64,000 nt of DNA. Source: Takakia lepidozioides (Eukaryota; Plantae; Bryophyta). The notes below the pieces were generated by a model. It ran no database searches and was not told the DNA's origin. It saw only the letters and a program-made list of their open reading frames with translations. Location of the stretch: positions 57,536,001 through 57,600,000 of the forward strand of contig CM060731.1 in assembly GCA_030704615.1 (NCBI GenBank). Direction: 5' to 3'. The translations under genes and the position numbers were made by a program. Shown piece after piece: positions 1 through 64,000 of the stretch (positions are counted from its first letter, which is position 1; every line of letters begins with the position of its first letter).

Positions 1-279
1 AACGCTCCTCCAGAATCCTACGTGGTATACAATGTTGGCCCACCATGTCTGGAAGCTTAAACAATACTACTTGCTGTAAACGCTTGCAAGCAAAATGAGT
101 GAACTCCCTGAACTCCTTGGCCGTATAGGTGAGAGGTGTGCCAATGACTTTGGAACAATGTAAGTATTTCCAAGCTTCATGTCCCTTATAGAAAATATCA
201 TTGGGGCCCAATTTTTCTTTGACCAAGTTGTTCCAAGCCAAATTAAACCATGAACAAAGCTAGGAATCCTTCTCCACTG

Positions 280-610
280 AAAAGAACCTCTCCTTCCAGA
301 GCAATAGGCTCTGGTGCAACAACATGTACTAACAGAGGGACCTCTGAGACAACAGAGTCAACTGGCTGTGATGGCTGTGGTACCAAAGTGACTTCTTCTT
401 CCCTCTCCAAAGGTCGTGCTTCCAGCAATAACAGCCCTATGTGCGGCTGTTCCCCATCTTGCACAAGAGCTATGGAAACATCATCATTTTTGCGGTTCCC
501 TTGAAGCTAGTGGATCGGCCACTATAGGCGTGTCCCTCTTTTGTCTCTTGGACTGGTGCCCCGCCCTTCCAATCCACCTTCACTATGTGAAGAGCCTTGC
601 TGGACATGAA
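280..610 (-). pseudogene. Remnant of the 3' extra ORF of gypsy copy A
   Basis: ORF 243..464 (LLLEARPLEREEEVTLVPQPSQP) matches the C-terminus of ORF 11388..13856 (LLLEAGPSEREEEVTSASQPSQP); the DNA resembles ~11590-11840. Confidence 0.7.
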
Positions 611-896
611 CATTACCACATTTTGACCTATGTACTTTCCATGGCCACATTGATACCTCCCCCTGCAGGCTTACAGCAACTTAGAAGGCCTCCTAATCCC
701 TTGATTGACTGCTTGGCTTGAGACAAATTGCCGTGCAAGGGCTATAACCTTGACACTCCAACACTCCCCCTCAAGGCATAGCCCTTATAGCTAATGCCCA
801 TCAAACTAACCCCTTTCCACCAGTGTTCTCAATGTGGGACATTTTCTTTTCATTCTCCAAAACCGTTGGAACTGTGTAACAATCCACATTGTCTAT

Positions 897-1120
897 CAGA
901 TCACTTGTCACGCCTAGCAACAGGAGAGGCCGCCACGGGAGTAGACGACCAACTACCTGATACAGTTTATTTGCAGTGGAGGTGCAAGGAAGTGCAGATG
1001 ATTGGTTAGATTGGTAGTGGCCAATCAGATACTACCTTACTCATGGTCAGTGCCCACCTAGTTATGGGAAGGAGCAGAGGAAGAGAATAGCTATCAAGGC
1101 TTTACCTTATACTATGGTAG
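897..1120 (+). pseudogene. Inverted RNase H/integrase linker fragment of gypsy copy A
   Basis: Encodes DHLSRLATGEAATGVDDQLPD...RIAIKALPYTMV on the + strand; the intact copy has this on the - strand at ~14780-15003. Confidence 0.85.
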
Positions 1121-1404
1121 TTTTGTTGATAAAATTTGCAAATTTGCAACGTTCAGGAGTTTTGTTTTTGTTCTGCATGAAATCTACTTGGTTCTCATTG
1201 CCAATGACATCTCCCCCGTGTCTGAAAATTTCCTTCCTGGGCTTTTGGCTCAGCCTCGAGACTATCAAAGTTGGTAAACAGAGGCTCAGACAGAATTCCA
1301 TTGATAGTTTTGAAGAGGGCGTCTCTCTTTGAGGTTGATATGATGTGAGACGCTATTTGTAGCATTTTTAGACATTGAAACCTTCAAGGTACCTCTGTTA
1401 TCAA

Positions 1405-4400
1405 GTCAAACGGCCAGGCTTGTAAACAACTTCAAACTCAAACTCGTGCAAGATTATTAACCACCTTGCTATCCTGCCACTTATCAAAGGCTTGTTCACC
1501 AGATAAATCAGAGCATGATGATCCACATAAAACATAAACTTCCTTCCCAATAGGTAATGCCTGAATTTCTTGACTGCATAAATCATTGCCAATGCTTCTC
1601 TTTCAGTTGTGCTATAGTTCCTTTCAGCATTGTTCATCAACCTGCTAGCATAGTACACACGTGAATCTATGTTTCCTGTAGCATTTTGGGCTAACACTAC
1701 TCCCAATGCTTCTCCTGAGGCATCACAATGCACATGAAATACTACATGCCAGTGAGGGTTAATCAGCACAGATGTAGTTGTTACTGACAATGTAAGTTCC
1801 TCAAAAGCCTATTGACATTCAGCTGTCCATGCAAACACTGCATCTTTCTTCAGAAGCTTGCTCAATTGTGCTGCTGTCTGTGCATACCGTCTCACAAATC
1901 TTCTGTAATAACTGGTTTGTCCAAGGAATCTCCTTAGACTCTTAACATTTCCTAGTGGTGGAGAGGCTTTAATAGCCTCTATCTTTCTGGGATCCACAAG
2001 CAGTCCCCTCTTACACACAATGTGTCCCAAAAGTACCCCTGAGTTCACACAGAAGGTACACTTCTCTGGAATCAGGCCTAGACCTCTCATCCTGCATCTG
2101 GCCAAACATAACTCCATTTATGCAAGGGCTCATTCTTAGAACTGTAGACCCTGAAGTCATCTATGAACACCTCCATGAAATCATCCAGATACTCATGGAA
2201 AGATTCACTTATCACTCTATGAAAAGTTGCTGATGCATTACAAAGTCCAAAAGGCATGACTTTGTATGCATAAGCACCCCAGTCTGTGATGAAAGCTGTC
2301 TTTCCCTGGTCTTCTTCAGCCACTTGCACTTGGTTATACCCACTGAAGCCATCCATGAATGAGTACATCTCATGGCTTGCCACAGTGTCCAGCACTGCTT
2401 CTGTGAATGGCAAAGGGAAGGGATCTTTCTTTGTACAAGCATTCAACTTCTTATAGTTTACACAAACTCTCAGTTTACCATTCTTCTTGGGAACTATCAC
2501 AACGGGTGACAACAAAGTTGTATACTCTATTGGGTATATAAACTTAGCCTCAGCCAACTTCTTGATCTCTTCCCCCACCTTCTGTGCATAGTTGGGATTA
2601 ATTCTGTACCTTGCATGTTTGATTGGTACTGATCCTGGTTCCAGTTCAATCTTATGCTGACAGATCTCAGGTGGTATCCTTTTCAGATCCTCATAGCTCC
2701 AAGCAATACTTCTCTGTATTTGATGAACAGACTCTTAGCTTCCTCAAAGAATTCTGGCTCCAAGTCAGCCCCTAATTTCACCATTCTTGGTTCCTTCTCA
2801 GTTCCCACATTCACTTCTCTCACTTGCTCATCAGCTGTGATTGTCCAACCAGTTACTACTTCATTCTGTAAACTTACAGTGGCTGGTTCTTCTAGGATTT
2901 CCATTTCTCCCTCTCTTTCCTCATAGAAATGTGGTAGGTAACTGCTTGTTTCCCCCTCAATTGGTGTTGTTGTTACTACACCACAGCAGATACCTTTTAA
3001 ACAACTTCGGCCTTCTAGTTGCATTTCTGCAACCTGCTCCCACTCTGGGGGTGCAGCGAACATGGTAGCTTCTTGCTCCTCATCAAGTCATTTTCTCCAG
3101 TCATACTCTCTAACTCCTCAAGGTCTTCTCGTAGCAGGTAGTCTACTAGATTTCTTAGTGGTGATTTGTATCTTGCGCTTCCCATCATGCACGGTTAGTA
3201 ACTGGGAATTCTAGTCATGGAATACCCTGGCCTGTTTCAGCCATGGTCGACCCAACAATAAGGAGTAAGCTTCCATGACATCATCCATTTTCAATACAGT
3301 CACTGTGATCTTAAAGATCATCTTTTGAATCTGTATCTTAACTCCTCTTATCAAGCCTAATGGCTGAACACTTCTTTGATCCGCCATTGTTACTGTGAAT
3401 GGGGCTGGTTTCATGTTACTTAGACCAAGCTTCTGCCTTAATTGGTCTGTCATGATATTCACTCCAGAGCCTCCATCTATCAGTACATCAGTCAAGTCTG
3501 TGCTTCCAATTTTCAATTGGATTACTCGCATAAAATCATCAAAGTCCATGACTGTTTCTCGCTCTTCTGGCTTCACAGTATAGCTTGTCACCTTGCTGTT
3601 CAGGTCTGTGCTCCCTGTCACATGGGCAATCTGATTGATTGCTTGATACAGCCTGTGCCTACAATGAGGTGCCACAGCCAATAGCTGTCCAATGGTAATC
3701 TCCGCTTGGACTGGCATATTACTTCAGCCAAAGTCCCTTCATTACTCTGCACTTGTGCAGCTTCTTTCTTCACTTCATCTTCACTCACTTCATCTTCTCT
3801 TTCAGAATCAGAGGAATCTGCCATAGGGATATCAGTACTCTTCTGCATTTCCCTTATGGTATCAGCCACTTCCTTGTGCAGTCCCTTCTCATCTCTCCAA
3901 GCCTCATCATCCACAGGCACATCACTGTCATCTTCATTATCATCATCTTCCTCATCTACTGGAGGTATTAATTTAGCTTTGCTTCTGGTTACTATCATCG
4001 TACTCACTTCTGGTACAACACATGGCCTAACCATGTGAGCTGCCACCACTGGGCCCTCATTCACAGGAGCTCTCATCTCATTCTGGTGTCTAATCCAGAA
4101 TGAACAGGCTGCCTTGCGATGTCCCGCCTGCTTACAATAGTAACACAGTTCTTCACCATAGGGTCCTCGCCCTTGATCTGCTCTGGGATTATTTCTATAA
4201 TCCTGATTTCCTGGCTGATAATTCCCCCTTGGATTACCCTGATAGTTGCCCCTGGGATTGCCCTAGTAATTCCCTCTTGGATTCTCTCTCCCTTCCATAC
4301 CATTGTTATAACCACCAGGCCTACCATAGTGGTCCTAATCATTGTTTCTTTGTTCTCTTCTTGGCTGGGGCTGCACTTGATGCACCCTTACTTGCCTAGG

Positions 4401-7078
4401 TTCTCTTGCAGCTGTCCTTTTGTTGTAATAACAATTCTCAGTGGAATGATTATCCATTTTACAGATAGTACAGTGTTTCTCCTTCATGTGGCATTCAGCT
4501 GTGGTATGGCCTTCATTCTGGCATTTTGCACACCAAACACCCTTCCTCCAATGTGTTGCAGCCTCTGTGGCATACTTCTTCAAGATCTCTTCCAATCTTT
4601 TCTCATAGTTATCCCTCTTCAACTTTTCCTTCTTCTTACTCTTCCTCTTGAGCTCTTGCTCTTCTTCCTCATCTGACTCCTCCTCAGAGTCCTCATCATC
4701 CATTTTCTCTCTCCTGAGCATTCCCAATTGCTCAATTTTGTTAGCTGTTTCAAATGCCTCCTCTACTGTATTATGGGGTAGCATATCCACTTTCTTTTGC
4801 AACTATGGTCTTAGTCCACTCACAAACCAAGTCTTCTGTAACCCTGGTGCTGGTACAGCAGCCAGCTTTTTCATCATTAATTCCATTTTTTTGCCTTAAC
4901 TGTTGTAAATTTCCATACACTTTGTCCTCAGTTTTACTTGTCCTGAACTTATTTCGGAATGCCGTACTAAGGCCATTCCAGGTCAAGAAATGATTATTAG
5001 GTAATCTTGCATACCATTCACTGCTTTCTTAATAAGTGAACATGGATATAGTCTCATCTTGGCATCATCGCCATTTTCATTGTTCACAATACACATGTGG
5101 TCAAATTGGCTGATGTGTACATCAAGATCCCATTTTCCTGCATATATTCGAAAATGTGGTTTTGCCCGTGTTGGTTGTACCGCCATCTGCGGCCCTACAC
5201 CCTGCCCACTGATAGGTGTTGGTCCCCCTGCTGGTGCTGATCCTTGAGGACCTGTTGTAGTGGTGGTGGAACTCCCACCAGGTGCTGGCCCCTGAGCACT
5301 CCCTGCTATTGGCCCCACTATATTCACAGTATTCCCAGCTCTAGTTGCACTACTTCCCACACTCCCTGTCCCCCCAGAGCCAGATCCAGGCTGCCCGCCT
5401 GATCCCCCTGAGCTGACACCTTCGTTGGCCTGTGATCCAAGTGCTCCACTTGATCCAGGTCCAACAGGTTGGGATGTCCTGGTTGTAGTCTCAACCTCAA
5501 CTGTTGGGTCTACTTCTTCATACTCTTCATCTTCCAATTTCTTCTCTCTGTTTTCATCTTCCAAGTTTTGCTCTTGGGTTTCTTCCTCTTCACTCATGTA
5601 ACTCAATTGCAATGGTGTTGGAGAGTCTGAACTCTCCGTTGGCTCTGCCACATCCTCCCCTCCTTCTTTGTCTTCCGTGTCATAAACTAGAGTTCCTGCT
5701 TTTAATGTTCCATGCCAACTCTTATCAAAGATTTCTGTCAAATCTTTTATCCAGGGATGTACCTCAGATCTCTCCCCTCGTGGCTGATCTTCTTCCTGTA
5801 CCAAATCCCTTAATCTTTCTTGTAAAGAATAAGGAGTGGCATCCAACTTTGGTTCCTTCGGTATGGGTGATGTACTCTCCGATCTTAATGGTGTGAGAGG
5901 TCCAGATGACTCCCCTATGTCTATTCCTCTCTCCCAAAGATATGGATAATTAGCTTTCAATACTCTCTCTCTTTGCTGAATATCTTTGAAGTCTAGCTTC
6001 TCTTTCATCACTCATGTCCCATGTCTTTCATATCTTCAATGAGGCAATAACCAAAACTCTCTTCTGTAGTATCTCTCGTATATGCCTGGGTTTCTTTGAA
6101 GCTTCAAAGCACCCTTAGCTATACTAGAAGTCTCTGTTACCATATAACCATATGGCAAACACGTTTGGAAAGCTGTTCTTGGTGTAAGTTTGATCCACAA
6201 GTTATCCTTGGGAATCCAATTCCTTACCAGTACCAACTCTTCATGCATCTGAGTGTAAACATTCACTTTCTGTTCCTCCCAGCCTTCAAACTCCACTCGT
6301 TTTATGGATAACAACGCTATCACATAAACTAGCGTTGGTAACCAACTTGCTCTCCCTCTACAGGTCACCTATTAAATCTTTATCACTCCTTTCTCCAGAC
6401 CCCACTCAGGGTCAGCATTATGCACTCTCTTAAGAATGTTTTCTTTACAACCGTCTAGCAATTCCAAGAACCTCTGAAAGAATTGTTTGGACAATCTTTC
6501 CTTCTCAGTTCCACAGGGAATTTGATTCACATCAAATTCTTTAATTCTCCAACCACCATGATCCCACTAGATGCCTGTTACATCTGGTTGTTCTTGACCC
6601 AGTTCCCCAGTATGGTCGCCAAATGTCGAGCGGCTTTTACTCACCCATCCCTTCGCTATCCGAGGTGGAAACTCCAAGATAGAAGAGTTGGTTATCTCTA
6701 AGCACTCAGCCCGCTTAGAATAATCTGTCATGACCTACATCTAGTGAATCATGGTTGTGCTTCCTATTTATATTTCTTCTTGCCTTCATGTTAGCAATTT
6801 ACCTTACTGTGTAAACTGAAGCATCAGATTGCTTCAGTATCTGCCAAGTTCCATTCACTCATCCATTCATTCCACACACTTCCTCACTCTCACTCTCTCT
6901 CTACTCAGTGTGATTGTAATCGAATAAGTATCAGATTATGATTTATCAGGTATCAGGCCAATGCCATGGTGACTCTAATCTGCCCTACTGTATCACTACA
7001 GCTTTGCATGTAACAAACATCTACTGTTCATCTTTCCTCCCTCACCTTGCTCTGCATCCTTGCTCCCGTTCTTGCTCT
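1405..7078 (-). mobile_element. Truncated, degenerate Ty3/gypsy LTR retrotransposon (copy A, same family as 7841-21270)
   Basis: Frameshifted gag (CCHC knuckles), protease (VLIDGGSG), RT (FMDGFSGY, VFIDD) and RNase H (CDASG). PBS tccccagtatggtcgcca at ~6604-6621. Partial 5' LTR from 6624 (tgtcgagcgg) to ~7078. Integrase core lost. Confidence 0.92.
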
Positions 7079-7079
7079 C

Positions 7080-7786
7080 TTTCTGGGCATGTGAAGATAC
7101 TTTATGCAGTAGGCAGTCTGACAGAGGCTCTACAGACTCCAAACCAAGGAGGCATTTCAGCGGATTCAAATACGTATGTCTGTCTCTTGCTTAAGTGCAT
7201 CAAGATGGAAGGGCTGGAAGCTAGAAAGTAGGTGCACACTCACTGGATAGCTACAAGAAACATGCATGGGTAGATGGTCAACTGGAAGCCGCAGCAGCAG
7301 CGGTACACTTGATAAATTCAGGCACTGCTAATGAAGGCACTTCAACACATTTTACCCTGTTTTTCCCTCTTATAATCGGCCCTAAATTTTAATGTTGAAT
7401 TCTGCAAGTTAGCTGGTTGAGTGAACTTGGGATAGTTTCGACTTTGACATGATACTGCCAATGTGACAACAGGAAAGTATCAACAAACAGGTAACAGAGA
7501 TGAGGAGAAGCTGTGGAATGAATACTATTCTGATCCCAGTCAATGGTAGGACAACCGAGGCAAAAAGATGAATGCCTGTCAGATTACCAGATGTCATTCT
7601 GAACACTGCCCCTGCCCTGGTGGACATGTATGCCAAATGTGGGTGCATCGAGGATGCCAAGGGAGTGTTCAACACTATGGCTGAACGAGATGTGGTGTCA
7701 TGGAGTGCGATGCTTGCAGGGTATGCACAACAGGGGTGCGGGATGGAGGCTTTGGAGACCTATGAGCAAATGATGGGGGAAGGGGT
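7080..7786 (+). pseudogene. Scrambled relic of the PDF-motif/PLS-PPR gene family
   Basis: Pieces homologous to 40393-40555 (GHVKILYAVGSLTEAL), 39662-40010 ([18 protein letters not shown] and [23 protein letters not shown]) and one S-P PPR pair (VILNT...[14 protein letters not shown]), joined out of order. Confidence 0.85.
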
Positions 7787-7840
7787 TTTCGTGCTTCCCT
7801 ACCTGTCCACTTATTCTCGAGTCATCTCATACTGGGTAAC

Positions 7841-8920
7841 TGTCGTGCGGCTTTTACTCACCCATCCCCTCGCTATCCGAGGCGGAAACTCCAAGATAGA
7901 AGAGTTGGAAATCTCTAAGTACTCAGCCCGCGCAGAACAATCAGTCATGACCTACAGCTAGTGTATCATGGGGGTGTTTCCTATTTGTTTCCCTTTCCGC
8001 ATTCATCTTAGCTACCTTACCATTGATAATTAAGTATCAGTTTGCTTCATCAATCTATCTTTCCTTCTTCACTCATCCATTCAATCCACAGCTTCTCTCA
8101 GATCTCTCTACACAGTGTGATTGTATCGTATAAGTATCAGATTATGATTTATCAGGTATCAGGTATCAGGTCGAAGCCATTATGTCTCTAATCTGCTCTC
8201 CAATATCACTACAGCTTTGCATATAACAAGCATCTACTAATCCTCTTTTCTCCTTCATCGTGCTCTCCATCTCTTGCCTCCGATCTCCGCTCCAGCCTCA
8301 CTCAGAAGTCCTCCTCCGTATAATGATGATCCTCCTTCATTCCCCGTTTCTCCTTTTATCCTCCTATCCGCGTTTCTAACCGTTTCCCTCTCTAACTAAC
8401 CGTCGTCTGTGAACTAACATGTTCCCTTCGCAGGTGTTGTTCCCCACAGTCGTTCCCGTCCTACTACTCTTCGTTCCCTATGATCGTGACAGCTGTGTCA
8501 AGCTGTGACTGGCTGTGTGAAACTGTGACGGGCTGTGACTGGCTGTGCGACTGTGTTTGGCTGTGTCGGGCTGTGACTGGCTGTGTCGGCTGTGTCGGGC
8601 TGTGATTGGCTGTGTGGGCTGTGACGACTGTGACGGGCTGTGTTGCTGTGTTGGCTGTGTCGGCTGTGACGACTGTGACTGGCTGTGTTGGCTGTGTTGG
8701 CTGTGACTGGCTGTGTGGGCTGTGTCTGCTGTGACGACTGTGACGGGCTGTGTTGGCTGTGTGGGCTGTGACAACTGTGACGGGCTGTGACGACTGTGTA
8801 ACCCCCCTCTACAGTGCGCTGCTGTCACCCCTAAGGCTCCTGTTGGTCTCAGTCTGTGCAAAATTAAGGGTACCCTACAGATCCCGTATAAGTGTCTAAG
8901 TCCCCTACAGTCCTCTAACA
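7841..8920 (-). repeat. 3' LTR of copy B, containing a GCTGTG-based tandem array (~8490-8800)
   Basis: Near-identical to 20227-21270 outside the tandem array; adjacent to the PPT. Confidence 0.95.
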
Positions 8921-8923
8921 TTA

Positions 8924-8938
8924 CCCCTTTCCCCCCTC
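8924..8938 (-). promoter_or_regulatory. Polypurine tract
   Basis: GAGGGGGGAAAGGGG on the - strand, 3 nt before the 3' LTR TG. Confidence 0.9.
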
Positions 8939-9479
8939 AAAAGCCGTGTCCTCATGGTTTACTGTTTCCGAGTAGCAACCTTTGTGAGTGAGCACCTTGT
9001 TGACGTTGAGAGTTTCGTGGTGGGCTGTGTGTACGAGCCCGAGGTCTGTCTCTGGTTGACGGAGATGGTTGATCACTACCTGGATAAGTGAGGCCTTCTG
9101 GAGGCTGATATCGAGGTAATCTTTCCGGCATAGGAGATCCCGTTTGTTTCTTCTCTTCCATCTGAATTGCATAGTCTTCTCTTCCCCATGTCAAAGATTA
9201 TGTTGAAGAACAGTTTGTATCAGAATCCTCATCGCCTCTCAGGTGTTTTAATTTTCGAACTTTTTGTGGAATCATCTGGGGCATACAATGCTGTCCTACC
9301 ATGTCGGGAAGTTTGATTTTACAACTTGGTGTAACCGCTGAACAGCAAAATGGGTGTAGGCACTGAGCTCCTTGTCTGTCCAGATGAGTGGGGTACCATT
9401 TACTGGTTGCACGCGTGCAAGTACTTCCATGCCACATGTCCCTTATAGAAATGTCATCAAGTCCGAATTTCTGTGTTGA

Positions 9480-12400
9480 CAATGGTTGCAGCTGCTTGAA
9501 ACCATGAACGAATTTGAGAATCTTTCTGCATCATAACTTTTGGGTCATATAGGTACATATGAGGTGGCACCGAAGGTAATACCCAATGATCTCCACTGGA
9601 GTAACTTGAAAGCGTGTTTGCATCTTTTGTTGCTCAATGTGGTAACGTACCAGAAAACACAGCGTAGTATGCCCGCACCCCCCATGACAATACTTGCTAT
9701 CAGTCCTTGGTCTTGGTATAATGAGTCCTGTACAACCTGGAAAGCAACCAATTCCCTCAACATGGTACCTGCCTCGTGCCAGTATTGTGCAAAGTGATGA
9801 TCTTCAATATGTCGATTGTTTGGAAGAACTTTAGTCCTAGTTGCCACTGGCACCAAATACGCATGAGTTGGTAGTAAGAATGTGCGAATGACTGCGGAGG
9901 CTAAATTCTTTCCAAGCCAAATCCCAACATGATGGGATTTGGTTGAAGGGCATAAGCATAGCCCTGCTGTACTCCCTTGCACTGGAGTTTTAGGTGGGTT
10001 TAAAAGCGGCATTGCCCCATACCCTCCGGCTTGGTGGCTGGTGGTGTTGTTGTAGTAACCACAGGTTCAGCTACTGTACACTGACCTTTTGTGGTGGTGG
10101 TGGTACTGGCTCCTGTATCATTGGCATCTCCTGCACCTCCTGTGAGACTGAAAAGACAGAGTTCTGGCTTGCAATAAGAAGCCATTAGCTGTTCCTGAGG
10201 GATATAGACTCTTTGGTCGATGTTTGAAGTGAGGTCTTCCACTTGAGTCTGGAGTCCGTCTACATCCTCTTGTAACTCTATAATCCTACTATAGACATTG
10301 TCTATAGTAGTTGTGGCAATGTTCTGCACCTGCAGTCTGAGCTCATTCATCTCGCTTTGGGTGAGCTTCCGTGGGCTTTTGCCCTCTACTGGCCCTTGTG
10401 CTAACCAGACCTGCATAAGGCTGTTATCCACCAAGCTGCTTGTGGTTCCCCTGAGAGTTTTGCTCCTCTCTTAGCTTGTACAATTCCAACTGCTGTTGTA
10501 AGCCTCCATGCGCTTCGCCTGTGGCTCAACCAATTGCGCATAGGCAGCAAGTAGATTATTGGCTTCCTTCGAAGCCTTGTTACTGACCGCGATTTCATTT
10601 CTATTGGCCACGATGGTTTGTTGCAACACCACGATGTGTTTCTCTTGATCAGTTTCCCTCTGCCTGTATTGCTTGAAAGTATCTTCATGGCGACAGATTG
10701 TATTCTTCATATCGACAATGAGCTTCATTTGCTCAACATTCTCTTCTTCTGCCTTCGTACATTTTTTCCCCGCTTGACTGTTTATTTTCTTTTGTTGATT
10801 GGTCAAGCATAGTTGTAAATGTAGCACATTGTAATCGCCATCCTGTTATGCACTGTCTCAACTCCGTATGTAGTGCATTCAGTTCTTGCACCTTGCTCTC
10901 ATGCTGCACCTGCATTGGTATAGCTTTTCTGCTTCTAATGTGCTTCGGTGCAACTGGTCTTGCGCGAGGCTTCCTCAATCAATTGTTGGCTTGGCCAACT
11001 GCAAAGCCATTTCTGTATTGCCCAAGTCCTGCTTCATCTTGAGAGTGACCTCTTCATCGACCTTGTTTGCACACTCAGTGGCAAGTCGAGCCTCAAACTC
11101 CTTCCTGAGTTCCTCTTTCAAGGCTGTCAATTGGGTAATTGGAACATGGGATTTGACATAAGTCCCCAACAAATTAAGTGTCCTGCCTATGGAACTCATC
11201 AGCATTGCCTGTTGAGGGTCATCATGGTGAGGTTGCTGCTGTTCCTCCTGATCTTCAACAGTATGATGTCTCACTAACCATTCAGGCCATTGTCCCACCG
11301 GATTTTCTTCCTGAACTACTTCATCTATCACCGGTGCTACAGTGTCATGACCTTCCGCCTGTGGTACCTCCGACACAGGTGTGTGTATTATATGCACCTC
11401 AGGATTTCCCTTGGGCAACTGTTGCACCTCTGGGATTTCTGTCTCCTTGACCAGACCAGAATATTCATAGAGAAGGTCCCCTTCTCTATTTCTGCCACTA
11501 TCTGTTCTGTAGTTGGAATATCTATCCCTTCACTTTCCAAATCAATTATTTCGGGTTGAGCTGCATGGATAACTTGTGACCTTGTGACAAGTCGTTCAAG
11601 TGGCTGTGATGGTTGTGATGCAGAAGTAACTTCCTCCTCCCTCTCTGAAGGTCCTGCTTCCAGTAATAGCATTTGTCTGTGCTGCTGTGCCCCTTCCTGG
11701 CCATGAGCTTGGGAAACATTATCATGCGGAATCCGTGAAGCCAGTGGATCCGCCACTACAGTCTTTCCCCTTCTCTGCCTCTTAGTCTCGGGTTGTGCTG
11801 CTAGTCCACCCTCACTGTGTGAAGAGCCTTGCTCTTCCATTGCAGTTGTTTCTGGCTCAAACACTCCCATTTCCTTCCTTTCTTGTGCATTAAGTATGCC
11901 AGAATTAAGGATTATTTGAGCAATGATTGGGCCAGACACTATGATAGGAGACTTTGCGGTAGTACCTTGTAATCTTTTCATCTCCTCTACTAGTGCGTTG
12001 TACATTATGTCCGCCCATTGTACCTCTTGTCCCTTCAGGCCTTTGAGTATTTCCTCTGTGAAGGATCTGCTCAAATATTGTTGGTTCTGTTTCAGGGCAA
12101 TCAGAACGTTCAATACCTGGCCTATCTCTTTTAACCCTGGGTACACAGCTTTGGTACAAGCATAACCCTGAGTTTTAAAGAAACTCCCTTCTTGGAATAA
12201 GTCCCCTATTTGCAGTCTTGCCCTGTGTTCCTCCACATGCACCTGACCTGCTGGCAATCGAAACAATTGCTGGAGGTATAGGGGAGTAATCATTAATTCA
12301 ACTCCCTTCACCGTTGTTGTTCCTGTCCTTGGCTCAAAGTTCTGCAAAAATTGTAACATGTACTGTCTATGGTGTAGTGTCCAATCTAGGCTTTGCAATC

Positions 12401-13640
12401 CTTCCAATCTCAGCTCCTCCAGTATCTTTATCGCCTGTGGGGTAGCCATCGTTTGTTTCTGCAGAATTGTGGTGCTCTTCACCCTGATTTCCTCCATTCC
12501 TCTCACTCTCTTCATTTTAGACTCACAGAACTGCTTTGGCTGTAACAACTGCAGGAATGCCTGTAGTGCACAAAGCATAAACGTATGGTTGCCGCAGAAA
12601 GCTATGGGTAATTTCTTGTAAGCCTGCGGGGCTTGCAAGCATTGCTCAAGAGAAAAGCTCTGCTCTGTCGTTTCGTGTCTATGCCACTGCGTAAGTAATA
12701 TTGCGAGCGTATAGTCTGTTAGTTCCTCCATAGTTTCCAAGTTATAGCATTTATGGCCTGTCCTGTCGAGACGCCCGTTACTCAGAACGACGCCGCCTCT
12801 TGCGCTCAATTTCCCTCCATTTTCTTGATCATTTCTCTGGTTTTCTATTGGCTGTATCTGCTGTGACTGGATTTTAACTTTTATCTTCTTTAGTGGACTT
12901 TCCCTGTTGGATAGTCCACTAGGATCACACATGCGACATGAATTCGGCTTTTCTGTACTTGCCGTTCGTTCCGTTTCCCTTTTTCCGTATTCATTAATGG
13001 GCCCGCCTTTCATCCCATTTGACGGCCGTTCTTGTCCTCTTTCTTTTTGACACCTGTCCTTGCACTTCATTCTCTGCTGTGTGTCGCACCCTGACCTCCA
13101 CGTGTCTATTTTTAAATTAATTTCCGTTTCTTCTTCCTTCAGCCATTTTCCTGAAGTTTTTATGTGTCCACTTGTCACTGATTCTATGGATCGTGTAACT
13201 TTAGTAGGCTGTGTTGAGCTGTGACAGGCTGTGTCATACTGTGTTACGCTGTGATAGGCTGTGATGCACTGTGGTAAGCTGTGATAGGCTGTGATGCGCT
13301 GTGGTAAGCTGTGATAGGCTGTGTCACGCCGTGATGGGCTGTGATAGGCTGTGTTACGCCTTGCTGGGCTGTGATAGGCTGTGTTGCGCCTTGCTGGGCT
13401 GTGATAGGCTGTGTTGCGCCTTGCTGGGCTGTGATAGGCTGTGTCACGCCTTGATGGGCTGTGATAGGCTGTGTCACGTCGTGATGGGCTGTGATAGGCT
13501 GTGTCACGTTTGTTTTGCCCACCCTGGTCATATATGCTGGGCCTAGCGACAAGTGTTCCATACTCCGTTCGTAACACTGGTGCAGCCCGTGACTGCTCTT
13601 GCGGTTCAACATGCAAATCATGCTGCAGGGGTTTGTCATG
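9480..13640 (-). CDS. Long sense-strand extra coding region downstream of integrase (unknown function; broken into ORFs 11388..13856, 10975..11427, 10471..10827, 10000..10434, 9545..10012)
   Basis: Consecutive overlapping or abutting - strand ORFs. They include a 10-aa repeat, a globular-looking region (ILEELRLEGLQSLDW...VQWADIMYNALVEEM) and coiled-coil-like stretches. Confidence 0.65.
13205..13510 (-). repeat. 30-bp coding tandem repeat (~10 units, RRDTAYHSPS-like)
   Basis: Units such as gctgtgataggctgtgtcacgccgtgatgg, in frame within ORF 11388..13856. Confidence 0.95.
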
Positions 13641-16600
13641 GATACCACTGTACCCCTTCAACTTATTTGCATTGACTCTTCCCAGCATTTCTTTGTTAAT
13701 GGTTTGTAACATGGCGGTGTTGTTATCATACATCTTTTGTATGACATAAGGTCCTTTCCACGGTGATTTAAGCTTAGAAGCTTGAATCTTTCCTTTCTTC
13801 TGCAACCATAGAACCAAATCCCCCGTCTTAAAAGTCTTTAATTTTGCCTTCATCAAACTGTTCCTTTCGCTTCATCTGAATTCTGGTCATATTATCAGCT
13901 GCATCAGCACGTACTTCTTCCACATGGTATAATTCATGTTTCCTGACCTTGATGGAGTCTTGCAATTCCATTCTTTTTCCCCACTCCGTTCTCATGGTAG
14001 GTAACAGGAATTCCACTGGAAGTAAGGCTTCCATACCATAAACTAATTGGAATGGTGTATACTTAGTGGTGACTTTATATGAAGTCCTGTATGACCACAA
14101 AGCTGTCAGCAGCTTTGTATCCCAATCCGTTCTGTTTGCATTGACTATCTTAGCCAAGATAGTACATAGTATTTTGTTGGTAGCCTCTGCCTGCCCATTA
14201 CCCTGTGGGTAATATGTTGTACTCTTTCTATGCACAATCATAAACTCTTTAGTCAACAACTCAATGGTCTCATTCATGAAGTGACTTCCTTGATCACTGA
14301 TAAATTCTAAGGGACATCCAAATCGTGTAAGTATGTTCTCGTACAGGAACCTTGCTGTGGACTTGGCTGTGTTGTCCCTCAAAGCTTTAGCTTCCACCCA
14401 CTTTGTAGTATAATCAGTGGCTGTAATTATGTACCTGTTTCGTGTATTCTTGGATGGTGGATTAATTGGTCCAACAAAGTCTAGTCCCCATTTCTGAAAT
14501 GGTTCCGTAGGCATTGTAGGATGCAAGGCCATTCTTCCAGATCTCTGCAAAGGTCCTAGCCTCTGACATTCATCACACTTCTGACAATACTCATGTACAT
14601 CTTTGAACAAAGTAGGCCACCAGTATCCTGCGAGTAGTATCTTTCTACTGGTAGTCTCTTCTCCAAAATGACCTCCAGCCACTCCTTTATGAACTTCCTC
14701 CAAGACTTTATTTACTTCATGGTGGTACAAGCATCGTTTTAGTACTCCATCAGGTCCTAACTTATACATTCTGCTTCCTACCATAGTATAAGGTAAAGCT
14801 TTGATAGCAATTCTCTTCCTCTGCTCCTTACCATAACTAGGTGGGCACTGACCATGAGCAAGGTAGTATCTGATTGGCCACTGCCAATCTAACCATTCAT
14901 CTGCACTTCCTTGCACCTCCATTACAAATAAACTCGCATCAGGTAACTGATCGTCCACTCCTGTGGCGGCCTCTCCTGTTGTTAGTCGTGACAAATGATC
15001 TGCCACAAGATGCAAACGGCCAGGCTTGTAAATAACCTCGAACTCAAACTCATGCAAGATTATTAACCACCTCGCTATCCTTCCACTTATCAAAGGTTTG
15101 TTCACCAGATATATCAGAGCCTGGTGATCCACATAAAACATAAACTTTCTTCCCAATAGGTAATGCCTGAATTTCTTGACTGCATAAATCATTGCCAATG
15201 CTTCTCTTTCCGTTGTACTATAGTTCCTCTCAGCACTGTTCATCAATCGGCTAGCATAGTACACAGGTGAATCTATATTCCTGTAACATTCTGGGCTAAC
15301 ACCGCACCCAACGCTTCTCCTGATGCATCGCAGTGAACATGAAATACTACATGCCAGTGAGGGTTAATCAGCACAGGTGTAGTTGTTACTGACAGTGTAA
15401 GTTCCTCAAACGCCTGTTGACATTCAGCTGTCCAGGCAAACACTGCATCTTTCTTCAGAAGCTTGCTCAATGGTGCTGCTATTTGTGCATACCTTTTGAC
15501 AAATCTTCTGTAATAACTGGTTTGCCCAAGGAATCTCCTTAAACTCTTAACATTCACTGGTGGTGGAGAGACTTTAATGGACTCTGTCTTCCTGGGATCC
15601 ACAAGAAGTCCCTTCTTACACACAATGTGTCCCAGAAGCACCCCTGAGTTCACACAGAAAGTACACTTCTCTGGATTCAAGCCCAGACCTCTCATCCTGC
15701 ATCTGGCCAGGCATAACTCCAATTTATGCAAGTGCTCATTCTTAGAGCTGTACACACTGAAATCATCCAAAAACACCTGCATGAAATCATCCAGATACTC
15801 ATGAAAAGATTCACTTATCACTCTCTGAAAGGTCGCTGGTGCATTACAAAGTCCAAAGGGCATGACTTTGTATGCATAAGCCCCCCAGTCTGTGATGAAA
15901 GCTGTTTTCCCTTGGTCTTCTTCTGCCACTTGCACTTGATTATAACCACTGAAGCCATCCATGAATGAGTACATCTCATGGCCTGCCACAGTGTCTAATA
16001 CTGCTTCTGTGAATGGCAAAGGGAAAGGATCTTTCTTCGTACAAGCATTCAGCTTCTTATAGTTCACACATACTCTTAGTTTGCCATTCTTCTTGGAACT
16101 ATAACAATGGGTGACAACCAAGTTGTATACTCTATTGGGTATATAAACTTAGCCTCAGCCAACTTCTTTATCTCTTCTCCAACCTTCTGTGCGTAGTTGG
16201 GATTCATTCTATACCTCGCCTGCTTGATTGGTACTGACCCTGGTTCCAGTTCAATCTTATGCTGACAGACTTCAGGTGGTATCCCTTTTAGATCCTCATA
16301 GCTCCAAGCAAATACATCTCTGTATTTGATGAACAAGCTTTTAGCTTCTTCGAAGAATTCCGGCTCCAAATCAGCTCCTACTTTCACCATTCTCGGTTCC
16401 TCCTGAGTTCCCACATTTACTTCTCTCACCTGCTCATCAGCTGTGATTGTCCAACCAGTCACCACTTCATCCTTTAAGCTCACAGTGGCTGGTTCTTCTA
16501 GGATTTCTATCTCTCCCTCTTTTTCTTCATAGAAATGTGTGGGTAACTGCTGGTTTCCTCTTCAATTGGTGTTGCTGACACTACACCACAGCAGATACCT

Positions 16601-19600
16601 CTTAAACAACTTAGGCTTTCCAGCCGCATCTCCGCAACCTGCTCCCATTCTGGGTGTGCAGCAAATAGGGTAGCTTCCTGCTCCTCATCCAGTCCTCCTC
16701 TCCAGTCATACTCTCTGACTCCTCGAGGTCTTCTTGTAGCAGGTAATCTACTAGATTTCTTTGTGGTAATTTGTATCTCGTGCATCCCATTATGCACAGT
16801 TAGTAACTGAGAATTCCAGTCATGGAATACCCTGGCCTGTTTCAGCCACGGACGTCCCAATAATAAGGAGTAAGCCTCCATGACTTCATCCATTTTTAAT
16901 ACAGTTACTGTGATCATAAAGATCATTTTCTGTATCTGTATCTTAACTCCTCTTATTAATCCCAATGGCTGTACACTTCTTTGATCTGCCATTGTTACTG
17001 TAAATGGGGCTGGTTTCATGTTACTTAGACCAAGCTTCTTCCTTAATTGGTCTGTCATGATATTTACTCCAGAACCACCATCTATCAGTACATCAGTTAG
17101 TTCTGTGCTTCCAATTCTCAATTGGATTACTGGCATAGAATCATCAAAGTCCATGACTGGTTCTCGCCCTTCCGGCTTCACATTATAACTGGTCACCTTG
17201 CTGTTCAGGTCTGTGTTTCCTGTCTCTTGGGCAATTCGATTGATTGCCTGATACAGCCTGTGCCTACAATAAGGTGCCACAGCTAATAGCTGTCCAATGG
17301 TAATTTCTGCTTTGGTCTGACATATTACTGCAGCCAAAGTCTCTTCATTACTTTGCATGTCTGCATCTTTTTTTTCCTTTCTTCCTCACTCCCTTCTTTT
17401 CTCCATCCGAATCAGAGGAATCTGCCACAGGAATATCAGTACTCTTTTGCATTTCCCTTATAGTATCTGCCACTTCCTTGTGCAGTTCCTTCTCATCTTT
17501 CCAAGTCTCTTCATCTTCAGGCATATCATTGCCACTTCCATTCTCATCTTCTTCCTCTTCTACTGGAGGTATTAGTTTGGCTTTACTTCTTGTTACTATC
17601 ATTGTACTTACTTCTGGTACAACACATGGCCTAACCATGTGAGCTGCCACCACTGGGCCCTCATTCACAGGAGCTCTCATCTCATTCTGGTGTCTTATCC
17701 AGAATGAACAGGCTGCCTTGCGATGTCCTGGCTGATTACAATAGTAACATAGCTCTTCACCATTGGGTCCTCGCCCTTGGTCTGTTCTTGGATTATTTCT
17801 ATAATCCTGATTCCCGGGCTGGTAATTCCCCTTGGATTACCCTGATAGTTGCCTCTGGAATTTCCTTGGTAATTCCCTCTTGAATTACCTCTCCCTTCCA
17901 TGCCATTGTTATAACCACCAGACCTACCATAGTGGTCCTGATCATTGTTTCTTCTTGGCTGGGGCTGCACCTGATGCACCCTTACTTGCCTAGGTTCTCT
18001 TGCAGCTGTCCTTCTGTTGTAGTAACAATTCTCAGTAGAATGGTTATCCATTTTACAGATAGTACAGTGTTTCTCCTTCATGTGGCATTCTGTGGTGGTA
18101 TGGCCTTCATTCTGGCACTTTGCACACCATACACCCTTCCTCCAATGTGTTGCAGCCTCTGTGGCATACTTCTTCAAGATTTCTTCCAATTTTTTTCATA
18201 GTTATCCCTCTTCAACTTCTCCTTTCTCTTACTCTTTCTTTTTAGTTCTTGCTCTTCTTCTTCATCTGACTCATCCTCAGAGTCCTCATCTTCTTTTTCT
18301 CTCTCCTGAGCATTCCCAATTGCTCAATTCTGTTCGCAGTTTCAAATGCCTCCTCCACTGTATTATGGGGTAACATATCCACTTTCTTTTGCAACTCTGG
18401 TCTTAATCCACTCACAAACCAAGTCTTCTGTAAACCGGGCGCTGGTACTGCAGCCAGCTTTTTCATCATCAATTCCATCTTCTCCATATACTCTTCAACA
18501 GTTTCATGCTTCTTCTGCTTCAGCTGTTGTAAACTTCCATACACTTCATCCTCAGTTTTACTTGTCCTGAACCTATTTCGAAATGCTGTATTCAAGCCAT
18601 TCCAGGTTAGGAAATGATTATCAGGGAATCTTGCATACCATTCACTTGCTTTCTTGATAAGTGAACAAGGAAACAGTCTCATCTTGGCATCATCGCCATT
18701 CTCATTGTTCACTATACACATGTGCTCAAATTGGCTAATGTGTATATTGGAAAGGGTGGTTTTGCCCGTGTTGGTTGTAACGCCATCTGTGGCCCTACCT
18801 TCTGCCCACTGACAGGTGCTGGCACCCTTGCTGGTGCTGGTCCTTCTGGACCTGTTGTTTTTGTGGTGGATCTTCCACCAAGTGGTGGCCCTTGAGCACT
18901 CCTTGCTTCTGGTCCCACGATATTCACAGTATTCCCAGCTTCAGTTGCACTACTTCCCACACTCCCTGTCCCCCCAGAGCCAGATCCAGGCAGCCCGCCT
19001 GATCCCCCTGAGCCGACACCTTCGTTGGCCTGTGATCCAAGTGCTCCACTTGATCCAGGTCCAACGGGTTGGGATGTCCTGGTTGTAGTCTCAACCTCAG
19101 CTGTTGGGTCTACTTCTTCATATTCTTCCTCTTCTAATTTCTTCTCTCTGTTTTCATCCTCCAAGTTCTGCCCTTGGGTTTCTTCTTCACTCATGTAACT
19201 CAACTGTAATGGTGTTGGAGAGTCTGAACTCTCCGTTGGCTCTGCCACATCCTCTTCTCCTTCTTCATCTTCTGCTTCAGAAACTGGAGTTCCTGCTTTT
19301 GGTGTTCCATGCCAACTCTTATCAAAGATTTCTGTCAAGTCTTTTATCCAAGGATGTACCTCAGATCTTTCACCTCGTGATTGATCTTCTTCCTGTACCA
19401 ATTCCCTTAATCTTTCTTGCAAAGAAACAGAAGGAGTGGCATCCAACTCTAGTTCTTCCGGTATAGGTGATGCACTCTTTGATCTTGATGGTGTGAGAGG
19501 TCCAGATGATTCCCCTATGTCTATTCCTCTCTCCCAAAGATATGGATAATTAGCTTTCAGATAGCTTTCTCTTTTTGATGAATATCTCTGTCGTCTAGCT

Positions 19601-19617
19601 TCTCTTTCATCACTCAT
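13640..19617 (-). CDS. Gag-Pol polyprotein of copy B (several frameshifts)
   Basis: Gag with three CCHC knuckles (CAKCQNEGHTTTEC, CTICKMDNHSTENC, CYYCNQPGHRKAAC); protease LIDGGS; RT VFLDD; RNase H CDASG..EALA..DH; integrase HHCC plus GLDFVGP/SDQG/GQAE; GPY motif (WKGPY) at the start of ORF 11388..13856. Confidence 0.95.
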
Positions 19618-19638
19618 GTCCCATGTCTTTCATTTCTT

Positions 19639-20280
19639 TTAATGTGGCAATAACCAAAACTCTCTTCTGTAATATCTCTCGTATATGCCTGGGTTTCTTT
19701 CAAGCTTCAATGCACCCTTGGCTATACTTGAAGTCTCCGTTACCATATAACCATATGGCAAACAAGTCTGAAAAGCTGTTCTTGGTGTGAGTTTGATCCA
19801 CAAAATATCCTTTGGAATCCAATTCTTTACCAGTACAAGCTCTTCATGCATATGAGTATAAACATTCACCTTTCTTTCTTCCCAGCCTTCAAACTCTACT
19901 CGTTTAATGGATAGCAACGCTATCACATAAACCAATGTTGGTAACCAACGTGCTCTTCCTCTACAGGCTACCTGATAAATCTTTATCACTCCTTTCTCCA
20001 GACCCCATTCTGGATCAGCATCATGCACTCGTTTAAGAATATTTTCTTTACATCCGTCTGGCAATTCCAAGAACCTTTGAAAGAATCGTTTGGACAATCT
20101 TTCTTCCTTCGTTCCACAGGGAATTTGATTCACTTCAAATTCTTTAATGGTCCAACCACCATGATCCCACCAGATGCCTGTCACATCTGGTTGTTCATGT
20201 CCCAGGTCCCCAGTATGGTCGCCAAATGTCGCGCGGCTTTTACTCACCCATCCCTTCGCTATCCGAGGCGGAAACTCCAA
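19639..20280 (-). CDS. Putative extra ORF upstream of gag, running across the PBS
   Basis: 213-codon open frame with a non-ATG start, conserved at amino-acid level in copy A (6036..6700). Confidence 0.5.
   Translation of the reverse strand: MEFPPRIAKGWVSKSRATFGDHTGDLGHEQPDVTGIWWDHGGWTIKEFEVNQIPCGTKEERLSKRFFQRFLELPDGCKENILKRVHDADPEWGLEKGVIKIYQVACRGRARWLPTLVYVIALLSIKRVEFEGWEERKVNVYTHMHEELVLVKNWIPKDILWIKLTPRTAFQTCLPYGYMVTETSSIAKGALKLERNPGIYERYYRREFWLLPH
20207..20224 (-). promoter_or_regulatory. Primer-binding site, tRNA-Arg-like
   Basis: TGGCGACCATACTGGGGA, 2 nt inside the 5' LTR; resembles the complement of plant tRNA-Arg 3' ends (assigned from memory). Confidence 0.8.
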
Positions 20281-21270
20281 GATAGAAGAGTTGGAAATCT
20301 CTAAGTACTCAGCCCGCGCCAGAACAATCAGTCATGACCTACAGCTAGTGTATCATGGGGTGTTTCCTATTTGTTTCCCTTTCCGCATTCATCTTAGCTA
20401 CCTTACCATTGATAATTAAGTATCAGTTTGCTTCATCAATCTATCGGTTTCCTTCACTCATCCATTCAATCCACAGCTTCTCTCAGATCTCTCTACACAG
20501 TGTGATTGTATCGTATAAGTATCAGATTATGATTTATCAGGTATCAGGCCGAAGCCATTATGTCTCTAATCTGCTCTCCAATATCACTACAGCTTTGCAT
20601 ATAACAAGCATCTACTAATCCTCTTTTCTCCTTCATCGTGCTCTCCATCTCTTGCCTCCGATCTCCGCTCCAGCCTCACTCAGAAGTCCTCCTCCGTATA
20701 ATGATGATCCCCTTCATTCCCCGTTTCTCCCTTTATCCTCCTATCCGCGGTTCTAACCGTTTCCCTCTCTAACCGTCGTCTGTGAACTAACATGTTCCCT
20801 TCGCAGGTGTTGTTCCCACAGTCGTTCCCTGTCCTACTCTTCGTTCCCTATTGATCGTGACCGCTGTGTCAAGCTGTGACTGGCTGTGTGAAACTGTGAC
20901 GGGCTGTGACTGGCTGTGCGACTGTGTTTGGCTGTGTCGGCTGTGTCGAGCTGTGATTGGCTGTGTGGGCTGTGACGACTGTGACGGCTGTGTTGGCTGT
21001 GCTTGGGTGTCGTCTGTGACGGGCTGTGTGGGCTGTGTCTGCTGTGACGACTGTGACGGGCTGTGTTGGCTGTGTCAACTGTGACGACTGTGACGGGCTG
21101 TGTTGGCTGTGTGGGCTGTGACGACTGTGACGGGCTGTGACGACTGTGTAACCCCCCTCTACAGTGCGCTGCTGTCACCCCTAAGGCTCCTGTTGGTCTC
21201 AGTCTGTGCAAAATTAAGGGTACCCTACAGATCCCGTATAAGTGTCTAAGTCCCCTACAGTCCTCTAACA
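20227..21270 (-). repeat. 5' LTR of copy B
   Basis: tgtcgcgcgg...tcctctaaca, followed by TSD gtaac. Confidence 0.95.
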
Positions 21271-21578
21271 GTAACCTTCCAGGGCCTTCCGCCATTTGAG
21301 GGAATCGTTCATGTTAGCAGTGGCGTTCGGTCACTGTTTCAAAGGAATAAACCGTGTGAATTTTTGTACAGATTTATTGGCGCTTCAGAGTAGACACATT
21401 TAGATTTTCTTTTCATGCTTCCCTATCTGTCCACTTATTATCGAGTCACTGCATACTGGGTAACCTTCCAGGGCCTTCCGCCATTTGAGGGATTGTTCAT
21501 GTTTTGGTCACTATTTCAAAGGAATAAACCTTGTGAACGTCTGTACAAATTCAATGGCGCTTCAGAGTAGACACATGA
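21271..21578. repeat. ~190-bp tandem duplication; the first unit is split by retrotransposon B (its other part is at 7787-7840)
   Basis: gtaaccttccagggccttccgccatttgaggg...ggcgcttcagagtagacacat occurs twice; the uninterrupted unit has a single GTAAC (catactgggtaaccttcc). Confidence 0.9.
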
Positions 21579-22587
21579 GTGCTGGTGATGATTCGTAACA
21601 ACGAGATTAGTCCTATTGGCAGCTGGCAGATGTCAATTCATTTCCAGGGAGTTAGACGTATGTATGCTGAAATTCTTGAAAACGGAATTAGCCCCATATG
21701 CTTATAATTAGGTTATGCATGTGGGGCACAGTCTGACTATCGTATATCTGGGTACCTACTATTTAGCTTACTGGGTTGCTAGTCTGGGTTAGCAAGTGGA
21801 CCATTTTTGAAGAGACCAGAGAGGCAACTTAACAAAGGCTCTTCGATTCAGGAGGGTCCTTGCGAGAGCAGATGTGGCGAAGATCGGATAGAGATCTGAA
21901 GAGAAAATTCACGAATTACATTTTTGCAACTGTCCAACAAACCTACCTCCCAAATTTCTTGTCTTTGCTTACATTTCCTTTAAATTTTTCACTTCTACTT
22001 GTTTCCTGGTTTGGTAGAAGGCCACTCTTTTTTGGGCGTGCTACAACATTTCTCTATAAGCACCAGGGATAAATTGCATGAGAAACATACATAGTTGTAA
22101 CATACAGAGTTGTAGCTTGCTGAGCAGGTATCAAGAGAGATTGTGTGACACCTCGTTGGAAGTGCAGGTGAAGGAGAGGATTATAACATACTGTTAGATC
22201 GCACTTTGCACCTGACTTCCCAGCAAAGCGGTGGAGCATCAACCTCGGTCAGGTGGGTTACCTTGATCACTGATTGACCATGGTTACTAGCTGGTTGCAA
22301 TATTGATTGGTCCTCTATCCATGGATGCGATTGGTCTTCACTGTTCTCCCACAACATCCTAAATATGAGGCAAAATTAAGATTTGCAATTGTTTGTGGTT
22401 GATGGCAGGAACCTATTTACTATGGTGCAATAAACATTGTGGAAAAGCTCATGAAGGAGTTCAAGTTCTCAACCATGGCTGTTGAAAGAGCTGTGAAATG
22501 TTGCCATAAGTGCCCGTACCCAGATTGGTAATAGCTCAACTTCCACATTCTGAAGTGAAAACACTGATGTGTAGCATGACGACGTTG

Positions 22588-23870
22588 AGGGTTACATGGG
22601 TTACATATGTCTGGGGTTACATGATGAGGGATTAAATGGAGTGAGGGTTACACCCTGCGGAGTTACACAGGGTTACATGGTGTTATATAGGGTTACATGG
22701 ATTACAGAGAGGGTTACAGATGGGTTATATGGATTACAGGGGTTACAGAGGGTTATAGAGGGTTACATAGAGTGAGGGTTATACTCAGCGGAGTTACAGA
22801 GGGTTACATGGGGTTACAGCGGCTTACATTGGATATAGAGGGTTACATGGGTTCCAAAGGGTTATAGAGGGTTACATGGTTTACATAGGGTTACAGATGG
22901 GTTACGGAGGGTTACATGGGTTACAGAGGATTACAGAGGGCTACAGAGGTTTACAGAGGGTTACATGGGTTACAGAGGGTTACATGGAGTGAGGGTTACG
23001 TAGGGGCGACTCGGGTTACACTCTGCGGTGTTACAGAGGGTTACATGGGTTACATGGATTACAAAGGTTACAGAGGGTTACAACAGATTATATGGGTTAC
23101 ATGGGTTACAGAGGGTTACATGGTGGTAAAGGTAGGGTTATATGGTGTACAGAGGGGTACAGAGGATTACATGGATCACAGAGGGTGACAGAGGGTGACA
23201 GAGGGTTACATGGGTCACAGAGGGTCACAGAGGGTTATAGGGGGTCACATAGGGTCACATGGGTTACAACGGGTTATATGGGTTACATGGGTCACAAAGG
23301 GTTACAAAGGGTTATATGGAATGACTAACTCCATGTAACCCTCTGTAACCCTCAAAACAACATCATAGGAGTGAGGGTGACACTTTGCAGTGTTCCAGAG
23401 GGTTACATGGGTTACAGAGGGTTACATAGGGGTGAGGGTGACACTCTACGGTGTTACAGAGGGTTACAGAGGGTTGCATAGTTGTGAGGGTTACACCTGG
23501 TAAGGGTTACAGAGGGTCACAGAGGGTTACATGGGTTACAACGGGTTATATGGGTTACATGGATTACAAAGGGTTACATAGGGGTGAGGGTGACACTCTG
23601 CGGTGACACTCTACAAAGGGTTACATGGGTTACAGAGGGTTACATGGTGGTGAGGGTTATAGAGGGTCACAGAGGGTTACATGGATTACAGAGGGTTACA
23701 TAGGGGTGAGGGGGACACTTTGCGGTGACACTCTAAAGAGGGTTACATGGGTTACAGAGGGTTACATGGTGGAGAGGATTACACTCGACGGAGTTACAGA
23801 GGGTTACACCCGGGGCGGGGGTTACAGGGGCTGACGTGCAGGGGTTAACAGGGGGCGTGGGTTACAGGGA
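22588..23870 (+). repeat. GGTTACA-core minisatellite (9-10 bp units gggttacat / gggttacaga)
   Basis: Directly visible, with a short inverted patch at ~23330-23352. Confidence 0.95.
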
Positions 23871-24094
23871 ACTGGCGGACTGGTGTCGCAGAACGACGAC
23901 GCAGGCGGCGACGACGCGTCGGGGGCGACGACCCGATGGGATGAGAGCGGGGTGGGGAGGGATTGACTGAGCCCAGCCGGCTGCCTTTCGATGGCTGTTG
24001 GAGGCGGAGAACAGGTGGTACGGGGTGTCAGGGCTGGACCGTCCTGACGCGCTCGCATTAAGTTCTTACATTATTCCTATTATCTTTCGACATA

Positions 24095-24350
24095 TGTCCA
24101 CTGTTGGGACATACTGTTATGTGTAAAAAATTGCGGCAAGTTCGGTTACACACATTGAAAGGGATGTTAGGATATTGTTTAAAAGATTACGGACAACCGT
24201 ATTTGAGTTTTTTAGTCATAATATCACGGCGCATGATATGGAAGAGGGGAAATAAATGTTCGCACTATATGGTAGTGCAGAGTTCAAAAACCGTGTTTTT
24301 TTTACGCCATCAAATATTTCGAAAGAGCCTTCATCTTTCATTATAGACAT
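24095..24350 (+). pseudogene. Replitron-type HUH endonuclease relic (C-terminal Y1 part)
   Basis: VMCKKLRQVRLHTLKGMLGYCLKDYGQP..HNITAHDMEEGK*MFALYG..KNRV matches the remembered replitron LHTxxGMxGYCxKD (YxxK) motif; has a stop and frameshifts. Confidence 0.7.
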
Positions 24351-24969
24351 ACAAAGTGCTACATTCAACCTGACTTTAAGTAGAGCATAACAGGCTTTGC
24401 CTCATGTACAAAAATGCCACAAAGACCTCATTAACCTCATTTTTTTCTCTCCTCTTCTTCAAAGATAAAGTTTCATCTAGCTTCACAATTTTTTCACGTC
24501 TCCTTCACATAGAAAAAGAGGAGAGGCAAGCATGACAGATTTGAAATGCAGCGTAGCTACGGCGTGAGCCCAGCCCCGTGAGCCTGGGAGCTGAGCTCAC
24601 GTTGAAGCTGCAAAGCGTGAGCTGAGCTCACACTTCAGGGAAGCGTGAGCGGCAACAAATCTGCTGGCGAAAGCAGGTCCTAGGCGAGGATTGCAGGAAG
24701 AGGGGCCTATTACCGTGGACAAACAAAGGGGGGGCCACCATGCACCGTGTCTGCAATGCCTGCACAAAAAGAGGAATATGAAAATATGGCAGATTTGAGC
24801 TCAGAATGATTGACACACTTTATTTGAATTCACAGATAGACGCTTACAATGAATGGCATGTGCATTTGCCCTGGTTCCGTGAACGAAATGTATGTGTTTG
24901 TCATAAATGCAAAGTCTTCACACGGTAACCTGGAAACCAGCATGGGAAGCGGGCATGGCTCGTATGTGT

Positions 24970-26213
24970 TCAAAGAGAATTTGGCGGAGCCCCACGTGAG
25001 GTGTTCCGCTGCAGAAGGGTGATGACTTCTCCGTAGCCTAGTGTGGCTTGGTGAATGAATTGGTCTCTCTTACCGTCGCAACACATAATTACAAGGTATA
25101 TGTAATATTGATGCTTGCAGAGGATCCACTTCCCTCTCATGCCGAGAGCGCCCTCACGCATCGTTACAAAATCCGGACAAGTGCATTAGGGAAATTCCCC
25201 ACGGTAACCTGATATTCTTTGCCATGAAAAATTGAGCCAATAGACAACACTGTGTAAATCCGTCCATACCCCGGGGCAGGGACTTCGGTGATACGAGTCA
25301 CCCGAGCCTGCAAAATTCTAGCCGATTCCATCTTGCATTTGTGATTTGCACCCGATTCGTCATCAGCCGATTAGCGCTGTTTCTCAGCCGAGGGCAAGAA
25401 ATATTCACGCACTTGCAATGCCCAACGCAAACCTTTCGAAATTTCAATCCAATGTCGTTGTGGATGTTCGATGTTTTTTGTCATGCACCAAGGGTGTCCG
25501 TCATGTTTCTTGTCCATGCCTTGCAGAAGCCTAGCCAGTCCACTGGAAGACGTGGGAGGGTTGAGCTCAAACAAGATGTCCCCATCAAACTTTGTTGGCA
25601 CGTATTGAACCCGCTGCACACGAAGGGACTCCCAATCACAAAAAAACGCAGCTCGCTCTTGCACCCAGGCACCCTGCGAGGGCTTTCAATTTCGGAATGA
25701 CACTCGTTATCTCCTGCAATTCGTCATCATCCAAGATGGGAGTCTGCACTGGCGGAGGAATCTCAGAAACATCCTCCGAGGACGAGTCTGAAAGAGTCAC
25801 GAATGTAGTGGATGTGCTCACCTCTTGTTTCACATGAACTGTGCCCTTCTGCTGCACGACTGATGCTGCAGTGCCAGGGGTAACTACTGATCCTGCTGAT
25901 TGTCTTCTCTCTTTTCCAAGGACACAGGATGCCTGGAAGGACTCTCCACTTCCTTCCACACTCGCCAACCAATGGTTTTCTCCAAGTGCCCAGAATCCAA
26001 ATTCCCATCCTCGTCATACACCTCTTTTTGAACAAGCAGAGAACCCAATTCCAGCGGGAACACTGTAACCAGCTCATCCTCATGAACAACTGCAAACCCA
26101 TTGTCGTCTGTAGTGGTAGTCAGTGGAAGACTACCTGCATTGGAATGAAATCGAGCGAGTCTATCTTGCTCCCTCGACATGTTTTCCTCCACTGACCAAA
26201 AATTGCGATTCAC
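24970..26213 (-). pseudogene. Internally deleted MULE-like transposase (GCM-like N-terminal part joined to a SWIM finger)
   Basis: GMDKKHDGHPWCMTK...CVGHCKCVNISCP, followed within ~200 bp by YQVTVGNFPxCTCPDF...WILCKH (SWIM CxC..CxH); no room for a DDE core. Confidence 0.65.
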
Positions 26214-26544
26214 AACGGAATCCCCAAACTGATAGCCCGTAATTCTCGAAAGGGATCCACCACAAACAAACTGAGGTCAATAAGGTTAGCACTAACCCAA
26301 AGACTGTGGGCGATGCCTGCAAAGGATGTAGGAATGACATGCACCGAACTTCGCAGACAACCACACTGAGAGACACCAACCAGAAAAACTGTTTAGGGTG
26401 ACAAGAAGCCACAAGAAGCCGTGTTGTATTTGGATGAAAAACAAACCCTAAACATGACATGAAACCATCAATTATGGAAAGACGACAACAACCCTAGAGA
26501 GCAGTAAACAGGAAGACCCCGAATGTAATGAGGTTGTGTTGTGC

Positions 26545-28463
26545 ACCTTGTCATTGTTTTTTTCATTTGGAATCGGCCTCATAGGGTATCTCTTTGAGCT
26601 TCAATGCACACTTACCTGGCAGCTCTAGCAGTGTGTGTCAACGCACACTGTTTGAGCCCACCTTGTCATTCTTTTTTTCATTTGGAAATCGGCCTCATAG
26701 GGCATCTCTTTGTTGTTCAATGCACACTTACCTGGCAGCTCCAGCAGTGTGCGTCAACGCACACTATTTGAGCCCACCTTGTCATTGTTTTTTTTTTCAT
26801 GTGAAAATCGGCCACATAGGGCATCTCTTTGAGCTTCAATAAACACTTACGTGGTAGCTCCAGCAGCGTGCGTCAATGCACACTGTTTGAGCCCACCATG
26901 TCATTATATTTTTAATCTGAAAATCGGCCACATAGGGCATCTCTTTGAGCTTCAATGCACACTTACGTGGCAGCTCAAATAGTGTGCGTCAACGCACACT
27001 GTTTGAGCCCAACTTGTCATTGTTTTTTTCATGTGAAAATTGGCCACATAGGCATGTATTTGAGGTTCAATGCAGACTTACCTGGCGCTCAAACAGTGTG
27101 CGTCAACGCACACTGTTCCAGCCCACCATGTCATTGTTTTTTTTTTATATGAAAATCGGCCACATAGGGCATCTCTTTGAGCCTCAATACACACTTTACG
27201 TGGCAGCTCAAAACAGTGTGCGTCAACGCACACTGTTTGACCCAACATGTCTTTATTTTTTTCATGTGAAAATCGGCCACATAGGGCATGTATTTGAGTT
27301 CAATGCAGACTTACGTGGCAGCTCAAACAGTGTGCGTCAACGCACACTGTTGCAAGGCATCCATTTTTTTTTTTTTTTTTTTTTTGATCGGGGCCACATA
27401 GGGCATCAAGGCAGCTCCAGCAGTGTGCGTCAACGCACACTGTTTGAGCACACCATGTCATTATTTTTTTAATCTGAAAATCGCCACATAAGGCATCTCT
27501 TTGAGCTTCAATGCACACTTACGTGGCAGCTCAAATATGTGCGTCAACGCACACTGTTTGAACCCAACTTGTCATTGTTTTTTTTTCATGTGAAAATTGG
27601 CCACATAGGGCATGTATTTGAGGTTCAATGCAGACTTACCTGGCAGCTCAAACAGTGTGCGTCAACGCACACTGTTCAGCCCACCATGTCATTGTTTTTT
27701 TTATATGAAAATCGGCCCTATAGGCATCTCTTTGAGCCTCAATACACACTTACGTGGCAGCTCAAACAGTGTGCGTCAACGCACACGTTTGACCCCAACA
27801 TGTCTTTATTTTTTCATGTGAAAATCGGCCACATAGGGCATGTACTTGAGGTTCAATGCAGACTGACGTGCAGCTCAAACAGTGTGCGTCAACGCACACT
27901 GTTGCAGCATCCATTTTTTTTTTTTTTTTTTTTTTTGAGAAATCGGCCACATAGGCATCTCAAGGCAGCTCCAGCATGTGCGTCACGCACACTGTTTGAG
28001 CACACCATGTCATTGTTATTTTTTAATCTGAAAATCGGCCACATAAGGCATCTCTTTGAGCTTCAATGCACTTACGTGGCAGCTCAAATAGTGTGCGTCA
28101 ACGCACACTGTTTGAGCCCAACTTGTCATTGTTTTTTTCATGTGAAAATTGGCCACATAGGGCATGTATTTGAGGTTCAAAAGACTTACCTGGCAGCTCA
28201 AACAGTGTGCGTCAACGCACACTGTTCCAGCCCACCATGTCATTGTTTTTTTTATATGAAAATCGGCCACATAGGGCATCTCTTTGAGCCTCAATACACA
28301 CTTACGTGGCAGCTCAACAGTGTGCGTCAACGCACACTGTTTGACCCCAACATGTCTTTATTTTTTTCATGTGAAAATCGGCCACATAGGGCATGTATTT
28401 GAGGTTCAATGCAGACTTACGTGGCAGCTCAAACAGTGTGCGTCAACGCACACTGTTGCAGGC

Positions 28464-28494
<31 letters not shown>

Positions 28495-29018
28495 TGAAAA
28501 TCGGCCACATAGGGCATCTCAAGGCAGCTCCAGCAGTGTGCGTCAACGCACACTGTTTGAGCACACCATGTCATTATTTTTTTAATCTGAAAATCGGCCA
28601 CATAAGGCATCTCTTTGAGCTTCAATGCACACTTACGTGGCAGCTCAAATAGTGTGCGTCAACGCACACTGTTTGAGCCCAACTTGTCATTGTTTTTTTC
28701 ATGTGAAAATTGGCCACATGGGCATGTATTTGAGGTTCAATGCAGACTTACCTGGCAGCTCAAACAGTGTGCGTCAACGCACACTGTTCCAGCCCACCAT
28801 GTCATTGTTTTTTTTTATATGAAAATCGGCCACATAGGGCATCTCTTTAGCCTCAATACACACTTTGGCAGCTCAAACAGTGTGCGTCAACGCACACTGT
28901 TTGACCCCAACATGTCTTTTTTTTTCATGTGAAAATTGGCCACATAGGGCATGTATTTGAGGTTCAATGCAGACTTACGTGGCAGCTCAAACAGTGTGCG
29001 TCAACGCACACTGTTGCA

Positions 29019-29055
<37 letters not shown>

Positions 29056-29957
29056 AAAATCGGCCACATAGGGCATCTCGCTTGTGCGTCAACGCACACT
29101 GTTTGAGCACACATGTCATTATTTTTTAATCTGAAATCGGCCACATAAGGCATCTTGAGCTTCAATGCACACTTACGTGGCAGCTCAAATAGTGTGCGTC
29201 AACGCACACTGTTTGAGCCCAACTTGTCATTGTTTTTTTCATGTGAAAATTGGCCACATAGGGCATGTATTTGAGGTTCAATGCAGACTTACCTGGCAGC
29301 TCAAATAGTGTGCGTCAACGCACACTGTTCCAACCAACCATGTTTTTTTTTTTTTTGAAAATCGGCCGCATCTCTTTGAGCTTTAATGCACACTTACGTG
29401 GCAGCTCCAGCAGTGTGCGTCAACGCACACTGTTCGAGTCCACCATGTCATTATTTTTTTAATCTGAAAATCGGCCACATAGGCATCTCTTTGAGCTTCA
29501 ATGCACACTTACGTGGCAGCTCAAATAGTGTGCGTCAACGCACACTGTTTGAGCCCAACTTGTCATTGTTTTTTTCATGTGAAAATTGGCCACATAGGGC
29601 ATGTATTTGAGGTTCAATGCAGACTTACCTGGCAGCTCAAAACAGTGTGCGTCAACGCACACTGTTGTCGAAAACGGCCACATAGGGCATCTCTTTTTTC
29701 AATACACATTACGTGGCAGCTCAACAGTGTGCGTCCCCACCATGTCATTGTTTTTTTTATTGAAAATCGGCCACATAGGGCATCTCTTTGAGCCTCAATA
29801 CACACTTACGTGGCAGAGTGTGCGTCAACGCACACTGTTTGAGCCACCATGTCATTATTTTTAATCTGAAAATCGGCCACATAGGCATCTCTTTGAAATG
29901 CACACTTACGTGGCAGCTCAAATAGTGTGCGTCAACGCACATGTTCCAGCCAACCAT

Positions 29958-29999
<42 letters not shown>

Positions 30000-31200
30000 G
30001 CATAGGGCATCTCTTGAGCTTTAATCCACACTTACGTGGCAGCTCTTGCAGTGTGCGTCAACGCACACTGTTTGAGCACCATGTCATTATTTTTTTAATC
30101 TGAAAATCGGCCACATAAGGCATCTCTTTGAGCTTCAATGCACACTTACGTGGCAGCTCAAATAGTGTGCGTCAACGCACACTGTTGAGCCCAACTTGTC
30201 ATTGTTTTTTCATGTGAAAATTGGCCACATAGGGCATGTATTTGAGGTTCAATGCAGACTTACCTAGCAGCTCAAAGAGTGTGCGTCAATGCACACTGTT
30301 CCAGCCCACCATGTCATTGTTTTTTTATCTGAAAATAGGCCACATAGGCATCTCTTTGAGCTTCAATAACACTTACGTGGCAGCTCAAACAGTGTGCATC
30401 AACGCACATGAGCCAACTTGTCATTGTTTTTTCACTGGCCACATAGGGCATGTATTTGAGGTTCAATGCAGACTTACTGGCAGCTCAAACAGTGTGCGTC
30501 AACGCACACTGTTCCAGCACCATGTCATTGTTTTTTTATCTGAAAATCGGCCACATAGGGCATCTCTTTGAGCGTCAATGCACACTTACCTGGCAGCTGG
30601 CATAGAATCGACCACAAAGGTCATCTCTGTGAGTTTCAATTCACACTTACCTGGCAACCCAAACGGTGTGCGTCAACGCACACGGTTTGAGCCCCCCTGA
30701 TTTGCTTGTTTATGATATGGAAATTGTGCACCTACGGCTAGTCTGGCAAGTTCATTCGACTCCAAAATGGAAGCTCAAACAGTGTGCGCGGACGCACACT
30801 GTTTGAGCCCCCTTCACTGCCTTTTTTTATTTCAAATTGGCCACTTATGGCCACTATGCCATATTAAAATCACACCTTATTGCAAGCTCAAACAGTGTGC
30901 GGCAACGCACACTGTTTGAGCTTCCTTATGTGATTGATTTTGATGTGAAAATCGGTCTCCTGGGGCCACTTTGGCAGGTTGAATCCAATCTTTATTGGAA
31001 GCTCAAACAGTGCGGCAACGCACACTGTTTGAGCCCTTATGTGATTGCTTTTGATTTGAAAATCGGTCCCCTGGGGCCACTCTGGCAGGTTGAATCCAAT
31101 CCTTATTGGAAGCTCAAACAGTGTGCGGCAACACACACTGTTTTGAGCCCCCTTCGTGCTTGTTTTTCTATGTGAAATTGGGCCTAACAGGGCCAGTATG
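26545..31200. repeat. Tandem array of ~115-120-bp monomers, each with a 16-bp-arm palindrome; ~555-bp five-monomer higher-order repeat
   Basis: gctcaaacagtgtgcg-tcaa-cgcacactgtttgagc core. The variant aaggcagctccag recurs at 27408, 27962 and 28521. Confidence 0.95.
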
Positions 31201-31934
31201 CATGCTCAAAACTCCCATAGTTGTCAAAACTCCCATGGTATTTGGATTGCCCTCCTTCTGAGACCCCAGCTCAGGATGTGTCTTTGAGGAGAGAGAATGA
31301 GCGTATAGCAGCCACCGCCGCAGCAGCCGACCTCGACATTCATGATAGAAATTTGAGGACTCTTGCAGAGAAGGAGCCTCCCGCTCAGGATACCCTGGGT
31401 AGAGGTAGGGGCAAAGGGAAAAGATGTTGTTGGTGGTGTGGGAAAGGAAGGGGTAGGGGGAAGGGGCACAAGGGCAGGTAGGTGGGCTATCACACCTATT
31501 TGGACTTCTTTCAAGTCCTCCTCGGTCTTACGTGCAACCTGTCTATGCGGAGGCACTCGCAACAAGCATGTCCATTCATGGCACTCGCTGTCCGCCCATT
31601 GACGGCCGTGGTAGAAGACGTGGTGTTGGGGCCAGAATCTTTGTGGATGACATAGCACAGGAGGTCGAGAGTGATTCTGATGACTGTGACACTTGATATG
31701 AAGTTTTCTTTTGGTTTTATTCGGGGCCAAATTTGAAATGGGATGGTTTGTGTCCTTGTTGTCCTGTTTGCAATGTGCGTGGGATGCAACTTCATGGGAA
31801 CAAAATTATTGGAGATGGGGGTTGCATGGACTGCCCGGATTGTTCCTTCAATCTATTTAGAGTTTTGTGGACCTCACAGGCTTGAGTGCATTTCAAAAAC
31901 AAACAATCGACTTTGATTCGTGTACAGCATTCTC

Positions 31935-32150
31935 GCATCATTTGCTCGTTGTCTCCAAACCATTCCTGCTAGAAGAATGCTTGGTGAATCCATCGAAGTG
32001 AAGTCCACGTGATCAAAGATCGTTCAGGCATTCTCAAATCTGGTGAGCATCCATGATGCTCCCGCACATACTTGGCATGTTCACAAAGGTGGTGAGTAAG
32101 AAAAGATTTCGCAGGGATCCGCTTTAGATGATGTCAGTGTGCACCTCCTC
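31935..32150 (-). pseudogene. Diverged fragment of the PLS-PPR gene N-terminal L-S-P motifs
   Basis: Matches 36260-36478 (catcatttgctc.., ccacgtgatcaaagatcgtt, ggtgagcatccatgatgctcccgcac). Confidence 0.8.
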
Positions 32151-32199
32151 ACGACGTACCCACATTCCAATGCAGAGTTTGGTTTCCGTCCTTAAGCTC

Positions 32200-32325
32200 C
32201 CGACAGTCTCGAGGCTGAGCCAAAAGCCCAGGCCCTCCTGAGGCCTAGTTTTTGGGCAAATTACACACAGCAGATTGATGCTTGTGTGAAGGGATTTCTA
32301 GAGGATATCTGGAAAACCTGGATTA
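32200..32325. repeat. Short dispersed repeat (also at 57300-57470 and, inverted, at 1236-1310)
   Basis: Shared gaggctg(a/g)gccaaaagccc core; the 32.2-kb and 57.3-kb copies also share gggcaaat(t/c)acacacagcagat..gggatttctagaggatatctggaaaac. Confidence 0.85.
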
Positions 32326-33925
32326 ATTCTTTATATGAAGGAAAGTCTTTGATAACGTCTAGATGGATGCAATGGATACAAAGGATGGATACAATGGATG
32401 TAATACATCCAGTCTGCATTCCCGGGAAATGGCTGTTCAACCCGCGGTAATAGGTGACACCCGCGGAAATAGGCCCTGTATGCATGCTGACGTGGCGTGA
32501 GCCTGTGCTGGGCTCACGGTTTCCTGGGCTCACAGGCTCACGCCTCCGGGCTCACGGAATAGCACCCCCCTTTGAAATGTAGAATGATAGACAGCCTTCA
32601 CTTGAATTCCTATAAAAAAAGCTTGCAGTCAATCAACACAAATGCCCGGTGAGGCACATACTCAAATGTATTAATTCTCCAACTGTAGCAATTGTGTTCT
32701 GAAGTGGGTGGCCTCTGTCCCCAATCTCCAATGTGCACAAACTGATGTCATAGTGTGAGGCAACCCATTTTTTTTCATTTCATGTACAGCGGCCATGTGG
32801 CTACAAACTGGTGGGGTACAGAGCGTAGGTGACGAACCAGCTGTTTTTCACGTCACGTGGATCGTATGTGACTACAACTATGCACCATATTGTCGCAATA
32901 TGGCGACCATATATGACCAAGAAGACGTTTCGAGGGCGACACATGTTCAAAGCAGGACAAATAAACTTGGCTCATTCAACCTGTTGCGAATCTTGTTGTG
33001 AACAAACGAGTAACTGCACTCAAATCTCACAGGATAAAGCAGAGCACACTTCGAAGGGCCCTTACATTGCAAGAAAGTGGCTACCATAAAAAGGTAGCCT
33101 TACATTGCAGTGCCGACGGCCACCCCCTCTAGCCCTAAAATGCTAGGCGAACGGACGGCCCAAGGCACAGCACATGGCGAGATCCCCCACGGCTGCCACC
33201 CCAACAGGCGCCGGCCGTTGGCCACAGGATCCAGTTCCAAGGCGCCAAGGGGTGGTTCCCTTGGTGCTTTATGGTGACACTCCACCAGGGAACGCATGCT
33301 TTCTGGTTTTTTTTTTTTTTTTCATTTTTTCCCCTGTTTTTATACATTTCTGGCTTTATTTTGCCTAAATAATATGGGCTGAGGAGTCAAGCAGCATCAA
33401 TCAATAACAACATACCCAAATACCCTTACAATATGAACTTTCAAGCAGCCACCATGGGATTGGATCTGGTGGGTTAAGGATAGCTTTTGACAATATTCAT
33501 GCAAGTTCGTCAAGGGCTCCATCCAAAGCCACACCACAAGAAACAAACAAACATGTGCAAATTTAAGATGCTGAACAAACTTGTGCACAGGGCTGCCCCT
33601 CTAATCAAGCTCATCAAAATTCGTATTCACTTCCATCTTCAAGCTTTGGAGAAGCTCCACCACCCAAACCCAGAATTAGGACAGCACTCTGATTTCCATC
33701 CACTGTCACCAAAGTCAGTCCAATATCACCCCTTCAGTCAAGTGCAATTATGGGCGACTTCCCACCTATGCCGGGTAGACCCACTATCATTCCCGTGGAT
33801 ATGCCACAGGAAATGCACTCAACAGTACATCATGGTCAATACTCAGGAAATGGTGGATGATCTGAGTAGCTACACAGATCACTGAATGAAGCAAGACACT
33901 CGCATCTTTCCAAGAAAACATCCTT

Positions 33926-36900
33926 TCACCAGTAATCCCCACAAGAACAAATCCCATCTTCAAAGTGGTGAAAGCGGTTAGCGTCCCGTACAACAATTGC
34001 TCGGCCAACAATCTTTGAGATGAATTTGGTGGAGGTGTGGCAGTCACACACACACTCGAAGATTCTTGATGAGACGGAGAGGCGTCCTAGGGGTCGTGCT
34101 GATCAGCCCAAAACCAATGGCCAGCTTCTCACTGTGGTGGCAAAGAGAAAATTCCTTTTCCTCCTCCCCCACATCGTGCAATACAAAGCGCGTGTCAGGC
34201 ACATACCCCGCCTCCTTCATCTGCCCAGACAATCTTCTCAGCTCAGCATGGATTTCCTTAATTCTGGGATGCAACTTGTCATCTACAACGAAGGTGTGCA
34301 CCCTGTTGCCAACCTCAATGCAGCAGCGACCTGGCTCCTTTCTAACCCCTTTGACCTTCATCATTCTTCTCACCTTTGCAGTATCATCCCACCTGCCAGC
34401 TGCAGCATAGATGTTTGAGAGCAACACATAAGTCGCGGCATCCTGTTCATCCCACGTGAGGATAGATGTTGCTGCACGTTCAGCCATCTCCACATTGCCA
34501 TGGATTCTGCAGGCACCAAGCAAGGCCTTCCACACCACAGCATCTGGATTGATGGGCATTTTATTAATCAGGTCCACTGCCTCATCCAGTTGTCCCGCAC
34601 GTCCAAGAAGGTCCACCATGCAGCCAAAGTGCTTTACTGTCGGAGTGACACCATGATTGACCAGGGAATCAAAGTAGCGTCTTCCTTCATTCAGTAGGCC
34701 AGCGTGGCTGCATGCAGAGAGAACACATATATAGGTGATACTGTCCGGCTTCAAGCCGTTCTTTTGCATTCCTTCAAATAGTTGCACGACTTCCCTATGA
34801 CAACCATGCAGTGCATATCCTGCGATCATCGCCCTCCACGACACCACATTACGTTCAGCCATATTGTCAAACACTCCCTTTGCATCCTCGATGCACCCAC
34901 ATTTGGCATACATGTCCACCAGGGCATGTTCAGGATCACATCTGGTACAATTCCAGCTCTGACGATGTCGCCATGCACCTCTTTGCCCTTTTCCAGGGCT
35001 GCCAGGCTTGCACACGCACTGCAAACGCACAAACGTGATGTGGTCGGGCTTCACCCCTTCCCCCATCATTTGCTCATACGTCTCCAAAGCCTCCATCCCG
35101 CGACCCTGCTGTGCATACCCTGCGATCATCGCGTTCCACGACACCACATTTCGTTCAGCCATATTGTCGAACACTCCCTTTGCATCCTCGATGCTCCCAC
35201 ATTTGGCATACATGTCCACGAGGGTATTGTTCAAAATCACATCTGGTACAATTCCAGCTCTGACGATGTCGCCATGCACCTCTTTGCCCTTTTCCAGGGC
35301 TGCCAGGCTTGCACACGCACTGCAAACGCACACAAACGTGATGTGGTCGGGCTTCACCCCTTCCCCCATCATTTGCTCATACGTCTCCAAAGCCATCCCG
35401 CGCCCCTGCTGTGCATACCCTGCAAGCATCGCACTCCACGACACCACATTTCGTTCAGCCATATTGTCGAACACTCCCTTTGCATCCTCGATTCCCACAT
35501 TTGGCATACATGTCCACCGAGGGTATTGTTCAGGATCACATCTGGTACAATCCAGCTCTGACGATGTCGCCATGCACCTCTTTGCCCTTTTCCAGGGCTG
35601 CCAGGCTTGCACACGCACTGCAAACGCACACAAACGTGATGTGGTCGGGCTTCACCCTTCGCCCCATTTGCTCATACGTCTCCAAAGCCTCCATCCCCGC
35701 CCCTGCTGTGCATACCCTGCAAGCGCGTTCCACGACACCACATTCGTTCAGCCATATTGTCGAACACTCCCTTTGCATCCTCGATGCTCCCACATTTGGC
35801 ATACATGTCCACCAGGGCAGTGTTCAGGATCACATCTGGTACAATTCCAGCTCTGACGATGTCGCCATGCACCTCTTTGCCCTTTTCCAGGGCTGCCAGG
35901 CTTGCACACGCACTGCAAACGCACACAAACGTGATGTGGTCGGGCTTCACCCCTTCCCCCATCATTTGCTCATAGGTCTCCAAAGCCTCCATCCCGTGCC
36001 CTGCTGTGCATACCTGCAATCATCGCACTCCACGACACCACATCTCGTTCAGCCATACTGTCGAACACTCCCTTTGCATCCTCGATGCTCCCACATTTGG
36101 CATACATGTCCACCAGGGCAGTGTTCAGGATCACATTTGGTACAATTCCAGCTCTGACGATGTCGCCATGCACCTCTTTGCCCTTTTCCAGGGCTGCCAG
36201 GCTTGCACACGCTTGCAAACACACACAAACGTGATATGGTGGGCTTCACCCCTTCCCCATCATTTGCTCATAGGTCTCCAAAGCATTCCTACCACACCCA
36301 TGCTTGGTAAATCCTGCCAACATTATATTCCACGTGATCAAAGATCGTTGAGGCATTCTGTTGAACACTTGGTGAGCATCCATGATGCTCCCGCACTTAA
36401 CATACATGTTGACAAGGGTGTTGAGAGAAAAAACATTTGGCGTGAATCCACTTTGGATAATGTGAGTGTGCACCTGCTTTCCAGCTTCCAGGCCTTTCAC
36501 CTTGATGCACTTATGCAAGAGACAGACATACGTTTCTGAATCTGCTGAAATGCCTCCTTGGTTTAAAGTCTGTAGAGCCTCTTTCAGTCTGCCTGCCTCA
36601 CAAAGCATCTTCACATGCCCAGAAGTGCCAGAAGAGGCATTGTGGACTCCCTCTCTTGATCCTCTTCCAGAAGCTGTGGTCATGGTTGAGGTGCCTGATT
36701 TTTATCAACTGTGCCGCTGCAGCTGCTGCCTTTAGTTGACCATCTACCCATGCAGGTTTCTTGTAGCTATTGATCCACAGGGAATCATAGGTAATCTTGT
36801 GCTTGAAATCTGGCCCTCTTGGATGAATCTGTACCCACACTCTACCCCTGCTCCTTCAGCTATCCATGCCTCTGCACAAATCATGCATTCATCCTTGCCT

Positions 36901-38332
36901 TGCTGCTAGCAGCTGACAATGACAGCCTAGATTTGTTCTAGGAAACACCCAACTCAACTTATCACACTAGTTCCTATGCTCAATTGCATCTGCTACTCTC
37001 TGTAATCCAACAGGCATTCACCTTTTTGCCTCGATTGTCCCACCATTGACTGGGGTCAGAAAAGTATTCATTCCACAGCTTCTCCTCGTCTCTGTTACCT
37101 TTTTGGATACTTTCCTGTTGTCACATTGGCAGTATCATGTCAAAGTCACTCCAAACTAAAGGTTCACTCAACCAGCTAACTTGCAGATTCAACATGAAAA
37201 TTTAGGGCCGTTCTGATAAGAGGGAAAAACAGGGTGAAATGTGTTGAAGAAGGTGCCTTCATAGCAGTGCCTGATTTTATCAATTGTGCCGCTGCTGCTG
37301 CGGCTTCCAGTTGACCATCTACCCATGCAGGTTTCTTGTAGCTATCCTTCCACAGGGAATCATAGGTAATCTGGAGCTTGAAATCTGGCCCTCTTGGATG
37401 AATCTGGACCCACACTCCATCCCTGCTCCTTCAGCTATCCATGCCTGCACAAATCAACATCCTTGCCTTGCTGCTAGCAACTGACAATGACAGCCTTAAT
37501 TCTTCCAGCAAAACCCACCATACTTATCACACTAGTTCCTATGCTGACTTGCGTCTGCTTTCCAACAGGCATTCACCTTTTTGTCTCCATTGTCCACCAT
37601 TGACTGGGGTCGGAAAAGTGTTCATTCAAAGCTTCTCCTCATCTCTGTTATCTGTTTTTGGATACTTTCCTGCTGCCACATCGGCACTAACTTGTCAAAG
37701 TCATTCCAAACCACCACAGATCCACTGCAACATATGGCAAATGAAAGGCTACAACTTGGATGCAGACACCATATTCAATATGCAAATTCAGGGCCGAGTC
37801 TGATGAGAGCAAAACAGGCTGAAATAGGTCGAAGAAGAAGGTGCCCTCACCACATTGTCCTTGACCTTGTGTCATGACCCATGGAGGATTTGACCGACCA
37901 TCAACCCAAAAGGACCTCTTGTGTGTGCTGCTTGTGTCTGTAGTCAGGTAATGTCGGATTGGTCTGTGAGAACACCACGGTGCAGCTGAGCAGGCAGAGA
38001 TTGAAACACGGCCTGCTAAGACCAAGCTGACTCTCCCAAGAACCTTGTAAACATCAGGAAGAATACCAAATCATGGTACTAACAGGAGCCAAGAGCCCAC
38101 ATTTGCAGGATGGACAAACTTCTTCGTACATTAAGAAAAAGCCACACCTTGCGATTGCGGTTGTCCCACCATCGTGAAGGATCCTTTAAAAACTCATGCC
38201 AGCTCTGCTCCGTGCTCCAAGGTAGAGGTTTGTGCTCGAAAATCCGACAGCATCAACATTTTGACAAGGTCCTTTACTGAGGGGTGCTAGTGAGCTTTCA
38301 ACAACATTCATGCAAGTTGTTTTGGGCTCCAT
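33926..38332 (-). CDS. PLS-class PPR-E1-E2-DYW protein with N-terminal OSB-type PDF motifs (left copy; frameshifted as assembled)
   Basis: ~20 PPR motifs; PGRCCIE box, HSEKLA, CxDCH and ...CSCGDYW* (stop at 33926). Upstream PDF half-motif exons at ~38148-38210, 37870-37965, 37578-37645, 37270-37403, 37022-37092 and 36695-36828. The 5' end is uncertain. Confidence 0.85.
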
Positions 38333-38717
38333 TGGGCTCTTCCGATGAGGAACAACGAACATGTCCAGACTTACATAGATGCTAACCCAGCCTTATGTTT
38401 GCAGTCTGGAGATTGTACAGTGGTCTCTGAAAACGACCATGGAGGAAGGCGCTCAGGAGCAGCCAAAGTCTTTTACCCTGGGGCTTGGCATTTAAGTTTT
38501 TCTCACGTTCCAATACCCCAAGTCCTTCAAAAAATAAAAAAGTGGCCAAAGCCGGTGGACCGAAAATTGCTTATGGCTATTGCTGCCATGGGGAAGTGGC
38601 CATTGCATGTGGGGCCCATTTGGCGGCTGCATGCAAGGGCTAACCGCTAGGAGCCATCAGAGCGGCACGACCACGACCACAGTTTGGAGTTCGTTGTTCC
38701 TCATCGTGTAGAGCCCA

Positions 38718-41700
38718 ATGGAGCCCAACACCACTTGCATGAATGTTGTTGAAAGCTCACTAGCACCCCTCAGTAAAGGACCTTGTCAAAATGTTGATGC
38801 TGTCGGATTTTCGAGCACAAACCTCTACCTTGGAGCACGGAGCAGAGCTGGCATGAGTTCTTTAAAGATCCTTCACGATGGTGGGACAACCGCAATCGCA
38901 AGGTGTGGCTTTTTCTTAATGTAACGAAGAAGTTTGTCCATCCTGCAAATGTGGGCTCTTGGCTCCTGTTAGTACATGATTTGGTATTCTTCCTGATGTT
39001 TACAAGCTTCTTGGGAGAGTCAGCTTGGTCTTAGCAGGCCGTGTTTCAATCTCTTCCTGCTCAGCTGCACCGTGGTGGTTCTCACAGACCAATCCGACAT
39101 ACCTGACTACAGACACAAGCAGCACACAAGAGGTCCTTTTGGGTTGATGGTCGGTCAAATCCTCCATGGGTCATGACACAAGGTCAAGGACAATGTGGTG
39201 AGGGCACCTTCTACTTCGACCTATTTCAGCCTGTTTTGCCCTCTCATCAGACTCGGCCCTGAATTTGCATATTGAATATGGTGGTTGAGTGAATCTAGTT
39301 TGGAGTGACTTTGACCTGATACTGCCAATGTGACAACAGGAAAGTATCCAAAACAGGTAACAGAGACGAGGAGAAGCTTGGAATGAATACTTTTCTGACC
39401 CCAGTCAATGGTGGGACAATCGAGGCAAAAGGTGAATGCCTGTTGGAGAGAGTAGCAGACGCAATGAGCATAGGAACTAATGTGATAAGCTGAGTTGGGT
39501 GTTTCCTAGAACAAATCTAGGCTGTCATTGTCAGCTGCTAGCAGCAAGGCAAGGATGGCATGATTTGTGCAGAGGCTGAAGGAGCAGGGATGGAGTGTGG
39601 GTCCAGATTCATCCAAGAGGGCCAGATTTCAAGCACAAGATTACCTATGATTCGCTGTGGAAAGATAGCTACAAGAAACCTGCATGGGTAGATGGTCAAC
39701 TGGAAGCCCGCAGCAGCAGCGGCACAATTGATAAAATCAGGCACCGCTAATGAAGGCACCTTCTTCAACACATTTCACCCTGTTTTTCCCTCTTATCAGA
39801 ATCGGCCCTAATTTCATGTTGAATTCTGCAAGTTAGCTGGTTGAGTGAACCCTTGATAGTTTGGAGTGACTTTGACATGATACTGCCAATGTGACAACAG
39901 GAAAGTATCCAGAAACAAAACAGGTAACAGAGACGAGGAGAAGCTGTGGGAATGAAACTTTTCTGACCCCAGTCAATGGTGGGACAATCGAGGCAAAAAG
40001 GTGAATGCCTGTTGGATTACAGAGAGTAGCAGACGCAATGAGGATAGGAACTAGTGTGATAAGCTGAGTTGGGTGTTTCCTAGAACAAATCTAGGCTGTC
40101 ATTGTCAGCTGCAGCAGCAAGGCAAGGATGTATGCATGATTTGTGCAGAGGCATGGATAGCTGAAGGAGCAGGGATGGAGTGTGGGTCCAGATTCATCCA
40201 AGAGGGCCAGATTTCAAGCACAAGATTACCTATGATTCCCTGTGGATCAATAGCTACAAGAAACCTGCATGGGTAGATGGTCAACTAAAGGCAGCAGCTG
40301 CAGCGGCACACTTGATAAAATCAGGCACCTCAACCATGACCACAGGTTCTGGAAGAGGATCAAGAGAGGGAGTCCACAGTGTCTTCTGGCACTTCTGGGC
40401 ATGTGAAGATGCTTTGTGAGGCAGGCAGACTGAAAGAGGCTCTACAGACTTTAAACCAAGGAGGCATTTCAGCAGATTCAGAACGTATGTCTGTCTCTTG
40501 CATAAGTGCATCAAGGTGAAAGGCCTGGAAGCTGGAAAGCAGGTGCACACTCACATTATCCAAAGTGGATTCACGCCAAATGTTTTTCTCCTCAACACCC
40601 TTGTCAACATGTATGTTAAGTGCGGGAGCATCATGGATGCTCACCAAGTGTTCAACAGAATGCCTCAACGATCTTTGATCACGTGGAATATAATGTTGGC
40701 AGGATTTACCAAGCATGGGTGTGGTAGGAATGCTTTGGAGACCTATGAGCAAATGATGGGGAAGGGGTGAAGCCCGACCGCATCACGTTTGTGTGCGTTT
40801 GCATGCGTGTGCAAGCTGGCAGCCCTGGAAAAGGGCAAAGAGGTGCATGGCGACATCGTCAGAGCTGGAATTGTACCAATGTCATCCTGAACACTGCCCT
40901 GGTGGACATGTATGCCAAATGTGGGAGCATCGAGGATGCAAAGGGAGTGTTCAACAATATGGCTGAACGAAATGTGGTGTCGTGGAACGCGATGATCGCA
41001 GGGTATGCACAGCAGGGGCGCGGGATGGAGGCTTTGGAGACGTATGAGCAAATGATGTGCGAAGGGGTGAAGCCCGACCACATCACGTTTGTGTGCGTTT
41101 GCAGTGCGTGTGCAAGCCTGGCAGCCCTGGAAAAGGGCAAAGAGGTGCATGGCGACATCGTCAGAGCTGGAATTGTACCAGATGTGATCCTGAACACTGC
41201 CCTGGTGGACATGTATGCCAAATGTGGGTGCATCCAGGATGCAAAGGGAGTGTTCGACAATATGGCTGAACGAAATGTGGTGTCGTGGAGTGCGATGATT
41301 GCAGGGTATGCACAGCAGGGGTGCGGGATGGAGGCTTTGGAGACGTATGAGCAAATGATGGGGGAAGGGGGTGAAGCCGACCACATCACGTTTGTGTGCG
41401 TTTGCAGTGCGTGTGCAAGCCTGGCAGCCCTGGAAAAGGGCAAAGAGGTGCATGGCGACATCGTCAGAGCTGGAATTGTACCAGATGTGATCCTGAACAA
41501 TACCCTGGTGGACATGTATGCCAAATGTGGGAGCATCGAGGATGCAAAGGGAGTGTTTGACAGTATGGCTGAACGAAATGTGGTGTCGTGGAACGCGATG
41601 CTTGCAGGGTATGCACAGAAGGGGCGCGGGATGGAGGCTTTGGAGACGTATGAGCAAATGATGGGGGAAGGGGTGAAGCCCGACCACATCACGTTTGTTT

Positions 41701-43100
41701 GTGTTTGCAGTGCGTGTGCAGGCCTGGCAGCCCTGGAAAAGGGCAAAGAGGTGCATGGCGACATCGTCAGAGCTGGAATTGTACCAGATGTGATCTGAAC
41801 AATACCCTGGTGGACATGTATGCCAAATGTGGGAGCATTGAGGATGCAAAGGGAGTGTTCAACAATATGGCTGAACGAAATGTGGTGTCGTGGAGTGCGA
41901 TGCTTGCAGGGTATGCACAGCAGGGGCGTGGGATGGAGGCTTTGGAGACGTATGAGCAAATGATGGGGGAAGGGGTGAAGCCCGACCACATCACGTTGTG
42001 TGCGTTTGCAGTGCGTGTGCAAGCCTGGCAGCCCTGGAAAAGGGCAAAGAGGTGCATGGCGACATGTCAGAGCTGGAATTGTACCAGATGTGATCCTGAA
42101 CACTGCCCTGGTGGACATGTATGCCAAATGTGGGAGCATCGAGGATGCAAAGGGAGTGTTCGACAATATGGCTGAACGAGATGTGGTGTCGTGGTGCGAT
42201 GATCGCAGGATATGCACAGCATGGTTGTCATAGGGAGGTCGTGCAACTATTTGAAGGAATGCAAAAGAACGGCTTGAAGCCGGACAGTATAACCTTTATA
42301 TGTGTTCTCTCTGCATGCAGCCACGCTGGCCTACTGAATGAAGGAAGACGCTACTTTGATTCCCTGAGTCAGATCATGGTGTCACTCCGACAGCAAAGCA
42401 CTTTGGCTGCATGGTGGACCTTCTTGGACGTGCGGGACAACTGGATGAGGCAGTGGACTGATTAATAAAATGCCCATCAATCCAGATGCTGTGGTGTGGA
42501 AGGCCTTGCTTGGTGCCTGCAGAATCCATGGCAATGTGGAGATGGCTGAACGTGCAGCAACATCTATCCTCACGTGGGATGAACAGGATGCCGCAACTTA
42601 TGTGTTGCTCTCAAACATCTATGCTGCAGCTGGCAGGTGGGATGATACTGCAAAGGTGAGAAAAATGATGAATGTCAAAGGGGTTAGAAAGGAGCCAGGT
42701 CGCTGCTGCATTGAGGTTGGCAACAGGGTGCACACCTTCGTTGTAGATGACAAGTTGCATCCCAGAATTAAGGAAATCCATGCTGAGCTGAGAAGATTGT
42801 CTGGGCAGATGAAGGAGGCGGGGTATTGCCTGACACGCGCTTTGTATTGCATGATGTGGGGGAGGAGGGAAAAGGAATTTTCTTTGCCACCACAGTGAGA
42901 AGCTGGCCATTGGTTTTGGGCTGATCAGCACGACCCCTAGGACGCCTCTCCGTCTCATCAAGAATCTTCGAGTGTGTGGTGACTGCCACACCTCCACCAA
43001 ATTCATCTCAAAGATTGTTGGCCGAGCAATTGTTGTACGGGACGCTAACCGCTTTCACCACTTTGAAGATGGGATTTGTTCTTGTGGGGATTACTGGTGA
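38718..43100 (+). CDS. PLS-class PPR-E1-E2-DYW protein with N-terminal OSB-type PDF motifs (right copy; frameshifted as assembled)
   Basis: Same architecture as the left copy. GT-AG introns 38903-39087, 39432-39606 and 40001-40191 split the PDF motifs. DYW stop at 43098-43100. The 5' end is uncertain. Confidence 0.85.
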
Positions 43101-46100
43101 AAGGATGTTTTCTTGGAAAGATGCGAGTGTCTTGCTTCATTCATTGATCTGTGTAGCTACTCAGATCATCCACCATTTCCTGAGAGTATTGACCATGATG
43201 TATTGTTGAGTGCATTTCCTGTGGCATATCCACGGGAAACGATAGTGGCGTCTACCCGGCATAGGTGGGAAGTCAGCCCATAATTGCACTTGACTGAAGG
43301 GGTGATATTGGACTGACTTTGGTGACAGTGGATGGAAATCAGAGTGCTGTCCTAATTCTGGGTTTGGGTGGTGGAGCTTCTCCAAAGCTTGAAGATGGAA
43401 GTGAATACGAATTTTGATGAGCTTGATTAGAGGGGGCAGCCCTGTGCACAAGTTTGTTCAGCATCTTAAATTTGCACATGTTTGTTTGTTTCTTGTGGTG
43501 TGGCTTTGGATGGAGCCCTTGAGGAACTTGCATGAATATTGTCAAAAGCTATCCCACCAAGATCCAATCCCATGGTGGCTGCTTGAAAGTTCATATAGTG
43601 ATTGTAAGGGTATTTGGGTATGTTGTTATTAATTGATGCCGCTTGACTCCCTCACACCATAACATCGGTTTGTGCATGTTGGAGTTCAAGGTTGGGGGAC
43701 GGAGGGCACCCACTTCAGAACACAATTGCTACAGTTGGAGACCAGATTTGGGAGCATGTATGAAACAACTATGCATGGTTTCATGCAACAATAACTGCCA
43801 GTGTCCACAGACACAGGTCTCTATCGCCGGTGTGACTCCCAGTGTTCTCAGTAACTAATTTAGCTGCCAATCTCAAACAAGCCAAAAAACTCTCCTCAAG
43901 TCCCCTTCAAGAAAAGTGAGGTCTTTTTCTCTTGCTTCCAGGAACCGTCCAACATCCCAAAAATGAAGCTTTGGTCTGTCATGTTTGTTCAATTAATATC
44001 AATAAAATTACACCCAACTAAGGGATAATTTATGTGAATAATAAGAGGACGATAAACTTACTGCTCCTCCTTTGATCAGAAGGATTTGTAGCGAGCTGTG
44101 GTGCGATGCTCAATTGTGCATTTTCGTTCCTCGCATGCAAGTTTTGGGATAAAGTAAGCATATAGGAATAATGCCTCTCAAGTTTGCATTAGAGGACGGT
44201 TCAGGAATTAAATTGGGGGATATATGTATCCTAGCCGCATGAAAAATAAAATCGACTAAAAGGGAGTTGACATCTGCGAGTTTGCGAGTTTGAGAGCGGG
44301 AGGGTGGCGTGAGGTTTGCCGTGCCACCTGTGGGGAGCAATCCGCCTCCCGGCACCCATCTTCTTGCGCTTTGCACATGCCTCCATAAAAGGCACTTGAT
44401 GTATTCTTATACCGAGCCACCGGTGGGGATGGTCTAACCTCGGGATGGTCTAACCAGGATATATAACGTTTGACGGGCCGTGCTCACCGTGGAGATGCTC
44501 TAAAAGTCAAACGCGTAAAGCTGCCGTTGAAACAGTAAACGGTACTTGACACCCCTTAGTCAAACACCAATCAACTTTATGCGTTCACACGGACCAAAGA
44601 CTGCGCGAGAAGATAAGAGTCCGCAGGCCGCTAAAGCACGATGCTTGCGGTGGCGGTGCTTCCAGTTGGAATCAAGTCTTCCATTTCACTGCGTGGGCCA
44701 AGGAACCGAGTTACGATGGGCATCGGAGATCTCCAGATGGTGCATAAGACCTCGTTCCTCCCCAAGGACGAGCCAAATCGCTGTAGGAGCCCTTGCCCTT
44801 CATCTTGAGAGCCTTGCGTTAGACTGCAGGAGCCTTAGCCTGAACTTCTACATCTCTTCTATGTCTGAAAAGGTTGGAGCTGAAGAAACGTACTGGCAAG
44901 ATTCTCATTGCAGGTCTTTCCAGGATGACGTTATTCGAGATAGTACGAACTATGAACGTATGAACATTTGTAAAGTTAGTCTTGAACTGCCTTCACCGTC
45001 TGCTAAAAAATTGAAGTCAAGTTTGAATCTGGAGATCCCGTTTTTAGTATGTATGTACCGAAGACTTACGTTCGAATACGTTCTGGAGAACCCTAGAAAC
45101 TTCCTTCCTGCTTTGGAGGTCATTAGTCGCTGCTCAAGATACCTCCGACCTTCAGGCTAACGTTGACCTTCAGGTTTCCTCAGATCTTAAGGTTACCTCC
45201 GCCGGAGATGTCCATCAGTTCCGGTGCTTCTTCTTTCTCTGTTTCTACAAAGGGTTCTCAGTCATTTCTTACGTTCTCCTACCTTTTATGTACGCTGATG
45301 TTTTGGAGGGGAAAAAGCGTACCCCGTGTTCGGCGACGTAGCTTGCATGCCCCTTGCCTCAATTCTCACTCTCAAGCTTCAACCGTAGTGAGCGAGCGTA
45401 CAGCTGATCGACCCAGCAATCCATCAATTCTCTTACACATGAACGCAAGCAGTGCTCACCTTCTCGCCGTCATATGAGTACCAAGACTACGGAAGCCCCC
45501 GGATCACAACTTTCCTCCGCCCAAGAGGTTTGAGCTCAGGATCTGCATGTACTGCACATGCCAGTGTGGTCGAGCTCAAATTTCTCGTAAGGACTGAGTT
45601 CAGTTTTGCAAGTTTATCCGAAGGTGAGTTATCGTATTATCATTCGGTTGTTCAACCTCGGAGGCGTGTGGTTGCTGCTCATGGACTGAGAGTTATCCCT
45701 ACGATGACCAGTGACCAAGGAATTGTTGTACGTGCAGGTCCTGAGAAATTTGATGGAGTTATTGGAGTTTGTGTCCTAGTTCCATTGATCACGAGGGATG
45801 TTCAACATTTTCTCCACTTTTGAGCTTCAAATGGACATCCAGCTGCAACCAAGGAATAGACCTGTTTCTAACATTCCAATCCCTCTTGAATCAAAGGATC
45901 CGAACACCACCGGCCGCTTAGCATCAATTGTCAGTTCCAAGCTTGACCCGCAGTGAGTGAGAGTGCGGCTGACCCAGCGACCCACCTGCGACCCATTGCA
46001 GCTTTCCACATGAACGAAGATAGGACGAAGATGCAGCACTTGATCCGAAGACGAGTAGGTGGGATCGGAAGAGGATCGGCAGGTCATGAGCGTAGCTAGC

Positions 46101-46125
46101 TGCAGCGTCTCTAGAGATCAACAAC

Positions 46126-48861
46126 ATGAAGCTCTTCATTGAGGTCTCGGTATTGGTATGTGTTATTTTCCTGCTTGATATTGGCGACGCTCAACCTGGC
46201 ACTCCGTCTGCTCCATTCGTCGACTTCACCTACCCGAATACCAGCGCCAAATCTGAACCATCGTATCCATTTCCCAGTTCGTCGACTTACCGGCAAGGCC
46301 AGTCTAACGTTGAGATTGCCACTGAAAACTGTTTCCGATCACGGTCTGTACATGGAGTTAATGACTCGGCCGTTGAAGGAACGACTGGGAAATGTCTGCA
46401 TCCCACACCCATCCGCTTTAAGGACTCCTCAGGTTCTGTTTTCTCATTTAGCACCGTATTTGTGGCTGTTGTCATACTTGGATCGCCCTCAGTACTGCGG
46501 AGAGGATACGGAACATATGGTTCAAGGTGGTCAAATAATCTGGAAGGGTTTGCTTTTGCTATTCTTCCTGATTATAATATATCGGTAGGAGGCGACGGAG
46601 GATACCTCGGCCTGCTCAATGCCACTGGGAATGGGAACCCTCAGTCACACGCTTTTGCAGTGGAGATTGACACCGTCCAGAGCCCTGAATTTTCAGACCC
46701 TGATTTTTACCACATAGGAGTTGACATCAACAACATGAACTCATCTTCATGGGCTGGGATCGATGGTCCATCTAACTATTGGGACACAGACGATAGAATC
46801 ATATGGGAACTGCAAGTTTGGATAGATTATGACAGCTCAACACAAGCGCTGAGTGTCGCCATTTTGGACATCTCGCAAAGTATTTGTCCAGCCAAATCTC
46901 TTGGATTGCCTAATATGATGGATCTAAGCATACAGCTTGACCTTTCAAACGTTCTCAATGAATACATGTATGTGGGTTTCACTTCTGCCCGGTCCTCCTC
47001 TTACTCGGACACGCTCAGAGATAGTACGAACGTTGATCCTGATGGGAACGATTACCTCTTCGGAATCTATGGATGGAGTTTTAGTACGGCCAACTCCACC
47101 ACCAGTGCGCGGAGTTCCTCATTGACGTGTTTTCCTCGTCAAGCATATATTACTAAGAGGACTCTGTGGGATCGACATCCATACCTTGTCAACCTAGTGT
47201 CAGTCCTGGGTGCCCTGCTGGTCCTTTCTGTTATCTACTCCATCATCTACTCAGTCTATGTGCGATGGGATGAAAGACGGAAGTGGAGGTTCAACATCGA
47301 TGCCGATTTGGAAGCAGGTCCTCACACATTCACGTACAGAGAGCTGGCCCTCTCGACAAATAACTTCAGTGCGAAGCAGGCTTTGGGCCGCGGTGGATTC
47401 GGAAGCGTCTACAAGGGTTTCTTGCCCGGAAACCAACAATACGTAGCAATCAAACGAGTATCGCGGGAATCGAAACAAGGTGAGCGCGAGTTCCTGGCGG
47501 AGGTGACGATCATTGGCAGGATTCGGCATCGTAATTTGGTGAGGCTGCAAGGTTGGTGTCACGAACGTGGAGAGCTGTTGTTGGTGTACGATTACATGCC
47601 CGAAGGAAGCGTTGACAAGCTTCTTTTTGACGGCCATGCCGTCGGAGCGGAGGGCAAACTTGACGGAGATGTACGATTCCCTTGGGAGAGAAGGTAGACT
47701 CTTCCTCCCTTGATCACTATGCGCACAATTTGAAGATCCCAATTGTCCTCAAAATCAGCAATGAGCATGAAGCTCATTTTATAACACTGATTCGAGACTG
47801 ATTCACTTGTTGCATAAAATTGAATGTGTGCTGGCTTATCGTCAGATTCAAGATCATACGAGACGTAGCGTCAGCACTTGTGTATTTACATTACGAGTGC
47901 GAAGAACGGATCATTCATCGAGATGTGAAAGCAGCGAACGTGATGCTGGACTCAAAATTCAACGCACGATTGGGAGATTTTGGGTTAGCGCGGTCGTATC
48001 AGCACAGCCTGCTCTCTCAACAAAGCACCAATGTGGCCGGCACATTTGGGTACCTGGCCCCCGAATTGTATCACACCGGTAACATGAATCATTTTCTTTG
48101 TCTGCGCCCCCCTCTCTTTTCTTGGCTCCGCTGTGATCTGGGTTTTGTTGTACACCCTTGGAACGTTGTTGTCGTTACACTCTGTATCTTCGCTCCATGA
48201 TTCCTAAAAATGTAATCTCGGTTCAATCTTCAAACTTTCTGTCATTTCTTAGAGCTAATCCTCCATCTTTGACGAAAGGTGTAACTACAGCTTTGAACAA
48301 ATAATAAATATCCCGGGGAATCGAGTTGTAATTGCAGGGAAGCAAACAGAGCAGACGGACGTGTTCAGCTACGGGGTTTTTATATTAGAAGTGGCATGCG
48401 GAAGAAAACCGATCCATTACGACAGTTCCAATGATGTGGTCTTGCTTCTGGATTATGTTTGGGACCAGTGGAGTAATTCTCGTATATCGGACGCTGCCGA
48501 CCCCAAACTCGCCGAACTATATAACGTTGATGAATTGACCAAAGTTCTGTGTCTAGGGCTCCTCTGTACCCACCCTGATCCTGCCGCAAGGCCGTCCATG
48601 CGCCATGTGCTTCTCATCCTCACTGGAGACATAGCTCTTCCCACAGTACCAACATCGAAACCCCATATGGTGTTTTCTATCCGGCGCACATTATCAAAGG
48701 ACCTTGACACAACTACGACGGTAGATTATGACAGTGACCACACACAAGGAGAAATGGAGGTTCATGTCCCACCTAGTCGAGCAGGGACTTCGGAGATCAT
48801 TCCCTTGGAAAATGCTCTGCACAGCGACCAAATAAGTCTCATGCGGGCAAAAAGTGCATGA
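46126..48861 (+). CDS. LecRK: L-type (legume) lectin receptor-like kinase; exons 46126-47693, 47846-48078, 48338-48861
   Basis: Signal peptide; lectin motifs ([30 protein letters not shown]); TM helix; kinase motifs GRGGFG, VAIK, HRDVK, DFG, APE, DVFSYG; phase-consistent GT-AG introns. Confidence 0.95.
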
Positions 48862-50518
48862 AGGGACAAATTGCAGGATGCCAGGAGCTTATTAAGGGTG
48901 ACACCAGCTTATTATACTTCTCCATCTCGGGCATCTCCATAAGTACTCTCAGGATCATGTTGTCATAATCAGGGGAGGTTCACTGTTAGCACCAGGTCAT
49001 TGAAAACAGAGCGCATGTAGTCCACAAAGGGTACAGAGAGGCAAGGCCAGTTGAAAGGTAATAGGTATACATTCGGCAGTCTCAGACTTCAACTTACTGG
49101 CCCGGGCAAGGTATTGGACTGAGTGCGGTGACTGCAATTTGTCTCCAATTTGTGTACTCTGCGAACCCCTCCAAAGTTTGCATCTTCTACACATCTGCTA
49201 TATCGATGAGGCGCAGGGCTGATTCAGATCACTCCACTGACAAGTACAATGGCACCCGTTGAGAATTTGAGGTATGTGGTGTTCTCAAAGTAAAGCCCGT
49301 TATGTTACATGCGCATTGCCACAAACATTTGATGCCCAGAGCAAAATTTCTCCACGAGTTCAAAGTAGAGACTTATCGGGACGTATCCCCCTAAACGCCC
49401 ACCAAGCCCGTTTTGGGCTTTTGGGTTTAGAAAATTCTGAATAACTTTTCAGTTTCTCCATGGAATAGTGTGAAAAAAAATATACTGTTCCTGGGCATTT
49501 GGCACACCAGGATTACTGCCCTTCAATCTGCCAGTAGCAAACTCATCAGGCAAGCAAGGGGTTAGGTTGTGATGAAGGTAATTCTCCTTGTTTTATGCTA
49601 AGATTTCTCCATGTCACGTGTGTGAGAGAGAGAAAAAGAGGGGATTTGCCCAGGTTTGACCAAGTGGCAACATCACACGCATTGGCCAAAATTGGATTCT
49701 TTTTGGCTTGTTGGATGAGGGATCCCAAGGCGATGAATCCATGGTAATCTCGCCTCAATCCTAGTTGGTCCCTGACATTCAAATCTTTGAAAACCTACCA
49801 AAAAATGATATGTTTCTCCAATGGGCCTCACATTCAAGGTCATGGACACATGTCAACCCTACAAGACTCCTTGTTCTAAATTTAGCCAATTCTTCCCTTC
49901 TTTTTTTGGACCCCCTCATCTCATTCCTTAATACACGTGGCCTTCCTACATAGGCGCCCCACTCTAATTCATGGGCCACAGCTGGACCACTCTAGAATCA
50001 GGGCCCAAATGAAACTGCTCTACATATTCAAGAGTGGTATTTTCTACAGCTGGGGTAGAATTGGTAAGTGGGTGCAAGAGGAAGTACACACATAATGTGC
50101 GGTCAAGTTCGGCATCAGTTGCAGGTCAATTGACGTGCCATTTCAATGCTGCAAAATGTGGTGTCCAGAGAACCCCAACTGTTCGGACCAAACTTGTCGA
50201 ATGATGGTGTACTCTCGGCGGGTGGGGACGTGGGGACTCAACGTCCATATCATATGTTTCCCAGTCCTCATCACAAATAGAATCACCTTCGTAATCTTCC
50301 ATGGTATAAATCTCATCCCCCTCCTTCATAGGACTATCAAATTCGAAGGTAGGGAACCCAACAGCCTCTGGCAGTTTGGCACATATTGTAGACAACAAAT
50401 GCCTTACACCCCACTCTCCCAAGTCCACCACGTACATTTCACACCAGCAGGCATACTGTTGTAGGTTTCCATGACACAGCCAACTGCCCAATCAGTGTCT
50501 ATGGGAGTAACAGTCTCT

Positions 50519-50883
50519 GCCCCTTCATGAAAACATGACAGAGTACCCTCACTCACCATTCCCATGTAACGAAATTGTGTGCAGGAACTTGAGACAATGG
50601 CTGACCCCTCCATGTATTCTCTTGCCCTCTCTCTCTCGAGCATTGTGGGATGTCTTCCATACTATCTACATGAAAATCGATACCAAAATTGAGACAATTA
50701 GGCCCTTCATGAAGACATGACACAGTACCCTCACTCTCCATTCCCATGTAACCAAATTGTGTGCAGGCACTTAAGACAATGGCTGACCCCTCCATGTATT
50801 ATCTTGCCCTCTCTCTCGAGCATTGTGGGATGTCTTCCATATTATCTACACGAAAATCGATACCAAAATTGAGACAATTAGGC
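50519..50883. repeat. ~182-bp tandem duplication within a probable TE-derived region
   Basis: gcccttcatgaa(a/g)acatgaca...gataccaaaattgagacaattaggc occurs twice. Confidence 0.9.
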
Positions 50884-51489
50884 TGCAACACTTTCAGAGG
50901 AGACCTACGTAGGCATGACAAAACAGAAGCAGCAGGCACAGTATCCCCGACTTCATGCTGCAACCCAAAACCCACCCCCGAATCACATTTCCTCCGCAGA
51001 ATGGCCCTTGGATTTGGAGACGTCACAGTGGCAGGTATGGACCTCTTGACACAAGCTTGCTGCTTCAACTGCTTGAGAATCGGCATCAAGCCACAAGGTT
51101 TCCCTAATCAAAGAGTTCACTTCCTCACTAAATCCCTCAGGATCGCCCTCTTCTCTTCACTCTTTCCAACCCAGCAACAGGCCCACTTACCTTCTAAACA
51201 GTAATCTCCAGTTGTGTGGCTTCAGGTGTCTGGGCCAATGCAAGGCACGAGGTGGAGGCGACGAAGCAAGCAGATAGCACTCAGACAAGCTACCAACAAT
51301 CATTCTCACCTACTCTGCCGTCGCATGCTGTTCTACTTCGGCCCAACGAGTTAGGATAGTCACTGCATGGGGTAGGAGTGCTGGAGGTGCTGGCGGCTCA
51401 ATGGCTTCCCATACCTTCCGTGTCATGCACATACATATCGCTACACAACTACATCGTTGTCCAAACCACACAACACATATGCACACATC

Positions 51490-51612
51490 ACACACTAGTC
51501 TACCATTAGTCCGTCACAAGTCCGCCACTAGGCTGTCACTAGGCAGTCACTAGTCTGTGCCACTCGTTTGCCACTAGGTAGCCACTGCCACTAGACTTCA
51601 CTAGTCTGCCAC
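51490..51612. repeat. Degenerate CACTAG-core short tandem repeat
   Basis: About nine (c/t)cactag-like units spaced 8-15 bp apart. Confidence 0.7.
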
Positions 51613-53558
51613 AATGATGAATCAGAAGTACACAAGCTCACACAAACTGATGCATATATAAAATCATCACTTAAATACAGTCGAGCCAAGTGCACTCCAT
51701 GCCATGGGGAATACACACTACGACACCATAGCTAGACGCAGTGAGGCTCAACTTGAGAAAGATGAGCCACACCGCGATCTGTTGTGGAGATGACCATGCT
51801 AGGTGCCCAAACATACCTTGGCCCCTGGCTTGACATTAGGCCAGTCCCAAACGTCAAAACATAGAAACTAGTTATTAACTAGCTAGTTTCACACTAGTGG
51901 TAAAATAACTTGACAGCTGTCGTGAGGTGCGACCATGGATTTAGCTGGTTTTCATAAAAACCGCTTTACGTACTTTTATGTACAGACTGTGATCCACATG
52001 AATTTGTTTATCAGGCCTTCATCTACACGTGTTTTTGAAGATTCAAGCAGTAGTAGGGACAAGCCCGGCTACTAGAACCTTTAGTTCTTCCCTAGGTGAC
52101 TTGCAAGGCTGGAATGAAGTGAACATAACTTGGCTTTAAACTGGCAAGCTTCGAGCAGTTTGATTGCAAACCCACAGACTGGGGAGGAGGAAAGAGTTGT
52201 TGGACGGGAAGAATATAAGCTTTTTGGGCTTAATCACCGTGAGCACAGAACCAGGCTGGCATTAACTATTGAGCTGTGATCTTACATTTTACTGTCCATT
52301 AAGGCTGTAGACCCTGCCTGAACTTCCATAATCTAGTGGATGGTGACAAGATTAATCAGACACTGATAATTGTGGTCCCCCCAATGTTAAGGGAAACTCT
52401 GCATTGCTGTGAATTGCTGTGGATGAGTGTATGTCAAAGCTTGGGTGGAACTACAACAACATGTCCATGTGGCTGCAAAAGCAGTGATTGTCAGCGCCAT
52501 CAAATGGAGTCCAACACCCAACCCCAATTACTTGCAATGTCAAGCAAAGATATTTCTTGGGGTTCAAGCAGTTGCTCTCAGAAGATACCTCCAAGTTTAA
52601 GTGAACTGCCAATAATATGCCACGTAAGCAAATTGCGCTCTTTAACAAGTCAACCACAGACATCCAATATACCAAGGGCTGTATACACACCAGGAGGGGA
52701 CAGTTATAGTACATAGGGACTTCTAACTGAATGTGAAGTCTTGACTTTTGACACTGCATCCTCAAAGGCTCCACTCAAATGTGTTCAACAAAGAAGAGCA
52801 TACAAAGCCCAAGTTTTCTGATACAGAAACAGCTTAAATTCACTGCACAAAAGAAGCAGCCTTCCAGCCTGACCCTTTCTAAGATACATCTAAGTACACT
52901 CATCATTTCACATGCAGTCAATTTGACTGACTCCAACGGTTGTGCATCCAAGGACACTCTTGTTACAAAACATCAAGCAACACTTTGTCTACCATGCGGC
53001 TCAGGCAGATAACCTCTAAATCTAAACCAACATAACACAGTCACTCTGGTATAGGGTGTTATATGCCCGTTTCTTGGTTGGTGAACTGGGGCCAATTTGT
53101 CCTCTCTTTCTCCAGTTGCACTTGCCAACCCATGTTTGGATCCAAGAGTGGTCAGAACTACATGGAATGCATTTACTGCAAGACAGACTTCGGCTGTAAG
53201 GTCGGAGCCACTTGCACAGCTGTAGGCTTCACCTGTGGTTGAGATGATAGATGGTGGGACAAACTAACACCTTGGAATTGGAAGGATGAAGCTCATCGAC
53301 TACATCTATTCGGATGTGGCATGAAACCGCAGAGATTTGCCTTGTTTTCCTACGAAACTTTATGCAGGCAACAGTAAAGGGTCAAAAAGCCACAAAGCTT
53401 GGGGAGCTCTGTCAACTAGCTGCGAAGATATCAATAGAAGTTGCCTGATACAAATGTTGAAGCCATCAACGGGAACCACTACATGGTCATTTCGTACTGG
53501 TACACAGGAAAAACAGAGGGTGAGACAGGTCTTCAGCAAGGTTGACGAGAAAAGGAGG

Positions 53559-56500
53559 TCATTGTGGGGGAGGAGGTATGTTAGCAACCATTCGCCGCTG
53601 TCTTTGTCGGAGATACAACACAGAAAGCAAGCAAATGAACAGTGTCACCAGGGTTGCATTTCCATCGTCCAGAGTGAATTCCACTAGCCAGGTGCCCATC
53701 TTCGGTATTGCCTCTGGCAGTGAATCAATCAGTCGCACCTGCATTCCATTAGACACATTTCAGTCCTCGAATTAAGAACTAAAAAAAATATCAGTGCATG
53801 TATATCTCCATGTCCTGGTACTTGAAGGGGCATTAGAGAGAGGAAGAGGAAGTTGATGAGGTGCTTGCCTGTTTAAGAACATAGCTTTCCCAAGAATTCC
53901 AAGCTTTCCAAACTCCTGTGACTCAAGTTCAACACCAACCAGCAGAAGCTTCTTCATTCATAGCTTGTTTCAGACATGGCATTGGGTTGCTCACCATTGG
54001 ATCCCACAGGGAAGCACCCCTAGTGGTTCTACTAGAATTAGGCAGGATATGTGGCATCTACAAATAGTGAATGGCGACTGGTAAGTGATATAATAGCAAT
54101 TTAATCTGGATCTATTGGTGCTGGAACAAACAGCTTACCACAAAGCTTCCACCGTAGTGTTGCCGAAGCCAGAGGCCAGTTAGAGCCAGCGTGACAGGTA
54201 AAGCAGCAGCTGGCTCTGTCTCAAGGGCTTGGTCGTAGAAGCGCTTGGCAAGATGAAGATCCCTTGGCAGACCCAAGCCATGTTCATACATATAACCTAA
54301 GTTGAACATCGCCTGAGAATTGAGCTGCAACTGCGCCCGCCTGTATGCTTCTGCCGCCCGATCCAAATCTTTCTCAGTTCCCTGCACATTCCAAGACATT
54401 AGATCCCCAGTTGAGAAAGCGGGTAATATTGGAGTCTCATCTGGTAAGTGACCTTAACAAAACTTTTATTTACTCATTTTCCAGAGGCCATCACTGATGT
54501 TGCCCTGTAGGAGCAAGAACTCACCCTGCCATAGTAGTACGCATCTCCAATGAGTAGTGCTGCATGCTCATTGCCTTGCTCTGAAGCATAGCGCCACAAG
54601 GTATGTGCCCGTTGGTGTCGCTCCATATCTGTGCAAACTCCCGATTTCCCAAGGCAAACCCCCTCACTATGGTACTTCTCCAGAATCCACGCCGCATTGC
54701 TCTGAGCAGCCTCGTAGCCAAGCTCAGCTGCACGAGAGTAAAGGAGAAGAGCCTTGCCAATCTGGCCTTTCACATAGCACTCCAATGCCCACCGCATGAT
54801 TGAACCCCAGGGACCCCTTTCTGCCACTATCTTGTATAGTGCAGCCGCCTGCTCCATCAGAGCTGAGTTCAGTAAACAAACAAGAGGCGGACATGAAACA
54901 AGCATGTCTCTGGTGTCTCTTCACCTTGGACTACTGCCATCCATTTGGTAGGCAGACACCCTCTAACCCATTACTGAATCCCTTCCCCAAGAACTCTAAA
55001 CGCCCTACGACATTAAGTGACCAATTTAGCTAGTAACCACCTCTTTATGGCTAGGGGCTTTAATGGCTGGCACCCAACTGACAGATTTAAACCCCCTTCC
55101 ACTTGCAAGGCAGACTTGTGCCCTAGCCACCGGCCATCTGTTGGATGCACTTTCAGTAGAGTAAAGACTGTCTTTTGGACGCTTTCAGAAGACAGATGCA
55201 CTACATAGCAAAGCGACAAGACATGTGGAAGAGGCAACTGCCAGTGACACAGTGGTGACATGAAACAAGAATCACTCAAACAACCTTGACCAAACAGAGG
55301 CTTATTGATCACAAAGGCACCTGAAGCACAAAATTCTCACATGATTTACTATCTCCACATGCAATTTTAGGAGTAGCATACTGTTGCAAGGGTCATCTGC
55401 TGACAGCAAAATTTCCATTAACTTAGCCTGGGATGAACAGTATCGATACAAGTCCTCAAGGTTGGAGGAACATAAGCACATGGAAGGTCTTTGGATGAAG
55501 TAGAAAATGCATCTGTTCGTGTACTCAGCAAAAGACTTACTGTTGCCACATCCCTTTTCATGCCAGGAATCCCTCGCTGCTGTATCTTGGCAAGCTGGTA
55601 GAATGCTTTCGGATGCCCCTTATTAGCTGCCGTCAAGAAGTGTTTACATGCTTCCTTCACATCTTTTTTTACTCCCATTCCCTTCAGATAAAGAACGCCC
55701 ATGTTGTAATGCCCATGGGAATCGCCTGAATCTGCAGCTTTTTTGAAGAACTCCTTTGCCTGCTCCACCACCACAAATCCAGTCATAAATCCATGAGTTG
55801 AGCCCTATAAAACTTATCTCCACTAGTTTAATTGTTACTGAAGCATCTCCCTCATTTCTTCACCCTTGGGTTATGTATTAGTCTGGATGTATCTCTTCCT
55901 TACCCAAATCAAAGAGGTGAACCGGCGCCCTCCTTCACTGAAGAGTCCTTACCAACCTGTACAGCTGTAACCGAAGGTCGACTTACAAGGTTACGAGTGT
56001 CTTTATTCCTCTGGGTTATCTCCCTATCTCTCCCATGCCCATTTTAACCTCTATGTATGTCACTGACTTCACCTACCACATGTTTTCCATATTACTTGGA
56101 ACCAGCATCCTGCAAGGCTCCAGCATGTAAGGATGCTTAACTACTGCACACGATTAGGGATTGTGCCTGTCTTCCAGTTAATTATCGTTATAACATTTTG
56201 AAACCCAATTACAAGCATAGCTGGATATGATACATGTTCATTACCCTGGTATGATTCTTGCCATCCACCACCCCTTGTCCCTTGACATAGAGATACCCAA
56301 TTCCGTTAAGGGCCGAGAAATGCTTTTGGCGAGCAGCTGCCATGAACCACTCATAAGCTCGGGAGTAGTTCCGCTCAACACCATAGCCACGTGCATAAAT
56401 CTCTCCCAGCAGCTCCATTGACCGTGAATCCGACTTCTCCACTGCCTTCAAAAACCATGTGAGAGCCTTGGTGTGATCACGCCGCACGCCACGTAACCCA

Positions 56501-59500
56501 AAGTAATAAAATACTCCCAGTCGATACATTGCCTCCGGATATCCCTTGTGAGCCTGGACTACAGCTTATTGTTAGTGACTCGAGTAGAGTCTGTGAGAAC
56601 TACTGAAATCAGTAAACAAAAACCTGACAGCCCTGACCAGCTGTAGTCCATGTGCACTGACATATCAAGCATGCTCTGTGCTAGGGGCCAGCCAGATCCA
56701 CTTTCTACTACTTCTGCTGGTCTGAAGCCTGATCCTTTGGTTGGAGATGTGAGGGGAAGCCTTTATGACAAAGCTGTAGTAAAAAAAACTTTCGCCAAAC
56801 TTAGACAATGTTAACAAACCACCCTCTAACATAAATGATTACCAACTCCTTCAAATAGAGTAAGATACATTACCTCAAGTTCAATATAAAAGTTGAGAAA
56901 ATAGAATAATGCCTTCCCTGTTTTCTTCTGGTTATAAATATACAGATGACTCTCTGAACATGAACATGATTTGGATGCAAAAGAGGGAACCTACCTGATA
57001 CTCTAGGAACTGGAAATCGTCATCATCTTCCCCACGAAATTTTTTCAAGGCCTCCTTGCTTTCCTCAAATCCATCATTCAATCGCACTGGTTCCATGAGA
57101 GGATTATCTTTAGAGCTTAAGAAACTGGCCATGGCAGTAGCTGCCAGCTCTGCATACAATTTGACCGCCTCCTCGTGCATCTACAGCACAGACACCGTAA
57201 ACCTCAGAATGGAAACACCGAATTGAATTCCAGGGCATGGAAAAAAATTGGTCGATCACACTTGACTGCCATTTCTCTCTCTCTCTCTCTCTCTCTGTCC
57301 TCTCAAATCCATTAAGGGATTTGTGCCTATACCTCTGTTTGCCAACTTTGAAAATCTTGAGGCTGGGCCAAAAGCCCTTTTGGGGCCTAGTTATTGGGCA
57401 AATCACACACAGCAGATTTGATGCTTGCGTAAAGGGATTTCTAGAGGATATCTGGAAAACTCGGATCAACTGTCTGTTCCAAGGTAAGTCATACTACCGA
57501 CATCAGCCCCTGACAAAGATAGTTTCAGTCCCTTTGTGTTCCGCTCAAACTGGGAGCTAGGTCAATGGCCACAAGGCTACGGCAAACGAAGTCTTGTGAG
57601 TACATTCTCTTGCGGGGTCAATGGCCGGAAGGCTATGGCAAGCCAGCATTCGCAGGGAACAGTATGAACATTTTCTCTCTTGCTTTCTCTTGAACATTTT
57701 CTCCCTAGGTCCTAACTGTCCTACATGGTCAGAAGAGAGGCTTCCCTTAGAAGCCCTGGCTGCGCTTCTCATTTGGAAGACGAGCAGGCAGGAGCTGAAG
57801 GAGCAGTCACCTCACTGCTGAACCATGACTGCAAGCAAGGTACCCTTTAAACACACCGAAGTGCTGCTCAGTATGGCAACACAGGGCTGAATGCTGCTGT
57901 AACAGCATAAGCAATGCTGTGCTTTTGCTGATGTACTGTTGCTAGAGATAAGTACCACCCTCCCACCCACAAATGTGCTGTCTTTTCCTTCTGTAATACA
58001 AACAACGAATGTCTCATAGCGAAAGTGAACATGGATAGCCATTTAAGCCATTTAAGCCTGGGGTCCAACAGGGATCACAAACCTGTTGGTTGGTTGTGAT
58101 GGATCCAGTTGAGGCGGCTTCACTTGCTTTAGAGGGTAGACATACTCAGATTGTGAAAAGCGAAATAAAAGGCATAAGGAAAGCTTTCATGCTGCCTCAT
58201 GCTTGGTGTGGAATGGTGTTGAGAGTAAACATTTGTTTGTGCTATTCAAATGTTTGTTGGACTGTAGGAAGACATTAGGATCTGATCACCAGTGGCAGCC
58301 TTGCCATTTCCTGAAATTGTTTGATTTACATGTAATTCTAGTGGTTATATTGAAGGAGATGGATCATGTCCAGATGTGTGGTGTCGTTAAGCTAAAACAC
58401 AACTAGATCCAAATCATCTAGGACTGGACAATTCTTGACATGACTGAACCATTCTCTCTCCAACCCTGCACACAATCCAGAGTGAAGGGCATCTCATTTC
58501 TGTGGTAAACGCAGGGCTATAAAATAAAGTCCATAACCCTGCAACCAGGCTGTTGAGTTTGCATGCAGACAAGTGCCTCTGTGAGTCACTTGATGGCAGT
58601 TGTGGGAAAATAAGTTTATACCTGCAGCTGAGCCCATGCCTTGTGTCAGAATTAGGAAACCTGAAAATGAGAGGCTTGAAGACTTTTGCCTCTCTGCCTC
58701 TCTTTCCTGCTTGTATCTTGATGGTGGCTAAGTTTTTAGTAGCACCACTCAAAGAATTGCCTAATTCCCTAATTCTGTTTGGCTTTTTTTGCCTAGAATG
58801 GAAGGGGATAACGGGGGTTCTCCCTAGGTCCTAACCTAAAGCAGCTGTCCTACATGGTCAGGAAAGAGGCTGCCCCATAATGTTAGAAGCCCTGGCTGCT
58901 CTTCTCATTTGGAAGAGCAGGCAGGAGCTGAAGGAGCAGTGACCTCAGTGCCAGGAACTGTGGCTTCAAGGTACTAACTTAGGCTCTTTACTTTCAAGTG
59001 TTGCTCAGTATCACAACACAGGGCTGAGTGCTGCTGTAACAGCCTAAGCAATGCCTTGCTTTGCTGATGTACTGTTGCAAGAAATACTACCACCCTCCCA
59101 CCCACTGGTATGCAGTCATTTCTTTCTATCTTGCAATCCAAGAATGTCTCCTAGCTAAAGTGGACATGGGTAACAACTGTGAAGCCGTTTAAGCCTTGCA
59201 TTCTCTGCATGTCGCTAATCTATTGGTTGGTGGGTGTGCATAATGGGGCCAAGTGAGGCAGCTTCAATTGCTTTAGAGGGTAGACATGCTTGGATTGTGC
59301 AAAGGAAAGAAAGGGCATAAGGGAAGCCTTCTTGCTGCCTCATAGTTCTAGGAGAAATGGGGAAATCAAGAAAGACAATGACAGATAAAATTAGATGTGA
59401 CTAATGGAAACATGTCACAGGTAGTTCGGCATATGAGAATCTATTGAACACTATGAGGCATCTTAAAACTTCGCGATGTACCCATATCAGTGCAATATGG

Positions 59501-60795
59501 ACTAAACCCACACCTGCTGCCGGGAGTAGCTGTAGGCCAGGGCCATCTTTGATTGAAAGTTCCCACCTTCTGCTGCAAAATGGTGCAACAAAAATGCTTT
59601 TGCATCGCTCTGCTCCACACCATAACCAGCACCGTGCAAAAATGCAAAGGTCGATTGTGCATGTGCATTCCCATTATCTGCCTCTGACTTCAGATGCTTA
59701 ATGGCTTCCTTCAGAACATCTGACTCCCCCTCGCTTACACCCTCGATCAGTTTTCTTACTCCGATGGCATACTGCACGCATGTTGCACTCAAAAACAGTT
59801 TAAGCATAACTCCAAAGATGGTGAGGTGGAAGTTCCAAGGGTTGATGATGGACCATGGGTAACCATTAACATAAGCTGTAAAGGTTGTTGCACTACAATT
59901 CCATTATGGCTTAACCCTAAGACTCCAGGCACAACCAGACCTGCTACCAGTCCATAACATCAGACAAACAGTAATTATTGTGGCGTGTCGGTGATACACC
60001 CACTCAACACGAAGGAAAAATTTCAGACCGCTCATATCTCTGTTGGCAGATTCTTGAATTTCCTGGGAACCTCTATTGTAGATGTTTGGGTGCAGGTAAG
60101 CCATCAAAATGCATTACTACAAAATCAAAACCTACCCCAGTCAGTGATCTTTCCAGAGAAATCTGAATTCCAAATTTATCTCAGTATAAAGGCCTGCAAT
60201 TTTCTTGAAATTCGCCATCGATTCTAAGCTTAGGGCTAGGGTTATACACGTACTCACTCCTTGCAATACGGACAACGTAAGGAAACCCTAAAACCATAAA
60301 CTCTTCCACAGTATTGGTACATTTCTTGCTTTCTGCACACTACAGTCAATGTAAGAAGGCGCAATTTTCCGGTGAAGAAGCTCGGGGATTGCCATTGAGA
60401 AAAGGAAGTAACACAGAATAAGATCAATAGGTGTGTATAGATATGCTACATACCTCATTGCCTCCGTTTTCTTCCGCATGGGACTGCTCCAGAACATGGT
60501 TCCATGAACCCGGATCAAGATCCTCGTCCCCTTTTTCTTCAGTATCCCCAAACTCATCCCACTCAATGGCAGAATCCGGCCCATCTGTCCATCCGATCCG
60601 GCCCCCTCTGTCCTCTGCGGCATCTGACATGCTAAATTCTTCACCGTTGGCACCCGCCTCTCCGCCATCTTTAGTATCATCGTCCTCCCAAACAATCACG
60701 AAGTTCCGGGCCGCAGATACTAGAGGGAGGGACACTAACAAAAGGCCCAACAGGGTGAGTTGGAATCCAGTACAGGGATGCAAATTACCCCTCAT
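53559..60795 (-). CDS. HRD3: ERAD E3 ligase component HRD3/SEL1L; exons 60454-60795, 59514-59771, 56995-57180, 56245-56553, 55541-55759, 54525-54848, 54139-54381, 53559-53738 (686 aa)
   Basis: Signal peptide, acidic N-terminus (EWDEFGD..LDPGSW), Sel1 repeats ([51 protein letters not shown]) and C-terminal TM. All seven introns are GT-AG and phase 0. Confidence 0.96.
57700..59345. repeat. Diverged ~500-bp direct duplication in HRD3 intron 2 (57700-58205 and 58818-59343)
   Basis: Shared tctccctaggtcctaac...gcaggagctgaaggagcagt...gctttagagggtagacat. Confidence 0.85.
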
Positions 60796-61699
60796 TTTGA
60801 CTTAAGCCAGGCCGAAGTCAACCCCCCTGTGAGATCTGACCCTCACGAAAAACATTGTGCAGTAGCATTTCCCAGACTTATCCACTCGCATTCCTCCCCA
60901 ACCTCGTGCCCATCTCTACCCCTCTTCATCGTTTCCCTCACCCTCCCCCTCTCCCAAGAGCCGGCCATGGCAGCACTGTCTAATCACACCATCGATTACA
61001 CTTACACTTTTCAGTATTAGAGAATGTATGATTGTCTTCTTATTTAACAGTTAATTTTACTTATTAGATTGTTTTTTATTGGCTCGTTGAAGTCAATGGA
61101 GAAAATGTGGTCAAAGGACCTTACACCGTGTCAAAGGCTCCGATTGGTGTGTTGTGCTGAGTCATGCCCCTTACTTTCACCTCCCCTCTATGTTTTGCCA
61201 AAAGAAGAGAGCTCAATGCTGTTTGAGGCTTGTTTATTTTGGGTTTCCTGTTCTAGTCAAGCTCTTTGTATTTTTGGTGTTGGGACCTCATTTGGCATAT
61301 GTCTCATTTGGATCCTTATAAAATCTCATGTGGTGGGTGGAGGGGGCTGAGTCCTCTCCTTGTAGTTGAGCCTCCATTGCCCAAGCTCTTGAGGGAGAAA
61401 GGTGAAGAAGGTTTGTAGGGTATATTACCAACAAGGTGGCCTTGGCCATGATGTTCCAAACCCAAGCAAGATTGAACCCTAACTTGTATAAGTAGTTGGT
61501 TCTTGGGGTTCGGGGGCTTCTCTCCGAAAGAAATGTGTCGTACCTCTAGTATGCAAATATTGAATTCCATCTAAAACTGAGCATCATACTTAACCCATTT
61601 GTTGTAATTATGAGCTTGTGGCACCATGATCTTAGCCTTGGCCTGTAAAAAGCACCACTTCACTGTAAGCCTATAAGTCTTCAAGAAAAGTATCAAGGT

Positions 61700-62260
61700 C
61701 ACGTGGGTTAGCCATGGTAGACACCAATGGTGTAGCATGGATAGAAGAAACCCAAGTTCTCACATAAACCATCTAAAAATACATCTGTCTAGTATTAGGC
61801 ACGGCAGTCCTATAGGCAAATGTAAGAGGACAAGAAAGTATTACAATCATGAGTTAAAACACCACTACGTTTTAGCATCTGACATAGAGTTTGATTGAAG
61901 CATCTCAAGAGTCCATTAGTTTGAGGATGATAGGGCGTAACGGTAGAATATTGTTTCACATCAAGGCTGAAGCACACGGCCACCGAGAGCAATTGGTTAC
62001 AAGAACTCTTTTCTTTGATGTGTTAGGATTTCATGCGGACAACCATGGCGTAAGATAATCTCTGCATTGAAAAAGAACTGAACTACATAATCAATATCCT
62101 AGGAGAACAAATGTTGTCTCCATCAATCCACTTGGTCAAGTAATTTGTCACCACACATAGGTAACGATATCCCTTAGACTTGGTCAAAAGAGGGCACACC
62201 ATATCCAAGCCAAGTACTTTTGCAAAAGCAGGGGCTCTACCTTCCAACTCTCAAAACTAG
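61700..62260 (-). pseudogene. Decayed Ty3/gypsy integrase fragment of a different family
   Basis: GLDMVCPL..SKGYRYLCVVTNYLTKW and TPYHPQTNGLLRCFNQTLCQML. Confidence 0.75.
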
Positions 62261-62669
62261 AGCTTATTCGCCTAAAACTTGTTTTTCACATCTAACTCTA
62301 AGCAAGAATCCTCGTAAACACAAGCTCTAGCTATGGTTGCATCAACATTCAAATCAACGTCATAGTTGCGACTCTGAAGATGATGATACGTCCATATATC
62401 TACCAAAACAATATTTATTCCTAGTTGGGGTCCCCACTGACGTAAAAACTCTCAAAGCTCTGCTGATGGACCTCATCCAAATAAATGAACCTATTTATTT
62501 TTGGGGTCGGACAGTTTGTCGGGTTTGGGGAAGCTCCACATGTCCTTGTACTTTGGGAACCGTTCCAGATTTGGAGCCACCGGGTCTGTCCAACCACCCA
62601 GCATATTAGAAAGCGCCAAACACCACAAAAACGAATTGTTGCCACGACAATTCGGTTAAGAATGTATAA

Positions 62670-64000
62670 CCTTTTCTGTTGCATCCACATATGATGTGGC
62701 TAGACGATGCAGCTTCTCCAATGTCATCGTGGGCTTCAGAGCGCGGGAGTAGTGCTTCCCCACCTCCACCAGAAAATCGGCACCAAGGGCGGGATCAGCT
62801 ATGGCCACGTACTTTACCATCCGCGACTTATACTTGATGCGGGCCTTCGCCTCCGCAGCTTTGAGATATGATTCTAGTGCCGGGAAGGTTAGTTTCTTTT
62901 CCTCTGACTCCACGTAGAACCTCCGCGCATGTGCCAAATCCTGCTGAATTTTCGTCTGTCAAGAATACGCACATAAGATTAGAGATCCTGCTCAACACTT
63001 TTTCTTCTATTGGGGGAGGAGAGACAAATTAGCTCAACAAAACAGTGAGGAGCTTTACCCGAAATATGTAGTCCACCATGGCGTCCATGCTCAGCCTATA
63101 CCAGGTTCTGTCTGCCTTTGCCTCCGACTTGCGCAGGAGGTCGGCACTGAGCGAATTGGCAAACTCTTGCACCCCTTGCTTCCTGACAGCCTTCACTCGG
63201 AAGAGCATATGGGACAAGTTGGTGGCAATGAAGACATTCTCAGTCACCCTGCAATGCCACATTTCCATTAAACAATACAGAAATGAGAATTTGCAACAAA
63301 TATGACGATTGGCAATGAAATGACTGTTTCAAATTCAAAGTTCCAAAGCAAGAAGCATTGTAACTTACGAGTTGATGTCTGCCATTGCCGCTTTGAGAAG
63401 ACTGCGATCTTTGGGCCCCGCAACCTTGAGCACAACACACTCCACGGCGAAATGCCAATCCAGGTCGTTGGGGTGGGCTTGGGCTATGTACTTCATCCAT
63501 GCCAGAAGGCGATGATTGCCGTCCCACATGTAAAACATCTTTCCGGACAAGTGCTGGAAAAGAGGATCAGTAGCAATCAATCTCTCGAACTCCTCATTTC
63601 GCCTTTGCCAATGGGGATCCCATTTGTCCACCTCATCGGAAGTGTGGGCACGAGAAGCTCCGTGGTCGTTCTCCATGGAAACGTAAAACGCGACAGACCC
63701 CATTCGATATCCCTCCCGTAAAGAGAATTTCAGCTTGTCGATATTGCCTGGGAGGGCAGGTCTCACCACCTACAATGAAACCAAGCGGCAAAGGGGAATC
63801 CGAAGCTTGGCCGGGTACACCATGCCCCCCAGGACCCTGCCAATGTTGCTGTGGGTTGCCTCCAACATCTTGGCAGCGGCCAACTTCATATCCGCCTCCG
63901 ACATGACGTCTGTTGCAGGGGGGTTCTCCGGCAGCCCACCCGGACCGCCAAATCCAGCCTGTATGCTGCGGGTTTGGGGCCAGGGGATGTCCGGGAGGAT
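62670..64000 (-). CDS. Spliced gene with a ParB/Srx-like DGNHR motif, partial (5' end outside the window); exons 63369-63769, 63059-63248, ~62671-62955
   Basis: FYMWDGNHRLLAW motif; short GT-AG introns join ORFs 63365..63769, 63029..63268 and 62656..62937 in consistent phase. Confidence 0.6.

Follow-up and report, generated by a model that had tools for sequence, protein, structure and literature searches.

The window that we analyzed, 64,000 nucleotides of the genome of the moss Takakia lepidozioides, contains two PLS-class PPR-DYW genes that lie head-to-head in an inverted duplication of about 10 kb. Each gene carries five near-identical L-S-P modules, and the order of the residues predicted to read RNA differs between the twins. 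Our favored account, which we consider the probable one given the pattern of differences among the modules, is that tandem triplet amplification, an inverted duplication, and repeated short conversions led to twins with different predicted targets.

Layout of the inverted duplication and protein class

Each arm consists of one gene directed outwards from a short spacer. From the spacer, the gene order in each arm is PDF-like 5' exons (two repeats of ~570 bp), a divergent L-S-P triplet, the five modules, and L2-S2-E1-E2-DYW. The features are as follows.

7585..7786, plus strand: dispersed S-P half module of the same family as the ten modules
33373..38360, minus strand: left arm of the inverted duplication (blastn, 94.6% over 5056 columns against 43661-38689)
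33926..34757, minus strand: left gene, L2-S2-E1-E2-DYW (Pfam E motif, E+, DYW_deaminase)
34758..36251, minus strand: left gene, five 303-bp L-S-P modules (starts 36251, 35952, 35657, 35359, 35056)
36252..36690, minus strand: left gene, divergent N-terminal L-S-P triplet (Pfam PPR matches, translation)
36691..37849, minus strand: left-arm copies of both PDF-like repeats, copy A unconverted
38361..38688, no strand: single-copy spacer, 328 bp, separating the 5' ends of the twin genes
38689..43661, plus strand: right arm of the inverted duplication (blastn against the left arm)
39199..40329, plus strand: right-arm repeats A and B, ~570 bp each, intron/exon, PDF-like motif halves
40330..40764, plus strand: right gene, divergent N-terminal L-S-P triplet (S code NS, P code ND)
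40765..42270, plus strand: right gene, five 303-bp L-S-P modules (starts 40765, 41065, 41369, 41671, 41973)
42271..43100, plus strand: right gene, L2-S2-E1-E2-DYW (1- to 2-nt indels)

Between the arms, the divergent N-terminal triplet differs by 2 substitutions in 434 nt, and module 5 of the right gene terminates in P2. The flanks beyond 33373 and 43661 are unrelated to each other, which eliminated the possibility of two haplotigs of one locus, and there is no gap in the palindrome. A single-copy lectin receptor kinase lies nearby; its closest named relatives are Ceratodon proteins (51%).

Both genes have an array of P, L, and S motifs (35, 35, and 31 amino acids) that terminates in P2-L2-S2 and is followed by E1, E2, and a DYW domain with a PG box, HxE, CxxC, and a terminal DYW. 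The PG box, HSE, CxDC, and terminal DYW are readable in pieces in both arms, with one frameshift of the left gene in a GT run directly ahead of the CxDC motif. By this architecture, both arms encode PLS-class PPR-DYW factors, for which C-to-U editing activity is predicted. Physcomitrium PPR56-type PLS-DYW factors (PMC10482289) have the same PLS array, P2-L2-S2, E1, E2, and DYW deaminase, and the two groups have in common the 5/last code in P and S motifs with S2 opposite position -4. Unlike the PPR56-type factors, the Takakia genes, which encode putative editing enzymes, are twins with differing predicted targets, and they have mosaic triplets that are 94 to 98% identical in DNA as well as PDF-like 5' exons.

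Two other identities were rejected. An RFL protein would be a P-class array of 15 to 20 motifs without E or DYW domains, and the architecture found here was PLS-DYW. For a TAL effector, Pfam gave PPR and DYW families and no TALE family. TAL effectors are bacterial DNA-binding proteins with near-identical repeats of 33 to 35 amino acids, in which residues 12 and 13 read DNA and the specificity residues are rearranged by recombination; their likeness to the Takakia twins would be an analogy only, with no homology.

Code strings and predicted targets of the twin genes

An earlier reading, made from the sequence only, had described five near-identical 101-amino-acid modules per gene, and alignment confirmed these in both arms. 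The module consensus is 303 nt (101 amino acids), and the ten modules are pairwise 94.1 to 98.3% identical. The S,P code pairs that we read from the alignment, N to C, are TN,ND; TN,SD; NN,ND; NN,SD; TD,?D for the right gene and TD,SD; TN,ND; NN,SD; NN,ND; TN,RD for the left gene, an exact match to the strings proposed earlier. In module 5, P5 cannot be called securely in either gene, as the right copy has a 2-nt deletion and the left copy a unique codon. Both twins read T,T,N,N,T at S5 along the array, and only P5 and S-last differ. With S2 placed opposite position -4 of the edited C (PMC10482289) and the published code, the predicted targets came out as first written, CUnAUnAGnYUnYGnG?nnnnnC for the right gene and CUnGGnAUnYGnYUnA?nnnnnC for the left gene. 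Thus, when the published code is applied to the differing strings, the predicted targets of the twins differ, at 6 positions of the two patterns. This suggests that the twin genes may have changed targets.

The L motifs are thought to serve mainly as spacers (PMC7190159), and in the ten modules they show no recurrent amino-acid change. The earlier claim that they are almost invariant therefore holds at this locus, but it fails as a rule in a second, apparently moss-like plant, where L2, L5, L14, and L25 vary among the ERZ25073694 paralogs described below. A further proposal, that L motifs fall on wobble positions if the edited C is codon position 2, is arithmetically right but true for any PLS array.

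The code sites account for 3 of the 10 recurrent amino-acid positions in the ten modules (Fisher p=0.013). They make up 6 of 100 positions and hold 12 of the 35 differences; with linked changes counted once, the enrichment remains (p=0.018). A lack of enrichment at code positions had been named beforehand as one of two observations that would refute the reading, and enrichment is present (p about 0.01 to 0.02). The wording that variation sits largely at code positions was nevertheless too strong, since most recurrent variation lies elsewhere, at S16, S25, S26, P8, P16, and P29 plus S6, which is linked to S5. Code sites are conspicuous because more of the surviving alleles lie there than their number would predict, and their enrichment alone fits selection or relaxed constraint alike.

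Evidence for exchange among modules

We found that the arms differ at 47 of 1486 sites in the modules (3.2%) versus 30 of 2879 in the unique parts (~1%; p=1.2e-6), with 9 of 1261 in the unique coding parts. Modules at the same position across the arms were no closer to each other than permuted ones (35 versus a mean of 37, P=0.35). A register shift of one module between the arms was rejected, as the shifted distances (4 to 12) were no better than the positional ones. All four gametes occurred in 32 of the 55 informative site pairs, with a minimum of 5 exchanges within about 205 nt.

Two observations outside the ten modules bear on this result. First, a stretch of about 350 bp within right-arm copy A (about 39285-39640) has the sequence of copy B, in this arm only: at 37 diagnostic sites, right A equals both B copies and is unlike left A. 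Second, the half module at 7585-7786, which is 26 kb off, has 8 minor alleles in common with the ten modules, 4 of which are singletons among the ten. Because these minor alleles recur in the fragment, they are not read errors. Together with the exchange in a non-PPR repeat, the shared alleles indicate a genuine allele pool that spans the family and a general, homology-driven recombination.

The nucleotide-level alignment of all ten modules, suggested as a check on the earlier reading, thus revealed a module mosaic. Exchange among modules was supported by four-gamete incompatibility, lost positional identity, the neighboring conversion tract, and a replicate in another plant. What did not survive was the idea of code-targeted shuffling, a TALE-like program peculiar to this locus: synonymous and noncoding sites, intron sites among them, have been exchanged too, the twins do not differ in S5 order, L invariance fails in the second plant, and homogenized triplets are common in seed-free plants.

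These observations are consistent with conversion as the cause of the module mosaic. In the history that we propose, tandem amplification of one L-S-P triplet in an ancestral gene would have come first, followed by duplication of the amplified gene as an inverted pair. Short gene conversions would transfer sequence among the modules of one gene, between those of the twins, and perhaps to and from dispersed family members, and unequal crossovers that keep the module count at five are a possible addition. Because the triplets are 94 to 98% identical, such copying would have continued. Conversion would keep the modules alike in scaffold and spread a limited set of old alleles among them, including the code alleles S5 T/N, S-last N/D, and P5 S/N, so that the predicted targets of the twins would differ after only ~1% divergence. 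The exchange itself would be ordinary homology-driven recombination that is blind to the code. Several features speak against this account: the unpolished state of the arms, the complete loss of positional identity between the twins where intact paralogs of a second plant retain some, the unchanged S5 order, and the 5' end, which does not lead in a clean frame to the first PDF-like motif.

Replicate in a second plant and wider occurrence

ENA assembly ERZ25073694, which by motif style appears to come from a moss-like plant, contains three intact 925-amino-acid paralogs (P0102, P0114, and P0115) that are 94 to 96% identical over 8 to 10 kb. Each has five modules, with triplets 93 to 96% identical and a consensus unlike that of the Takakia modules. 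Code sites make up 4 of their 13 recurrent positions (p=0.002), 30 of the 78 site pairs are incompatible, and four gametes occur at sites 6 nt apart. Module divergence exceeds C-terminal divergence 1.8- to 3.9-fold in these paralogs versus 3- to 4.5-fold in the Takakia twins; some positional identity is kept in the former (P about 0.05), and it is wholly lost in the latter. No palindrome was found around the paralogs within 10-kb flanks. Like the Takakia twins, these paralogs and the arrays of Diphasiastrum and Sphagnum have homogenized triplets with variable code residues; unlike the twins, the paralogs have intact frames, and their L motifs vary too. This replicate indicates that the pattern is genuine and occurs beyond the Takakia locus.

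Among 268 PPR matches, a set that is biased to repetitive matches and includes duplicates, 27 matched themselves at 80% identity or more over 200 residues, in nearly every case at lag 101; Diphasiastrum, Sphagnum fallax, and Cryptomeria are among them. In 15 other proteins, each represented by its one best triplet pair and with the ERZ25073694 trio left out, 21 of 151 differences fell at code sites versus 9 expected (p=3e-4). Homogenized triplets whose code residues vary are thus found more widely among the editing factors of seed-free plants.

Sequence quality and alternative explanations

As assembled, neither gene is an open frame, and small indels are present in 9 of the 10 modules and in the unique coding parts. 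The ten modules contain 21 deletions, nearly all of them 1 to 3 nt long and private to one copy, and arm-versus-arm comparison gave 16 indels/kb. The unique arm parts have 42 indels versus 30 substitutions (a ratio of 1.4; 0.7 overall), compared with ratios of 0.08 in old retroelement copies and 0.10 to 0.15 in accurate moss paralogs. A young LTR pair has the same excess (3 substitutions, 6 indels), and the adjoining single-copy kinase has no frameshift. The indels probably are long-read errors left uncorrected in near-identical repeats, and we infer that the frames of the twin genes are intact. This pattern argues against pseudogenes, yet it leaves room for mosaic allele placement.

The alternative that we take most seriously, although at perhaps a third of the weight of our favored account, is that the alleles are true but their order is partly an assembly mosaic, the real twins being more alike. 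Noisy long reads of the twin arm or of further family members would have entered the consensus, beyond repair by short reads. Polishing of the arms is visibly incomplete, and the placement of some alleles may thus reflect a mixed consensus; the indel ratios, the intact kinase next door, and the occurrence of all four combinations at sites 8 nt apart fit such an origin. Nevertheless, the two-base alleles are perfectly linked, the 37-site tract cleanly splits the arms, and the independent ERZ25073694 assembly, in which frames are intact, has an equally fine mosaic, with modules exceeding the C-terminus in divergence to a similar degree.

It is unlikely, more so than an assembly mosaic, that the frameshifts are real and that decaying pseudogenes are converting neutrally with no new specificity. 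This reading would account for the 21 deletions, for further indels in the C-terminal part, and for the 5' end, where stops are common to both arms and the first PDF-like motif is not reached in a clean frame. However, the indels are nearly all 1 to 2 nt long and copy private and outnumber substitutions in the unique parts, an excess that the young LTR pair has as well. Furthermore, translation of the ten modules revealed no in-frame stops derived from substitutions, and the catalytic motifs are kept in both arms.

Far less probable is the absence of any exchange, with the pattern arising from recurrent point mutation through CpG deamination, together with selection at code sites. A CG context is indeed found at 5 of the 12 recurrent nucleotide sites, but when CpG sites were removed, 10 of 21 site pairs were still incompatible, with a minimum of 3 exchanges. 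The S5-S6 and P5 alleles are each two linked bases apart and each recur four times, which makes repeated point mutation unlikely, and the repeat-A tract cannot arise in this way. We dismiss as the least probable reading a palindrome made by fold-back assembly of one gene, which long arms, a short spacer, and error-prone sequence could suggest, given the distinct unique flanks on each side, the gap-free junctions, and arm-specific linked differences that include a 35-nt indel and the 37-site tract.

Relation to known PPR genes and significance

In RFL genes, which are P-class PPR genes, recombination, conversion, and unequal crossover take place among motifs within and between genes, and high variation at positions 5 and 35 alters predicted targets (PMC5075784, PMC2848758). 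The Takakia twins share with them recombination among motifs and paralogs and an excess of variation at code positions. In contrast, RFL genes are without a deaminase and act on flowering-plant sterility transcripts, whereas the Takakia unit is a 101-amino-acid L-S-P triplet in a deaminase-bearing moss editing factor. Thus, the twins behave like RFL genes evolutionarily but are not RFL genes. Internal duplication of motif blocks has been proposed for the PLS (PCMP) subfamily (Rivals et al. 2006, as cited in PMC2848758), and the Takakia array likewise would derive from tandem duplication of motif blocks. As that proposal is cited, it concerns architecture; the Takakia copies, unlike it, are young enough to show exchange and code reshuffling in nucleotides.

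In the part of the literature covered, no paper was found that describes DYW editing factors whose code is reshuffled by conversion at the nucleotide level, which is a weak negative. A review (PMC10226603) describes duplication and recombination as a reservoir of specificities, with RFL loci as its illustration; a recent survey covers whole-gene duplication and leaves gene conversion unmentioned. Takakia has 2,016 PPR genes (PMC13386178). Thousands of PPR genes, along with very many editing sites, occur in some mosses, hornworts, lycophytes, and ferns, and module reshuffling would offer such editing-rich plants a route to new specificities. With one scaffold and differing code strings, the twins make within-gene reshuffling directly testable in an E. 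coli editing assay, and a near-clonal natural scaffold may help designed editors.

A bolder claim, which we put forward tentatively and regard as doubtful, is that the near-clonal-triplet DYW genes of heavily editing seed-free plants are a standing generator of RNA specificities and that the twins are intact enzymes with different real targets. If this is true, code shuffling would be fast, with twins only 1% apart already reading different sites, and it would provide the supply of new editing factors on which constructive neutral evolution depends.

Both PPR-DYW genes carry PDF-like motifs at the 5' end, and little sequence lies between the two genes.

36690-38200 and 38850-40330: PDF-like motifs, at the 5' ends of the two genes
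38361-38688: 328-bp spacer, all that separates the two genes

In each gene the motifs are split into the halves WWDNR and PDFKHK, with introns between them, and the Sphagnum protein P0100 and the Diphasiastrum protein P0003 begin with the same PDF-like motif. Because the arm homology of the left copy ends at 38360, this copy may lack a true start or promoter. Any transcript spanning the entire palindrome could form a 5-kb hairpin.

In module 1 of both genes, the last residue of the L motif is probably N rather than D. In the right module 1 (40876-40884), one A is missing from an A run. The N-ending L motifs shared by the two copies are probably a trace of positional identity, that is, of the likeness between same-position modules that is otherwise lost between the arms.

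Surrounding features and comparison loci

1407-7072: partial copy related to the retroelement below (88.5%)
7081-7790: scrambled three-piece fragment of the PPR-DYW family
7838-20664: LTR retroelement
26544-31177: satellite array, unit of about 115 bp
31936-32149: decayed N-terminal PPR triplet fragment (77% identical), adjoining the left arm
46126-48744: L-type lectin receptor kinase in three exons, free of frameshifts

The scrambled fragment joins an N-terminal PPR piece, a PDF exon/intron piece and an S-P half module in which 6 nt are duplicated, and it is enclosed by two LTRs, one ending at 7072 and the other starting at 7838. The LTRs of the retroelement are nearly identical (3 substitutions in 438 nt), and its long ORF has a 10/30-bp internal repeat at 13205-13508. 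T runs of 28 to 40 nt break up the satellite array.

The lectin receptor kinase served as the control for taxon and sequence quality. In ENA ERZ25073694, loci L001 to L003 are three segmental copies of 8 to 10 kb around intact PLS-DYW genes in a single moss-like genome, and they provide an accurate test case for the process proposed for the twin genes.
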